Assembly: GCA_045537595.1 (NCBI GenBank)
Contig: JAZSPS010000047.1
Location: 1 to 57,899 of the forward strand
Direction: 5' to 3'
DNA from: Eubacteriales bacterium
GTDB taxonomy: Bacteria > Bacillota > Clostridia > Oscillospirales > CAG-272
DNA: 57,899 nucleotides
In this document: piece by piece, positions 1 to 57,899 of the stretch
How the letters are laid out: the number at the start of each line of letters is the position of its first letter
Position numbering within the stretch: position 1 is the stretch's first letter
Translations under genes and position numbers: made by a program
Notes under the pieces: model-generated
What the model was told of the DNA's origin: nothing
Databases searched by the model: none
The model's input: only the letters and a program-made list of their open reading frames with translations

Positions 1-1
1 T

Positions 2-157
2 CATCTGGACGCTCAGTACGCGGGCTTTGGCAAGGTGATCGAGGGACTGGAGGTCATCGACCTTATCGCAGGCGTCAAAACCGGTCGCCTGGGCTGGTAC
101 GATGACGTTCCCAAGACTCCCGTTGTCATTGAGAGCATGGAAATTGTCAGCAGATAA
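2..157 (+). CDS. Cyclophilin-type peptidyl-prolyl isomerase, C-terminal fragment (5' end outside window)
   Basis: An open frame from the window edge translates to HLDAQYAGFGKVIEGLEVIDLIAGVKTGRLGWYDDVPKTPVVIESMEIVSR*. It has the HLDxxxxxFGKVxxGxxVxxxI block typical of cyclophilin C-termini and is followed by a terminator hairpin. Confidence 0.7.
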   Translation, partial: HLDAQYAGFGKVIEGLEVIDLIAGVKTGRLGWYDDVPKTPVVIESMEIVSR

Positions 158-209
158 TTTAGGGCAGGCAATAAAGTAATATCGTAGTGAAGAAATTAAG
201 TAAAAACAA

Positions 210-256
210 GGCTTCCGCCAATGATTTTTTTCATTGGCGGAAGCCCTGATTTTTTT
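210..256. terminator. Bidirectional intrinsic terminator between the convergent PPIase and GH2 genes
   Basis: Perfect 15-bp stem GGCTTCCGCCAATGA (210-224) / TCATTGGCGGAAGCC (231-245) with a 6-nt T loop. A T-run lies at 250-256 on the + strand, and the A-run at 202-206 gives a T-run on the - strand. Confidence 0.8.
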
Positions 257-278
257 GAGCGATGTTGGGATGACCGTA

Positions 279-2012
279 TTATTCTTCAATGGCTGCCTTT
301 TGTGTCAAGACCTTGTGGAAATAGGAAACGTCAAATTTCGCTTTACGGTCATAGGTGTACAGACCGTTGGTTTCCTGCTCCACATCAGTTAGCTGTGTAT
401 AGCAAAGTCCCGTGATGTAAGAGTTGAACAGCAACGCCTCGGCAAGCCCTTTGAAGCGTTCTAAAAATTCTTCCTCGCTTTGCGGCGCGTTTCCGTAACC
501 CCAAGCGTTGCCGAGTCCCGAGTTTACATCCCACTTGATTCCTCCGTATTCACTGATAAAGCGGGGCCGAATCGGCTGAGGACAAATAATTTTCTGAGTG
601 ATCGCCATGCCGTTGGCTACGTCAATATATCTCTGACGGAAGGTCTCGGGATTTTGATCATAATCGTGCCAGTCCATAAGGTCGGTGGCTCCCTCTACAT
701 GCATCCATCCTGAGGTGTCAATAACGGGGCGGGTAGGATCCATTTTCCGTGTCAGATCGGCAACATAGGATATCAGCTCATGATCCTGTCTGCGGTCTCC
801 GGGGGTTTCGTTAAAGGGACACCAGCCGATAATGGACGGATGGTTGATATCGCGCTCCATGATCTCGATCCATTCCGAAATGTATCCCTTCCAGCCTATG
901 GGATCAAGATGATTCATGGACCAGTTGCCAAGCTCATCCCATACCATATAGCCCAAGCGGTCGCAGTGGTAGAGGAAGAGAGGCTCAAACACCTTTTGGT
1001 GCAGACGTGCGCCGTTGAAGCCGCAAGCTATGGAGCGAGTGATATCGTTAATGAGCTCTTGCTCGCATGACGCGGTATAGATGCCGTCGGGATAAAAGCC
1101 CTGATCCAGAACCAAGCGCTGAAATACCTTTTTGCCATTAATCACCAGAGCACTGTCATCCAAGGTCAGTGTTCTCATGCCAAAATAACTTTTTACGGTG
1201 TCATCCCCCAAGGTGAGAACAAGATCATAAAGACCGCCCTTGCCAAGCTCCCAGAGATGAAGCTCCGAGAGAGGGAGGATCAAATCGCAACGGTTATGCG
1301 TGGCGATAGCGGTTGCCTCTCCTACCTTTTTACCCTCCCAGTAAGCGGCAGCGGTCATGGTTAAGCCTTCACCGTCTTGGAGAACCGCGGAAACAGTTAA
1401 GGAGGAATTTTCTACATTGGAGGTATAAGCCGTACTTTTTATGTATGCCGCGGGAACGTTTTCTATCCACACGGTTTGCCAGATTCCGGTCGTCCGTGTA
1501 TAGAAGCAGCCATAGGATTCGTAGCGTGTGCTTTGCTTTCCGCCGGGCTGGCCTCCGCCGCGGAGCATGTCCTCGGAGCAAATGGTTAAAATGTTCTCTC
1601 CTGTCTGCAGCGAAGCGGTAATATCAAAACAGAACGGAACATAGCCGCCGCGATGCATTCCTATATGAGTTCCATTTACGTATACGTCGGTGCGGTAATC
1701 GCAGGCACCGATGTGGAGCAGGACACGTCTGCCGTTCTTTAGCCATTCGTCGGGAATATGGATTTCCTTACGGTACCAGACACATTCGCAAAAATCCTTG
1801 TCACCGATTCCGGAAAGTTCGCTTTCCATACAGAAGGGAACCGTGATTTTGTCGGGAAATTCTTTTCCGTCGGCGGATTCGTACAGTTTTCTTGCTTTTC
1901 CGCTGATGCTGTGATCACGGGCAAACTGCCACTCACCGTTGAGGTTTTTCCATGTGTCACGGACAAATTGGGGCTGCGGATGCTCGGGACGAGGGATGAT
2001 GCGATGATTCAT
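279..2012 (-). CDS. Glycoside hydrolase family 2 (beta-galactosidase/beta-glucuronidase-like)
   Basis: 577-aa ORF. The N-terminal sugar-binding-like region (WKNLNGEWQF, VPFCMESELSGIG) and the TIM-barrel region (NGARLHQK, WCPFNE, ISEYGG) have the GH2 layout. Confidence 0.8.
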   Translation of the reverse strand: MNHRIIPRPEHPQPQFVRDTWKNLNGEWQFARDHSISGKARKLYESADGKEFPDKITVPFCMESELSGIGDKDFCECVWYRKEIHIPDEWLKNGRRVLLHIGACDYRTDVYVNGTHIGMHRGGYVPFCFDITASLQTGENILTICSEDMLRGGGQPGGKQSTRYESYGCFYTRTTGIWQTVWIENVPAAYIKSTAYTSNVENSSLTVSAVLQDGEGLTMTAAAYWEGKKVGEATAIATHNRCDLILPLSELHLWELGKGGLYDLVLTLGDDTVKSYFGMRTLTLDDSALVINGKKVFQRLVLDQGFYPDGIYTASCEQELINDITRSIACGFNGARLHQKVFEPLFLYHCDRLGYMVWDELGNWSMNHLDPIGWKGYISEWIEIMERDINHPSIIGWCPFNETPGDRRQDHELISYVADLTRKMDPTRPVIDTSGWMHVEGATDLMDWHDYDQNPETFRQRYIDVANGMAITQKIICPQPIRPRFISEYGGIKWDVNSGLGNAWGYGNAPQSEEEFLERFKGLAEALLFNSYITGLCYTQLTDVEQETNGLYTYDRKAKFDVSYFHKVLTQKAAIEE

Positions 2013-2278
2013 TTCAAATACCTCTCTTGTTTTTTACTTGTTTTTTACTGTTTTTTTTTTTGATTTTTTGCTTTTTGTTAATTGCTTTTCGTGTTTTAAG
2101 TCACTGCGATTTTGTGATTCGATTATAACAGCCTCAAGGTGAAAAGTCAACATAGATGCCGAGGATTGAATGAAAAATACCCGATTTGAAAACAAAAATG
2201 ACAATTTTTTGCGGCGTGAAAAAATAGAACAAGAAAACAGTATTGAAAAAATCATCGCAGAAAAAAGAAGGGCAGATA

Positions 2279-2307
2279 TTGACAAATAATTGTATGTATG
2301 GTAATAT
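2279..2307 (+). promoter_or_regulatory. Sigma-A-type promoter of the AraC-family gene
   Basis: TTGACA (2279-2284), 17-nt spacer, TAATAT (2302-2307). It is followed by the tandem repeat ATTTTATCGA x2 (2316-2335). Confidence 0.55.
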
Positions 2308-2386
2308 ATATATGGATTTTATCGAATTTTATCGAAATATGTTATGTAACGAATTTTTATATTAAAGAAAGCGGAGTATAAATGGT

Positions 2387-3175
2387 ATGAAAAAATTTGA
2401 CATATCGAACTTAATAATTTCACGTATTACCGATATTTACAGCTATACGTTGGAGAAGGATACGGAGGCGAGCGCGATCACAGAGCACTCCCTTTTGATT
2501 ATCAAGCGAAGGGGAAGCTCGGAATATACCGTGGGGGAGCAAACGCTTACCGCTGACCCGAATCATATTGTTTTTCTCCCCGCGGGCGTTAAATATTCCA
2601 TGTATATTGACCGTAAAGGGGAATGTACCGTTATAGAGTTTGACACAGTCCGGGGGGAGAGCGCTGCCGAGAGCCGCGAGTTTTTTACCAACAATGAAGA
2701 TGATATTGTTGCCACGACGAAAAATATTCTTCACTATTGGAATCTTCGGGGACCTGCCTATCACTCCAAGTGTCTGTCCGAAATCTACAGCCTTTTGACG
2801 CAAATTTCTACCATACAGTCGTATGCGTATTCACTCGCGGGAAAATACCGACTGATCCACAAATCGGTAAAGTACATTGAAAATTATTACAGTGAGCAAG
2901 ATCTGTACACTCCGATGCTGGCAAGGATGTCGGGCATCGGTGAGACCTATTACCGCAGTATTTTTATCGCCGTATTCGGCGTGGCACCCACACGCTACAT
3001 TCAGCAATACCGTGTGGAAAAGGCAAAGGAGCTGCTGATGAACTCCACGGGATCTGTTGAGGATATTGCCCTTGCGGTAGGCTTTGCCAATTCCTCCTAT
3101 TTTTGCAAGGTTTTCAAGACGACCACAGGGCTGACTCCTTCCGAATTCGCGGAACGGGGCAGACGGATCGGTTGA
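2387..3175 (+). CDS. AraC family transcriptional regulator
   Basis: 262 aa. N-terminal cupin-like sensor domain and a C-terminal double HTH (YFCKVFKTTTGLTPSEF). It is divergent from the GH2 gene. Confidence 0.85.
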   Translation: MKKFDISNLIISRITDIYSYTLEKDTEASAITEHSLLIIKRRGSSEYTVGEQTLTADPNHIVFLPAGVKYSMYIDRKGECTVIEFDTVRGESAAESREFFTNNEDDIVATTKNILHYWNLRGPAYHSKCLSEIYSLLTQISTIQSYAYSLAGKYRLIHKSVKYIENYYSEQDLYTPMLARMSGIGETYYRSIFIAVFGVAPTRYIQQYRVEKAKELLMNSTGSVEDIALAVGFANSSYFCKVFKTTTGLTPSEFAERGRRIG

Positions 3176-3194
3176 TCGAGACGGGAGTATTTCT

Positions 3195-5177
3195 TTATTT
3201 TTTTGATGCTTTTTTTCGTTGATTTGGTTTGGATGAGGGCGCGGCTTTTCTCCTTGTTCCGTGGGAGGAGGCTGTGCCCCTCGTGTCTTTTGCTTTGGAA
3301 GCTCCTTTTCCCTTGGGGGAGGAGTTGTTCCTCGATTTATTGTTGAATTTTACAGCGGAGCTTTTCTCGCTATCTTTTTCTCTTTCGGGACGAACCAGAC
3401 AATCACTTCCATATCCGATAAGATCCTCACGGTTCAAGCGAATAAGAGCTTCACGGACGAGTGATGAATTTTGCGGTCGATTGTACTGAAGCAGAGCCCG
3501 TTGCAGTTGCTTTTCATGATAGTCGGTGGCAACATAGACCGGCTTCATATCCAAGGGATTGATCCCTGTATAGAACATAACTGTGGAGGCGGTTCCCGGT
3601 GTGGGATAGTAGTCCTGTACCTGCTCGGGCGCGTAGTGATCCCGTTTGAGGCACAGAGCCAATTCCAGCGCGTCCTTTAAGGTAGAGCCCGGGTGGCTGG
3701 ACATAAGATAAGGTACAAGATACTGCTCCTTGCCGGCTTCCCGTGTCAGCTCAAAATACCGCTTGCGGAAGGACTGGTAAACCGAGAAGTCCGGCTTTCC
3801 CATGCATCGAAGGACAGGAGAGGAGCAGTGCTCCGGCGCTACCTTCAGCTGACCGCTTACGTTATCCTGTACCAGCTTACGGAAAAAGCGTTCGTCCCGA
3901 TCCAACATCAGATAATCAAATCGGATTCCCGAGCGGATGAAGACCTTTTTTACACGGGGGAGCTTTTCGATCTCCTCGATCAGGTGCAGATATTCGCTAT
4001 GATCTACACGCAGATTTTTACAAGGTGTGGGCGCTAAGCATTTTCGTGAGGCGCAAACGCCGTTTTTTAATTGCTGTTCGCACGCGGGATAGCGGAAATT
4101 CGCAGTCGGACCGCCGACATCGTGAATATAGCCCTTAAAATCCGGCAGCTCTGTGATTTTTTTTGCTTCCGCCAGCACGCTTGCCTCGCTTCGGGAGCGC
4201 ACCGTCCGTCCTTGGTGGAAGGCAAGGGCACAGAAGTTGCAGGCGCCGAAGCAGCCTCGGTTATGGGTGATGGAAAATCGGACCTCTTCTATGGCGGGAA
4301 CGCCCCCCTGCTTTTCGTAGCTTGAGTGGTAGGTTCGCATATAGGGAAGGGAATACACATGATCCAATTCTTCCCGCTCCAGCGGCGGCATGGGGGGATT
4401 TTGCACCAGGAGCTTATCGTCATACCATTCGGCGATGGCTCGTCCGTTTACCGCGTCTTGATTTTTATATTGGATTCCAAATGCCTCGGCGTAGCTTTTT
4501 TTATCATTTTTTAAGATGTTATAATCGAAGGTAGCCGCTAACTCGTAGTGGAGCTTATCCTCGGGGCGGCAAAGAAAGACCGTACCTCTTACGTCGCGGA
4601 TCTTTCGGACGGGCACACCCTTATCCAAGAGCTTTGCTATACGCAAAAGAATATTTTCTCCCATGCCATAGGTAAGGAGATCGGCTCGTGAATCCACCAA
4701 GATCGATCGCCGAACGCTATTGGACCAGTAATCGTAATGAGCGAAGCGCCGAAGGGATGCCTCTAATCCCCCAATAATCACGGGAACATCTCCGTATGCC
4801 TCCCGAATACGGTTACAGTAGACGATGGTAGCGCGGTCCGGACGTAAGCCTGCCTTTCCTCCCGGGGAATAATAATCATAGGTTCGCTTCTTTTTCGCCG
4901 CGGTATAATGTGCCACCATAGAATCGATATTGCCCGCGGTCACCAAAAAGCCAAGCCTTGGACGTCCGAACTCACGAAAAGCGTCACAGCTTTTATAATC
5001 GGGCTGTGACAAAACAGCGATACGAAAGCCCGCGTCCTCCAGAACGCGGGAAATGATGGAAACCCCAAAACTGGGATGATCCACGTAAGCATCTCCCGTT
5101 ACATAAACAAAATCCGGCTTATCCCAACCGAGTGTATTCATTTCCTTTTTTGTGATGGGCAAAAATCCGTTTGACAT
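3195..5177 (-). CDS. YgiQ-family radical SAM protein (UPF0313)
   Basis: Starts MSNGFLPITKKEMNTLGWDKPDFVYVTGDAYVDHPSFG and contains the CFGACNFC radical-SAM motif. The start was moved to the ATG at 5177, which has AGGAGG 7 nt upstream. The C-terminal tail is Lys/Ser-rich. Confidence 0.85.
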   Translation of the reverse strand: MSNGFLPITKKEMNTLGWDKPDFVYVTGDAYVDHPSFGVSIISRVLEDAGFRIAVLSQPDYKSCDAFREFGRPRLGFLVTAGNIDSMVAHYTAAKKKRTYDYYSPGGKAGLRPDRATIVYCNRIREAYGDVPVIIGGLEASLRRFAHYDYWSNSVRRSILVDSRADLLTYGMGENILLRIAKLLDKGVPVRKIRDVRGTVFLCRPEDKLHYELAATFDYNILKNDKKSYAEAFGIQYKNQDAVNGRAIAEWYDDKLLVQNPPMPPLEREELDHVYSLPYMRTYHSSYEKQGGVPAIEEVRFSITHNRGCFGACNFCALAFHQGRTVRSRSEASVLAEAKKITELPDFKGYIHDVGGPTANFRYPACEQQLKNGVCASRKCLAPTPCKNLRVDHSEYLHLIEEIEKLPRVKKVFIRSGIRFDYLMLDRDERFFRKLVQDNVSGQLKVAPEHCSSPVLRCMGKPDFSVYQSFRKRYFELTREAGKEQYLVPYLMSSHPGSTLKDALELALCLKRDHYAPEQVQDYYPTPGTASTVMFYTGINPLDMKPVYVATDYHEKQLQRALLQYNRPQNSSLVREALIRLNREDLIGYGSDCLVRPEREKDSEKSSAVKFNNKSRNNSSPKGKGASKAKDTRGTASSHGTRRKAAPSSKPNQRKKASKK

Positions 5178-5291
5178 GGAGCTCCTCCTGCTGCGCAATT
5201 AAAATTTGACCGTGAATGTCCGTGATTGACCGTCAATATTATATCACAGTTTTGTCTTTTTGTAAACAAGAGATGATGGATTTGGATTTCT

Positions 5292-5468
5292 CTATTGAGA
5301 ATATTGAATATATTGAGCGGTCGAATCCGCAGACCTTTTTCGGAAGCCTTTTCGCGCGGACAGGAGGAGCTGGGAGGCGCGGTCTAACGTTTTTTTTGAA
5401 TTCCAAAGAATTTCCGCAATATAGGCGCTAAAAATGAGGGGGAGCGTACCAATACGATTTTCATACAT
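5292..5468 (-). CDS. Hypothetical small protein (58 aa), uncertain
   Basis: ATG at 5468 preceded by GAAAGGTG. No recognisable family. It lies directly upstream of ygiQ on the same strand. Confidence 0.25.
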   Translation of the reverse strand: MYENRIGTLPLIFSAYIAEILWNSKKTLDRASQLLLSARKGFRKRSADSTAQYIQYSQ

Positions 5469-5567
5469 GTCACCTTTCTGTTTAATATGAATTATCATGA
5501 GTGGATATGAATGGATATGAATGAGTATGGAGCTTATATGTGCTGTGGGGATATGGGGAAGGAGGGA

Positions 5568-5726
5568 TCAACGATGCTTGCCGAGCAATAAAATTCCCGC
5601 GCAAATGACTGCCCCTGCCTCAATAAACGCTAAAAAGTATCCCGGGAGTAAAAAGGAAAGCAGAATTCCCGCTCCAAAGCATACCGTAGAAATGCCGATT
5701 ACCTTGCGCAGATCAATCTGACACAT
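5568..5726 (-). CDS. Hypothetical small hydrophobic membrane protein (52 aa), below the ORF-track cutoff
   Basis: Hand translation of the - strand: GGAGGTG, then 5 nt, then ATG at 5726. The product is MCQIDLRKVIGISTVCFGAGILLSFLLPGYFLAFIEAGAVICAGILLLGKHR*, with two predicted hydrophobic segments. Confidence 0.45.
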   Translation of the reverse strand: MCQIDLRKVIGISTVCFGAGILLSFLLPGYFLAFIEAGAVICAGILLLGKHR

Positions 5727-5940
5727 AACATCACCTCCGTTATTGTTTTCAGTTCTATTATATGACTATATATGATTATATGCCAAAGAAAATTTTTCGT
5801 TCTTTGTGTAAAAAATTTATTCTCGCGGACAGTTTTTTTCTTTCGATATAGTATTGGGATATATTATCACTCATTTTTTCATATACTTTATACATATACT
5901 TTATACGGGGCATGAAACCGTATATTTCGGAGGTGAAAAA

Positions 5941-7137
5941 ATGAGCGCGATCGGGGGGATCGTTCATCCTGAGCAAAAGCGGATCGACGGCGGTAGGCTA
6001 ATTGAAATGAGCCGATCCATGATGCTTCGCGGAAAGGAAACGCGGGGCGCGTACATTAACGGAGGTCTGGGAATTCTTCATAATCAAATGCCCGATGACA
6101 GCAGGGAGGAGATCAGGCAGCCCTTTTCTCTTGCGAGAAACGGGAAAATTTATACGGTGACCTTGGACGGGTTTTTGCGAGGCTGTGGAAAGCTGAAGGG
6201 GGTAAGTCCCGAGGCTTTGTCTGTAAGCAGTGCCGAATTCGCTTTGGAATGTTATTTGAATTTTGGTACGGAGTTTGCTTCCATGCTGGATGGGGACTTC
6301 GCGTTGGCGATTTTTGATGAGTATCACAATGAAGTGATTCTGACTCGGGATCGGAACGGCAGGCGTCCTCTCTTTTACGCCTTTGACGAAAAGGGGTTGG
6401 TTTTTGCCTCGGAGATCAAAGCCGTTCTTCGGTCTATGGGGACGGCGAGGATTGATCTGGGTAGGCTGAGGACACATATCTCATCTCCTGTCGGAGCTTA
6501 TTCCGGCGATTCGCTGTATCGGGATATTTATTCGATTCCGTCGGGGCATTGCGGTCTTTATTCCCGATTGGGCATGAATCTATTTGCCTATGGGGCGGCT
6601 AACACGGAGGAAGGCTCGGAAAAGGAAAAAAAGCCTTCGCCCGAGTTGATACAGCTTTCGGGGGCAGTCTCCTTTGCCGACGGCGATTTGGAGCGAATAT
6701 TGACGGAGGCGCTTTTTGCCTTTGATTATCCGCAATTTGATCACTTAATGCCTTCCTTTTTTCATATGTTGGAGAGGGAAGCTCAAAAAAAGAACAGGCG
6801 CACCGTGCTTTTTGAGGACGGTACGCTCTGTATGAATATTGATTACGCATTGGAACGGGCGGATCGCTTGGGGATGCTAAAGGGAATTCGGGCATATGGA
6901 GAGGCGCCTGATCGAGTGGTGTCTCACGAAAAAAGGCTAAAGAGCACCGACCGTGCTTTGCGTGAAATATTGGATCGATTGGACACGGATGAAAAGCTGC
7001 TTTTGACGCGCTTATTTGGTGAGCAATGGCAAGAAGATATTCGCCGAGAGAAGAACGCGGAAAAGCGGATCCGCATGCAGGGCATGTTATATCAATGTGT
7101 GGTTTGGGATAAAAATTACAATCTTCTGTTTGTATAG
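5941..7137 (+). CDS. Asparagine synthase (glutamine-hydrolysing)-like protein, degenerate
   Basis: GGAGGTG RBS precedes the ATG at 5941. The N-terminal class II amidotransferase-like domain (DGDFALAIFD, RDRNGRRPLFY, FASEIKA) begins MSAIGG rather than MCG. No SGGxDS PP-loop is visible. The protein is 398 aa. Confidence 0.6.
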   Translation: MSAIGGIVHPEQKRIDGGRLIEMSRSMMLRGKETRGAYINGGLGILHNQMPDDSREEIRQPFSLARNGKIYTVTLDGFLRGCGKLKGVSPEALSVSSAEFALECYLNFGTEFASMLDGDFALAIFDEYHNEVILTRDRNGRRPLFYAFDEKGLVFASEIKAVLRSMGTARIDLGRLRTHISSPVGAYSGDSLYRDIYSIPSGHCGLYSRLGMNLFAYGAANTEEGSEKEKKPSPELIQLSGAVSFADGDLERILTEALFAFDYPQFDHLMPSFFHMLEREAQKKNRRTVLFEDGTLCMNIDYALERADRLGMLKGIRAYGEAPDRVVSHEKRLKSTDRALREILDRLDTDEKLLLTRLFGEQWQEDIRREKNAEKRIRMQGMLYQCVVWDKNYNLLFV

Positions 7138-7154
7138 CTTTTGCTTTATTATCC

Positions 7155-7784
7155 TCATTCCGAATCCGAGCTTTCCACAATATAGATGCCGCCTTTTCGC
7201 ACCGAAACAAGGGCACAATTGCCTACGATCTCATTGGATACCGCATATTGAAAATCACGGTTCAGGGTCGCGTTTTTGAGGGGGTATTTACATCCCTCGA
7301 TGCTCACGCTCTTTGCTTTCTCGGAAAGGGTGAGAAGCGATAAATAGCGGAAGCCGCTTTTGGCTAAAAGGGTACTGGTGGAATTTATGTAGCGGACACG
7401 GTTTTTTCCGTCGGTGATATGGGCAGGGATCCTTTTATTATTCAGATCCTCCAAAATCGCCAGATTGGATAGGGTATGGTCCAGTCTTCCGTCCAGTCCC
7501 CCAATAATGATGATTTCTGTCGCGCCCTTCTTCAGCGCGGTATCTACCGCCAGCTGTGTATCGGTAAAGTCCTTTTCCGCGGGGACCTGCAGACGCTCGG
7601 TCTCTTCGGGAATATTGGTGATTTTGAGGGAATCAAAGTCGCCAAGCAGTATGCTTACCTTTTCTCCAAGGGCGAGGGCGTTCAGATATCCTGAATCAGC
7701 GGCAATGCGCAGATCCTCCTTTTGGGGGCGTTCGGTTATGTTTTGAGGATCGATACGTCCTCCCGTATAAATAAATGCCTTCAT
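7155..7784 (-). CDS. thiN: Thiamine diphosphokinase
   Basis: 209 aa with the LLGDFDS motif and the GGLDGRLDHTLSN motif. It sits after rsgA, as in the conserved Firmicute cluster. Confidence 0.85.
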   Translation of the reverse strand: MKAFIYTGGRIDPQNITERPQKEDLRIAADSGYLNALALGEKVSILLGDFDSLKITNIPEETERLQVPAEKDFTDTQLAVDTALKKGATEIIIIGGLDGRLDHTLSNLAILEDLNNKRIPAHITDGKNRVRYINSTSTLLAKSGFRYLSLLTLSEKAKSVSIEGCKYPLKNATLNRDFQYAVSNEIVGNCALVSVRKGGIYIVESSDSE

Positions 7785-7821
7785 TTCTTTATCCTTTTCT
7801 TTATTTTTTCGGGATGATCTC

Positions 7822-8796
7822 TCAGCTCCATTTTTTCTTTTGCTTTAAGGTCTCATACAGGGTGAGATAGCTCTCATGGCGGGAGAGAGGGATCTTTCCT
7901 TTGCGGACAGCCTCCAAGATAGCGCATCCTTCTTCTTTCGTATGCGAGCATTTTGTATATTTGCAGCTTCCGATATAGGGGATGAATTCTCGCATGGTGT
8001 GGGGAAGATCCTCTTTATCAAAGAAGTCGAAGCGTTCAAAATCCAGCATGGAAAATCCCGGCGTATCGGCTATGTAGCCGCTATCGGGGGTATCGGACAG
8101 GGAGAAAAGCTCCACCTGCCGTGTGGTATGTCTGCCCCGCTCGATCTTACGGCTGATCTCTGAGGTGGAAAGACAAAGGTTGGGAAAAAGCGCGTTCATT
8201 AATGTGGATTTCCCGATTCCCGACGCTCCCGCAAAGGCGCTGATCTTTCCGTTCAGAGCCTCGCGGATAAATTGGTGCAGCTCGCCAATGCCTTCCCCGG
8301 TTACGGCGCTTACCGAAAAAACAGGAAAGCCGCATTGGCTGTAAAGCTTTCGCAGATCTTCGGCGTAATCGGGATTCAGCTCCATTTTGGTAATAATCAC
8401 GATGGGCTCAATACGGTTAAATTCGGCAATGGAGATCAGCTTATCCACCGTGGCAAGAATGGGAACGGGAGCTGCCGCCGCCATGGTGATAAACAAACAG
8501 TCCAGATTCGCCATGGGAGGGCGGATCAAGGCGTTGTGCCGATCCTGTACCGTGTCAATGACAAAGCCCTCGTTTTTCGTGTTTGCCGCTCCCCCCTCGG
8601 GGCGTTTTTTTTGTTGGTCTGAGCAAAGCACCGTTACATTATCTCCGGGCAGGGGTGTGATATGCTCGTGCCGAAAGGAGCCTCGCGCCCGACATTTTAC
8701 CACGCTTCCCGCGGGAAGCAGCTCGCTGTCCAAAAGCTTGACAGAATACAGTCCGCCAACGCCTTTTATGATTTTTCCATTTGATGATCGTTCCAT
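7822..8796 (-). CDS. rsgA: Ribosome small-subunit-dependent GTPase A
   Basis: OB-fold N-terminus (GKIIKGVGGLYSV), circularly permuted GTPase with GASGIGKSTLMNAL, and a C-terminal zinc-finger Cys/His cluster (CKYTKCSHTKEEGC). Confidence 0.9.
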   Translation of the reverse strand: MERSSNGKIIKGVGGLYSVKLLDSELLPAGSVVKCRARGSFRHEHITPLPGDNVTVLCSDQQKKRPEGGAANTKNEGFVIDTVQDRHNALIRPPMANLDCLFITMAAAAPVPILATVDKLISIAEFNRIEPIVIITKMELNPDYAEDLRKLYSQCGFPVFSVSAVTGEGIGELHQFIREALNGKISAFAGASGIGKSTLMNALFPNLCLSTSEISRKIERGRHTTRQVELFSLSDTPDSGYIADTPGFSMLDFERFDFFDKEDLPHTMREFIPYIGSCKYTKCSHTKEEGCAILEAVRKGKIPLSRHESYLTLYETLKQKKKWS

Positions 8797-8854
8797 TTTT
8801 TATCCTTATTTTGTTTTTGCGAAATATTTTGTCCTTGTGAGGTGCCAAAGAATT

Positions 8855-10183
8855 TTATGAACTGATATAGATGTTTACCGTAACGGTTGACGGCGTGATG
8901 GGCGTTCCCGAGATGGGCGACTGCGCGATGACTGTTCCTTTGGGTGCCGCGTTTGCCACAGGATAGGTGCTTCCGATGAGAAGCCCATACTTCCTGAGGG
9001 TCTCAGCCGCCTCTGACGCGGTCATTCCGTACAGGTCGGGCACGGTTTTGATGGAATAGCGGTCTCCCGCGCTGACGGTATAGGAAATGAGGGCGCCTTG
9101 CTGTACCGATGTGTAGGGCGATACCGATTGGGCGATCACCGTTCCTACGGCATAGGAGGAGGTTTGATAGGAAACCTTTCCCGAGGAAAGCCCAGAGGCT
9201 TGAAGGAGCGCGTTTGCCTGTGCCTCCGTGATCCCCACAAGATTGGGGACTGAGGTGTTTGTAATCTTTTTTCCCACGCTGACCCGCAACAGGACGGAAT
9301 CCTTATCCGTCAGCGCTGTTCCCGATGGCGGTATGCTTTCCAAAACGGTACCGCGAGGTGCCGTGTTGGAATACACCTCGGTAACAGACGTGTCAATCTC
9401 ATGATTTTTCAGCAACAGCAGAGCGTCTCTTTGTGTCATTCCCACAAGGTTTTCTAAAACGTACGGTTCCTTTTGGCGGCTGACGGTCAGCACCACGGTA
9501 CAGTATCCGTCTTTCCCATAGATCCTTCGGGTGATTCCCGAGGCGGGGGATTGAGAGATCACGGTTCCCTCGGGGTAGTCGGGATTGTATTCATATTGAA
9601 TGATCAAATTAAAGGGAGATCCCTCATTTTCAAGAACCGAGGTGGGGGCTTTTCCGAGAAAATCGGGGATCACGACCGATTTATAGCTTCTTCCGTACGG
9701 AGCGAAAAGTCCCAGCAGGACTCCGCCCGCACAGACCGTACTCACAAGCAAGGCGGCGCACAGGGCACCGGACAGGACGGGAAGGGCATGAATGGTCTTT
9801 TCTTTTTTTCGGGATTTGCGCGCTTTTCTTTTTTTATATTTTTCCCGAAGATGTTCTCCGACAGATCTTATTTTTTTGGAAGCGCGTTCCCAATTCTTTT
9901 GAAACCGTCTTGCGAATTGCGTGATATTTTCGGAAAAATTTTTAAGTGTTTCGCCCATTGCTTTTCGGTGAAAGGCTTTTTTGGATCGCCCGAAGGCTTG
10001 TCCCTCGGGAAGCTCCCCGATTTCAAACAGGGAAGAGAGGTCAATGGGCTCGTAGGTTTCCCGAGAACCCCTGAGAGTATTTCTTCCGCGAAGGCGATAG
10101 CTTCTTTTTACGGATCGATTTTTTTGAGCGTTGTCTTGCGGAGAGGGAAGACGCTTTTTCGACACCTGAAAGCGGTATTTCAT
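8855..10183 (-). CDS. PASTA-domain membrane protein lacking a kinase domain
   Basis: 442 aa. About 130 aa of basic N-terminal region, one TM segment (ALPVLSGALCAALLVSTVCAGGVLLGLF), then about four PASTA-like repeats (VPNLVGITEAQANALL, VPDLYGMTASEAAETL). There are no Hanks kinase motifs. AAAGGAG RBS precedes the start. Confidence 0.8.
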   Translation of the reverse strand: MKYRFQVSKKRLPSPQDNAQKNRSVKRSYRLRGRNTLRGSRETYEPIDLSSLFEIGELPEGQAFGRSKKAFHRKAMGETLKNFSENITQFARRFQKNWERASKKIRSVGEHLREKYKKRKARKSRKKEKTIHALPVLSGALCAALLVSTVCAGGVLLGLFAPYGRSYKSVVIPDFLGKAPTSVLENEGSPFNLIIQYEYNPDYPEGTVISQSPASGITRRIYGKDGYCTVVLTVSRQKEPYVLENLVGMTQRDALLLLKNHEIDTSVTEVYSNTAPRGTVLESIPPSGTALTDKDSVLLRVSVGKKITNTSVPNLVGITEAQANALLQASGLSSGKVSYQTSSYAVGTVIAQSVSPYTSVQQGALISYTVSAGDRYSIKTVPDLYGMTASEAAETLRKYGLLIGSTYPVANAAPKGTVIAQSPISGTPITPSTVTVNIYISS

Positions 10184-10243
10184 AAAACCTTGCTCCTTTG
10201 GGTGAGATAAATATGTACGGAGTCGGAAAAAGCGTATTCTTTT

Positions 10244-11317
10244 TTATTTTTGTCCGGTTTCCTCCGCGCGACGAAGCTGACCGCAGGAGGCGTTGATATC
10301 CGCTCCCAGCCGACGGCGTACCGTAGCTCGGATCCCTTTTTTCTCAAGAACTGAGGCAAATTTTTCTACCGATCTTTTATCGGAAGCCGAGAAGCCTGTT
10401 TCACTGACGGGATTGACGGGGATCAGATTTACGTGGATAGGAAAGGTTGTGGGATCGGAGGGAGAGCGCAATCGGCTGTTGAGCAACGCGGCAAGCCGAT
10501 CCGCGGCGGCAGGAGAATCGTTTTTGCCCGCGATGAGGGTATATTCGAAGGAGATCCTTCTGCCTGTATGCTCATAATATCTTCGGCAGGCGGCAAGCAG
10601 GCTTTCGATATCCCATTTTCTATTTACGGGCATAATTGTGTTTCTCGTTTCGTTATCCGACGCGTGAAGGGAAATGGAGAGGGTAATGGGCAGATCCTCC
10701 TGTGCCAAACGGTAGATCTTATCCGCCAGACCGCAGGTGGAAAGGGAAATATGGCGATATCCGATATTCATTCCCTTTTCATGATTCACCAAGCGGAGAA
10801 AACGCAAAACATTCTCGTAATTATCCAAGGGCTCGCCGATTCCCATCATAACGATATTGGAGATTCTTTCTCCCGTATCCTTTTGGGCGGCGATGACCTG
10901 ACCGAGGATCTCGGATGCCTCCAGATCACGGAGCCTTCCTCCGATGGTAGACGCGCAAAAGGCACAGCCCATACGGCATCCCACTTGGGAGGAGATACAC
11001 ACGGTATTGCCATGCTTATATTTCATTACTACGCTTTCCACGCAGTTTCCGTCTCGCAAGCCAAAGAGATATTTTACCGTTCCGTCAAGAGAGGATACCA
11101 GCTTACGGCGAATGACGGGAAGGGAAAAGAAGGCATGCTCCTTCAGCTTTTCCTTTGTGGCTTTTCCCACGTTGGTCATTTCGTCGGGGGAGATGCCTCG
11201 GTTCATTTGCTCAAAAAGCTGGCTTGCGCGGTATTTGGGCTCTCCGATGGAAAGGATAAAGCTTTCCAGCTCCTCGGGGAGCAGAGAGAGAAGGTCGGTT
11301 TTTTGATGATGATTCAT
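10244..11317 (-). CDS. rlmN: 23S rRNA (adenine2503-C2)-methyltransferase
   Basis: 357 aa with the radical-SAM motif CRMGCAFC and the GMGEPL motif. Conserved position after rsmB. Confidence 0.9.
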   Translation of the reverse strand: MNHHQKTDLLSLLPEELESFILSIGEPKYRASQLFEQMNRGISPDEMTNVGKATKEKLKEHAFFSLPVIRRKLVSSLDGTVKYLFGLRDGNCVESVVMKYKHGNTVCISSQVGCRMGCAFCASTIGGRLRDLEASEILGQVIAAQKDTGERISNIVMMGIGEPLDNYENVLRFLRLVNHEKGMNIGYRHISLSTCGLADKIYRLAQEDLPITLSISLHASDNETRNTIMPVNRKWDIESLLAACRRYYEHTGRRISFEYTLIAGKNDSPAAADRLAALLNSRLRSPSDPTTFPIHVNLIPVNPVSETGFSASDKRSVEKFASVLEKKGIRATVRRRLGADINASCGQLRRAEETGQK

Positions 11318-11326
11318 AGCTTTTCC

Positions 11327-12613
11327 TTATTTTCTCACCAGTTTGGCAATAAAAAAGCCATCGGTGGGGTATGTGTCGGGCAAGAAGGTAAGATAGCCGT
11401 GGGAAATGGTTTCCTCTCCCACGGAAAAAGGTGTCAGGGTAAATTCGGGATGACGTTCAAGAAAGCGAAGGATATTCTTTTCGTTTTCCTCAGAGAATAT
11501 AGTACAGGTGGAATATACCAAAGTACCTCCCCGACGTACATATCGGCACGCGGTTTCCAAGATTGCCAGTTGAATATCGGGCAATGCCGCGGATACCGAG
11601 AGGTCCTTATAGCGAAGCTCGGGCTTTTTGGACAGCACCCCGAAGCCTGAGCAGGGAACATCGCACAGAACCCGATGCGCGGATTCGGCGAGCTCGGGAA
11701 TAAACTCTCTTCCGTCGTGGGCAGAGGGAGTTATTATAGTTATTCCCAATCTTTTGGCGCCCGATTCGATCAGGGACAGCTTTTTTTCGTGAAGGTCATA
11801 GGAGAGGATCCTTCCCGTATTATTCATGCGGATAGCGCTGCCAAAGCTTTTAGAGCCGGGGCAGGAGCAGATATCCATGACCGTGTCTCCCTCTCTCGCG
11901 TCCAGCGCTTCCACACAGAGCTGAGAGGCTTCATCCTGAACAAAAAACAATCCCTCCTCAAAGCCGTAGAGGGAGCGGACGGCACCCTTTACCAGCAGAC
12001 CGTTTTTTGAAAGCTGTGTGGGCTCAGCACCCGCAATGCGGTCTTGCAACGCTTCACGGGATACGCGAAGCGTATTGACTGCCAGCGTTGTTGGGGGGAT
12101 CTTCTCAAAGCCTTTCAGGATCGATTCCGCACGTTTCTCACCGTAATCGGCGATCAGCTTGCGGCAGAGGGGAAGTCCCACGGAGTAGGCGATCGATAAA
12201 AATTCGGCAATTCCGTCCTCACGGTTGGGAAGGAGGCATTGAGGCTGTCGGGTATAGGCGCGAAGAATGGCATTGACGAAGCCCGATGCTTTTCTCGGTA
12301 CCAATGCCACGGTCTCGTTAATGGCGGCGTGAGGCGGGATCCGATCCAGATAGATCAGTTGATATAAGCCGATCCGCAACGCCGTTCGCGCCGACAGGTC
12401 AAGAGAGTCTGCGGGACGGTTGGAGAGCCGAGTGATTTGATAATCCAGTGTTAGCCGACGCTCGGTCACACCATAGACCAAAGCGGCTGCCAGCGCCTTG
12501 TCCTGTTCGCTCATACCACCGGTATTTAACGCATGATCTAAGGCGATATTGAGAAATTGACTGTTTTTTTCCGCCTTTTGCAAAAGCGTATAGGTGAGTT
12601 CGCGAGGGGTCAT
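11327..12613 (-). CDS. rsmB: 16S rRNA (cytosine967-C5)-methyltransferase
   Basis: NusB-like N-terminus plus an MTase domain (DICSCPGSKS, DVPCSGFG, YSTCT). The start was set at the ATG at 12613, which has AAAGGAG upstream. The longer ORF begins with TTG. Confidence 0.9.
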   Translation of the reverse strand: MTPRELTYTLLQKAEKNSQFLNIALDHALNTGGMSEQDKALAAALVYGVTERRLTLDYQITRLSNRPADSLDLSARTALRIGLYQLIYLDRIPPHAAINETVALVPRKASGFVNAILRAYTRQPQCLLPNREDGIAEFLSIAYSVGLPLCRKLIADYGEKRAESILKGFEKIPPTTLAVNTLRVSREALQDRIAGAEPTQLSKNGLLVKGAVRSLYGFEEGLFFVQDEASQLCVEALDAREGDTVMDICSCPGSKSFGSAIRMNNTGRILSYDLHEKKLSLIESGAKRLGITIITPSAHDGREFIPELAESAHRVLCDVPCSGFGVLSKKPELRYKDLSVSAALPDIQLAILETACRYVRRGGTLVYSTCTIFSEENEKNILRFLERHPEFTLTPFSVGEETISHGYLTFLPDTYPTDGFFIAKLVRK

Positions 12614-12680
12614 GGGCTCTCCTTTCGTATATTTTTTAAATTCGTCCGAATACTTCAATTTTAAAAAGGGTTAAAAAGGG

Positions 12681-13379
12681 TCAGTTGCGGCGTCTTCCGC
12701 CTGCCAAAACGATCAGACGGAGCAGGGTCAGCAGGGAGGAGACCAGAGCTGCCACGTAAGTCATGGCGGCGGCGGTCAGCACCTGTCTTGCCGCGCTTTG
12801 CTCATCCTGTGTTAACATTCCCGAGGAGGTGAGCACCTTCATAGCGCGGGAGGAGGCGTTAAATTCAACAGGAAGGGTGGCAAGCTGGAAAAGCGCGATG
12901 GTGGAATAAAGGACGATTCCCGCCAGCATCAGATAGTCGCTGGCGAAGATCAACCCGATAAAAAACAGAGGAACGGCGAGAACAGAGCCGACCCTTGTTG
13001 TTGGGATGATCAGCGCTCGGAATTTCATGGGCGCGTAGCGTTGCGCATACTGAACCGCGTGTCCCGCCTCATGGGCAGCCACACCGATAGCGGCGGCGCT
13101 GGTAGAGTCGTGAACGGCATCGGACAGGCGGATCACGTTTGCTTTGGGATCAAAATGGTCGTTTAAATTTCCTCGGATATGCTCGATCTGTACATGACCC
13201 AATCCGTTTTGGTCAAGGATCCGTCTTGCCGCGGAAGCACCTGTCATACCCCGTTTTGTTGGTGTTTTGGAGAATTTTTCATAAGTCGATTTGACTTTAA
13301 ATTGCGCCCAGACCGAAAGGATCAGCGCCGGGAGGACGATCAATATTGTCCAGTCAAAACGAAACAATCCAAATATCAT
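12681..13379 (-). CDS. Zinc metallopeptidase (membrane, HExxH; Zn_peptidase_2-like)
   Basis: 232 aa with the HEAGHAVQ motif and N- and C-terminal TM segments. Confidence 0.8.
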   Translation of the reverse strand: MIFGLFRFDWTILIVLPALILSVWAQFKVKSTYEKFSKTPTKRGMTGASAARRILDQNGLGHVQIEHIRGNLNDHFDPKANVIRLSDAVHDSTSAAAIGVAAHEAGHAVQYAQRYAPMKFRALIIPTTRVGSVLAVPLFFIGLIFASDYLMLAGIVLYSTIALFQLATLPVEFNASSRAMKVLTSSGMLTQDEQSAARQVLTAAAMTYVAALVSSLLTLLRLIVLAGGRRRN

Positions 13380-13415
13380 AAGAAACCTCTTTTCGTTATT
13401 TTTGTTAAAGTATTT

Positions 13416-14348
13416 TTACTTTAAGATATCTCCCGCCTTCAGCTTTCTTCCTCGGATAAAGTCGTCCGCTGACATGCGGGATTTTCCTTCGGGAAGAACG
13501 CCCAAAAGGGTAACGGCTCCCTTACGGCAGGAGACCGTAATGCCGCCATCAAGGGACAGCACCTGACCGACCTCGGTGTGCGCTGTGTCACGGTCAGAGA
13601 GGCGAGCCTCGGTAATTTTCAGAATTTTTCCGTCGGGTGTGCGTGTGAAAGCAAGAGGAATGGGAGAGAGTCCACGAATACGGTTATGGACCGCTTGGGC
13701 ATCGGTATCAAAGGAAAGGAGACATTCTTCCTTTGTGATCTTCGCCGCGTAGGTTGCTTTCTCGGAATCCTGTACCGTGCGCTTTGCCGTACCGTTCTCG
13801 ATTTTTTGCAGTGTCTTTACGATCAGTTGGGCACCGCATGCCCCCAATTTATCGTGAATATCTTCAAAATTGTCATTCTCCTCGATCGGAATTTCCTCCC
13901 AAAGAAGCATATCGCCTGTATCAAGCCCCACATCCATATACATGGTGGTAATTCCCGTGACCTTCTTTCCGTCTATGATAGCGCGCTGCATGGGTGCCGC
14001 GCCCCGATACTCGGGCAACAGAGAGCCATGGACGTTGATACATCCGTATTTCGGAAAACGGATCACGGATTCGGGAAGGATCTTTCCGTATGCCACAACC
14101 ACGATTCCCTCCGGAGAAAGCTCCTCCAAAAGCGCGGTGAAGTCGTCGCTCTTCAGTGTGGTTGGCTGGTAGACGGGAATTTGATTCTCCACCGCGTATA
14201 CCTTTACGGGGGGAGGTGTCATGGTATAGCCTCTTCCTTTGGGCTTATCGGGTTGTGTGACCACCCCCACAAGGGTGTGTCCCGCTTCCTTTAATGCTCT
14301 TAGGGAGAATACCGCGAAATCGGGAGTTCCCATAAATAAGATCTTCAT
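13416..14348 (-). CDS. fmt: Methionyl-tRNA formyltransferase
   Basis: Starts MKILFMGTPDFAV and contains HGSLLPEYRGAAP. The start is at 14348, preceded by AAGGAG. Confidence 0.92.
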   Translation of the reverse strand: MKILFMGTPDFAVFSLRALKEAGHTLVGVVTQPDKPKGRGYTMTPPPVKVYAVENQIPVYQPTTLKSDDFTALLEELSPEGIVVVAYGKILPESVIRFPKYGCINVHGSLLPEYRGAAPMQRAIIDGKKVTGITTMYMDVGLDTGDMLLWEEIPIEENDNFEDIHDKLGACGAQLIVKTLQKIENGTAKRTVQDSEKATYAAKITKEECLLSFDTDAQAVHNRIRGLSPIPLAFTRTPDGKILKITEARLSDRDTAHTEVGQVLSLDGGITVSCRKGAVTLLGVLPEGKSRMSADDFIRGRKLKAGDILK

Positions 14349-14383
14349 GTTTTTCTCCTTTTTGCCTGCTTTGCGTGCTTTGC

Positions 14384-14842
14384 TTATTCTGCATCCAGCA
14401 TACGGATCGCGCAATCGATATACAGCTTTCCGTCTAGATGGTCGATCTCGTGACAGAACGCCTTTGCCAGCAGTCCCGAGCCTGTAATATCAAAGGTTTT
14501 TCCTCCGCGGTCCATGGCTCGGACCGTAACATGCATGGGGCGGCGTGTAACGCCCCATCTTCCCGGAACGGACAGGCAGCCTTCCTCGCTTTCCTGTTCA
14601 CCTGAAAAGGCAATGATCTTTGGGTTGATCAGCTCGATCAATCCGTCCTCCTCGGTTTCGATTACCACGATTCGGCGCAAAACGCCTACCTGAGGCGCGG
14701 CAAGTCCCACACCGTTGGCGGCTCGCATCGTATCGATCATATCATCCAGCAAGGTCAGGATTCGGGGCGTTATCGTATCAACGGGACGGCAGACCTTTCT
14801 CAGGGTACTGTCTCCCACTTTCAGTATTTTCAGTTTTGCCAT
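14384..14842 (-). CDS. def: Peptide deformylase
   Basis: 152 aa with the GVGLAAPQ, EGCLSVPG and HEIDHLDG motifs. Confidence 0.95.
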   Translation of the reverse strand: MAKLKILKVGDSTLRKVCRPVDTITPRILTLLDDMIDTMRAANGVGLAAPQVGVLRRIVVIETEEDGLIELINPKIIAFSGEQESEEGCLSVPGRWGVTRRPMHVTVRAMDRGGKTFDITGSGLLAKAFCHEIDHLDGKLYIDCAIRMLDAE

Positions 14843-14918
14843 AAAATCTCCTTTTGCTTTATCGGTAATATTTACCCATAGGTCATATTTTTTAACCGTA
14901 CAAAATTTTTAAAAATTT

Positions 14919-17420
14919 TTAAAGAGTGGAGGGGTTAAAGTCCACGGACAGGGAAAGCCCTTTGATTCCCGATCGGGAAAATTCGCATAAAAGCGATGAG
15001 AAAAGGGCACGGCTTCGTCGGTTTAGCCGACATTTGACGATCATGCGCATGCGATATTTATTCTCGACCTTATAGACCGGTGCCTCAAAGGGACCGTAAA
15101 TAACGACCGGTACGTCCCGATAGTCTCCTTGCAGGGCTTCGTTTAGCTTTTTCGCAAGAATCCCCGATGCCTTCAGCAATTCTTGCTCGTCGGGGGAGGT
15201 CAGCATAAGTGAGACGATATCACAGAAGGGCGGGAACACCAGCATTTTCCGCAAGCGGATCTCTATTTCATAAAAGCGATCATAATCCTGCGCGCAGGCA
15301 AGGCGGATACACTCATGCTCGGGATTATTGGTTTGGATGATGGCTTCTCCCGATTTATCTCCCCGTCCCGCGCGTCCGATGACCTGTGTCAGCATGGAGA
15401 AGGTTCTCTCCGCGGCACGGTAATCATCCAGATAGAGAGACGCGTCGGCAAGAAGGACTCCTACCAGCGTAACATCGGAAAAATCGTGTCCCTTGGTGAC
15501 CATTTGTGTTCCGAGAAGAACATCGGCGCCGTGACGGCGAAAGGTTCCAAGCATTTCCTCGTAAGCGTGTTTTGCGGAGGTGGTGTCTGTGTCCATGCGC
15601 AATATTTTCGCGTCGGGCAGCAGCTCGCCAAGCTCTTGCTCTACCCTTTGTGTACCGTATCCCATGCGAGCAAGATGTGTGCTCTGGCAGGAGGGACAGA
15701 CCTCGGGAAGTGCCATTTTTCGTCCGCACCAATGACAGCGGAGCTCTCCTTTTTCGTAAGAGTCACGAAGTGTATGATAGGTCATGGAAACACTGCATAC
15801 CGGACATCGGATCGCCTCGCCGCAGCTTCTGCAGCTGATAAAATTATTATAGCCCCGACGGTTTAAAAAGAGGATCGATTGATTCTTTTTTTGTGTATTT
15901 TCCACCAGGCGTGAGCAGAGCAGGGAGCCGAGAGGGGAGAGGGAGCCGCTTTGCGCCTCTTCTCTCATATCCGCCACTGTCACCTTGGGAAGCTTTGCGT
16001 TTCCGTAGCGGTTTTTCATGGAAATCAAGGTATAGGTTCCGTTTTTCGCTTTATAGTAGCTTTCAAAGGAGGGGGTTGCTGAGGCAAGCAGCATCAGTGC
16101 TTTATGGTGCGCGCAACGAAAGCGAGCCACGTCCCGCGTATGATATTTGGGATTCATATCGGATTTATAGGTATGCTCCTGTTCCTCATCGATCACGATC
16201 ATCCCCAAGTTTTCCAAGGGAGCGAAGACCGCGGAACGTGTTCCGATGACCACATCGGCAGAGCCTCCTCGGATACGGCGGTAGGTATCCAGCCGCTCGC
16301 CGGAGGAAAGTCCTGAATGGACGATTGCCACCCGATCTCCGTAGCGTGAGCAAAAGATCTCCAAGCTTTGCGGTGTCAGGGCGATTTCGGGCAACAGAAC
16401 GATCACGCTTTTTCCTTTTTCTAAAACATGATCGATGGTTTTCAGCATGACACAGGTTTTTCCGCTTCCCGTAACACCGTGGAGCAGCGCGGCATGTGCC
16501 TCGCCTGTATCCGAGAGGCTTTTCAGCGATTCGTACGCGGCATGCTGTTCTTCATTTAAGGTTAGCTCATGGGGGAGGGCTTTTTTCGGGGGACGTAAGC
16601 TTCGGTCCACCGATCGGCGGATCTTTTGCAGGAGCCCTTTATCGCACAGGGCATTGATCTGCGCGGAGGACGCGCCGCAAGCCGATGCCAGCTCCCGTTC
16701 TCGGATCTCGCCCTCTTCCCCAAGGTTTGCCATGTATTTCAAAAGCTCGATATGCACCGCTGAGCGCAAACGAATGTCTGGATCCTTGCCGTTTAAAATT
16801 CGGTTAGCCCGCTCCACCTTCACGGCAAGCGCGCAGTATGTCTCGCTTTTTTCTCCCGATCGGCGCAATTCAAAATCCTTAACGATCAATTGCGCCGCCA
16901 GCAATTTTTTGATGGCGGTCTCAGCGGCGGGTCCAAACCTTGTTTTCAGTAAATCAAAGCGGACGCTTCCTTTCCTGCGGATAAAATCGCAGATCAGAAG
17001 CGTCGGCGCGTCAAGAGGGGTATTCCATTGGGAAGGATCCGAGAGGGCGCTGTCCGACGGCTTATAGACCTCTTCCAAATGAGACAGCGCGGCGGCAGGG
17101 ATCATTGCGCGGACCGCATCTCCTACGGTACAGAGGGTCTGCTCTTTAATAAAAAAGCACAAGCCCATCATTTCCTCGTTTAGGGACATACCGCCGTTAC
17201 AGAGCGAAAGAATCGGTTTACATCCGATCTCTGTGCTGTCAGGCTTTTTTTTGAGAGAGGTAACCAGACCGATACGTCTGTGATTGGCGGTTCCGAAGGG
17301 AACCGTTACAAAATCGCCGACCTTTAATGTATTGCGAAGCTCGGGCGGAAGAAAGTAATCGAACGCACGGTCGATAAAGTAAGGATTATCCAAAAGATAG
17401 ATCCCCGCATATTCAAACAT
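14919..17420 (-). CDS. priA: Primosomal protein N' (replication restart helicase)
   Basis: Walker A GVTGSGKT, DEEQ box and a Cys-rich zinc-binding insert (CRSCGEAIRCPVCS...CHWCG...CPSC). The start is at the ATG at 17420 with GGAGG upstream. Confidence 0.92.
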   Translation of the reverse strand: MFEYAGIYLLDNPYFIDRAFDYFLPPELRNTLKVGDFVTVPFGTANHRRIGLVTSLKKKPDSTEIGCKPILSLCNGGMSLNEEMMGLCFFIKEQTLCTVGDAVRAMIPAAALSHLEEVYKPSDSALSDPSQWNTPLDAPTLLICDFIRRKGSVRFDLLKTRFGPAAETAIKKLLAAQLIVKDFELRRSGEKSETYCALAVKVERANRILNGKDPDIRLRSAVHIELLKYMANLGEEGEIRERELASACGASSAQINALCDKGLLQKIRRSVDRSLRPPKKALPHELTLNEEQHAAYESLKSLSDTGEAHAALLHGVTGSGKTCVMLKTIDHVLEKGKSVIVLLPEIALTPQSLEIFCSRYGDRVAIVHSGLSSGERLDTYRRIRGGSADVVIGTRSAVFAPLENLGMIVIDEEQEHTYKSDMNPKYHTRDVARFRCAHHKALMLLASATPSFESYYKAKNGTYTLISMKNRYGNAKLPKVTVADMREEAQSGSLSPLGSLLCSRLVENTQKKNQSILFLNRRGYNNFISCRSCGEAIRCPVCSVSMTYHTLRDSYEKGELRCHWCGRKMALPEVCPSCQSTHLARMGYGTQRVEQELGELLPDAKILRMDTDTTSAKHAYEEMLGTFRRHGADVLLGTQMVTKGHDFSDVTLVGVLLADASLYLDDYRAAERTFSMLTQVIGRAGRGDKSGEAIIQTNNPEHECIRLACAQDYDRFYEIEIRLRKMLVFPPFCDIVSLMLTSPDEQELLKASGILAKKLNEALQGDYRDVPVVIYGPFEAPVYKVENKYRMRMIVKCRLNRRSRALFSSLLCEFSRSGIKGLSLSVDFNPSTL

Positions 17421-17484
17421 AGTCCGTCCTCCCATGGATCATGGTTTTGAGATGTTGAGAGTTGATACAATGGGGTACAGAAGT

Positions 17485-17871
17485 TCAGATTTCTTCTGCT
17501 TGCGATTCTTCGGCTGCTACCGTGCTCTCCTCAGCTGTCTCTGCCTCATTTTCTACCGAAGCGACAGGCTCGGCATCGTCTTGGGTATCAAGCGTGTCGG
17601 ACGCGAGCTCTTCTTTGTGAACGATCTTATATTCACCGGTATAGATGCGGTTGATGGCGTTTTTTACAGCCTTCTCATCACGGTATTCCTTATTGATCAT
17701 ATTGATCAGATTGCGGTCGGTCTCTTTATTGCCGGTAGCCGCCTTTTCGGCTGCCTCGCGCTGTCTTACATATTCATCGGTAATCATACGGGCGCATTTC
17801 GCGGTTGCCAACGCCAGCTCGTAGCGATTGAATTCATCCTTGGTAAGTTCTTTAATGGTTGGGTAAAGCAT
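17485..17871 (-). CDS. rpoZ: DNA-directed RNA polymerase subunit omega with an acidic C-terminal extension
   Basis: The N-terminus MLYPTIKELTKDEFNRYELALATAKCARMI fits the RpoZ pattern. It sits between gmk and priA. The tail is rich in E, D and A. Confidence 0.75.
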   Translation of the reverse strand: MLYPTIKELTKDEFNRYELALATAKCARMITDEYVRQREAAEKAATGNKETDRNLINMINKEYRDEKAVKNAINRIYTGEYKIVHKEELASDTLDTQDDAEPVASVENEAETAEESTVAAEESQAEEI

Positions 17872-17969
17872 GAATAATTCTCCTTTTGCAATTGATATTT
17901 AAGATATTTAATGTTTAAAATTTGATGTATTTTCGCGAATTGGGTTCGTTATGTTGTTATGCTTTTCGT

Positions 17970-18578
17970 TCAGTCGGCAAAATAGCGTTGGAGCATATTG
18001 CCGTTACGGCGCATGGAGCAATTTTCGCTTGTTACAATGGCGCGGATCTCCTCTGCCGCTTCTCGATCACATCCGTCCCGATTGTATACCACGTAATCAT
18101 AGAAGTCGGCTTGACGGATCTCCTCCCGTGTTCGCTCCAATCGGGCGAGAATTTTTTCTTCGGTTTCGGTTCCGCGGTTACGCAAGCGTTGTTCCTGAAC
18201 CGAAAAGGAGGGAGGAAGAAGCATGATCAGAACCGCGTCGGGAAAATTTTTCTTTATATTTCGGGCACCCTCTACCTCGATTTCCAAAATTAGATTTTTT
18301 CCCGAGCTCATGATCTCGTCTGCCTCTTTGCGGAAGGTTCCGTAAAAGTTTCCGCAATATTCGGTATATTCCAGCATATCGCCCGCGCCGATATGGGCGA
18401 GAAAATCCTCACGTGATATAAAATGATAATTAACGCCGTCTTCCTCTCCCGGACGGGGGTTTCGGGTGGTTGCGGATACAGAGAACGCGTACTCGCCTGT
18501 TTTTAACAGATGCGCGTTGACGGTCCCTTTTCCGCTGCCGGCAGGTCCTGAAATAACGATCATAAGACCTTTTTTCAT
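17970..18578 (-). CDS. gmk: Guanylate kinase
   Basis: 202 aa with P-loop GPAGSGKGT and the TTRNPRPGE motif. Confidence 0.93.
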   Translation of the reverse strand: MKKGLMIVISGPAGSGKGTVNAHLLKTGEYAFSVSATTRNPRPGEEDGVNYHFISREDFLAHIGAGDMLEYTEYCGNFYGTFRKEADEIMSSGKNLILEIEVEGARNIKKNFPDAVLIMLLPPSFSVQEQRLRNRGTETEEKILARLERTREEIRQADFYDYVVYNRDGCDREAAEEIRAIVTSENCSMRRNGNMLQRYFAD

Positions 18579-18652
18579 AGCTTATCTCCTTTTTTTGTCA
18601 CTTTTCAGTCACTTTTTGGGTCGCCTTTTGATCAGCGATTGATTTGTACGGA

Positions 18653-18925
18653 TCATTCTTCCTCCTCGGGATCTTCCATATCCTCTGCGGAAGTATTATC
18701 CAAGCGGTTCGCGATGGTTTCGGACTGTATCGCTGACAGAATGACATGCTCGCTGTCGGTTATGATGACAGACCGTGTCTTTCTTCCGCAGGATACGTCG
18801 ATTACTCTTCCTGTATCCTTCGCATCCTGAATCAGACGCTTAACGGGAGCGGAATCGGGTGTGGCGATGGTAATGATCCGATTGGAGGCGACCATATTTC
18901 CAAAGCCGATATTAATAAATTTCAT
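18653..18925 (-). CDS. remA: RemA/YlzA family (DUF370) regulator
   Basis: 90 aa starting [20 protein letters not shown], with SAPVKRLI further on. It sits between yicC and gmk. Confidence 0.85.
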
Positions 18926-19009
18926 AGCGAATGTTCCTTACACTTTCACAATATTTTTTAATAAATTTTATTGATTTTAACCTGAAAATGAGGCGAGAAT
19001 AGGCTGAGA

Positions 19010-19897
19010 CTATTCGATGTTCTGGATCTGCTCGCGGATCTTTTCAATCTCGCATTTCATGTCCACCACCAGTCTGGCGATGGAGGCGTTTTGGCATTTT
19101 GAACCGATGGTATTGGTTTCCCGATTGATCTCCTGAATCAGGAAGTCAAGTCGGCGTCCCATAGGCTCATTGGACAAGAGCATCTCATCAAATCCGTTGA
19201 AATGGGAGCGAAGGCGGACCAATTCCTCGTCTATGGCGATACGGTCGGCAAAGATCGCGCATTCGGTAAGGATCCGACTTTCCTCAAAGACGATTCGGTT
19301 ATCGGCGAGCATTTCCTTCAAACGGCTCTCCAGCTTCTCACGGTAGGAGGCGGTGTCCTCGGCGGACAATGCCTCGACCTTATCTACGTTGTGGCGAATG
19401 GATTCAATTTTGCTTTTGAGGTCGTTTTCGATGTTTTTACCTTCTCTGATCCGTCCCGCGATGAATTTTTCAAGGGCGGCATCCAAGACGACCCGTACGT
19501 CCTGCCAATCCTTTTCGATATCCTCTTCCTGTTTTTTAATAATAAACAGATCCTTGTTTTGCGCCACGGACATGACGGAAATATCGTCAGGCAGGCTGTA
19601 GGTGTCTCTTAAATTTTTCAGTGCCGTAAGGTAGGCAGAGGCATAGCCCTCGTCCAGCGCGATCTCGGTGTCGGGGGAATCAATAACATCGATTCCGATA
19701 AAGACATCCACCTTGCCTCGGGCAATGGAAGCGGCTTGGAGATAGGGCTTGATTTTTTCTTCCAAAAAAGAGAAGGCTCTCGGTAATTTTACCGAGCAAT
19801 CAAAGAAACGGTTATTAACGGATCGGATCTCAACGGTGATATCTTTTCCGCCCTCGGTCTGCCGTGCCCTGCCGAAGGAGGTCATACTTTTCATCAT
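19010..19897 (-). CDS. yicC: YicC/YloC family endoribonuclease
   Basis: 295 aa starting MMKSMTSFGRA, with the C-terminal EINRETNTIGSK motif. Confidence 0.88.
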   Translation of the reverse strand: MMKSMTSFGRARQTEGGKDITVEIRSVNNRFFDCSVKLPRAFSFLEEKIKPYLQAASIARGKVDVFIGIDVIDSPDTEIALDEGYASAYLTALKNLRDTYSLPDDISVMSVAQNKDLFIIKKQEEDIEKDWQDVRVVLDAALEKFIAGRIREGKNIENDLKSKIESIRHNVDKVEALSAEDTASYREKLESRLKEMLADNRIVFEESRILTECAIFADRIAIDEELVRLRSHFNGFDEMLLSNEPMGRRLDFLIQEINRETNTIGSKCQNASIARLVVDMKCEIEKIREQIQNIE

Positions 19898-20256
19898 AAG
19901 AATATCCTTCTTTAAATTTAATACTTTTTAATATTCATTCGATATCTATCTAATATTTCTTACAGCTCTAACATATAGGATTGGTTCCGACAGGGAACAC
20001 TTATTCACGCTTCGGACACAACTATACACATTAATTATAAACCTTTTTTTAGACCTTGTCAACGGAATTTTTAATTTTACGGCATTTCGTACAAATAATT
20101 TTTAATTATTATTAAATTTTTAAACGCTTTTTTGCTTTTCTGTATTTTAAGTGTCCGAGGTGTGGGAAAGTTAGAGTTTGTGAAAGAGATTTTTTGTCTA
20201 AAATCCCCCAAAATACATAAAATGCAGGCAAGAATGAAAAAAATTTAAAAAAGCTC

Positions 20257-20285
20257 TTGCCTTTTGGCTGAAAATGGTGTATAAT
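20257..20285 (+). promoter_or_regulatory. Sigma-A-type promoter upstream of efp
   Basis: TTGCCT (20257-20262), 17-nt spacer, TATAAT (20280-20285). Confidence 0.55.
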
Positions 20286-20351
20286 AAAACGAATAATGTA
20301 CATATGTAAGGCATATGTAAGTGTGAAATAAAATTCGGAGGTATATAAAAA

Positions 20352-20909
20352 ATGGTAGTAGCAGGAGATTTTAAAAACGGCATTACATTTGATATGGACG
20401 GAAGCGTTTATCAGGTTATCGAGTTTCAGCATGTAAAGCCCGGTAAGGGAGCCGCCTTTGTTCGTACCAAGATCAAAAATGTTGTAACCGGTTCCGTAAT
20501 TGAAAGAACCTTCAGCCCCACAGACAAATTTGAGAACGCTTATATCGAGAGAAAGGAAATGCAGTATTCTTACAGCGACGGTGATCTGTATTACTTTATG
20601 GATATGGAAACCTTTGATATGCTTCCTCTTAACGGCGACAAGCTTCCCGAAAGCTTTAAGTTCGTTAAGGAGGAAATGATGTGTAAGATCGTTTCCTACA
20701 AGGGTAACGTGTTTGGCGTTGAGCCTCCTACATTCGTAGAATTGGCTGTTACCCAGACTGACCCCGGTTTTGCCGGCAATACCGCAACCAATACTCTGAA
20801 GCCCGCGACCCTGGAGACCGGTGCTGTGATCAAGGTACCGCTCTTTATCAACGAGGGTGAGGTATTGAAGATCGACACCAGAACCGGCGAGTATCTGTCC
20901 CGCGCGTAA
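20352..20909 (+). CDS. efp: Elongation factor P
   Basis: 185 aa: [43 protein letters not shown]. The long antisense ORF 20112-21458 is a shadow. Confidence 0.95.
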
Positions 20910-20927
20910 TCGGGCAGTGGGAGGTAT

Positions 20928-21404
20928 ATGATGACACTGAACGAAAGAGCGTCCTATATCAAGGGCTTGGCTGACGGAATGGAGCTGGATCAGTCCTCTA
21001 AGGAGGGCAGGGTAATTGCCGCTTTGATCGAGCTGATTTCCGACATGGCGGATGAGATCGCTGTGCTTGAGGAGCAGGTGGACACGGTTCACGCGTACTG
21101 CGAGGAGTTGGACGAGGATCTTGGCAGCGTTGAGGAGATTCTGCTGGACGACGAGTGCGATTGCGATTGTTGCGAGGATGAGGACGATTACGACGACTTC
21201 GAATGCGACGGCAACTGCGATTGCTGTGACGAGGATTGTGAGCTGAATGAGGAGGATTATTTTGAGGTTGAATGTCCTTCTTGCGGTGACACCATTTGCT
21301 TTGACAGCAGTATCGATCCTGAGGAGCTGATTTGCCCCGCATGCGGTGAAAAATTTGAATGCTTGATTTCCGAAGAGGATCTCAAGGCGTTGGACGAGGA
21401 ATAA
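20928..21404 (+). CDS. Acidic Cys-rich protein with a C-terminal zinc ribbon (CD1247 N-terminal-domain-like)
   Basis: 158 aa with a GGGAGG RBS. Helical N-terminal domain, then 9 Cys within the D/E-rich stretch ECDCDCCEDEDDYDDFECDGNCDCCDEDC, then CPSC...CPAC. Confidence 0.65.
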   Translation: MMTLNERASYIKGLADGMELDQSSKEGRVIAALIELISDMADEIAVLEEQVDTVHAYCEELDEDLGSVEEILLDDECDCDCCEDEDDYDDFECDGNCDCCDEDCELNEEDYFEVECPSCGDTICFDSSIDPEELICPACGEKFECLISEEDLKALDEE

Positions 21405-21439
21405 TTTGTCGGTTGCTTCATACAACGGCATAAATAATA

Positions 21440-21482
21440 ACACACGGCGGTTGCGCATTGCGCAACCGCCGTGTGTGTTTCT
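21440..21482 (+). terminator. Intrinsic terminator after the efp operon
   Basis: Perfect 18-nt inverted repeat ACACACGGCGGTTGCGCA (21440-21457) / TGCGCAACCGCCGTGTGT (21459-21476), followed by a short T-containing tail. Confidence 0.65.
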
Positions 21483-21568
21483 ATAAAGTATAACGACATG
21501 CTTTTTGTCATTGTTACTTTGATACAGGATTGCCTCGCAAGCTCGGCAAAGATCCTTCGCTTCGCTCT

Positions 21569-21724
21569 GGATGACACGTACGGCAGCTTGTGCGAGAATT
21601 AAAGTTTATCTGTCGCACAGCGCCTCATTTCCGTGTCATTCGCAAACGTTGCAGAGTGACGAGGGGAGGAAAGGCGGAGAAATACAGTCCGTACGTCGCG
21701 CAAGGTTTATTGCGTATAACGGAC
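21569..21724. other. Structured, GC-richer non-coding segment with nested inverted repeats (possible sRNA or dispersed-repeat copy)
   Basis: Inverted repeats: GGATGACACG (21569-21578) / CGTGTCATT (21632-21640); GCTTGTGCGA (21586-21595) / TCGCACAGC (21613-21621); and a second hairpin GTCCGT (21687-21692) / ACGGAC (21719-21724) with inner CGCAA/TTGCG. Confidence 0.3.
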
Positions 21725-21893
21725 AGCCGACGTCTGTCTCTATGGGTTAAAATGAAATCCAAAGGTGAACGAACCTCTATGCGGGCTGATTTTTTTGTTT
21801 TTTTGGTTATGCCCGATTTTGTTGTATTTTCTGTGGTTTTTGGATGGATTTAAAAAATAATTTGCAAAAATCAAAAAAAACAAAGAAAAACTA

Positions 21894-21922
21894 TTGACAA
21901 GAACAGAGAAATGTGGTATAGT
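21894..21922 (+). promoter_or_regulatory. Sigma-A-type promoter of the microcompartment operon
   Basis: TTGACA (21894-21899), 17-nt spacer, TATAGT (21917-21922). It is about 140 nt upstream of the GRE start, with an A-rich 5' UTR. Confidence 0.65.
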
Positions 21923-22068
21923 GTATACAGCAAAGTATGTAAAGTGGAAAATAGAATGGATTTATGTGATTTTTTACAAAACAACAAGCTATAATTTGTT
22001 AAAAACGCAAAAACCAAATGAAATAAATAATAACAAAAATAACAAATAAAAGGAAAAGGAAGGTTCGT

Positions 22069-24594
22069 ATGAAATTTTATACAGAGCCGATTGCTAAGTC
22101 TCCGAGAATATCGAAATTGGTTGACGCGCTGTTTGAGAAAATGCCTCAAATCGAAGCGGACCGTGCGGTTCTTTTGACCGAATCTTATCGGAGCACCGAG
22201 GGCGAGCCCGTGATTACACGACGGGCTAAGGCTTTTAAGCATATTCTTGAGTATATTCCGATCACCATTCGTGAGGGTGAGCTGATCGTGGGATCGGCAA
22301 CCAAAGCACCCAGAGGCTGTCAGGTCTTCCCTGAATATTCTTTTGAGTGGTTGGCGTCGGAGTTTGACACGGTAGAAAAGAGAACGGCGGACCCGTTTTA
22401 CATATCGGAGGAGACCAAACAGACACTTTCCGAGGTTTACAAGTATTGGAAGGGGAAAACCACCAGCGAGCTTGCTACCGCTTATATGTCAGAGGACGCC
22501 AAACTGGCGATGGAGCACAATATTTTTACTCCGGGAAATTATTTTTACAACGGAATCGGGCATGTGACCGTGGATTATCCCAAGGTTTTAGCGGTGGGAT
22601 ACAGCGGTATCATAAAGGAAGCCAAGGATGCTCTTGCCTGTCTGTCGCAGGGAGATGCGGATTTCGCGCGGCGCAGTCACTTCTTGAACGCGGTGATCAT
22701 GAGCTGCGAGGCCGCGATCGCCTATGCAAAGCGCTATTCGGAGCTGGCGGAGACGATGGCAAAGACAACGGCGGATATCGGACGAAGAAAAGAGCTTGAA
22801 AATATCGCGTCCATTTGCCGCAATGTGCCGAAATACGGCGCGGAGAGCTTTTATGAGGCATGTCAGTCCTTTTGGTTCGTACAAATGCTGTTACAGATCG
22901 AATCCAGCGGACATTCCATTTCGCCCGGACGGTTCGACCAATATATGTATCCTTATTATAAAAAAGATTTGGATTCGGGAAGGATCACCAGAGAGCAAGC
23001 CCAAGAGCTGATGGATTGTATTTGGGTCAAGCTGAACGATCTGAACAAGTGCAGAGATGCCGCTTCGGCAGAGGGCTTCGCGGGCTACAGCTTGTTCCAG
23101 AATCTGATCGCCGGCGGACAGGACAAGCACGGAAGGGATGCGACCAACGATCTTTCCTTTATGTCGATCACCGCTACCGAGCATGTGTTCCTGCCTCAGC
23201 CTTCCTTCTCGGTAAGAGTTTGGAACGGCTCGCCCCATGAATTTTTGATCCGCGCGGCGGAGCTGACCCGAACAGGCATTGGTTTTCCCGCGTATTACAA
23301 CGATGAGGTCATCATTCCCGCCTTGCAGAGCAGGGGATTGACGCTGGAGGATGCCAGAGACTACAATATTATCGGTTGTGTGGAGCCCCAAAAGGCGGCG
23401 AAAACCGACGGCTGGCATGACGCGGCGTTCTTTAATATGTGCCGCCCCTTGGAGCTTGTGTTTTCAAACGGCAGGGACAAGGGAGTACAGGTCGGTCCTC
23501 GCACCGGCGAGGTCGAGACCATGCGGACCTATGAGGAATTTGAGGCGGCTTACCGCGCGCAGATGAATTACTTTATTGAGCTTTTGGTCAATGCTGATAA
23601 CGCCATTGACGCCGCTCACGCCGAGCGTTGCCCGTTGCCCTTTCAATCCTCTATGGTGAATGATTGTATTAAAAAAGGAAAGAGCTTGCAGGAGGGCGGC
23701 GCGGTCTACAACTTTACAGGTCCTCAGGGCTTTGGAATCGCCAATATTACCGACGGTATGTACGCCGTGAAAAAGCTGGTTTTTGAGGAAAAGAAGTATA
23801 CCTTGGGCTTTTTCAAAAAGGCGTTGGAGGAAAACTACGGAATGGACATGGACCACCAGATGGCGTCCAAGCTTACGCGTGAGGTCGCGTTCTCCATTGC
23901 CGCGTCGGGGAAGGAGCTGACGGCGGAGGATATTAAGACCGTTTATCTGACAGTAAAGGAAAACAAGGCGAGCGAGGCGGACAAAAAGCAATATGCCCGG
24001 CTATTGAGCGATATTGCGGCGCTTTCAAAATTCGGAAACGATGAGGACGAGGTCGACAGCTTCGCGCGAGAGATGGCATACACCTACACCAAGCCTCTTG
24101 AGAATTATAAAAACCCCAGAGGCGGAAGCTATCAGGCGGGCTTATATCCTGTGTCGGCAAATGTTCCCTTGGGCGCGCAGACGGGAGCGACTCCCGACGG
24201 AAGGCTTGCGTATACCCCCATCGCGGACGGTGTTTCTCCCGCGGCGGGCAGAGACGTAAAGGGTCCCACGGCGGCTGCCAACTCGGTATCCCGCTTGGAT
24301 CATTACATTGCCTCCAACGGAACGCTGTTTAACATGAAGTTCCACCCGTCGGCACTGGAGGGTCGGAGCGGTTTGGAGAGCTTTGTGGCGTTGGTTCGGG
24401 GTTATTTTGATCAAAAGGGAAGCCATATGCAATTTAATGTGGTAAGCCGAGAGACCTTGCGTGACGCGCAAAGAAATCCGGAAAAGTACAAGTCCTTGGT
24501 GGTACGTGTTGCCGGTTATTCCGCTCTCTTTACCACCTTATCCAAGGGCTTACAGGAAGATATTATCAACCGAACCGAGCAGCAGGGCTTTTAA
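22069..24594 (+). CDS. Glycyl radical enzyme, diol (1,2-propanediol) dehydratase-type
   Basis: 841 aa PFL-fold protein. It has the catalytic loop IIGCVEP and the C-terminal glycyl radical motif VVRVAGYSALF. It is encoded in a BMC operon with an aldolase, AldDH and PduL. Confidence 0.85.
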   Translation: MKFYTEPIAKSPRISKLVDALFEKMPQIEADRAVLLTESYRSTEGEPVITRRAKAFKHILEYIPITIREGELIVGSATKAPRGCQVFPEYSFEWLASEFDTVEKRTADPFYISEETKQTLSEVYKYWKGKTTSELATAYMSEDAKLAMEHNIFTPGNYFYNGIGHVTVDYPKVLAVGYSGIIKEAKDALACLSQGDADFARRSHFLNAVIMSCEAAIAYAKRYSELAETMAKTTADIGRRKELENIASICRNVPKYGAESFYEACQSFWFVQMLLQIESSGHSISPGRFDQYMYPYYKKDLDSGRITREQAQELMDCIWVKLNDLNKCRDAASAEGFAGYSLFQNLIAGGQDKHGRDATNDLSFMSITATEHVFLPQPSFSVRVWNGSPHEFLIRAAELTRTGIGFPAYYNDEVIIPALQSRGLTLEDARDYNIIGCVEPQKAAKTDGWHDAAFFNMCRPLELVFSNGRDKGVQVGPRTGEVETMRTYEEFEAAYRAQMNYFIELLVNADNAIDAAHAERCPLPFQSSMVNDCIKKGKSLQEGGAVYNFTGPQGFGIANITDGMYAVKKLVFEEKKYTLGFFKKALEENYGMDMDHQMASKLTREVAFSIAASGKELTAEDIKTVYLTVKENKASEADKKQYARLLSDIAALSKFGNDEDEVDSFAREMAYTYTKPLENYKNPRGGSYQAGLYPVSANVPLGAQTGATPDGRLAYTPIADGVSPAAGRDVKGPTAAANSVSRLDHYIASNGTLFNMKFHPSALEGRSGLESFVALVRGYFDQKGSHMQFNVVSRETLRDAQRNPEKYKSLVVRVAGYSALFTTLSKGLQEDIINRTEQQGF

Positions 24595-24640
24595 GGAGCG
24601 GCGGTTATGTCGGTGAGTAGAAAGAGAGGGGAGAGAAGCG

Positions 24641-25444
24641 ATGGAAAGCTCCCTGAGTGAAATACTTGAAACAAAAGGGCGGATCTTTAACATTCAACGA
24701 TTCTCCATTCATGACGGTCCCGGAGTGCGCACCATTGTTTTTCTGAAGGGGTGTCCCCTTCGGTGCAGATGGTGCTGCAATCCCGAATCTCAGGAATGGA
24801 AGCCCGAGACCGTTACGGTGGGCGGTATCTCCAAGCTTGCGGGAACCGATGTGACGGTCAGAGAGGTGCTTGAGGAGATCAAGCGGGATCGGGTGTATTA
24901 CAACCGTTCCGGCGGAGGCGGTGTTACGCTGTCGGGCGGGGAATGCCTTTGGCAGCCTGATTTTTCCGCGGCGTTGCTTCGCGCCTCCAAGGAGATCGGA
25001 ATTTCCACTGCCATTGAGACCACGGGCTTCGCGGAAATGTCGGTGATCCGAGGTCTGCTGCCTTATGTGGATACCGTTCTGATGGATATCAAGCATATGA
25101 ATGGTGAAAAGCACAAGGAATTTACCACAAGGGACAACCGATTGATTTTGGAAAACGCCAAGCATATTGCCCGAGAGGCTTCTTGTCTGGTCATTCGAAC
25201 TCCTGTGATTCCCACGTTTAATGATACGGAGGAAGAGATCGGAGAGATTGCCGCCTTTGCCGCCTCCCTTGGAACGGTGAAGGAAATGCATCTTTTACCG
25301 TATCACAGGATCGGGTCTGACAAATACGCGGGCTTGGGAAGAACCTATACCATGGCGCATATTCGGGTTCCTGAAAAGGAGACCATGCAAAGGCTGCTGG
25401 CGGTAGTAAACAGCAAGGGGCTTCGGGGACAGATCGGCGGATAA
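24641..25444 (+). CDS. Glycyl-radical enzyme activating enzyme (radical SAM), short PflA-like form
   Basis: 267 aa with CPLRCRWCCNPE (CX3CX2C) and the GGGVTLSGGE motif. It immediately follows the GRE gene. Confidence 0.9.
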   Translation: MESSLSEILETKGRIFNIQRFSIHDGPGVRTIVFLKGCPLRCRWCCNPESQEWKPETVTVGGISKLAGTDVTVREVLEEIKRDRVYYNRSGGGGVTLSGGECLWQPDFSAALLRASKEIGISTAIETTGFAEMSVIRGLLPYVDTVLMDIKHMNGEKHKEFTTRDNRLILENAKHIAREASCLVIRTPVIPTFNDTEEEIGEIAAFAASLGTVKEMHLLPYHRIGSDKYAGLGRTYTMAHIRVPEKETMQRLLAVVNSKGLRGQIGG

Positions 25445-25468
25445 AGCTGTTAGAAGGAGGAGATACGT

Positions 25469-25822
25469 TTGCAGGAAAAACAAAGAATTATACAGGAGCT
25501 TGTTCCGGGTAAGCAAATTACGCTGGCGCATATTATTGCCAATCCCGATGAGATCCTTTATAAAAAGCTGGGACTGGATCCCGCTGTGGAATATTCAAAA
25601 TCGGCAATCGGCATTTTGACCCTCAGTCCTGCCGAAACCGCCATTATCGCGGGGGATATCGCTATTAAATCCTCGGGGGCTCAGTTGGGATTTGTTGACC
25701 GCTTTAGCGGAACGGTGATTCTGACGGGAACCTATTCGGAGGTGGATGCCTCCCTTCGCGCTGTGACACAGTATGCCGAGGAAACGCTTGGGTTTACGGT
25801 ATGCAAGATCACGAAAACCTAA
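25469..25822 (+). CDS. pduU: BMC shell protein, PduU/EutS type (permuted BMC domain)
   Basis: 117 aa containing QELVPGKQITLAHIIANPD and FVDRFSGTVILTG. TTG start with GAAGGAGGAG upstream. Confidence 0.85.
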   Translation: MQEKQRIIQELVPGKQITLAHIIANPDEILYKKLGLDPAVEYSKSAIGILTLSPAETAIIAGDIAIKSSGAQLGFVDRFSGTVILTGTYSEVDASLRAVTQYAEETLGFTVCKITKT

Positions 25823-26247
25823 TGAAAAAGACCCTTCTGGTGGGGCGGCATGGGGTTGGAAAAACCACTCTGACGCAGGCTTTGAAGGGAGAAGAGCTTC
25901 GGTATATCAAAACCCAGTATATGAATTACGGCGATTGGCTGATCGATTCGCCCGGAGAATACGCGGAGGTTCACGGATTGGGTGCCGCCTTGGCGATCTA
26001 TTCTTATGAGGCGGATGTGGTGGCGATGCTGATCGCGGCGGATGACGATTATTCGCTATTCCCCCCCAACTGCGCTTCCATGATCAACCGTGATGTTATT
26101 GGTGTTGTGACCAAAATTGACAAGTGCCCTCCTCAGCGAGCGGAAAATTGGCTGAGGCTTTCGGGATGCAAAAGAATTTTCCCGATCAACTCGCACACCG
26201 GAGAGGGTGTGGAGGAATTGAAGGCTTATCTGCGCAAGCGGAGCTGA
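25822..26247 (+). CDS. pduV: EutP/PduV family small GTPase
   Basis: Starts MKKTLLVGRHGVGKTTLTQAL (P-loop). The ATG overlaps the pduU stop in a TAATG arrangement. Confidence 0.85.
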   Translation: MKKTLLVGRHGVGKTTLTQALKGEELRYIKTQYMNYGDWLIDSPGEYAEVHGLGAALAIYSYEADVVAMLIAADDDYSLFPPNCASMINRDVIGVVTKIDKCPPQRAENWLRLSGCKRIFPINSHTGEGVEELKAYLRKRS

Positions 26248-26294
26248 TATAAACAATGTAAAAAATAATTTATAATTTTTAAAGGAGAACAAAA

Positions 26295-27089
26295 ATGGTT
26301 AACGAGTATGAAATCAAAAAACAGATATGCGAGATCGGTAAGCGTATCTACAATAAGGGAATGGTTGCTTCCAACGACGGTAACATTTCCGTAAAGCTGA
26401 ATGACAATGAGTTCCTTTGCACCCCTACCGGTGTTTCCAAGGGCTTTATGACCCCTGAATTCATCTGTAAGGTTGACGCTCAGGGCAAGGTGATTCAGGC
26501 AAACCCCGGCTTTAAGCCCTCTTCCGAGATCAAGATGCACATGAGAGTTTACCGTGAGCGTCCCGATGTTAACTCGGTGGTTCATGCCCATCCTCTTTAC
26601 GCGACCTCTTTCGCTATCGCGGGAATTCCGCTGACCGAGCCGATCATGCCCGAGGCAGTTATCGCTCTCGGATGTGTTCCGATCGCTGAGTACGGCACGC
26701 CCTCTACCGAGGAGATTCCCGACGCGGTTTCTAAATATTTGCAGTACTACGACGCAGTCCTCCTTGCAAACCACGGTGCTCTTTCCTTCTCGGATTCCTT
26801 GCTGAACGCATATCACAAGATGGAATCGGTTGAGTTCTACGCACAGCTTTTGTATCAGTCCAAGGTTTTGGGCGGACCGAAGAAGCTGAGTGACGCTCAG
26901 GTAGAGAGACTGTATGAGATTCGCCGCCAGTTCGGTCTGAAGGGCAAGCACCCCGCAGACGTCTGTCCCAACGCGCAGGCAGGCAAGCCCAGCTGTCATG
27001 GCTGCGGCGGAAAGTGCGGAAGCAAGGGAACCGACGCGGATACCGTTGCTATGATCACAAAGCTTGTTCTTGAGCAGCTTGGCAAATAA
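26295..27089 (+). CDS. Class II aldolase (L-fuculose/rhamnulose-1-phosphate aldolase type) with a C-terminal Cys-rich linker and an amphipathic tail
   Basis: 264 aa. The aldolase_II core has ASNDGNIS, HAHP and ANHG motifs. An extra 47-aa tail reads KHPADVCPNAQAGKPSCHGCGGKCGSKGTDADTVAMITKLVLEQLGK. Confidence 0.85.
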   Translation: MVNEYEIKKQICEIGKRIYNKGMVASNDGNISVKLNDNEFLCTPTGVSKGFMTPEFICKVDAQGKVIQANPGFKPSSEIKMHMRVYRERPDVNSVVHAHPLYATSFAIAGIPLTEPIMPEAVIALGCVPIAEYGTPSTEEIPDAVSKYLQYYDAVLLANHGALSFSDSLLNAYHKMESVEFYAQLLYQSKVLGGPKKLSDAQVERLYEIRRQFGLKGKHPADVCPNAQAGKPSCHGCGGKCGSKGTDADTVAMITKLVLEQLGK

Positions 27090-27107
27090 TTATACAGCAA
27101 GATCCTT

Positions 27108-27584
27108 ATGAACGAAAATCAAATCAGAGAAATTGTTCAAAACACGATTTCCGCACGGAAGAGCGAAAAGAGACAGATGACCTTGGAGCTTGCCGAGACA
27201 ATTGCCGAGGCGGTTCTAAACGAGGCGGGGCGCATGGGGGTGAAGGCGGTGGTTTGTATTTCCGATGCCGCGGGAAACCCGAAGCTGGTCAAATGTATGG
27301 ATGACGCTTATATCGCCAGCTATGATGTGGCGGTGAACAAGGCGTTTACCGTGGTGGCGCTGAAAATGTCTACCATAGAGCTGAAGCCTCTCGCTCAGCC
27401 GAACGCGTCCCTTTACGGGATCCAATTTACCAATGGAGGTAAGATCGTGATTTTCGGCGGCGGAGATCCTCTGGTGAACCCTCAGGGGGCGATCATCGGC
27501 GGTCTTGGGGTCAGCGGCGGAAGTGAGGAGCAGGATACGGCTCTTTCCGCTTACGGCAGAAATTATTTTGAAAAAATGATATAA
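27108..27584 (+). CDS. GlcG/HbpS-like (DUF336, PduO C-terminal-domain-like) protein with an N-terminal extension
   Basis: 158 aa. The DUF336 core begins around MTLELAETIAEAV and includes GGLGVSGG. It is preceded by MNENQIREIVQNTISARKSEKRQ. Confidence 0.8.
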   Translation: MNENQIREIVQNTISARKSEKRQMTLELAETIAEAVLNEAGRMGVKAVVCISDAAGNPKLVKCMDDAYIASYDVAVNKAFTVVALKMSTIELKPLAQPNASLYGIQFTNGGKIVIFGGGDPLVNPQGAIIGGLGVSGGSEEQDTALSAYGRNYFEKMI

Positions 27585-27625
27585 AAAAGAAGTTTGTTTT
27601 TATTACATAGTGAAAGGAAAAAGAG

Positions 27626-28828
27626 ATGGATTTTCAATCTTCGGATATCGAAAAAATTGTCAGACAGGTTCTTGAGAGCATGGGATCTAACACCTCTGCT
27701 CCCTCTTGCGCCAAGTCGGGCAATGTTCCCGCTACCTCCAGAGTGGCAATGCTGACAAAGCCGGAGCACTTTGATATTCAGGAGTATCCCATTCCCGAAT
27801 TGGGCGATGATGATATTCTTGTTAAGGTAGAGGGTTGCGGTGTGTGCGGAACCGACGCGCACGAATTCAAAAGGGATCCCTTCTCCTTGATTCCTGTTGT
27901 TCTCGGTCACGAGGGAACAGGAGAGATCGTAAAGATGGGCAAGAATGTGAAAAAAGACAGCGCGGGCAAGCCTTTAGCGGTAGGCGATAAGGTTGTAACC
28001 TGCATGATCTTTAAGGATAATCCCGATATTACCATGTTCGATCTGAACAAACAAAATGTTGGAGGCGCGGATGTATACGGTCTGTTGCCCGACGACGACA
28101 AGCATTTGAACGGATGGTTTTCCGATTACATTTTGGTAAGAGGGGGCTCCACGATCTTCAATGTCAGCGATCTGGATCTGGACAGCAGAATCCTCATTGA
28201 GCCCTGCGCTGTGCTGATCCACGCTGTGGAGAGAGCAAAGACAACGGGAATTCTCCGCTTTAACTCCAGAGTAGTGGTACAGGGATGCGGTCCTATCGGC
28301 TTGATCTGTATTGCTGTTCTTCGTACCTTGGGTACGGAAAACATTGTGGCGGTAGACGGTGAGGCAAAGCGGTTGGAGTTCGCCAAGCTTATGGGGGCGA
28401 CTGAAACCGTTAACTTTAAGGATCACAAGGGAATTGAGGCTCTCAGCGGTGCTGTAAAGGATGCCTTCGGCGGCTATCTCGCTGATTTCGCCTTCCAGTG
28501 CACGGGTTCTCCCGTTGCCCACGCCAACATCTATAAGTTTATTCGTAACGGCGGCGGCCTTTGCGAGCTTGGCTTCTTTATTAACGGCGGCGACGCTACC
28601 ATTAATCCCCACTTTGATATTTGCTCTAAAGAGATCACAACGGTAGGTTCTTGGGTATACACACTGAGAGATTATGTAACTACCTTTGATTTCCTGAAGC
28701 GCGCCAAGGGAATCGGACTTCCTCTCGACAAGCTTATTACTCACAAGTATCCTCTCGATAAGATCAATGAGGCACTGGAGACGAACCTGAAAATGGAAGG
28801 TCTTAAGATTGCCATTGTAAATGATTAA
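27626..28828 (+). CDS. Zinc-dependent (MDR family) alcohol dehydrogenase with an N-terminal extension
   Basis: 400 aa with GCGVCGTDAHEF, GHEGTGEIV and the Rossmann motif VQGCGPIGL. The N-terminus reads MDFQSSDIEKIVRQVLESMGSNTSAPSCAKSGN. Confidence 0.85.
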   Translation: MDFQSSDIEKIVRQVLESMGSNTSAPSCAKSGNVPATSRVAMLTKPEHFDIQEYPIPELGDDDILVKVEGCGVCGTDAHEFKRDPFSLIPVVLGHEGTGEIVKMGKNVKKDSAGKPLAVGDKVVTCMIFKDNPDITMFDLNKQNVGGADVYGLLPDDDKHLNGWFSDYILVRGGSTIFNVSDLDLDSRILIEPCAVLIHAVERAKTTGILRFNSRVVVQGCGPIGLICIAVLRTLGTENIVAVDGEAKRLEFAKLMGATETVNFKDHKGIEALSGAVKDAFGGYLADFAFQCTGSPVAHANIYKFIRNGGGLCELGFFINGGDATINPHFDICSKEITTVGSWVYTLRDYVTTFDFLKRAKGIGLPLDKLITHKYPLDKINEALETNLKMEGLKIAIVND

Positions 28829-28848
28829 TTTTTCTTACGGAGACGAGT

Positions 28849-29163
28849 ATGGGAAAGGCTACAGGAATTATTGAGGTATACGGATTGGCGGCGGCATTTG
28901 TAGCGGTAGATGCCGGATGCAAGGCGGCTGACGTAACCGTTGAGACTCTTGACAAAAACAAGCCCGGCAATGCCGACGCACTTCCCGTTCCTCTGATCGT
29001 CGCGATCAAATTCAGAGGCTCGGTGGAAGATGTGAAGGCGGCTGTAGATGCTGCGGCAGCGGCGGCGGAAGGATTAACCGGTGTGATTACAAAGCATATT
29101 ATCGCGAACACCGAGCCCTCCACCGAAAAAATGCTGAAGCTGAACGCATTTGATAAAAAATAA
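28849..29163 (+). CDS. BMC-H shell protein with an atypical pore loop
   Basis: 104 aa BMC domain (GIIEVYGLAAAFVAVDAGCKAADV). The loop TLDKNKPGNADALPVPLIV replaces the canonical EKIGSGLVT. Confidence 0.8.
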   Translation: MGKATGIIEVYGLAAAFVAVDAGCKAADVTVETLDKNKPGNADALPVPLIVAIKFRGSVEDVKAAVDAAAAAAEGLTGVITKHIIANTEPSTEKMLKLNAFDKK

Positions 29164-29200
29164 ATAATTAGGGAATATCCCACTTGGAAAGGAATAAAAA

Positions 29201-29479
29201 ATGGCACTTGAAGCACTTGGAATGGTAGAAACCAGAGGATTGGTTGCCGCAATTGAGGCGGCAGACGCTATGGTGAAGGCGGCTGAGGTTACTCTGATCG
29301 GAACTGAAAAGATCGGCTCCGGTTTGGTATCTGTTATGGTCAGAGGTGATGTAGGAGCGGTCAAGGCTGCTACGGAGGCGGGCAGCGCCGCCGCATCCAG
29401 ATTGGGCGAGATCGTGGCTGTACACGTGATTCCCCGTCCTCACGCGGATGTTGAGAAGATTCTTCCTTCTCTTAACTGA
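29201..29479 (+). CDS. pduA: BMC-H shell protein, PduA/PduJ-like (copy 1)
   Basis: 92 aa: [61 protein letters not shown]. Confidence 0.93.
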
Positions 29480-29530
29480 TTTTAACTGACCTTAACTGAG
29501 CTTAGCTGAGTTCAACGGATCTTAACTGAA
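29471..29530 (+). repeat. Six tandem 10-nt units (consensus CTTAACTGAn)
   Basis: The units are cttaactgat, tttaactgac, cttaactgag, cttagctgag, ttcaacggat and cttaactgaa. The first unit contains the pduA stop codon. An 8-bp hairpin follows at 29531-29552. Confidence 0.85.
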
Positions 29531-29593
29531 CCGATGATCGATGAATCGTCGGACGAGAAAATACGCAGACATAAAAAATAAAACGGAGGCGCT

Positions 29594-29986
29594 ATGAAAT
29601 CATTGGGATTTGTCGAGGTTAGCGGTGTTACCGCCGCCATTGATGCTCTCGACATTATGTGCAAAAGCGCGGATGTAACCTTAGTCAGCTGGGAGCGAAA
29701 GCTGGGAGGCAGACTGGTTACCATTATAGTAACGGGAACCGTTTCGGCGGTGCAGGCGGCAGTGGAAAACGCTGAAAAGCAATGTATCAAAAAGCCCTGC
29801 GCTGTTGCGGTCATTGCGAATCCCCACCCCGAAACCGTCAGACTTGCGGAGCTGTCGGCAAAGCGATTGGAGAAAAAATCCGCAGAGCAAGCGCCTAAGG
29901 CGACAGAGAATGAAAAGCCTAAGGCATCGGCAGCAAAACCCAAAAAAACACAAGCGAAACCCCAACAAATAAAGGAGGATAAATAA
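29594..29986 (+). CDS. BMC-H shell protein with a Lys-rich, low-complexity C-terminal tail
   Basis: 130 aa. BMC domain ([26 protein letters not shown]), then the tail [41 protein letters not shown]. Confidence 0.85.
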
Positions 29987-29988
29987 TT

Positions 29989-30267
29989 ATGGCACTTCAA
30001 GCACTTGGTATGGTAGAGACCAGAGGATTGGTTGCGGCAATCGAGGCGGCGGACGCAATGGTAAAGGCCGCGAATGTTGAGCTGATCGGCACCGAGAAGA
30101 TCGGTTCCGGATTGGTTTCTGTTATGGTAAGAGGAGATGTGGGAGCTGTTAAGGCTGCTACCGAGGCGGGAAGTATGGCGGCATCCGCTTTGGGCGAGAT
30201 CGTGGCTGTACATGTAATTCCTCGTCCCCACGCGGATGTTGAGAAGATTCTTCCTTCTTTAAAGTAA
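29989..30267 (+). CDS. pduA: BMC-H shell protein, PduA/PduJ-like (copy 2)
   Basis: 92 aa, nearly identical to copy 1. It starts 2 nt after the previous stop. Confidence 0.93.
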
Positions 30268-30299
30268 TTTCAGGTATTTTAAAGAAAAGAGATCGAAGC

Positions 30300-30409
30300 G
30301 CGGGATGATTGATCCCGCAAGCAACAAACGGAAAATAATTTGCGCGTTTGCGCAATTATTTTCCGAGCCGTGCGCTTTGTCTGAAGTTTTTACACAAAGC
30401 GCAGCGCTC
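30300..30409 (+). promoter_or_regulatory. Cluster of three RNA hairpins in the gap between the last BMC-H gene and the BMC-P gene
   Basis: Hairpin 1: 7-bp stem at 30300-30318. Hairpin 2: 16-bp stem with a 1-nt bulge at 30329-30365 (CGGAAAATAATTTGCGC / GCGCAATTATTTTCCG). Hairpin 3: 14-bp stem with a 2x2 internal loop at 30365-30409. No T-run follows any of them. Confidence 0.5.
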
Positions 30410-30470
30410 GGAGAATAATTGCAAACCGAAACAATCAAAAAAAAATACCGAAAGGCGGTTTGGGGTAAAT

Positions 30471-30743
30471 ATGTTAATCGGGAAAATTGTTGGAAGTGTT
30501 GTATCTACCAGAAAAAATGACAAGCTTGTTGGCAGTAAGTTTATGATCGTGGAAACTCAGGCAGAAACGGGTGACTGCAAGCGAATTGTGGCAGTGGACA
30601 ATGTGGGTGCCGGAATCGGTGAGATGGTATTGGTCGCCACAGGCAGCGCGGCAAGGATCGGATGTGATCAGCCCAACGCACCCATTGACGCGGCTATCGT
30701 TGGAATTATCGATAGCGGCACGGGTTTGTCTGAATTGAGCTGA
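30471..30743 (+). CDS. pduN: BMC-P pentameric vertex protein (EutN/PduN/CcmL family)
   Basis: 90 aa starting MLIGKIVGSVVSTRKNDKLVGSKFMIVE. The ORF-track N-terminal extension covers the hairpin region and was trimmed. Confidence 0.88.
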   Translation: MLIGKIVGSVVSTRKNDKLVGSKFMIVETQAETGDCKRIVAVDNVGAGIGEMVLVATGSAARIGCDQPNAPIDAAIVGIIDSGTGLSELS

Positions 30744-30785
30744 GTGCATTGAGCGCAAGCAAAGGAATGGAATAAGGAATTTCAA

Positions 30786-32108
30786 ATGGAACTGAAAGAT
30801 TTAAAGATATTGCTCCGAGAGATGGGGGTTGTGGGTGCCGGCGGTGCCGGTTTCCCAAGCTACGCTAAGCTTACGGAGCAGGCTGACACGGTGCTTCTCA
30901 ATTGTGCCGAATGTGAGCCTTTACTGAAGGTCCACCGTCAGGTTCTGGAGGAATATACCTATGAGGTCTTGACCGCTTTGAGTGAAATAGTAAGCGCTAC
31001 AGGCGCAAAGCGGGGAATTATCGCGATCAAAGAGCATTATCACTCCACCTTACGGGCATTGGAAGGCGAAATTTCAAATTTTTCGCATTTATCGATCCAC
31101 AAATTGCAATCGGTTTATCCCGCGGGTGACGAGATCATTTTGATCAAGGAGGTGACGGGTAAAACCGTTAATCCCGGTAAGCTGCCTGTTTCGGTAGGGG
31201 TTACGGTTTGCAATGTGGAATCGGTTTACAACATATACCGAGCCATGCAAGGCTATCCTGTGACCGACAAGTATGTAACGGTTGCCGGTGAGGTTAAAAA
31301 TCCTGTTACCCTATGTGTTCCTTTGGGAGTGAAAATCTCCGAGGTGATCGAGGCGGCAGGCGGTATTACCTGCTCCGATGCCGAATATATTTCCGGCGGA
31401 CCTATGATGGGGCGGATCGTCAACCCAGGCGATCCCATCACAAAGACGACCAACGCGATTTTGGTTCTTCCGAAGGATCACACGGTGATTCAAAATAAAA
31501 AATTGAACGCTCAGATCAATCTTCGCCGTGCTATGTCGGTGTGCTGTCAATGCAGAAGCTGTACCGAGCTTTGTTCCCGACATGTGATCGGCTATCCTGT
31601 AGAGCCGCATTTGGTCATGCGGGTACTTTCCAACGGCGGAAAGGGTGACGTGAAGGTTTTGGCGGGCTCGATGTTTTGTTCCGGCTGTGGTTTATGTGAA
31701 ACCTATTCATGTCCGCAGGGACTTTCTCCCCGTGCTATGATTGCTGAGATCAAGGCGATCGCGCGAGAGAATGGGATCAAGCCTCCTGAAAACGTAGAGG
31801 CGGATCTGAAAGTAAAGGATGCTGAATACAAGAAGGTTTCGGTAGAGCGCTTGACCGCGCGGCTGGGCTTGAAAAAATACGATGTAGCCGCTCCCCTTCA
31901 TGAAAATTTTACTGCCAAGTCGGTGAAAATTCTGCTTTCCCAGCATTTGGGAGCACCGGCGGCAGCCGTTGTGAAGGAGGGAGATACGGTGAAAAAGGGA
32001 GATGTGATCGCCCTTGCCAAGGAAAACGCCTTAAGCGTGAATATTCATGCCTCCATTGACGGAACGGTTTCGGTTGTTAACTCAAAATATATTAAAATAA
32101 ACGTGTGA
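30786..32108 (+). CDS. pduS: PduS-like / RnfC-like Fe-S flavoprotein
   Basis: 440 aa with the nucleotide-binding GAGGAGFPSYAKL motif, an SLBB-like region and two ferredoxin-type Cys clusters (CCQCRSCTELC and CSGCGLCETYSC). Confidence 0.85.
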   Translation: MELKDLKILLREMGVVGAGGAGFPSYAKLTEQADTVLLNCAECEPLLKVHRQVLEEYTYEVLTALSEIVSATGAKRGIIAIKEHYHSTLRALEGEISNFSHLSIHKLQSVYPAGDEIILIKEVTGKTVNPGKLPVSVGVTVCNVESVYNIYRAMQGYPVTDKYVTVAGEVKNPVTLCVPLGVKISEVIEAAGGITCSDAEYISGGPMMGRIVNPGDPITKTTNAILVLPKDHTVIQNKKLNAQINLRRAMSVCCQCRSCTELCSRHVIGYPVEPHLVMRVLSNGGKGDVKVLAGSMFCSGCGLCETYSCPQGLSPRAMIAEIKAIARENGIKPPENVEADLKVKDAEYKKVSVERLTARLGLKKYDVAAPLHENFTAKSVKILLSQHLGAPAAAVVKEGDTVKKGDVIALAKENALSVNIHASIDGTVSVVNSKYIKINV

Positions 32109-32145
32109 CCGCGCAAAGCGAAACGAAAAAAGGAATTTACGAGAA

Positions 32146-32691
32146 ATGAAAAAAGCACTCGGAATGATTGAATTTAAAACGGTTGCCTCGGGGATTACCG
32201 CAACCGACATTATGCTGAAAACGGCGGAGATAGAGGTGGTACAGGCCAATCCCGTTTGTCCCGGCAAATATTTGGCTACCATCGCGGGAGAATTGAGCTC
32301 GGTCAAGGCTGCCATTGACGCGGCGGAGGCATATAATTCTGCCATGCTCATCGATAAATTTATTCTGGGAAATCCCCATGAGACGGTACAGCCCGCAATC
32401 TGCGGCGCGCTGGAGATCAAAAATAAAGGCGCCATTGGAATTTTGGAGACCTTTACAGCCGCTTCCGCGGTAGTGGCGGCGGATACCGCGGCTAAGACCG
32501 CGTTGATCGATCTTGTGGAGATCCGTTTGGCGAAGGGAATGTGCGGAAAGTCCTATATTATTCTAACGGGAAGTGTATCCTCTGTTACCGCGGCGATTGA
32601 GCGGGCAAAGGCGGGGGTTGGAGACGGTATCTTCTTGGACAGCTCCGTAATTGCCGGACCAGATGAGAGACTTTGGGATACGATTTTATAA
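32146..32691 (+). CDS. pduT: BMC-T tandem-domain shell protein, PduT-like
   Basis: 181 aa with two BMC domains. The pore-position Cys lies in PVCPGKY, as in the Fe-S-binding PduT. Confidence 0.85.
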   Translation: MKKALGMIEFKTVASGITATDIMLKTAEIEVVQANPVCPGKYLATIAGELSSVKAAIDAAEAYNSAMLIDKFILGNPHETVQPAICGALEIKNKGAIGILETFTAASAVVAADTAAKTALIDLVEIRLAKGMCGKSYIILTGSVSSVTAAIERAKAGVGDGIFLDSSVIAGPDERLWDTIL

Positions 32692-32718
32692 TTTTGTGAA
32701 GCAACGAAAATCAAAGAA

Positions 32719-33492
32719 ATGGGGGTGAGTTCATTGCTCGCCATTGAACGAAGAAGAGAGATCCTTTCCCGACTAAAGGCGGATGGGAAGGTTTTAGTCT
32801 CTGAGCTTTCCAAGGATTTTGATGTAACCGAGGAAACAATCAGGCGTGATCTTGAGCGCTTGGATCGGGAGGGACTTGTATCAAAGACCTACGGCGGTGC
32901 CGTTTCCAAGCTGAATTCCGCTATGGATCTTCCGTATAATGTGCGTGAGGGGGTCAATGTGGAACAGAAGCAGTCCATTGCCGAGAAGCTTGCCTCCTTG
33001 GTGCGTGACGGAGACCGTATTATGCTGGATCCCAGCTCTACCGCTCTTTACGCGGTGAAAAAGCTGAAGGAAAAAAAGAATCTGACCATTATTACCAATT
33101 CGGTGAAGGTATTGATCGAGGTTGCTGACAGGCAGGATTGGAATGTTCTGTCTACCGGCGGTGTGTTGAGGATGAGCGCTCTTTCCTTAAATGGGTCTTC
33201 GGCTGAGAAGATGATCAATTCCTACCATGTGGATATGGCGATCTGCTCCTGCAAGGGACTGGATATGGAGTGGGGGGTAACCGATTCCAACGAAAATGAC
33301 TGCTTGATCAAGAAAGCCATGTTTGCCTCGGCGGATCGCAGGATCTTAGCTCTTGACGCGGAAAAATTTGATAAAAAATCCTTTGTTAAGGTATGCGGTG
33401 TCAACGAGATCGATGCTTTAGTCACCGATACGGTTCCTTCAGAAAAATGGGTGAGCTTTTGTTCTGAAAAAAATATTCATCTGATTTACTGA
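32719..33492 (+). CDS. DeoR/GlpR family transcriptional regulator
   Basis: 257 aa with an N-terminal HTH (ERRREILSRLKADGKVLVSELSKDFDVTEETIRRDLERL) and a C-terminal sugar-phosphate sensor domain. An alternative TTG start is possible at 32734. Confidence 0.88.
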   Translation: MGVSSLLAIERRREILSRLKADGKVLVSELSKDFDVTEETIRRDLERLDREGLVSKTYGGAVSKLNSAMDLPYNVREGVNVEQKQSIAEKLASLVRDGDRIMLDPSSTALYAVKKLKEKKNLTIITNSVKVLIEVADRQDWNVLSTGGVLRMSALSLNGSSAEKMINSYHVDMAICSCKGLDMEWGVTDSNENDCLIKKAMFASADRRILALDAEKFDKKSFVKVCGVNEIDALVTDTVPSEKWVSFCSEKNIHLIY

Positions 33493-33577
33493 TTCGCAAA
33501 TGAAATATTATAAAACGACGCAAAATAATACATCTGAAATTAACCGAATAACAACAGTGAAATGAAAGGAAAAGTAT

Positions 33578-34777
33578 ATGAAAATTCTTGTTTTGAATGC
33601 GGGAAGCTCCTCTTTAAAGTATCAGCTCTTTAACATGGAGGATACAGAAGTTCTTGCGAAGGGAACTTGCGAGCGAATTGGAGCGGGCGGAACCATTACG
33701 CATAAGCGTCCCAACGCGGAGACCTTTTATGAGGAGTCAGAGCTTGCCGATCACGGCGTTGCTTTGGAAAAGGTTTTATGCCTTCTTACCTCGAAGGAAT
33801 ACGGCGTGGTTTCCTCCATCGCGGAGATCGACGCGGTAGGACACCGTGTGGCGCATGGCGGAGAAAAGCTGAAGGAATCCTCTAAGATCACCGAAAGCGT
33901 GGTTCGCTATTTGGAGACCATCGTTCCCATCAATCCTTTGCACGGCCCTCCCGCGATCGCGGGAATCAAGGCATGCACCAAGCTGATGCCCGAGGTTCCT
34001 CAGGTTGCGGTATTTGACACCTCCTTCTATTCGAATATTGAGGATTTTCGGTATATTTATCCGATCCCCTATGAATTTTATGAAAATGATCAGATCCGCC
34101 GTTACGGCTTCCACGGTACCTCGCACCGTTATGTCAGCGCTGAGCTTGCCAAGGTCCTTGGCAAACCCATCGAGGAATTGAAGATCGTTACCTGCCATCT
34201 TGGCAACGGTTCCTCTATTACCGCGGTGGATGGCGGAACAGCCATCGATACCTCCATGGGCTTTACTCCGCAGGAGGGAATTGCCATGGGAACCCGATCC
34301 GGAAGTATTGACCCCACGGTCATCACCTATTTAATGAAAACAAAAGGATACAGTGCCCAAGAGGTTGAGGATATTCTCAACAAAAAGAGCGGCTTGCTGG
34401 GCGTTTCGGGACTTTCCAACGACTGCCGAAACATTACCGAGGCGGCGAAGGAGGGAAACAAGAGAGCTGAGCTTGCGCTCAACATTATGGTCAACGGCAT
34501 AAAGAAGCATATTGGCGCCTATGTTGCCGAAATGAACGGCTTGGATGCTCTTGTATTTACCGCGGGCATTGGAGAAAATCAATCCAATATCCGAGCTAAG
34601 GTCTGCGAAAATATGAGCTATTTGGGAATTGAGATCGATACCGAAAAGAACGTAAACTTTACACGCGGGATTCCCTTTGACATTTCTAAAGAGGGAGCGA
34701 AGGTGGCTACTTGGATCATTCCCACGGATGAGGAGTATATGATCGCCATTGATACGCAGCGACTGATTGGTAAATAA
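33578..34777 (+). CDS. ackA: Acetate/propionate kinase
   Basis: 399 aa starting MKILVLNAGSSSLKYQLF, with the HRVAHGG and GFHGTSH motifs. Confidence 0.92.
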   Translation: MKILVLNAGSSSLKYQLFNMEDTEVLAKGTCERIGAGGTITHKRPNAETFYEESELADHGVALEKVLCLLTSKEYGVVSSIAEIDAVGHRVAHGGEKLKESSKITESVVRYLETIVPINPLHGPPAIAGIKACTKLMPEVPQVAVFDTSFYSNIEDFRYIYPIPYEFYENDQIRRYGFHGTSHRYVSAELAKVLGKPIEELKIVTCHLGNGSSITAVDGGTAIDTSMGFTPQEGIAMGTRSGSIDPTVITYLMKTKGYSAQEVEDILNKKSGLLGVSGLSNDCRNITEAAKEGNKRAELALNIMVNGIKKHIGAYVAEMNGLDALVFTAGIGENQSNIRAKVCENMSYLGIEIDTEKNVNFTRGIPFDISKEGAKVATWIIPTDEEYMIAIDTQRLIGK

Positions 34778-34822
34778 TTCCGGTGTGTAAATTGTGCAAA
34801 TACAGAAAAGGATGTGATTGGA

Positions 34823-36265
34823 ATGGCAAATATTACAGAAGCTGAGATCAGAAAAATCGTTGAAAATATTATTAAAGGAGCTTCCGCTCAGGGCGGGGCA
34901 AAATGGACCTCTACAGACTACAACGGCAGAAGGCTGATCGGTATTTATGAGGACATGAACCAAGCCATCGATATGGCGGAAAAAGGGTATCGCGCGGTTC
35001 GCGCTATGACGGTTGAGCAGAGAGAAAAGATCATTACGGAGATCCGCCGTTTAACAATTGCCGAGGCGCCTATTATGGCGGAGATCGGTGTTGCGGAAAC
35101 AGGAATGGGTAAGGTGGAGCACAAGAGATTAAAGCATATTCTGGTGGCGGAAAAGACCCCCGGCACGGAGGACATTGTTTCCGAGGCGAAGACAGGTGAC
35201 AACGGTTTGACACTGACCGAAATGGCACCCTTTGGCGTTGTTGGCTCTATCACCCCCAGTACCAACCCATCCGAAACGGTCATTTGCAATTCTATTGGTA
35301 TGATCGCCGCGGGAAACGGTGTTGTTTTCAATCCTCATCCCAATGCCATTTGTACCTCCAACTATGCGGTGGATCTGGTAAACCGCGCGTCGGCTGCCGC
35401 AGGCGGTCCCGAGGTTTTGGTTTGCTCTATGGTAAAGCCCACGATGGAGACCGCATCAATCATGCAGTCCCATCCCAAGATCCGTCTTTTGGTATGCACC
35501 GGAGGTCCCGGTGTTGTAAAAGCCGTTCTTTCGTCGGGCAAGAAGGCCATTGGTGCCGGCGCGGGCAATCCTCCTGTTATTGTAGATGATACCGCGGATA
35601 TCAAAAAAGCGGGTAAGGATATTATTGACGGCTGCTGCTTCGACAACAATCTTCCTTGTATCGCGGAGAAGGAAGTATTTGCTTTCCGCAATATCGCGGA
35701 TGAACTGATTGCCGAAATGCGGAAAAACGGCGCATATCTGATCACTCGTGAGCAAGCGGATCAGCTGGTTCCCGTTGTTCTCAATGAGAAGACCACAAAG
35801 ACAGGAAAGACGGTTAAGATCGTGAGCCGTGACTGTGTGGGACGTGACGCGGACGTTCTTCTTGCCAAGATCGGAATTCAGGTTGACAAGAGTGTTCGTT
35901 GCATTATCTGCGAGACCGACTTCACTCATGATTTTGTACAGCATGAGCTGATGATGCCTATTTTGCCGATTGTCAGAGTTGACACCATTGAGGAAGCCAT
36001 TGATCTGGCGGTAAAGGCTGAGCACGGAAACCGTCATACCGCTCATATGCACTCCAAAAACATTGATCATTTGTCTGCCTTTGCCAAGGCGGTTGAGACC
36101 ACGATCTTTGTGAAAAACGCTCCCTCCTATGCCGGGATCGGTTTCGGAGGCGAAGGTCATACCACCTTTACCATTGCGGGTCCGACCGGCGAGGGTATTA
36201 CCTCGGCACGCTCCTTTACCAGAAAGCGCAGATGTGTTATGGCAGACAATTTCAGAATTATTTGA
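34823..36265 (+). CDS. pduP: CoA-acylating aldehyde dehydrogenase (PduP/EutE type) with an N-terminal targeting-like helix
   Basis: 480 aa from the ATG at 34823. Starts MANITEAEIRKIVENIIKGA and has the catalytic Cys context NNLPCIAEKE. Confidence 0.88.
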   Translation: MANITEAEIRKIVENIIKGASAQGGAKWTSTDYNGRRLIGIYEDMNQAIDMAEKGYRAVRAMTVEQREKIITEIRRLTIAEAPIMAEIGVAETGMGKVEHKRLKHILVAEKTPGTEDIVSEAKTGDNGLTLTEMAPFGVVGSITPSTNPSETVICNSIGMIAAGNGVVFNPHPNAICTSNYAVDLVNRASAAAGGPEVLVCSMVKPTMETASIMQSHPKIRLLVCTGGPGVVKAVLSSGKKAIGAGAGNPPVIVDDTADIKKAGKDIIDGCCFDNNLPCIAEKEVFAFRNIADELIAEMRKNGAYLITREQADQLVPVVLNEKTTKTGKTVKIVSRDCVGRDADVLLAKIGIQVDKSVRCIICETDFTHDFVQHELMMPILPIVRVDTIEEAIDLAVKAEHGNRHTAHMHSKNIDHLSAFAKAVETTIFVKNAPSYAGIGFGGEGHTTFTIAGPTGEGITSARSFTRKRRCVMADNFRII

Positions 36266-36286
36266 TTGGGGGCAGAGAATCAAGCT

Positions 36287-36940
36287 ATGAAGTACAGTGA
36301 GCAAGAATTAAAGGCATTGGTGGATAGGGTCATAGAGACAGTTAAGTCCGGCGGAAGCCAAGAAGGAGATATTCCTGTTGGCATTTCCAACCGCCATATT
36401 CATTTGAGCCGTGAGCATGTGGAAATCCTCTTTGGAAAGGGATATGAGCTGACTAAGCTGAAGGATCTATCTCAGCCCGGACAGTATGCCTGCAAGGAGC
36501 AGCTGACGATCATCGGACCCTCTATGAGAGCCATTGAGGGGGTACGGGTACTGGGTCCCGAACGGAAAAAATCACAGGTTGAGATCTCCAGAACCGACAG
36601 CTTTGTGCTGAAGGTAAAGCCTCCTGTCAGAGAATCGGGGGATGTCGCAGGCTCAGCGCCGATTACCATTATCGGACCGAAGGGCATTGTAACGCTTTCG
36701 GAAGGCTGCATTATTGCCAACCGTCACATTCACATGAGTGAGAAGGAAGGCAAGCAATTCGGTGTGAAGGATGGAGAATATGTGGATGTGGAGCTGAATG
36801 GAGAAAGAAGAAGCTTGTTTTATGATGTTCAGATCCGTGTACATAAGGATTTTCGTCTTGAGATGCATATTGACACCGATGATGCCAATGCTGCCGGTGT
36901 AGGCAATGGATTTAAAGCAAAGCTTTTAAAGCGAGGCTAA
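36287..36940 (+). CDS. pduL: Phosphate propanoyltransferase PduL
   Basis: 217 aa from the ATG at 36287. It has the duplicated PduL motifs ISNRHIHLS and ANRHIHMS. The N-terminus is MKYSEQELKALVDRVIETVKSG. Confidence 0.9.
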   Translation: MKYSEQELKALVDRVIETVKSGGSQEGDIPVGISNRHIHLSREHVEILFGKGYELTKLKDLSQPGQYACKEQLTIIGPSMRAIEGVRVLGPERKKSQVEISRTDSFVLKVKPPVRESGDVAGSAPITIIGPKGIVTLSEGCIIANRHIHMSEKEGKQFGVKDGEYVDVELNGERRSLFYDVQIRVHKDFRLEMHIDTDDANAAGVGNGFKAKLLKRG

Positions 36941-36948
36941 AATAAAAA

Positions 36949-36986
36949 ATGAAACCGTTACAGGATAGTAGCGGTTTCATTTTTTG
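36949..36986 (+). terminator. Intrinsic terminator at the end of the BMC operon
   Basis: Stem ATGAAACCG (36949-36957) / CGGTTTCAT (36972-36980), followed by TTTTT. Confidence 0.7.
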
Positions 36987-36991
36987 AAAAC

Positions 36992-37020
36992 TTGACTTTC
37001 AAGCGAAAATCGTGTACAAT
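36992..37020 (+). promoter_or_regulatory. Sigma-A-type promoter of the HAD hydrolase gene
   Basis: TTGACT (36992-36997), 17-nt spacer, TACAAT (37015-37020). Confidence 0.55.
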
Positions 37021-37065
37021 ATGTAACAGAGCATATTTGGGGGATGAGAATTTCAGGAGGCATAT

Positions 37066-37689
37066 ATGGCAAAGAAGATAAAAAATATTGTTTTTGACAT
37101 GGGAAGGGTACTGGTGGATTTTTCTGTGAAGGGATTATTGACCCGATATTTTCCTGATGTCAAGAATCAGAGCTTGATGGAGAATATTCTTTTTGATTCG
37201 GGAGAATGGGATGCTTTGGACGCGGGTGCCTTTAGCGAGGAGGAGGCGTTGCGCCGCTGGGAAGAGAAAACGCCTGAGACCTTGCGAGACGGTCTCAGAG
37301 CCATGTTTTTTCATTGGCATGAAATGCTTACTCCCATTGACGGAATGGCAGAATTGGTTCGTGAATTGAAAAGCAACGGATACGGATGTTATCTTTTATC
37401 GAATACAAGTGTCAGGTTTTTTACCTATTGGGAGAAATTTGAAGCCCTGCGGTATATGGATGGAAAAATAATTTCCGCGGAGCATTATCTTCTTAAGCCG
37501 GACCCAGCGATTTATCAAAGATTGTTTGATTGCTTCGGTTTAGATCCCGCGGAATGCTTTTTTATTGATGACTGTATAGAAAATATTCAGGGAGCGGAGC
37601 GTGTGGGGATGAGGGGATTCCTTTTTCGGACCTACGATGTGGAGAAATTAAGATCCGCTTTAAGGGAACAGGGCGTTCAAATTATATAA
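37066..37689 (+). CDS. HAD-superfamily hydrolase (subfamily IA-like)
   Basis: 207 aa with motif I IVFDMGRVLVDF and the late motif FFIDD. Confidence 0.8.
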   Translation: MAKKIKNIVFDMGRVLVDFSVKGLLTRYFPDVKNQSLMENILFDSGEWDALDAGAFSEEEALRRWEEKTPETLRDGLRAMFFHWHEMLTPIDGMAELVRELKSNGYGCYLLSNTSVRFFTYWEKFEALRYMDGKIISAEHYLLKPDPAIYQRLFDCFGLDPAECFFIDDCIENIQGAERVGMRGFLFRTYDVEKLRSALREQGVQII

Positions 37690-37776
37690 TCGCATCTTCT
37701 TATTCTTTGATTTCGAAGAAGAAGCGTTGTTTTATGGGGGCTGTCGTATTGAGACCGCCCCCATGGCTTGATTATA

Positions 37777-39687
37777 TTACTTTTTGGATTTCCATGTATG
37801 GATCAAAAGTCTTATGTAAAGTCCGCCTTGCACGGTTCGGTGCTGGAAGCTTACGATCCTTCCGCTGACCGTATCATACCAGTCGGTCATGGGAACACGG
37901 GAGGGAGATTCATGATACGCCTGCCACAGAGGGGCGATAAACTCCATAAATGTCTTTTTGGAGGATGCCATAGAGGCGACCCAAACCAGCCAGTCGGATT
38001 TTGTATAGTCGGTTCGGTTATCTAACGGCATACCGTATTGGTTGAAGTGGGTTTTATTATCGGCAAGTTCCGCATCCATCCATTTTTGAGAGAAGAGCTT
38101 GGTGCCCCAAACCTTATCCCAAACCATATTATATTTCATAGAATAGGTATTGGGTTGATCAAATGCCAGATTGGAGGTTCCGTCCTCATTGAGCGCGGTC
38201 TCCATCCATGTCTTTGCCATGTCCTCGGCGGCTTTTTTATATTTGGATGCCTTGGATCTCTTGCCCAACATCTTCATAATGATCGCCATGCCGCGCAAGC
38301 CCATGATCGCTTTCAGCGACAAATTACAGTTATGCGCCAAATGACCCGCAAAGTCGTCGGTACAGAGCTGATCCTCGGGATCGGCGCCGTAACGGATCAA
38401 ATAGTCACACCATTCCTCAAGGAGCTCCAAATGCGCCGCGGCAAATTCGGCACTTCCCGTTGCCAGAGCCACATTTGTTTCCATGACCAGCATATTGCCG
38501 CACTCCTCTACGGGCATTTGGTATTTCAGCGCGTTTTTGCCGTATACCTGTCCGTTTAGCAGGGGATACTGACCGACGTCATGAGGGGCAAAGTCATATT
38601 TCAGTTCTTTTCTCCATTCATCCGAGCAAGCGTAGCGGTAAATGGGGCGCATCATTCCCTTGATCAATTCGGGGTTATACAACAGGAACATAGGGATAGA
38701 GGGGTAGGATACGTCTACCGTTGCCGCGCATCCGTTGGAGAAGCATTCCTTGGATATGTAAAGAATATCTCCGTTTTTATCCAGCACCAGCTTATGGGCG
38801 GCAATTACCTGACGGTATGCCAAGGAAAGAAGCTCGGCATATTTTTCACCGCCCGCGGCGGTCGCGTCTACGCGGAGCTTTTCGGCAAAGGCGTTGCAGC
38901 GTGTCATTACCTCGTCATATTCCGATGCCGCTTCGGCGATTGCTTCAAGAATGGTTTGACCGTTACGGTTCCAGTAAGAGCGGAGGTGTTCTCCGAAATA
39001 CTCAATACTTTCAATATCATCGTAGGCAAAATAGTACAGGGTGCGGACATTTTCCTCCAGGGTACTGCCTACATTCAGCACGGTTTGCTTATGATCCGTG
39101 GTTAGAGTAGAGGTGATATCCTTGCCGTCGCTCATGAGATAAAAATATCCCCAGTCGATTCTTACATCGTCGCCGCTTCGGTTGAGAGGCTTCTGCTCGG
39201 TATTGCCCATGCGCAGACCGCGGATCGTTTCATTGATTTGAAGCTCTTCGGTCATAACAGGGCTTTGCAGAGGCAGATCCAGACAAAGCTCTTCTCTCGC
39301 GCTGACATTCATGGTTACCGTATGTGTCTTTTCGTCAAGGGAGGTATAGGTAACGGACAGGTAGGATACGGGACGTGTCAGGAGGCGGTAGTCGTCGAGA
39401 AGAACCGGTGTGGTAAAGATCGCTGTCAAACGAATTTTATCTGTTTCAAATACCGCTGTGGTAGAGAGGGCATCGATTGACAGGGATACCTGCTTCATTT
39501 TATGGAGGTTTCTGTGGTAGCCGAAGAAGGAGAGCTCCTCGCCGTCAATCGTTACGGTTCCGACGATGGAATTGTTCTTGCCGGTCCAGTGTACTGTCCG
39601 GGCCACATTCAGGGTTGTGTCCGGAGACCATACAGAAAAATAGGGGTCTACTGTGATCAGCGGAACAGAGGGTGCACGCAGTTTCAT
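37777..39687 (-). CDS. Glutaminase-A-like glycoside-hydrolase-fold protein (DUF5127/DUF4965/DUF1793 architecture)
   Basis: 636 aa starting MKLRAPSVPLITVDPYFSVWSP, which is characteristic of this family. No signal peptide is evident. Confidence 0.7.
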   Translation of the reverse strand: MKLRAPSVPLITVDPYFSVWSPDTTLNVARTVHWTGKNNSIVGTVTIDGEELSFFGYHRNLHKMKQVSLSIDALSTTAVFETDKIRLTAIFTTPVLLDDYRLLTRPVSYLSVTYTSLDEKTHTVTMNVSAREELCLDLPLQSPVMTEELQINETIRGLRMGNTEQKPLNRSGDDVRIDWGYFYLMSDGKDITSTLTTDHKQTVLNVGSTLEENVRTLYYFAYDDIESIEYFGEHLRSYWNRNGQTILEAIAEAASEYDEVMTRCNAFAEKLRVDATAAGGEKYAELLSLAYRQVIAAHKLVLDKNGDILYISKECFSNGCAATVDVSYPSIPMFLLYNPELIKGMMRPIYRYACSDEWRKELKYDFAPHDVGQYPLLNGQVYGKNALKYQMPVEECGNMLVMETNVALATGSAEFAAAHLELLEEWCDYLIRYGADPEDQLCTDDFAGHLAHNCNLSLKAIMGLRGMAIIMKMLGKRSKASKYKKAAEDMAKTWMETALNEDGTSNLAFDQPNTYSMKYNMVWDKVWGTKLFSQKWMDAELADNKTHFNQYGMPLDNRTDYTKSDWLVWVASMASSKKTFMEFIAPLWQAYHESPSRVPMTDWYDTVSGRIVSFQHRTVQGGLYIRLLIHTWKSKK

Positions 39688-39727
39688 AATTTAAAAATCC
39701 ACCTTTCAAAAATATTTTTTGAACATG

Positions 39728-40357
39728 TTAGACAGGATAATCCAAGGTGCGCATATAACTCAGCACAATCTCGACAGCTGTCTCGAAATCAATGTTACTG
39801 GTATTGATACATAGGTCATAGTTATTGACATCTGACCAGCTTTTTCCTGTATAGTACTTACAGTACGCGGCTCTGGATTTATCGATTGCCTCAATGCGCT
39901 CGACGGCATCCTTTTCGGTTAAGCCATAGAGATTGGTAACGTTTTTGATACAGGTCTCACGGTTGGCGTAGAAAAACAGGCGAACGGTATTGGGGTGATC
40001 CTTTAACAGGTAATCGCCGCAGCGTCCGATGATGATGCAGTTTTGCTTTTCGGCAAGAGAGCGGATGATTTTTGCCTGATAGTTAAAAAGATTATCGTCG
40101 GAGACAAACTCATCGCTGTCCGGCGAGATCAATCTTTCTCCGTAGCTGCGGTTATACCGCTTGAAAAGATTGGTCTTTACCCGTTCATCGGCTTTTCCGA
40201 ACAATTCGATATTGATTCCGCTTTCTTCTGATGCCAATCGAATCAGATCGTTGTCATAACAGTCAATATCCAGCTTCTTTGCCAACAGCTTGCCTATGGT
40301 TTTTCCTCCGCTGCCGAAGCCTCTGGCAATGGTAATTACGTATTTGGATTTTGTCAT
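39728..40357 (-). CDS. Cytidylate kinase-like family P-loop protein
   Basis: 209 aa containing ITIARGFGSGGKTIGKLLAKKLDIDCYDNDLI. Confidence 0.7.
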   Translation of the reverse strand: MTKSKYVITIARGFGSGGKTIGKLLAKKLDIDCYDNDLIRLASEESGINIELFGKADERVKTNLFKRYNRSYGERLISPDSDEFVSDDNLFNYQAKIIRSLAEKQNCIIIGRCGDYLLKDHPNTVRLFFYANRETCIKNVTNLYGLTEKDAVERIEAIDKSRAAYCKYYTGKSWSDVNNYDLCINTSNIDFETAVEIVLSYMRTLDYPV

Positions 40358-40380
40358 TTTTCTCCTCCTGTTTTTGTTTT

Positions 40381-41892
40381 TTATCGAATGGTGGCAATAA
40401 AGCGAAGGAATGCCAAGTGACCGCCTTCGGTACGCTTATATACGCCCGCGTCCTCAAGAACTCGCTCAAAGGTTCTTCCGATCTCTTTTTTCAGGATTTC
40501 TTCGGTATTCTCGGCGGTAAAGCTATAATTTTCTTTGAACCGATCAAACCATTCCTTATGCTTAGCGATACGCTCATCGGCGGAAAAGTCCTTTCCGCTG
40601 AGAATGAATTCACGCATAACGGTGATTTCCTCCTTCAAGCGCGCGGGAAGCACCGCCAGACCCATGACCTCGATCAAGCCGATGTTTTCCTTTTTGATGT
40701 TATGAAGCTCCGCGTGGGGGTGATATACACCCAAGGGATGCTCGTCGGTTGTGATATTATTTCGAAGGACCAGATCCAGCTCATATTTTCCGTCTCTCAT
40801 TCGCGCGATGGGAGTGATGGTATTATGAGGCTCGCCGGTATTCGCGAAAATAAACGCTTCGGGATCCGAGTAATTTCTCCAAGCGTTCAGGATCTTTTCG
40901 GCAAGAGAGATCAGATTTTGCTTATTGGCGCTTCTCAGACGGATGACCGACATGGGCCATTTTACGATTCCCGCTTCCACGTCATCATAATAGGAGAAGT
41001 GAATCTGTGTTTCTATGGGCGCCTTTGCCATGGCAAAGGTATAGCAGCCTCCCTGCATGTGGTCATGGGAGAGGATGGATCCGCCTACAATGGGAAGATC
41101 CGCGTTGGAGCCGAGGAAGTAATGAGGGAACTGTGCCACAAAATCCAGAAGACGCGCGAAGGTATTGCGGTCGATCTTCATTGGCGTATGCTCCGCGGAG
41201 AGCACGATACAGTGCTCATTATAGTAAACATAGGGGGAATATTGCAGATACCATGTTTTTCCTGCCATGACGGTAGGAATTTGGCGAAGTGTTTGGCGTG
41301 CCGGTTTTCCCGCGTTGCCCGCATATCCCTCGTTCTCATGGCAGAGCAAGCATTTCGGATAACCGCTTTGGGGCAACAGCTTTGCTGCCGCGATGGCTTT
41401 GGGATCCTTTTCGGGCTTAGAAAGATTAATGGTGATATCCAAATCCCCGTAAGCGCCGCTGTATATCCATTTCATGTCCTTGGCGACACGGTAGGTTCGG
41501 ATATAATCATTGTTACGAGAAAGCTTATAAAAGTAATCGGTGGCTGCCTTGGGGGAAAGGGAATAGAGCGCGGAAAAATTGCGAATGACCTCTGAGGGGC
41601 GGGGGGTTAAGATTCCCATGAGCTTGGTATCGAACAGATCACGGTATACAACGCTATTGTTTTCGATCAAACCCTTTTCAGCGGCGTAATCGCACAGATC
41701 CGAGAGGATCTCCTCCAGTGCGGGTTCGCTATTTCCTCCATCATCGGCCTCCGCTGTCTCGGTGTATTCGGAAATTTCGAGAGCGGCGAGAAGAGAATTG
41801 ATGATATAAACACGGTCTTCCTCACCGATTAGTTTTTTTTGAATCGCGTAGTCAGTTAGCTGTTTGATTCTGACAGTGATATCCATAGACAT
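40381..41892 (-). CDS. galT: UDP-glucose--hexose-1-phosphate uridylyltransferase (type 2 GalT)
   Basis: 503 aa from the ATG at 41892, which has GGAGGA upstream. It contains the SHDHMQGG active-site-like motif. The longer ORF-track N-terminus overlaps the promoter. Confidence 0.85.
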   Translation of the reverse strand: MSMDITVRIKQLTDYAIQKKLIGEEDRVYIINSLLAALEISEYTETAEADDGGNSEPALEEILSDLCDYAAEKGLIENNSVVYRDLFDTKLMGILTPRPSEVIRNFSALYSLSPKAATDYFYKLSRNNDYIRTYRVAKDMKWIYSGAYGDLDITINLSKPEKDPKAIAAAKLLPQSGYPKCLLCHENEGYAGNAGKPARQTLRQIPTVMAGKTWYLQYSPYVYYNEHCIVLSAEHTPMKIDRNTFARLLDFVAQFPHYFLGSNADLPIVGGSILSHDHMQGGCYTFAMAKAPIETQIHFSYYDDVEAGIVKWPMSVIRLRSANKQNLISLAEKILNAWRNYSDPEAFIFANTGEPHNTITPIARMRDGKYELDLVLRNNITTDEHPLGVYHPHAELHNIKKENIGLIEVMGLAVLPARLKEEITVMREFILSGKDFSADERIAKHKEWFDRFKENYSFTAENTEEILKKEIGRTFERVLEDAGVYKRTEGGHLAFLRFIATIR

Positions 41893-41947
41893 AAAATAAG
41901 TGTCCTCCAATACGAGCTTATATCCAAGGGAAGCCCCCTTTTTCTTC

Positions 41948-41976
41948 ATTATACCACTAAAAACAATATCTGTCAA
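41948..41976 (-). promoter_or_regulatory. Sigma-A-type promoter of galT (extended -10)
   Basis: On the - strand: TTGACA (41976-41971), 17-nt spacer ending in TGG, TATAAT (41953-41948). Confidence 0.6.
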
Positions 41977-42034
41977 AGGGATAAACAAGATTTAAAAAAT
42001 TTTTCATGTTTTTTTCGCTTTTATCTGTGTTTTA

Positions 42035-42063
42035 TTGACAGGACAGGGGAAAAATGATAAAAT
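42035..42063 (+). promoter_or_regulatory. Sigma-A-type promoter of the DUF1934/ABC unit
   Basis: TTGACA (42035-42040), 17-nt spacer, TAAAAT (42058-42063). Confidence 0.55.
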
Positions 42064-42135
42064 ATTTATATGTATGATAAAGAAGCCCCTGTGCCATGGA
42101 GGCACTGAATGGCATAGGAGAGACAGGGGGAATTT

Positions 42136-42657
42136 ATGGAAATGAATAACAATAAAAAACGAATGAATAACACGGAAGAGGTTCGTATTCGTCTCAAGTC
42201 TACCCGATATGAGGTAGACGCCTCGCTCTTTTCAGCCGATGGTGAGGCTGAGGATGGATTGCGTGTTATCTTAGCCGACCGAGAGGCGGAGCCGGAGACC
42301 ATCGAGATCAATTCCTTGGGCAGGCTGTCGCGTGTAAACGGCAGGGTGGAAATTTCCTACGACGAAACCGAAGTCACGGGGATGGAGGGCTCCACTACGG
42401 CGATATCCTTTATGGAGGAGGCTGACGGTGTGGTCAGCATGATCCGTGAAGGCGCGGTTTCTACCGCCTTGGTTTTTGAGGAGGGAAAGCGGCATCATTG
42501 CGTATATAATACGCCTTTTATGCCCTTTGAGGTATGTGTTCGTACCTTGAAGGTAAACAACCGTCTGTCAGAGGACCGTTATTTGGATTTGGACTATGTG
42601 ATTGAGATACGAGGAGCGCAAGCGGAAAGAACGAAGTTCCGTATGGAGCTTCTCTGA
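42136..42657 (+). CDS. DUF1934 (YwiB-like) domain protein
   Basis: 173 aa. The beta-rich pattern (VEISYDETEVTGMEGSTTAISF, VYNTPFMPFEVCV) matches my recollection of DUF1934. Confidence 0.55.
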   Translation: MEMNNNKKRMNNTEEVRIRLKSTRYEVDASLFSADGEAEDGLRVILADREAEPETIEINSLGRLSRVNGRVEISYDETEVTGMEGSTTAISFMEEADGVVSMIREGAVSTALVFEEGKRHHCVYNTPFMPFEVCVRTLKVNNRLSEDRYLDLDYVIEIRGAQAERTKFRMELL

Positions 42658-42666
42658 GGTATAGGT

Positions 42667-44391
42667 ATGAAGCTATTGTTGGAATATTTAAAGCCGTATC
42701 GATGGTTTATCGGACTGACCCTACTGATCAAAACCGCGGCAACTTTGGTCGAGCTGATTATTCCGTATATTTTGAGCCATATTTTAGACAATGTCGTTCC
42801 CATGCGGCAGGTAAGGCAGATCGTGTATTGGGGCTTGGCGATGATCGTCTGCGCCGCGCTTGCTTGGATAGGAAATGTTATAGCAAACCGTATGGCGGCG
42901 AGGATCGCGAGACTTTCCACCGAGAAGATGCGGCATGTTCTTTTCAAACGGGTCATGTCACTCAGCGCCGCTCAGCTGGATGCTTTTACGATCCCAAGCC
43001 TTGAATCCCGCCTGACCTCCGACACCTATCACATTCATCATTTTGTGGGAATGAGTATGCGTATGGGCGTTCGCGCTCCAATTCTATTGATTGGCGGAAT
43101 TATTGTTACCGCCGCCTTGGATCCCATGCTGACCCTGATCATGGTATTGGTTTTACCCTTGATCGGTATTTCGGTTTGGACCATTACCAAAAAAGGAGTT
43201 CCTTTATTTAAAAAAACACAGAGATCGGTGGATTCCATGATCCGTGTGGTCCGTGAGGCTTCGCAGGGAATCCGTGTGATCAAAGCGCTTTCCAAATCTG
43301 ATTTTGAGCGCAGAAAATATGATGCCGCTAACCGTCAGCTTGTTTCGGATGAGACCCATGCCAGCTCCACCATGGCGGCGTCCAATCCCTTGGTTACCCT
43401 GTTTTTGAATCTTGGCTTGGTCAGTGTTATGCTGGTGGGGGCGATCCGTGTGAACGGCGGATTGACACAGCCGGGAAAAATTATTGCTTTTATTCAGTAT
43501 TTTACCTTGATCTCCAATGCCATGATCGGTATTACCCGTATTTTTGTTAATTACTCCAAGGGTGCCGCGTCCGCCGGAAGAATTGAGGAGGTTATCCGTA
43601 CGGCGCCTGATTTGGCGGTATTGGAGGAAGGCTCATTCCCGCGCAAGGCTTCGGAGAATTTTATTGAGTTTGAGGATGTTTCCTTTTCCTATATTGGGAA
43701 AAAGAACAATTTGTCTCGTGTATCCTTTGGTCTGAAAAGGGGACAAACCTTGGGTATTATCGGGGCAACGGGAAGCGGAAAAACCACCTTGATCCAGCTT
43801 CTTATGCGCTTTTACGATGTGTGTGAGGGAAGCATACGAATTGACGGAAGAGATGTACGCACCATTCCTCATGAGGAGCTGAACACCATGTTTGGTGTTG
43901 TAATGCAGAATGACTTTATCTATGCGGGAAGCATTGCTGAAAACATTCGCTTTGGACGGGATATTTCTGACGATGCGCTTCGCCATGCCGCGAAATTGGC
44001 ACAGGCAAGCGAATTTATTGAGATGTATGACGATGGCTATGAGCACTGGCTTCAATCCAAGGGAACCAATGTGAGCGGCGGTCAAAAGCAGCGTTTATTG
44101 ATCGCTCGGGCGCTGGCGGGCAATCCTCAAATTTTGGTTTTAGACGATTCCTCATCGGCGTTGGATTACAAGACCGATTCCAAGCTTCGCCGCAGTATTC
44201 GTGAAAATATGGGAAATGTTACGACCGTGGTAGTGGCACAGCGTGTCAGCTCGGTGATGAATTCTGATCTGATCTTGGTGCTTGATGAGGGTGAGATCAT
44301 TGGCATAGGACGTCATGACGATCTGCTCGCCCACTGTGAGATCTATCGGGAAATCAGTGAATCACAGATTGGAGGTGCGTTCCTTGAGTAA
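42667..44391 (+). CDS. ABC transporter permease/ATPase (exporter half-transporter 1)
   Basis: 574 aa with a six-TM domain plus an NBD: Walker A GATGSGKTT, signature VSGGQKQR, Walker B LVLDDSSS. Confidence 0.9.
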   Translation: MKLLLEYLKPYRWFIGLTLLIKTAATLVELIIPYILSHILDNVVPMRQVRQIVYWGLAMIVCAALAWIGNVIANRMAARIARLSTEKMRHVLFKRVMSLSAAQLDAFTIPSLESRLTSDTYHIHHFVGMSMRMGVRAPILLIGGIIVTAALDPMLTLIMVLVLPLIGISVWTITKKGVPLFKKTQRSVDSMIRVVREASQGIRVIKALSKSDFERRKYDAANRQLVSDETHASSTMAASNPLVTLFLNLGLVSVMLVGAIRVNGGLTQPGKIIAFIQYFTLISNAMIGITRIFVNYSKGAASAGRIEEVIRTAPDLAVLEEGSFPRKASENFIEFEDVSFSYIGKKNNLSRVSFGLKRGQTLGIIGATGSGKTTLIQLLMRFYDVCEGSIRIDGRDVRTIPHEELNTMFGVVMQNDFIYAGSIAENIRFGRDISDDALRHAAKLAQASEFIEMYDDGYEHWLQSKGTNVSGGQKQRLLIARALAGNPQILVLDDSSSALDYKTDSKLRRSIRENMGNVTTVVVAQRVSSVMNSDLILVLDEGEIIGIGRHDDLLAHCEIYREISESQIGGAFLE

Positions 44392-46255
44392 TTTGAAGCA
44401 TAAAGATAAAGCTGCCTCCGCTTCTTACGCCGCAAAAAAAGCCATGGAGGAAAAAGCGCCAAAAATGAGCCGAGGCGCGAAAATGGCAGTGGTTCGACGG
44501 ATTTCCAAGTATTTGTTCCGACATAAAAGCATGGTGGTTCTATGCTTTTTGATGATGTTGACCTCCAACATTCTTGCCCTTGCGGCTCCCAAGCTTTCCC
44601 AAAGGGCGATCGATGCCATAGAGCCCGGTGTTGGACTGGTGGATATGAGAAGTGTGATCTTCTACTGTGTCATGATGCTTATTTTCTATGTTGTATCGGC
44701 AGCCCTCTCGTATATTTTGGCAATGATGATGGTTCGGCTCAGCCAAAAGATCATTTACACCATGCGCAAGGAGCTATTCGATCATTTGACCGAATTGCCT
44801 GTGGGATATTTTGATACCCACGCTACGGGGGAAATCATCAGCCGTATTTCCTATGACATTGACACGGTGAATACCTCCCTATCTCACGATCTGCTTCAGA
44901 TTGGAGCCAGTGTTGTGACTGTCATAGGCTCGCTGATCATGATGGCATCCATTTCTCCTGTTTTATTGCTTGTCTTTGCCATTACGGTTCCCATGTCCAT
45001 TCTTTATACCAAATACCGTTCCTCGCGTGTCCGGCCGCTTTTCCGCAAACGCTCTCAGAAGCTGGGAGAGCTGAACGGCTATGCGGAGGAAATGCTTTCG
45101 GGACAAAAGGCGATTCGGGCATACAGCCGTGAAAATGTAATTTCCAATCGATTTGATGAGAAAAACAAGGAGGCGGTCACCGCCTATTATCACTCGGAAT
45201 ATTACAGCGCTATGGTAGGTCCCACCGTTAATTTTATCAACAATCTATCCCTTTCTCTGGTGACCATGCTGGGAGGTATTTTCTATTTGTTCTTTTTGAT
45301 GAATGAGACGGGAAGCACGCAGATCCTCCCCATCCTTACCATTAGCTTAGGCGGTGTTTCGGCGTTTGTGCAATATTCGAGAAAATTCGCCGGACCCATT
45401 AACGAGTTTGCCAATATCGTCAGCGATCTGCAATCAGCCGCCGCTGCCGCGGAAAAGGTTTTTGCCGTTATTGACGAGGCGCCCGAAAAGCCCGACCGTG
45501 AGGATGCGGAGATCCTCGATCAGGTTCAGGGAAATGTGGAGCTGAGCCATGTTCGTTTTGGTTATGTGCCCGAGCGAACCATTATCAAGGATCTTTCCTT
45601 AAAGGTAAAAAAGGGAAATATTATTGCGATCGTGGGTCCTACGGGGGCGGGAAAAACCACCATTATCAATTTACTGATGCGATTTTATGACGTGAATGAG
45701 GGGAAGATTCTTGTTGACGGTAAGGAGATCGAGGGGATCACCAGAGAAAGTCTCCGAAAAGCGTATACCATGGTGCTACAGGAGACCTGGCTGTTTCACG
45801 GCACGATTTATGAAAATATTACATACGGAAAGGAGGGTGCCGACCGTGAGGCGGTGGAGCGTGTGGCGAAAATGGCACACATTCATTCCTATATTGAGAC
45901 CCTGCCTGACGGCTACGATACCATCCTTTCCGATGACGGTGTCAACATTTCAAAGGGGCATAAGCAGCTGATCACCATTGCCCGCGCTATGCTTGCCGAT
46001 TCGCCTATGCTGATTCTGGATGAGGCGACCTCTAACGTAGATTCCCGTACCGAACAGAAGATTCAAGCGGCAATGTACGCGCTGATGGAGGATCGGACCT
46101 GTTTTGTGATCGCTCACCGCTTATCTACCATTCAAAACGCCGATCTGATCTTGGTGGTGAAGGACGGAAATGTTATTGAGCAAGGAAATCACGGCGAATT
46201 GATGGCGAAGGAAGGCTTCTATTATTCGCTGTACCATTCACAGTTTGAACAATAA
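44384..46255 (+). CDS. ABC transporter permease/ATPase (exporter half-transporter 2)
   Basis: TMD plus NBD with Walker A GPTGAGKTT and Walker B LILDEATS. The signature is degenerate (ISKGHKQL). The start is tentative: TTG at 44384, 8 nt after GGAGG, overlapping the upstream stop. Confidence 0.85.
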   Translation: MSNLKHKDKAASASYAAKKAMEEKAPKMSRGAKMAVVRRISKYLFRHKSMVVLCFLMMLTSNILALAAPKLSQRAIDAIEPGVGLVDMRSVIFYCVMMLIFYVVSAALSYILAMMMVRLSQKIIYTMRKELFDHLTELPVGYFDTHATGEIISRISYDIDTVNTSLSHDLLQIGASVVTVIGSLIMMASISPVLLLVFAITVPMSILYTKYRSSRVRPLFRKRSQKLGELNGYAEEMLSGQKAIRAYSRENVISNRFDEKNKEAVTAYYHSEYYSAMVGPTVNFINNLSLSLVTMLGGIFYLFFLMNETGSTQILPILTISLGGVSAFVQYSRKFAGPINEFANIVSDLQSAAAAAEKVFAVIDEAPEKPDREDAEILDQVQGNVELSHVRFGYVPERTIIKDLSLKVKKGNIIAIVGPTGAGKTTIINLLMRFYDVNEGKILVDGKEIEGITRESLRKAYTMVLQETWLFHGTIYENITYGKEGADREAVERVAKMAHIHSYIETLPDGYDTILSDDGVNISKGHKQLITIARAMLADSPMLILDEATSNVDSRTEQKIQAAMYALMEDRTCFVIAHRLSTIQNADLILVVKDGNVIEQGNHGELMAKEGFYYSLYHSQFEQ

Positions 46256-46269
46256 ATCATTTTCATAGC

Positions 46270-46320
46270 AAAAAATTAGGGATCATCGCTCATGTGTTAT
46301 CCGCATGAAGCTATGATCTC
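46270..46320 (-). terminator. Intrinsic terminator of the aro supraoperon (possibly bidirectional)
   Basis: Imperfect 13-bp stem GATCATCGCTCATG (46281-46294) / CATGAAGCTATGATC (46304-46318). On the - strand it is followed by AATTTTTT. Confidence 0.5.
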
Positions 46321-46393
46321 TATGATTTTAATATCGGTTTCTATTGACTGTCCGTTCTTCGCTGTACGGTATCAAAAGACTTTGGGGTACGGT

Positions 46394-46813
46394 TTACGAG
46401 AAAAATTCCAGCGCTTTTTTATATCCCTCAAATCCGAGACCGCAAATGGTTTTTTTAGCCACCATAGAAACATAAGAATGTTGACGGAAGGATTCCCGAG
46501 CGTGAATATCTGACAGATGAACCTCTACGGTGGGAATTCCAACAGCCTTTAACGCATCCAGAATCGCCACACTGGTATGGGTGTAAGCCGCGGGATTGAT
46601 CACGATCCCCTCATAAACACCGTACGCCGATTGAATGATATCAACGATTTCGCCCTCATGATTGGATTGAAACAGCGTAACCTGATGGTTAAGCTCCTCT
46701 GCCGAGCCGCGGATATATTCCTCCAAGGCGTGAAAATCCTGTTTTCCGTATATGGTTGGCTCTCGGATCCCCAGCATGTTTAAATTCGGTCCGTTAATCA
46801 CTAAAATCTTCAT
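46394..46813 (-). CDS. aroQ: Type II 3-dehydroquinate dehydratase
   Basis: 139 aa starting MKILVINGPNLNMLGIREPTIYG. Confidence 0.95.
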   Translation of the reverse strand: MKILVINGPNLNMLGIREPTIYGKQDFHALEEYIRGSAEELNHQVTLFQSNHEGEIVDIIQSAYGVYEGIVINPAAYTHTSVAILDALKAVGIPTVEVHLSDIHARESFRQHSYVSMVAKKTICGLGFEGYKKALEFFS

Positions 46814-46837
46814 GTGCTTTCCTCATTCTTATTTTTC

Positions 46838-48097
46838 TTATCGTTTTTTTGCATGAGCTTTTAAGGCGTTCAGCATTGCCTCGGCGGTTTTCTCGGGAAT
46901 TTCGGTGCTTTGGATCCGAAGGTCGGCAAACCGTTCGTAGGCATCCTTACGTGCCTGATAAAGCTCCTCTACCGATCTTTGTTGGGAGAGGGGTCTGCCT
47001 CCTGTGGCAAGGCGTGAAAGCTCCCGTTCCAAGTATATAAGAATCCCGTTTTGATGTAAGGGAGCGTAGTTCTGCTCCCGAGTGACGGCACCGCCTCCGC
47101 AGGCAATAACCGTGCCGCTCATTTTTCCAAGCTCGCAAAGAACCTCATGCTCCATTTCACGGAAGCGGGGTTCTCCCAAGGCTTGGATGGCTTCCGCCGG
47201 TGTAATGCCATGGTGCTTTTCAAACTCTATATCCGCGTCATAAAAACGCCGTCCTGTCATTTCAGCCAAGTGTTGTCCCACCGTGCTTTTTCCGCATCCC
47301 GGCATACCGATCAGGATGATGTTATGGGTTTGCAGGGCGATTTTTTGAGTGATTTCCTCAATAATGCCTTCCTCTGCCTTATCTCCCGTGAAAAACTCAA
47401 ATGCCTTAACCGCCTGTGCCACCAGCATATACAGTCCGTTGATACAAGGGATCCCTCGCTGCTCCGCTTCTAAAAGAAGGGAGGTTCTGGCGGGATTATA
47501 AATGACATCCAGCACGCCGTGACAGTTGGGGAACATGGCAAGGCTGATCAATGATTTCCCGTTATTCGGATACATGCCCACGGGGGTTGCGTTTACGATG
47601 ACATCCGCATCGGAATGCTTGCCGATATTTTCATAATTATTTTCCAGATTCAGGTCAACCACAACGATTTCCGCGGCACCGCGGTCTTGCAAAACAGTTT
47701 GCACCGTCAGAGAGGCGCCTCCGTTTCCGAGGATCACCGCTTTTTTGTCTTTTACGTCAATGCCGGACGCGCTCAACATTCCATCAAATCCAAAATAGTC
47801 GGTATTATAGCCGTCAAGTCTTCCGTCCGCACGCCGAACAACGGTGTTTACCGCGCCGATGCGCTCTGCCTCCGCGGAGATGGAATTCAAAAAGGGGATT
47901 ACGGTCTTCTTATAGGGAATGGTAACATTGAAGGCATCAAAGCCGCCATTCAGAACAAATTCGCCCACTCCTTCGGTGGGGAGCTCCACCAGCTCATAGG
48001 TATAATCGGCGATCTCCGCATGGATCGGTCCTGAGAAGCTATGACCCAAATGCTCTCCGATCAGTCCGCATTTCATGTGCTGATATCCTTGTTTCAT
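46838..48097 (-). CDS. aroE/aroK: Bifunctional shikimate dehydrogenase / shikimate kinase fusion
   Basis: 419 aa. The N-terminal AroE domain has GLIGEHLGHSFS and NVTIPYK. The C-terminal AroK domain has the P-loop GMPGCGKSTVG. The ATG shares a base with the pheA stop (TGATG). Confidence 0.9.
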   Translation of the reverse strand: MKQGYQHMKCGLIGEHLGHSFSGPIHAEIADYTYELVELPTEGVGEFVLNGGFDAFNVTIPYKKTVIPFLNSISAEAERIGAVNTVVRRADGRLDGYNTDYFGFDGMLSASGIDVKDKKAVILGNGGASLTVQTVLQDRGAAEIVVVDLNLENNYENIGKHSDADVIVNATPVGMYPNNGKSLISLAMFPNCHGVLDVIYNPARTSLLLEAEQRGIPCINGLYMLVAQAVKAFEFFTGDKAEEGIIEEITQKIALQTHNIILIGMPGCGKSTVGQHLAEMTGRRFYDADIEFEKHHGITPAEAIQALGEPRFREMEHEVLCELGKMSGTVIACGGGAVTREQNYAPLHQNGILIYLERELSRLATGGRPLSQQRSVEELYQARKDAYERFADLRIQSTEIPEKTAEAMLNALKAHAKKR

Positions 48098-49242
48098 CAG
48101 ATTACCTCCGAATACGAGCCAAGATAGGAAAATTCATCACACTCATTCTCAAGCTCAGCCAACAATTGCGCCAGCTTAGGGGAATATACCGAGGCTTCCA
48201 GATCAAAATAGAACATAAATTCAAAGTCACGGTCGGGAATGGGGCGGGATTCCAGCTTGAGAAGATTGATTCCCAAGGCGTTGAAGCGAGAAAGCATGCG
48301 ATAGAGAGCGCCCGGCTTATGGGGCGTGACCACCATTAAGCTGGTTCGGTCGGCACCGGGATAGATCTCGGTTTTATTGGTGATACAAATAAAACGTGTA
48401 TGATTATTTCCATTGTCCTGAACCGCGGAGGAGACCACCTCCAAGCCGTATTGATCCGCGCAGGAGCGGGAGGAAAGGGAAGCCACATCATTTCGTTGTG
48501 ATTCGGCTACCATTTGCGCCGCTTTTGCCGTATTTTCCACTCGGGTAACCTTTACGTTGGGTCCCAAGGACGAAAGGAATGACGAGCATTGACTGATGGC
48601 TTGCTCGTGAGAAAAGATCTCTCGGATATCCGAGAGCTTTGTATTGGGCTTTGTCAGAAGATTATGATCGATTTTGATCCGTACCGTGCGTACGATACGG
48701 AATTTTCGGCTGATCATCAGATCATATACCTGCTTGACAGAGCCTGCGGTACTGTTTTCAATGGGGATCACGCCATAGCGGCACATGCCCGATTCAATGG
48801 CGGAAAAGACCTTTTCCCAGTTATTAAAGAACATGATATTTGGTACTTTAAAGAGGCGCTCCGCGGCAATTTGGGAATATGCTCCCTCTACGCCTTGACA
48901 CGCGACAATCGCCCGCTCGGGAAAGATCAGAGGCGTATTTTCGATGGCATCGGTAATTTCCGTATAAAGAGGAGAATGTATGCCAAGTCTGTTATACTGA
49001 TAAGAGCGTGACAGGTCTAAAATCGTGGAGTAAAGCGTACGGGAATACTCCTCAAATTCCTCTCCCGACAGCTCTGATATTTTTTCCAACAGGGCACGCT
49101 CACGGGAGGGATCCAACACCCGCATATGATTTTCCCGCTTATATTCGGCTACTTCCGCCGATACGTTCATGCGCTTGATGAACAGCGGAACCAGCTCACG
49201 GTCAATGCGATCAATTTGTTCTCTTAATTCTTTCAGTTCCAT
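48097..49242 (-). CDS. pheA: Bifunctional chorismate mutase / prephenate dehydratase
   Basis: 381 aa with an N-terminal CM helix (ELREQIDRIDRELVPLFIKR), a PDT domain (ACQGVEGAYS) and a C-terminal ACT domain (ESRP). Confidence 0.9.
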   Translation of the reverse strand: MELKELREQIDRIDRELVPLFIKRMNVSAEVAEYKRENHMRVLDPSRERALLEKISELSGEEFEEYSRTLYSTILDLSRSYQYNRLGIHSPLYTEITDAIENTPLIFPERAIVACQGVEGAYSQIAAERLFKVPNIMFFNNWEKVFSAIESGMCRYGVIPIENSTAGSVKQVYDLMISRKFRIVRTVRIKIDHNLLTKPNTKLSDIREIFSHEQAISQCSSFLSSLGPNVKVTRVENTAKAAQMVAESQRNDVASLSSRSCADQYGLEVVSSAVQDNGNNHTRFICITNKTEIYPGADRTSLMVVTPHKPGALYRMLSRFNALGINLLKLESRPIPDRDFEFMFYFDLEASVYSPKLAQLLAELENECDEFSYLGSYSEVI

Positions 49243-49274
49243 AATTTTTTATCCTTTTTTATAACGATAAGCTT

Positions 49275-50459
49275 TTATGTGTGTTTTTTTCGAAATCCCA
49301 AATATGCCATAACAAGGATCAATATGGGGAAGAAAATAGACAGTAAAAAGGGAATTTTTAAATTATTTCCGAACGCCTCGGCGATCCATCCGACTGCCGT
49401 GGGACCCACCATGCAGCCGATGTCGCCCGCCATGGCGAGAAGAGCGAACATTTTAACTCCTCCCCAAGGAACTCCGGCTGAGGCGAGGCTATAGGTTCCC
49501 GGCCACAAAATTCCCACCGAAAGTCCGCATAACGCGCATCCGCAAAGAGCGAGCAGAGGCCAAGGAGACAGGGCGGCGATCAGAAAGGATATAATGCAGA
49601 GGAGAGATGAAAAAACAATAAACCGAAGAAGATTGATGCGCCCTCCTGATTTTCCGTATATCACTCGGGCAGAGCCCATAAGGATGGCAAACAGGCAGGG
49701 ACCCAGAATATCTCCCACGGTTTTAGAGACACCCAAGCCCGACTCCGCAAAGCTGGATGCCCACTGTCCCATGGCTTGCTCTGCCGCGCCCGCGCAAAAC
49801 ATCATAATGAAAAAGAGCCAAAAGATCCCCGATCGGAAAAGAGAATGGGAATGTTCCTTTTGCGGATCCTCAAGAGCTTCCAGCGAATAAATGGGGACAA
49901 AGCAAAAGGCGATGGCGCCTACTGTGGGAATGATTGCCCAAAGGCAGGAAAGAATCCGCCAATGCCCGATTCCCGCCACACTGAAAAATACAGTGGAGAG
50001 CAACACCACGCCAGCCAGCCCCCAGCTGTAAAAGGAATGGAGCAAGCTCATTGCTGAGCTTTTTTCATCGGTTGGGCACGCCTCAACAATGGGACTGATC
50101 ATAACCTCAATGATCCCTCCGCCGATGGCGGCGATGATCACCGAGATCATCAATCCCATATAAGGGGAGGGGAGCGCCTCGGGAAGCCAAGCGAAGCCTG
50201 TCATACCTACAACGGCGCATAAGTGTGCGAGGATGACCGAGCCCCGTGTGTTAAACTTTTTTGAATATTTTGCCATGATCGCGTCAGAAAGCAATTGCGT
50301 TAAAAAGCTGATGGCGATGAGCAGACTGATCTTTCCCATGGAAATATGATAGGTGTTTTCAAATGTGATAAAAAGAAGGGGAGCGAAATTAATGGTGATT
50401 GCCTGAGTCAGGTAGCCGATATATGCCGCTCGGATCGTGTGTTGCGCTGTAAGTTTCAT
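49275..50459 (-). CDS. MFS transporter
   Basis: 394 aa from the ATG at 50459. About 12 hydrophobic segments. It is embedded between aroC and pheA. Confidence 0.8.
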   Translation of the reverse strand: MKLTAQHTIRAAYIGYLTQAITINFAPLLFITFENTYHISMGKISLLIAISFLTQLLSDAIMAKYSKKFNTRGSVILAHLCAVVGMTGFAWLPEALPSPYMGLMISVIIAAIGGGIIEVMISPIVEACPTDEKSSAMSLLHSFYSWGLAGVVLLSTVFFSVAGIGHWRILSCLWAIIPTVGAIAFCFVPIYSLEALEDPQKEHSHSLFRSGIFWLFFIMMFCAGAAEQAMGQWASSFAESGLGVSKTVGDILGPCLFAILMGSARVIYGKSGGRINLLRFIVFSSLLCIISFLIAALSPWPLLALCGCALCGLSVGILWPGTYSLASAGVPWGGVKMFALLAMAGDIGCMVGPTAVGWIAEAFGNNLKIPFLLSIFFPILILVMAYLGFRKKHT

Positions 50460-50530
50460 AAAAAACCTTTCTGATCTGACATTTTCTGATCTTTGCCAAT
50501 ATGCCAATCTATGTAAGGCAAAGCTTTTGG

Positions 50531-51625
50531 TTATATGTTATTCTCAGCAAGGAGAGCGTCGCAAACGGCAATGGCTGCCGCCGCTTCAAAAACAGGGACG
50601 GCGCGTAAAACGATGCAGGGATCGTGTCTTCCCTTGATGGAAAGCTTAACAGGTTGCATTGTGAACATATCTACGCTATCCTGTTCCTTAGAAATAGAGG
50701 GTGTGGGTTTCAGCGCGGCACGGAAGATCAGGGGCATTCCTGTACTCATTCCCCCCAGAATCCCTCCCGCGTGATTGGTTTTTGTAAAGATTCTTTTGCC
50801 GTCGGTATAAAAGGCATCGTTATTTTGAGAGCCTCGCAAAGCGGCGGAGCCAAAGCCCAGACCAAACTCAATTCCTTTTACCGCGGGAATTCCGAAAACG
50901 ATGGAGGAGATACGGTTTTCCATACCATCGAACATATGCTCTCCCAATCCCGCGGGAAGTCCGATCACGGCGCACTCTACAATGCCGCCAACAGAATCTC
51001 CCTCGGCACGGACTTCTTCTATCAGTTTACGCATTTTTTTGCCTTGTTGCTCATCCAGCACGGGAAAATCCTGCCGAGCTTCCAATATATTCAATTCCTT
51101 TTCACTTACATTCGCGGTATGGAAGGGAAGATCCCCAATACCGCCGATCGCGTACACATGGGCGGCGATCCGAATATTTTTTTGTCTGAGATATTGCAGG
51201 CATATTCCCCCCACAGCGCAAAGAGGGGCAGTCAATCTCCCCGAAAAATGTCCGCCGCCCCGAAGATCTACCGCCTCACCGTATTTCATGCGTGCCGCGT
51301 AATCCGCGTGAGAGGGGCGTGGGATAAAGGACAAATTGGAATAATCGGAGGATCGCTGGTTCGTGTTTCGTATAATTACGTGCAATTCCTCTCCGTTCAG
51401 GGTACAATTGTTTTCCACACCCGAAAGAAATACAGGCAGATCCGCCTCTTTTCTTGGCGTTGACAGGGAGTTTTGTCCCGGCGCGCGGCGCTTCATAAAT
51501 TGGAGTAGCTTTTCCATATCAAAGGTAAAGCCCTTGGGCAGACCCGTAAGGATCGCTCCGATCTCGGGATCGTGAGAACCGCCATAGACCGATAGATTGA
51601 TTTTTTTTCCGTAATTGGTGGACAT
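50531..51625 (-). CDS. aroC: Chorismate synthase
   Basis: 364 aa from the ATG at 51625, with YGGSHD, GGGHFSGRLTA and KGRHDPC motifs. Confidence 0.92.
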   Translation of the reverse strand: MSTNYGKKINLSVYGGSHDPEIGAILTGLPKGFTFDMEKLLQFMKRRAPGQNSLSTPRKEADLPVFLSGVENNCTLNGEELHVIIRNTNQRSSDYSNLSFIPRPSHADYAARMKYGEAVDLRGGGHFSGRLTAPLCAVGGICLQYLRQKNIRIAAHVYAIGGIGDLPFHTANVSEKELNILEARQDFPVLDEQQGKKMRKLIEEVRAEGDSVGGIVECAVIGLPAGLGEHMFDGMENRISSIVFGIPAVKGIEFGLGFGSAALRGSQNNDAFYTDGKRIFTKTNHAGGILGGMSTGMPLIFRAALKPTPSISKEQDSVDMFTMQPVKLSIKGRHDPCIVLRAVPVFEAAAAIAVCDALLAENNI

Positions 51626-51727
51626 GAGTATTCCTTTCCGCAAAGTCTATTATACATTTTGTGTATTTTTTATCTTACTTATCCGATGCATCCGACAATC
51701 ATGGGGGATTTTCAAAGTCTCAAAAAT

Positions 51728-52993
51728 TTAAATCGTTTTGATGATTTCCAATCCCAGTTCTGCCATATCGTCCCAAAACGCGGGATAGGATTTTGCCGCG
51801 GCTTGCGCGTTTTCCACAGTTACAGGGGAATGGCATACCACCGAGGCAACAGCGGCGCTCATGGCAATGCGGTGATCGCCAAAGGAGGACACGGTTCCGC
51901 CCAAAAGCTCTTTTTTTCCGTAGATGATCAAACCGTCCTCGGTTTCGCTTACGTTAGCGCCCAGTGTATTTAATACGGTACGCACCGTGACAAGACGGTC
52001 ACTTTCTTTAATTCTGAGACGGGCGGCGTTTCGGATCACGGTTTTACCCTCCGCTACCGAAGCAACGGTGGCAAGAATGGGAACCAGATCGGGGATTTGC
52101 GACGCGTCGATCTCAATTCCGCAAAGCCGAGCGGGGCTTACGGTGACAGAGTCTTGCGTTTCTTCTGCCAAGGCGCCAAAGCGCTTCAGCAGTGTCACAA
52201 TGGCTTGGTCTCCTTGTCGGGATTCCGAATTTAGACCGCAAACGGTGACAGGGGCTTTTCCCAAGGCTCCGAGACACAAGGAAAAGGCGGCGTTGGACCA
52301 ATCTCCTTCTACCGTTGCCTCGCCGGGAGAACGAAGTCCGTTATTTTCACGAATTTCAATTTTTTCCATATGACGGATGGCATAAAGTCCGAATTGAGCC
52401 AGTGCTTCCATTGTCATATCCACATAGGGAGCGGATTCCAGCTTCCCCTCAATTTCAATGATTCCTGTTTTTCCCGATATTGCCAGCGCGAAAAGCAATC
52501 CGCTGATAAATTGAGATGATACCGAGCCTGAGATAGAAAAACGATTTCCCTCAAGCTTTCCTTTACACAGCAATGGATTGGAGCCTATGGGAGAAAATCG
52601 AATGCCGTGCGCCTCCAATTCCTCACGAAGGGGAGAGAGGGGGCGTTGCGGCAGACGTCCTGCCATAACAAAGGAAGCGTCAAGTCCCAGCATGCACGTG
52701 AGGGGAAGCAAAAAACGCAGGGTAGAGCCGCTTTCGCCGCAGTCCAGTGAGGGGGAGTGTGTCAGTGTGCCCACAGGTGTGACCCGAAAAACGGGATCCT
52801 GCCGTACGATTTTTGCGCCAATGGCATTCAAACAGCGAACGGTAGCGGTAATATCCTCATTGATCTCCTCACAGCGGATGACGGTCTCCTTATCCGCGAA
52901 AGCGGCACAAATCAAAAGTCTGTGGGCGGCGGATTTAGACGCAATGGCTTTGATCGTTCCGTGAGGTGAGGAGGGTAAGATGCATACCTTCAT
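51728..52993 (-). CDS. aroA: 3-phosphoshikimate 1-carboxyvinyltransferase (EPSP synthase)
   Basis: 421 aa with KSAAHR, GESGSTLRFL and DHRIAMS motifs. Confidence 0.93.
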   Translation of the reverse strand: MKVCILPSSPHGTIKAIASKSAAHRLLICAAFADKETVIRCEEINEDITATVRCLNAIGAKIVRQDPVFRVTPVGTLTHSPSLDCGESGSTLRFLLPLTCMLGLDASFVMAGRLPQRPLSPLREELEAHGIRFSPIGSNPLLCKGKLEGNRFSISGSVSSQFISGLLFALAISGKTGIIEIEGKLESAPYVDMTMEALAQFGLYAIRHMEKIEIRENNGLRSPGEATVEGDWSNAAFSLCLGALGKAPVTVCGLNSESRQGDQAIVTLLKRFGALAEETQDSVTVSPARLCGIEIDASQIPDLVPILATVASVAEGKTVIRNAARLRIKESDRLVTVRTVLNTLGANVSETEDGLIIYGKKELLGGTVSSFGDHRIAMSAAVASVVCHSPVTVENAQAAAKSYPAFWDDMAELGLEIIKTI

Positions 52994-52998
52994 TTCTT

Positions 52999-54060
52999 TT
53001 ATACCTTTTGTAATCCTTTCTCGATGAAGTCGGAAAGCTCATGGATGGGAATGGTGTACAGTCGGCTGTCACCGATCCCAAAAGGAACGACCAAGGTAAT
53101 ATCGTTGCCGTTTCGCTTTTTATCCGCTGAGGCGGCATGCGCCAGCTCCTCCGCGGGATAAGCGCAGCTTACAGGCAGGTTATGAGCCTTCAGGATACGG
53201 ATCAGCGCGTCAAGATCCTCCTGGGGGCAGATGCGCATATCTACTGCCGCACGGGTGACGATCACCATACCGATTGCAACCGCACTGCCGTGAGAAACGC
53301 TGAATTGTGAGCATGCCTCAATGGCATGTCCCACGGTATGGCCAAGGTTCAGAAGCTGTCGGGTTCCCCGATCAAACTCGTCTCCCTCTACCACATGGCT
53401 CTTATTTATAACGCAACGCGCGATCACCTCTTCGATCTGCTCTCGTATCCCGTTTTTTAGTATCTCAAAGAAGGGCTTATCGTTGATCACGCCGTATTTG
53501 ATAACCTCGGCGCAGCCATCGGCAAAGATTTGAGGAGGAAGGGTATCAAGCGTTGTGTAATCGCAGAGGACCAAGGAGGGCTGATGAAACGCTCCCGCAA
53601 GATTTTTTCCGGCTTTTAGGTCTACCCCCGTTTTTCCTCCCACAGAGGAGTCTACCGCGGCAAGCAGTGTGGTGGGGATCTGAATAAAAGGGATCCCCCT
53701 CAGATAAATGGCTGAGGCAAAGCCTGTCAGGTCGCCTACAACCCCACCGCCCAAGGCGACCATAGCCGCTCCGCGTGACAGACGGTTTTCTGCCAAAAAC
53801 TCCAAAAGCGCAACCAGCGTTTCTGTACTTTTGGAGCTTTCCCCGTGGGGAATGACAAAGGATATAACCTCAAAGCCTTTGGCTTCCAAGGAACGCTTGA
53901 CCTTATCCATATACAGCGGAGCTACGTTGTCATCCGAGACCACGCACAGACGACAGGGTTTCCCCAATGTTTCCAAGCAGTATTCTCCCGAATGGCTCAG
54001 CAGATCATCCCCGATGAGAATTTCATAAGAGGAGGATGCGTTTACGGTTATTTTTCTCAT
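52999..54060 (-). CDS. aroB: 3-dehydroquinate synthase
   Basis: 353 aa with GGGVVGDLTGFA and NLGHTVGHAIE motifs. Confidence 0.93.
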   Translation of the reverse strand: MRKITVNASSSYEILIGDDLLSHSGEYCLETLGKPCRLCVVSDDNVAPLYMDKVKRSLEAKGFEVISFVIPHGESSKSTETLVALLEFLAENRLSRGAAMVALGGGVVGDLTGFASAIYLRGIPFIQIPTTLLAAVDSSVGGKTGVDLKAGKNLAGAFHQPSLVLCDYTTLDTLPPQIFADGCAEVIKYGVINDKPFFEILKNGIREQIEEVIARCVINKSHVVEGDEFDRGTRQLLNLGHTVGHAIEACSQFSVSHGSAVAIGMVIVTRAAVDMRICPQEDLDALIRILKAHNLPVSCAYPAEELAHAASADKKRNGNDITLVVPFGIGDSRLYTIPIHELSDFIEKGLQKV

Positions 54061-54127
54061 AATTTTCTATCCTTGCTTAAATTTAAATGAAACTTAAAGG
54101 TTGATTATCAAGTTTTCGGAAGGAAGA

Positions 54128-54958
54128 TCATCCGTCGATCTCTTCCTTGGCGATTCTGCCGTCACGAAGCAGTGCGCAAAGTGTTTCCGCGTCCTCCGAC
54201 GAAATGGCATTCCGATATTCGGTCAAAGAGCGGATCATGGTATCAAGCTCAAAAAGCAGGGGATCTTTATTTTCCAAGAAAAGCTCGGTCCACATTTTTT
54301 CGTTTAGCCATGCCACACGGGTCATATCCTTATAGCTTCCCGCGGAAAAGCCCTTATGCCCGTGGGCTGAGGGGCTTTTCACGTATGCGTTGGACACCAC
54401 ATGGGCAAGCTGTGAGGTAAAGGCGATCATGCGGTCATGGGCATCCGCTGTGGTAACGGAAAATCTTCCGAAGCCCGCGGGGGCGAGGAGCTTTCGTATT
54501 TTATCGATGAAGGAAATATCGTCATAGATGGGAGGAACCAATACCATAGGCGCGTTTTTGAACAGGTTTTCCTTTGCGTACTTGATTCCCGAATACTGTG
54601 TACCTGCCATGGGATGTCCGCCCACAAAGGTAAATCCGTATTTTTTTGCCAAGTCAAAGCCACATTCACAGATCTGTTTTTTTGTACCGCAGAGGTCAAT
54701 CACCACCGTGTTCCGTGAAACGATGGGGGCGATCTCTTCCAGATATTCTATTGCCTTTTGCGGATAAAGTGCGATCAATATCAGGTCACAGGAGGGAAGC
54801 GTTTCATGATTGAGCACCCCGTCGGTTATACCGGCAAGAGCGGTATAGCCAAGGGTTGCCTCGTTAATATCATAGCCCAGAACGGTATGTGAGCTTGATT
54901 TATAAGCCTTTGCCATGGAACCGCCGATAAGGCCAAGTCCGCAGATTCCTACAATCAT
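54128..54958 (-). CDS. tyrA: Prephenate dehydrogenase
   Basis: 276 aa with the N-terminal Rossmann motif ICGLGLIGGS and the GGHPMAG motif. Confidence 0.9.
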   Translation of the reverse strand: MIVGICGLGLIGGSMAKAYKSSSHTVLGYDINEATLGYTALAGITDGVLNHETLPSCDLILIALYPQKAIEYLEEIAPIVSRNTVVIDLCGTKKQICECGFDLAKKYGFTFVGGHPMAGTQYSGIKYAKENLFKNAPMVLVPPIYDDISFIDKIRKLLAPAGFGRFSVTTADAHDRMIAFTSQLAHVVSNAYVKSPSAHGHKGFSAGSYKDMTRVAWLNEKMWTELFLENKDPLLFELDTMIRSLTEYRNAISSEDAETLCALLRDGRIAKEEIDG

Positions 54959-54978
54959 ATCAGTTCTCCTTTACAATG

Positions 54979-55983
54979 TTACTGCTTTACCGCGTCCAGA
55001 ATTTTTTGAACCGAGGAGGTTACGTCCGCAAAAGCTTCGGGGGTCAAGGATTGGGGACCGTCACAGAGCGCATGAGAGGGGTCATTATGAACCTCGATCA
55101 TTAAGCCGTCGGCACCGCATGCCGCCGCTGCCAGAGCCATGGGCTTTACAAGCTTTGCAACCCCTGTCGCGTGGGAGGGGTCGATGATAATGGGAAGATG
55201 AGTAAGCTCATGGAGCAGGGGAACCGCGGAAAGATCCAAGGTGTTCCGAGTGTAGGTCTCAAAGGTACGGATTCCTCTTTCACAGAGAATCACGTTTTCG
55301 TTGCCTCCAGCCATAATATATTCCGCCGACATCAGCAGCTCCTTTAGGGTATTGGCAAGTCCTCTCTTCAGGAGGATCGGCTTATTGGTACGTCCCAATT
55401 CTTTTAGAAGCTCAAAATTTTGCATGTTTCTCGCGCCTACCTGAATGACATCCACATCCTCAAAGAGGGGCAGGTGATTGGCGTTCATGATCTCTGTAAC
55501 AATGGGCAGCCCTGTTTCCTTTTTCGCTTTGAGCAAAAGCTCGATTCCTTCCGCCTTCAGACCCTGAAAGTCGTAAGGAGAGGTACGGGGCTTAAACGCG
55601 CCTCCTCGCAGCATCGTAGCGCCTGCCTTTTTTACCGCGTGGGCAACCTCCATGATCTGTTCCTCGCTTTCAATAGAGCAGGGACCAGCCATAAAAGCGA
55701 AAATATCACCGCCCACCGAGGTGTTTCCCACGGTGATCACACTGTTGTCGGGATGAAACTTACGGTTCGCGCTCTTAAAGGGTTCGCTGATTCTTTTTAC
55801 AGAATCTACAATTTCCAAGCTTTCCAGAAGCTCCTCGTCGATTTTTGCGGTATCTCCTATCAATCCGATTACGGTATGCATGCTTCCTTTGGAAATATGC
55901 ACGTCTAAGCCCTGTGTTTTCAGCCACGCGGAAAGATTTTCGATTTGCGTGTCTGTGGTTCCTTGTTTCAATACTGCGATCAT
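54979..55983 (-). CDS. aroF: 3-deoxy-7-phosphoheptulonate (DAHP) synthase, type I-beta, with an N-terminal regulatory-like domain
   Basis: 334 aa from the ATG at 55983, which has AAAGGAG upstream. A roughly 70-aa ferredoxin/ACT-like N-terminus (MIAVLKQGTTDTQIENL) is followed by a KDO8PS-like barrel (GPCSIES, DPSHA). Confidence 0.9.
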   Translation of the reverse strand: MIAVLKQGTTDTQIENLSAWLKTQGLDVHISKGSMHTVIGLIGDTAKIDEELLESLEIVDSVKRISEPFKSANRKFHPDNSVITVGNTSVGGDIFAFMAGPCSIESEEQIMEVAHAVKKAGATMLRGGAFKPRTSPYDFQGLKAEGIELLLKAKKETGLPIVTEIMNANHLPLFEDVDVIQVGARNMQNFELLKELGRTNKPILLKRGLANTLKELLMSAEYIMAGGNENVILCERGIRTFETYTRNTLDLSAVPLLHELTHLPIIIDPSHATGVAKLVKPMALAAAACGADGLMIEVHNDPSHALCDGPQSLTPEAFADVTSSVQKILDAVKQ

Positions 55984-56057
55984 GATTTTTCTCCTTTGAT
56001 CTTTTTTGATCATTTAATTTTTCTGTGTGAGATTTTGGGACGAATGCCTCATCCACA

Positions 56058-56101
56058 GAAAAAATGAAGCCTTCGCGGTGTTTTTTCACCGGAAAGGCTT
56101 C
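56058..56101 (-). terminator. Leader (attenuator) intrinsic terminator upstream of aroF
   Basis: On the - strand: GAAGCCUUUCCGGUG, AAAAAA loop, CACCGCGAAGGCUUC (13 of 15 positions paired), followed by AUUUUUU. It lies about 75 nt upstream of the aroF ATG and 75 nt downstream of the leader ORF stop. Confidence 0.75.
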
Positions 56102-56176
56102 AAGAAGTTTTTTTATTTATCGGAGAATCCGAAATTTAAAACCAGATGAACCTGAAATCCGCGCCAAAAAGCACCT

Positions 56177-56245
56177 TTATTTACTACTCATGTTAAAGTA
56201 ATAAAAATAAAGGTAATAAAACTTGTTGGCAAACAATTGGTTCAT
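56177..56245 (-). CDS. Phe/Tyr-rich leader peptide (22 aa) of the aro supraoperon
   Basis: Hand translation of the - strand: AAAGGAG, then 8 nt, then ATG. The product is MNQLFANKFYYLYFYYFNMSSK*. It has 4 Phe and 5 Tyr and no Trp. It is too short for the ORF track. Confidence 0.65.
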   Translation of the reverse strand: MNQLFANKFYYLYFYYFNMSSK

Positions 56246-56299
56246 CGCCTTTTCTCCTTTGCTGTGTTTTGTATCTTTTTCGTTAAATACGATAAAATT

Positions 56300-56328
56300 A
56301 GTTTATCACCGTATTGTCTATTTGTCAA
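56300..56328 (-). promoter_or_regulatory. Sigma-A-type promoter of the aro supraoperon leader
   Basis: On the - strand: TTGACA (56328-56323), 17-nt spacer, TAAACT (56305-56300). Confidence 0.65.
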
Positions 56329-56393
56329 GAGATTTTTATAAAAAAATTATTTTTTATGAAAAATTATACAATGTATGTGAGGCATATGGAAGC

Positions 56394-57344
56394 TTACGCG
56401 AAAGGGGCGTATTCAAAAATACGGATCATTCCCATTGACACTGAGGAGGCGATTTCCTCATCGGAAAGAGCGGACACGGTTTTATCGCTTTTTAAGTTGA
56501 GAAGAGTAGCCATTGCGTCTCGGATCTGAGGCTTACCGCCGATAATTACGTGTGTCGCTTCGCTTTGACAGATGGTCTGAAGCTCACCTGAAAGAACGGC
56601 ACCCATAAAGAAGCTGTAGGTTTGCACAGCGTTCGCTCCAAAAAGATTTTTTAGAATTCTCGTTTTAAAAAGAGCTTCATTCAGTCCATGGAAAAGGGTA
56701 TAGTCATAGCCTTTGACCAGATAATCCTTGTCGGTTTCCGTCACGGAAAGGTCCACCGCGTCACGGAGGATGGTATTTTGCGAAAGAGAGGCGATCATCT
56801 CACCGGTGAGCATGGTGGTAAATTCTCGGATTTTCCCTTCTTTGTCTGTTCGAATAATTTTTGAGTGAGAGCCGGGAAGAACATAAATACAATCTTCTCC
56901 GAATGAATTTTTATTCATCAAGCCCATAAGCTCGGTCTCCTCCCCGCGCATCATGTCGCAAAGAGCCAGATCCCTGCTGTCTGTACGCACACCCGCTATA
57001 AATACGAAGGGAATGGAGGAAATATCGGGAAGAGATACCTGCTTCATTCCCTGATGAAGCTCGCGGATTCCGATGGGGCAGATCAAATGGTCCACCTTAT
57101 ACAGTCCGAATTCCGAGGTGATCATTCCCGAGGCAAGAATTCGGAGAACATCCTTTTCACGCAGCTTGTGTCTTGTCAAAAGCTCAGAAATGGTGTCTCT
57201 TACGGCAACACGCAGAGCGTTGCTGTTTCCTATACTTTTTTGCGCGCCTATGGATAGCTTGACAGTATCGGTTGTTTTTTTGTTTTCCACCAAGCTGACA
57301 CGAGTATTGGTGGTTCCTCCGTCGATGGTAATATACCGTTGCAT
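56394..57344 (-). CDS. 2-dehydro-3-deoxygalactonokinase-like (DgoK family) sugar-acid kinase
   Basis: 316 aa with the N-terminal ASKHA-type motif ITIDGGTTNTR and the internal VLPGSHSK motif, which resemble DgoK. Confidence 0.6.
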   Translation of the reverse strand: MQRYITIDGGTTNTRVSLVENKKTTDTVKLSIGAQKSIGNSNALRVAVRDTISELLTRHKLREKDVLRILASGMITSEFGLYKVDHLICPIGIRELHQGMKQVSLPDISSIPFVFIAGVRTDSRDLALCDMMRGEETELMGLMNKNSFGEDCIYVLPGSHSKIIRTDKEGKIREFTTMLTGEMIASLSQNTILRDAVDLSVTETDKDYLVKGYDYTLFHGLNEALFKTRILKNLFGANAVQTYSFFMGAVLSGELQTICQSEATHVIIGGKPQIRDAMATLLNLKSDKTVSALSDEEIASSVSMGMIRIFEYAPFA

Positions 57345-57385
57345 GTCTTCTCCTTGTTTTGATGATTATAATGCGCGATTGCTTT

Positions 57386-57898
57386 TTATTGATTTGGGGG
57401 CAATCTGCGTCCCAATCGGCTGACGGTCATTTGTAAGCGGCTTTCGCTATCGATCAATGAGCCGTTTAAAATATCTTCTTCGGTTACCTTTGCCATTAAA
57501 ATCTCTCGGGCATGGTCGGTATAATCGGCTTTCTCGCTATAAAGCGCTCCTCTTTCATGATCATAAACAATATAGAGGTATCCGTCCTTTCCCTCGGTTA
57601 CGTCGGGATAGGATACGTTGGCTCTGCCATCCAGAAGCAAGAAGCCCTCATATGTCTTTCCGTCGTCGCGTGAGATCATGGCTGTCAGGTTATTCCGTCC
57701 CGCAAAGCGGTAGTGATTGATCAAAAGGATATTGCCTGAGGTCAGTCTTCCGATATAGAAGCGGGAATTGGGGCCACCAAAACCGCAGTCAAGCGCTTTT
57801 GACCATGTTTTTCCTCCATCGAGGGAGGAGGAAAGTGCTATACCGTATTTGGTGCGAATGTACATTTCCAAGCTGCTGTCTTGCTTTTCTAAAAGCAT
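57386..57898 (-). CDS. BNR/Asp-box repeat (sialidase-like) protein, C-terminal fragment (5' end outside window)
   Basis: Asp-box motifs SLDGGKTW and SRDDGKTY. The frame is open to the window edge. Confidence 0.65.
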   Translation of the reverse strand: MLLEKQDSSLEMYIRTKYGIALSSSLDGGKTWSKALDCGFGGPNSRFYIGRLTSGNILLINHYRFAGRNNLTAMISRDDGKTYEGFLLLDGRANVSYPDVTEGKDGYLYIVYDHERGALYSEKADYTDHAREILMAKVTEEDILNGSLIDSESRLQMTVSRLGRRLPPNQ

Positions 57899-57899
57899 G

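Follow-up and report, generated by a model that had tools for sequence, protein, structure and literature searches.

Genes for the biosynthesis of aromatic and other amino acids are usually controlled by T-box leaders in Bacillota, where antitermination mediated by proteins or tRNA is the usual mode. The leader-peptide families in Rfam include those for the Phe, Trp, His, Thr, and Leu leaders of enterobacteria, together with a leu/phe leader of Lactococcus. Closer to the genes considered here, one article (PMC11802643) reports, citing Neshat 2014, that the Phe-Tyr-Phe leader aroR of Corynebacterium glutamicum is a ribosome-mediated attenuator of aroF, and that only Phe limitation is effective there despite the Tyr codon. 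A motif named uORFC-13-1, which combines an upstream ORF with a terminator at aroF, was described from 24 sequences, all of Acholeplasma or unassigned environmental DNA (Brewer et al., 2021; PMC8632094). Within Bacillota, His leader-peptide attenuators are described at hisZ/hisS in the Bacillus cereus group and at the his operons of Peptostreptococcaceae and Erysipelotrichales (PMC2965389, PMC9413887), and a Leu leader-peptide attenuator is described at ilv-leu of Staphylococcus aureus (PMC5794164). In Clostridioides difficile, transcription has been reported to end prematurely within the aroF 5' UTR, where no riboregulator is known, which provides an experimental lead for attenuation at this gene.

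The window analyzed here is a stretch of 57,899 nucleotides (57.9 kb) from an Eubacteriales bacterium of the class Clostridia, and the leader upstream of its aroF gene is very probably, judging from sequence, an attenuator of the classical ribosome-mediated kind, in which transcription would respond to the supply of charged tRNA-Phe and tRNA-Tyr. The promoter, Shine-Dalgarno (SD) sequence with ATG, ORF, hairpin, and terminator listed by the initial annotation were all found at their coordinates on the minus strand when the window was re-read (Table 1). A TG one base 5' of TAAACT makes the -10 element an extended one, GTG(A/C)TAAA(C/A)T is shared here by every aligned sequence of the window's subgroup except L010 (14 of 15), and the leader promoter is the top promoter-like site within 45000-57899 (10 of 12 matches plus the TG). 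Transcription presumably starts ~7 nt 3' of the -10 element, and the start signals AAAGGAG-N8-ATG (56260-56243) lie 55 nt 3' of the same element. Of the 63 family members (the window and 62 other loci, after removal of one near-duplicate, L041), 61 have an SD-like core ahead of the ATG of the leader.

Table 1. Features of the aroF leader and the genes that follow it, in coordinates of the 57,899-nt window.
Feature	Position	Strand	Basis or remark
-35 hexamer TTGACA	56328-56323	minus	unchanged in 14 of 15 aligned subgroup sequences; exception L010
Extended -10 element TGATAAACT (TG-n-TAAACT; TAAACT at 56305-56300)	56308-56300	minus	17-nt spacer from -35
SD AAAGGAG of the leader ORF	56260-56254	minus	8 nt 5' of the ATG at 56245
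Leader ORF MNQLFANKFYYLYFYYFNMSSK*, 22 codons plus stop	56245-56177	minus	orthologues in near relatives
Codon run FYYLYFYYF, codons 9-17 (4 Phe, 4 Tyr, 1 Leu)	56221-56195	minus	proposed ribosome stall zone
Segment 1 (leader codons), which forms the 5' side of the long hairpin P1	56246-56196	minus	folding and pair counts
Segment 2, 3' strand of P1, with stop codon (56179-56177) and antiterminator 5' strand (56175-56147)	56189-56145	minus	folding
Segment 3, comprising the 5' arm and loop of the terminator and the 4 nt that open its 3' arm	56102-56077	minus	antiterminator partner of segment 2
Intrinsic terminator, stem-loop (56102-56065) and U6 (56064-56059)	56102-56059	minus	pairing of 92%; relatives show compensatory changes
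Post-terminator hairpin, with the U-tract as its 5' strand	56063-56018	minus	-13.4 kcal/mol, z = -3.0
SD AAAGGAG of aroF	55997-55991	minus	sequence
aroF, tyrA, aroB, aroA, aroC, MFS transporter, pheA (CM-PDT-ACT), aroE-aroK fusion, aroQ	46394-55983	minus	Pfam

Pfam assigns the first genes downstream to DAHP synthase, prephenate dehydrogenase, DHQ synthase, EPSP synthase, and chorismate synthase, and the remaining ones to an MFS transporter, chorismate mutase-prephenate dehydratase, a shikimate dehydrogenase-shikimate kinase fusion, and type II dehydroquinase. The claim of a nine-gene aromatic operon stands for the shikimate pathway, pheA, and tyrA, although one of the nine genes encodes a transporter and not an enzyme, and the absence of trp genes from the operon was likewise found with Pfam. 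Common direction and short gaps suggest that the nine genes form one operon. The codon cluster, with 8 Phe or Tyr (F/Y) codons per 9, matches the products of the operon, in which pheA and tyrA lead to Phe and Tyr. On the other side of the leader, the upstream gene belongs to the 2-keto-3-deoxy-galactonokinase family (Pfam DGOK), and among relatives this place is held by DGOK, a chromate transporter, DUF436, Mem_trans, an F420 ligase, or a sigma factor. Because the upstream gene varies between relatives, the leader travels with aroF.

A related locus was counted as bearing the leader when a short ATG ORF with at least 6 F/Y per 10 residues lay no more than 300 nt upstream of aroF. Such an ORF is present at 58 of 80 aroF loci of other Clostridia (72.5%), compared with 0.25% of 3553 background tiles of 300 nt drawn elsewhere in the same loci, and the predicted conservation in relatives, both of a short ORF and of an F/Y run within it, is thereby borne out. 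With at least 8 F/Y per 10 residues, the figures are 34% of aroF loci and 0 of the 3553 tiles. Across the entire 57.9-kb window, this leader is the sole short ORF on either strand that scores above 6. Orthologous leaders of near relatives include MNRSFANKYYFLYFYYFTK and MNNIFANKYYYLYFYYFTDK. The family, found in Oscillospiraceae, Lachnospiraceae, and Anaerovoracaceae, spans three orders of Clostridia and is present at roughly three quarters of the sampled aroF loci. Its cultured carriers include Hominicoprocola fusiformis CLA-AA-H269 (L008), Angelakisella massiliensis Marseille-P3217 (L035), and Pseudoflavonifractor sp. AF19-9AC (L027). A strong hairpin with a U-tract lies between leader and aroF (63 loci, median -19.6 kcal/mol). 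In the window, 130 nt separate the end of the run from that of the terminator, which is near the upper limit for the family (median 97 nt, range 68-132 nt).

These frequencies bear directly on a non-regulatory explanation, according to which the hairpin and U-tract end or insulate the upstream DGOK gene and the F/Y ORF is a chance product of AT-rich DNA. The region is AT-rich, U-rich frames easily yield Phe and Tyr codons, and gene callers had annotated the leader ORF in none of the 11 related loci fetched. However, a conserved near-consensus promoter separates the leader from the upstream gene, the leader-aroF unit remains constant while the upstream gene changes among close relatives, the run is concentrated upstream of aroF, and the family spans three orders. 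The non-regulatory explanation is scarcely credible, and these sequence comparisons effectively refute it.

Some further loci were set apart or found by other routes. Two apparent leaders (L030 and L043, MFYFD...EKI) were rejected as the C-terminus of PheA where aroF follows pheA, and L058 was left out of the structure analyses for its weak GTG-started ORF (5 F/Y) and weak hairpin (-5.5 kcal/mol), and not for any likeness to PheA. A motif scan of metagenomes returned 15 loci, nine of them leader-bearing, with aroF next in seven of the eight that had enough downstream DNA; the other six were unrelated, five representing one AT-rich region 5' of a GAPDH gene and one lying within coding DNA. Among the 120 matches listed for AroF, identity was 86-100%; the window's own protein headed the list, and MAGs and metagenome assemblies supplied the others. 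The family may also extend to an operon for phenylacetate-CoA ligase and indolepyruvate:ferredoxin oxidoreductase (L084).

The AU-rich hairpin previously noted at 56214-56173 was reproduced by folding (-15.8 kcal/mol, z = -4.3) and is the inner portion of the longer hairpin P1 (56246-56145); the P1 fold of 56247-56144 reaches -36.2 kcal/mol. The terminator, located 75 nt 5' of aroF, has a 5' arm at 56101-56087, a loop at 56086-56081, and a 3' arm at 56080-56066, followed by A and U6, and an energy of -22.5 to -23.3 kcal/mol (z = -4.7). A simple terminator scan missed it owing to an internal mismatch, and direct folding found it. For the antiterminator, the initial annotation had offered only weak candidates, and the supposed weakness did not hold: its second candidate, GGUGCUUUUU with AAAAACACC, forms the centre of a much longer pairing in which GGUGCUUUUUGGCGCGGA...GGUUCA (56175-56147) pairs with 56102-56077. 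The mutually exclusive helices that had been called for were also seen by folding, in that the antiterminator excludes the terminator and the leader-codon pairing excludes the antiterminator.

Different lengths of free RNA fold accordingly into different states. The full RNA, when free, adopts P1 and the terminator, whereas RNA 56183-56077, which mimics a stalled ribosome with the polymerase just beyond the terminator loop, adopts the antiterminator (-29.0 kcal/mol), and RNA free only from 56164, which mimics a ribosome at the stop codon, adopts the terminator. The antiterminator strand begins at 56175, 2 nt past the stop codon. At equilibrium, the terminator conformer of the ribosome-free 3' part is more stable (-34.9 vs. 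approximately -29 kcal/mol), so read-through depends on co-transcriptional kinetics, a reliance that is normal for leader-peptide attenuators. Downstream of the U-tract, the post-terminator hairpin is restricted to the window's subgroup, and relatives fold an equivalent hairpin with different stem sequences; on the MAFFT alignment, 7 of its 10 pairs have two-sided changes, with only 60% of cells paired.

Covariation supports the exclusive pairings beyond the window. In 94% of the 64 loci, the window included, the stretches of segment 2 used for the 1:2 and 2:3 pairings share 4 nt or more. Across 63 loci, the pairing of segment 2 has an energy of -13.7 kcal/mol with the terminator of the same locus and of -10.1 kcal/mol with the terminators of other loci (permutation z = -11.7; 0 of 10000 permutations as good), and the window ranks third of the 63. 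Compensatory stem changes, which had been proposed as a check, are present in family leaders: L032 has AGAAAUUUGUGCUGCA with CGCCGCACGAAUUUC, L047 has UCCGGCUGUGAAGCA with AGCUUUCAGCCGGU, and clear cases also occur in L061, L062, L033, and L046. Pairs were further counted for 40 leaders in a plain MAFFT alignment with helices defined by hand, since RNAalifold on the MAFFT alignment recovered the outer terminator stem only. P1 and the terminator were paired in 80% of cells (37-51% with slid partners), and the antiterminator in 75% (27-58% with slid partners). Double-change cells in P1 and the terminator numbered 133 compared with 48 in shuffles, none of 500 shuffles being as high, although this control can be exceeded through relatedness alone, and the slid-partner and cognate/non-cognate tests are the stronger evidence. 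In the window's subgroup (15 sequences), every element from the promoter and SD through the leader and antiterminator to the terminator is conserved, with 89% pairing in the antiterminator core and 92% in the terminator, and the antiterminator pairs are mostly invariant, i.e., conserved and not covarying.

A covariance model of the leader-codon hairpin (R1), built from 36 loci with the window and its subgroup excluded, matched the 57.9-kb window once, at 56248-56155 on the minus strand over the full model length (31.5 bits, E ~1e-3 by a rough calibration). Among the window's near relatives, L098, L101, and L103-L106 were matched at E values of 1e-8 to 1e-5 and L102, L096, L001, L002, and L010 more weakly (E 0.01-0.8); for L097, L099, and L100, no match was listed at E up to 1.

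The entire leader folds with z = -7.6, and an RNA so strongly structured and conserved could also be a switch that operates independently of translation, with the UAY/UUY repeats and P1 bound by a protein (TRAP- or PyrR-like), uncharged tRNA, or a ligand, and with an incidental ORF. The peptide motifs FAA and SDLCC, considered as marks of a functional peptide, were rejected as both are strands of the outer P1 stem, and part of the peptide conservation is therefore RNA conservation. Antitermination by proteins and tRNA is, moreover, customary in the phylum, and other aromatic-linked riboswitch candidates have been proposed 5' of aro operons in Lactobacillales (PMC4448216). Several observations nevertheless make such a switch unlikely. 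An ORF with ATG and SD runs through the F/Y frame at 61 of 63 loci, compared with 1 and 0 of 63 for the other two frames, and the run is defined by its amino acids, with both synonymous codons in use (Tyr UAC 142 and UAU 105; Phe UUU 188 and UUC 25). Leaders measure 16-47 residues, and the length, order, position, and flanks of the run vary freely while F/Y richness is kept (Phe 17.9%, Tyr 16.5%, and Trp 0.1% over the family). The stop codon falls between 16 nt 5' of the antiterminator strand and 16 nt past its end at 86% of loci. At the gathering score, Rfam returned nothing relevant in the window, in 20 leader-bearing relatives, or in 17 further, mostly leaderless loci, and its T-box model matched neither the window nor the 37 related loci at any threshold used, in agreement with the initial annotation, which saw no T-box core sequence here. 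The idea that a T-box replaces the leader in leaderless relatives was unsupported by the scans of the 17 mostly leaderless loci.

The same variability weighs against a translated leader that acts in another way, either as an arrest peptide for free Phe or Tyr (TnaC-like) or as an upstream ORF that tunes mRNA stability or aroF translation. Aromatic-rich nascent chains can contact the ribosomal exit tunnel, and the extra conserved hairpin of the subgroup, between terminator and aroF, is unneeded by the classical model. Arrest peptides, however, need fixed residues, and here only the density of F/Y is maintained; a biosynthetic operon would gain nothing from being induced by its free end products Phe or Tyr, and the 1:2, 2:3, and 3:4 geometry with a terminator right after the leader is what the sensing of codon supply requires. 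We regard such actions as very unlikely.

Attenuation by a translating ribosome, as first read from the window, is thus supported computationally by the elements, their conservation, the frame specificity, and the exclusive helices with their covariation. Where transcription starts, that the leader is translated and stalls the ribosome, that transcripts end early in vivo, and how Phe and Tyr are weighted against each other are predictions, and the course would be as follows. Transcription would start just 3' of TTGACA/TG-n-TAAACT, and a ribosome would load at AAAGGAG-N8-AUG and read the 22-codon leader. When Phe or Tyr is scarce, the ribosome would stall in FYYLYFYYF and occupy segment 1, leaving segment 2 free. 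The freed strand, GGUG-UUUUU-GC-CGGA...AGGUUCA (56175-56147), would pair with UGAAGCC-UCCGGU-AAAAA-CACC (56102-56077) as the latter emerges, and this 2:3 pairing would block the terminator and allow the polymerase to read into aroF-tyrA-aroB-aroA-aroC-MFS-pheA-aroEK-aroQ. When both amino acids are plentiful, the ribosome would reach the UAA (56179-56177), where its footprint would mask the start of the antiterminator strand, and P1 (1:2) would re-form after ribosome release; both routes would lead to the terminator (56102-56065) with U6 and a stop before aroF. If the leader is not translated, P1 would form and termination would follow. By analogy with aroR of C. glutamicum, sensing of both amino acids may not be guaranteed.

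A point against the attenuator reading is that Bacillota, as a phylum, have been assigned to 'runaway' transcription, with the polymerase moving ahead of the ribosomes (PMC13323073). Attenuation needs a ribosome close behind the polymerase, and a pause at P1 could supply this closeness; if the attenuator reading is true, the family would represent widespread, natural, and functional transcription-translation coupling in a phylum so classed. The leaders would offer a mutable test system for such coupling in Clostridia, with the P1 pause as a candidate. We also lean, if only slightly, toward the view that this large, uncatalogued family is the main control of shikimate, Phe, and Tyr synthesis in gut and rumen Clostridia, reading tRNA-Phe and tRNA-Tyr jointly and perhaps extending beyond aroF, for example to L084.

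The element is absent from Rfam 15 and NCBIfam; six leader peptides, the window's among them, matched no NCBIfam HMM family at E up to 10, and the Rfam leader-peptide families gave no match within 55700-56700 at E up to 10. No description of a Phe/Tyr leader at aroF in Clostridia was found in the literature, of which subscription journals were covered in part, such that an earlier mention is possible. A conserved cis-regulator before the aromatic operon would fill a gap in the annotation of many abundant gut and rumen Clostridia, and may be relevant to reading the aromatic-metabolite output of the microbiota. At ~235 nt from the inferred start to the U-tract, the element is a compact predicted switch for Phe/Tyr starvation and might serve the engineering of anaerobes.

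Compared with known systems, the leader resembles pheL-pheA and the trpL/hisL/thrL/leuL class in its promoter-proximal ORF rich in end-product codons and its 1:2, 2:3, and 3:4 hairpins, with an intrinsic terminator as 3:4, a stop codon beside segment 2, and read-through into an operon with pheA. It differs from pheL-pheA in lacking sequence or covariance-model similarity (Rfam, E up to 10), in its host, which is a member of Clostridia within Bacillota and not a gamma-proteobacterium, and in its target, which is the entire common shikimate pathway with both terminal branches from DAHP synthase onward and not pheA alone. Two amino acids in about equal numbers, and not one, are predicted to be read, and the roughly equal Phe and Tyr codons would make this a natural system for the integration of two amino-acid signals by one leader. 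With C. glutamicum aroR-aroF, it shares a leader with Phe and Tyr codons before a DAHP synthase-first operon. However, aroR is actinobacterial and has only a Phe-Tyr-Phe triplet, compared with 8-9 F/Y per 9-10 codons here, and Tyr is reported to be ineffective there; the two are likely of independent origin. The architecture of uORFC-13-1 is fitted by the window's leader when its published description, and not sequence, is compared: both have the association with aroF, a promoter, RBS, start codon, Phe-coding U-run, and adjacent intrinsic terminator, ribosome-mediated attenuation was proposed for both, and both hosts belong to the wider low-GC Gram-positive radiation, whereas uORFC-13-1 was described as coding for 'at least one phenylalanine', with Tyr unmentioned. 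The mechanism is known from pheL, aroR, and uORFC-13-1, while its widespread version in Clostridia seems to be uncatalogued. T-box leaders likewise read the charging of a specific tRNA and choose between terminator and antiterminator in the 5' leader, but they bind uncharged tRNA directly and do not need translation. The His and Leu attenuators of Bacillota, most of them predicted comparatively, show the same order of leader, antiterminator, and terminator and exist alongside T-boxes; they concern other amino acids and operons and a handful of genomes each, compared with about three quarters of the loci sampled here, and the aroF leaders would thus add a broad example to the few true leader-peptide attenuators recorded for a phylum where T-boxes are expected.

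Reading of the minus strand from 55800 to 56700 places a promoter, a Shine-Dalgarno (SD) sequence, a 22-codon ORF, and a hairpin with a U-tract upstream of aroF (DAHP synthase), exactly where the initial annotation had put them. That observation is confirmed, and its interpretation as a ribosome-mediated attenuator is supported; judging from sequence comparison and folding, we regard this mechanism as very probable. The promoter is the top-ranking sigma-70-like site in a scan of 45000-57899, and the leader ORF alone among short ORFs of the whole window has more than 6 Phe or Tyr (F/Y) per ten residues. The entire leader is much more structured than shuffled sequences (z = -7.6), and the terminator has a folding energy of -22.5 to -23.3 kcal/mol (z = -4.7). 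Directly 5' of the -35 hexamer is an A/T-rich tract (AAAAAATAATTTTTTTATAAAAATC); in relatives the equivalent position holds a T-run and then an A-run. The tract is a possible UP element, as would suit a strong promoter with output set mainly by attenuation.

Features of the aroF leader and operon in the window
Feature	Position	Strand	Basis
A/T-rich tract	56331-56355	minus	
-35 hexamer, TTGACA	56328-56323	minus	sequence reading
-10, TAAACT; 17-nt spacer from -35; TG one base 5' (extended -10)	56305-56300	minus	sequence reading
SD, AAAGGAG, 8 nt ahead of leader ATG	56260-56254	minus	sequence reading
Leader ORF, 22 codons, peptide MNQLFANKFYYLYFYYFNMSSK	ATG 56245, UAA 56179-56177	minus	sequence reading
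P1, long imperfect leader-codon hairpin	56246-56145	minus	folding
Antiterminator, GGUG/UUUUU/GC/CGGA/AGGUUCA with UGAAGCC/UCCGGU/AAAAA/CACC	56175-56147 with 56102-56077	minus	folding
Terminator hairpin, then A + U6 (56064-56059)	56101-56066	minus	sequence reading and folding
Post-terminator hairpin	56018-56063	minus	folding
aroF ATG, 75 nt beyond terminator	55983	minus	sequence reading
MFS transporter gene, 410 aa	49275-50507	minus	
Shikimate dehydrogenase-kinase fusion, 419 aa	46838-48097	minus	Pfam (Shikimate_dh_N, SDH_C, SKI)

Pfam searches bear out an aromatic operon behind the leader, with DAHP synthase, prephenate dehydrogenase, DHQ synthase, EPSP synthase, chorismate synthase, an MFS transporter, chorismate mutase-prephenate dehydratase-ACT, a shikimate dehydrogenase/kinase fusion, and type II dehydroquinase; they identified no trp genes among the downstream genes. 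The sensor codons (Phe and Tyr, without Trp) fit the operon output (pheA and tyrA, without trp genes). The transporter gene sits between aroC and pheA, and its predicted product might carry an aromatic compound or a pathway intermediate into or out of the cell. The start of the fusion gene overlaps the stop of pheA.

A scan for the window AroF, limited to one genome per species, gave 80 loci (65-86% identity), with few from outside Clostridia (handles beginning with L denote the loci and contigs compared with the window). The short F/Y-run ORF proposed in the initial annotation is conserved among them: 58 of the 80 have a short ATG ORF with 6 or more F/Y per ten residues within 300 nt 5' of aroF, compared with 0.25% of 3553 background tiles from the same loci, and a threshold of 8 F/Y retains 34% of the aroF loci and none of the tiles. 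The order of elements is conserved as well, as a strong hairpin with a U-tract (median -19.6 kcal/mol) lies between leader and aroF in 63 loci including the window, at a median of 97 nt past the codon run and 34 nt ahead of aroF. The leader-bearing loci are labelled Oscillospiraceae, Lachnospiraceae, Acutalibacteraceae, and Anaerovoracaceae; cultured strains are among them.

The reading frame is specific: in 61 of the 63 leader-bearing loci (window included) an SD-preceded ATG opens an F/Y-frame ORF that spans the run, compared with 1 and 0 in the other two frames. This makes it unlikely that the switch is independent of translation, with a protein, tRNA, or ligand acting on the leader RNA. 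Also against it are the presence of both synonymous codons in the run, the position of the stop codon, and the lack of any T-box or Rfam match, the former already noted in the initial annotation. The leader peptides have 16-47 residues (17.9% Phe, 16.5% Tyr, 0.1% Trp), with F/Y density alone conserved rather than residue positions. A TnaC-like arrest peptide is therefore also unlikely, and its logic would run counter to what a biosynthetic operon needs. The peptide motifs 'FAA' and 'SDLCC' were rejected as a peptide signal, as each is simply one strand of the outer stem.

An F/Y leader is missing from about a fifth of the 80 loci (L003, L017, L029, L036, L039, L058, L060, L067, L069, L071, L073, and L078), whose labels include Bacteroidaceae and Treponema MAGs as well as some Clostridia. 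These leaderless loci likewise yielded no T-box or other Rfam element. In L030 and L043 aroF comes straight after pheA. The L064 leader is set back by about another 400 nt, and about 300 nt separate its terminator from aroF; in L025 the sole F/Y ORF seen is at -478..-400.

All 11 loci of the window's own subgroup (L096-L106, metagenome or MAG; AroF 86-92% identical to that of the window) have the same leader type (e.g., MNRSFANKYYFLYFYYFTK, MNNIFANKYYYLYFYYFTDK, and MSANLSFANKFYYLYCFYFKK); the ORF is called as a gene in none, and the approximately 310-400 nt before aroF are recorded as empty. Aligned with the window and L001, L002, and L010 (15 sequences), they keep the -35 hexamer, TG-n-TAAACT, SD, P1 3' strand, and terminator in all but L010, which deviates at several of them. 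The upstream gene varies among relatives (DGOK kinase, chromate transporter, DUF436, membrane transporter, F420 ligase, or sigma factor), which assigns the promoter-leader-terminator unit to aroF and not to that gene. The changing neighbours and the intervening conserved promoter exclude the hairpin being a mere terminator of the upstream gene.

Folding indicates how the leader may switch. The AU-rich leader hairpin of the initial annotation is real (-15.8 kcal/mol, z = -4.3) but is only the core of P1 (-36.2 kcal/mol), whose 5' strand (segment 1) is the whole leader coding region from the AUG on and whose 3' strand is segment 2. The earlier impression of only weak antiterminator candidates did not hold: with segment 1 removed, mimicking a stalled ribosome, and the RNA cut just past the terminator loop, segment 2 pairs at -29.0 kcal/mol with the terminator 5' side (segment 3), using up all of the 5' arm and loop together with the initial four bases of the 3' arm. 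The terminator forms when only RNA from 56164 is free, mimicking a ribosome on the stop codon, and ribosome-free RNA folds into P1 and terminator. As modelled, these folds follow the 1:2 (P1), 2:3 (antiterminator), and 3:4 (terminator) logic of a classical attenuator. Because the complete terminator conformer (-34.9 kcal/mol) is stabler at equilibrium, read-through has to be decided kinetically, as in textbook attenuators.

A second hairpin, UUUUUCUGUG...CACAGAAAAA (-13.4 kcal/mol, z = -3.0), lies directly 3' of the terminator and has its U-tract as 5' strand. Near relatives have an equivalent with other stem sequences (CCGUG/CACGG, CUUGCGUG/CACGCAGG, and CGUGUG/CACACG); most members of the wider family lack it and have only about 34 nt between terminator and aroF. 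A downstream GUGAAGC/AUGAGGC stretch present in some relatives is also able to pair with the terminator 3' arm. The classical model has no need of this hairpin.

The mutually exclusive helices recur with covariation across the family. Single sequences show a common fold in which UUUGCAGC and the UAC/UUU run pair with AAAGUAAAAGUGAUUUNUGCUGCAAA. Best duplexes were computed for 64 loci (window included), pairing segment 2 once with the leader codons and once with the terminator 5' arm plus loop. In 94% of these loci the two stretches of segment 2 so used share 4 nt or more, and the compensatory changes sought in related genomes are plain at many (e.g., L032, L047, L061, L062, L033, and L046). 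Segment 2 pairs better with its own terminator than with those of other loci (-13.7 vs. -10.1 kcal/mol; 63 loci, near-duplicate L041 dropped; permutation z = -11.7, 0 of 10000 permutations as good), the window ranking third of 63. In a plain MAFFT alignment of 40 leaders, P1 and terminator are 80% paired (37-51% with partners slid by 1-3 columns) with 133 double-change cells compared with 48 in shuffles, and the antiterminator is 75% paired (27-58% with slid partners). In the 15-sequence alignment pairing reaches 89% in the antiterminator core and 92% in the terminator, and P1 changes compensate within the subgroup (GCCAAC with UUGGCG vs. GCAAAC with GUUGCG). R1, a covariance model of the leader-codon hairpin made here from 36 loci without the window and its close subgroup, has exactly one match in the window (56155-56248, minus strand, 31.5 bits, E about 1e-3). 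R1 also picks up near relatives L098, L101, and L103-L106 at E of 1e-8 to 1e-5, reaches only 0.01-0.8 on L102, L096, L001, L002, and L010, and has no match at E up to 1 in L097, L099, and L100.

A narrow version of the motif, scanned in metagenome contigs without aroF as a criterion, retrieved 15 loci, nine with an F/Y leader, and aroF-tyrA comes next in seven of the eight leader loci with enough downstream sequence. The exception, L084 (OGMF01000420.1, motif at 3375-3418, minus strand), has a complete promoter-SD-leader (MSILVFAAAYYYFYFIYSVSKSDFCCN)-terminator unit of this family ahead of genes for a PaaK-like phenylacetate-CoA ligase and the indolepyruvate:ferredoxin oxidoreductase alpha subunit, not aroF. 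This single locus suggests that a Phe/Tyr-starvation regulon may extend to the production of arylpyruvates from arylacetates. Between the L084 terminator and the ligase gene is a second promoter-like site. Matches in L082, L088, L092, L093, and L094 were taken as unrelated and due to chance because they have no F/Y ORF; they are one conserved AT-rich region (MTKVAINGFGRIGRLAF...) about 110 nt 5' of a GAPDH gene, apparently from one group of organisms.

In the proposed mechanism, transcription would begin at a start predicted from the promoter, a pause would bring ribosome and polymerase into step, the leader would be translated, and ribosomes would stall on the F/Y codons when charged tRNA is scarce; otherwise the terminator would act in vivo. 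As the phylum Bacillota is classified as having runaway transcription (PMC13323073), the leader is a good test case for transcription-translation coupling there. A hint, the sole experimental one, comes by analogy from another member of the class, Clostridioides difficile 630, in which a premature termination event was mapped in the aroF 5' UTR with no known riboregulator (PMC8237595 / bioRxiv 10.1101/2020.08.10.244764). The family reaches its order via Anaerovoracaceae (L062, L070, and Emergencia loci L014 and L024), and an F/Y leader in that UTR, if present, would provide experimental support for the family.

A Phe/Tyr leader for a Clostridia aro operon was not found in Rfam, NCBIfam, or the literature, whose coverage was incomplete such that an earlier mention is possible, and no Rfam leader model matches the window element. 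The leader is apparently a new, uncatalogued, and widespread example of a well-known kind of regulator; it has real annotation value but is not categorically new and would be no great surprise to a specialist. The mode of working proposed for it is that of pheL-pheA and other enterobacterial leaders. Among the precedents closest in logic is aroR-aroF of C. glutamicum, for which a Phe-Tyr-Phe leader ahead of a DAHP synthase operon is reported as experimentally supported, with Phe alone effective (PMC11802643). Others are the histidine leader-peptide attenuators reported in Bacillota (PMC2965389, PMC9413887), the leucine one reported in S. aureus (PMC5794164), and, compared by description only, uORFC-13-1 of Acholeplasma and environmental sequences, an aroF-associated uORF with a Phe-coding U-run and a terminator in 24 sequences (PMC8632094).
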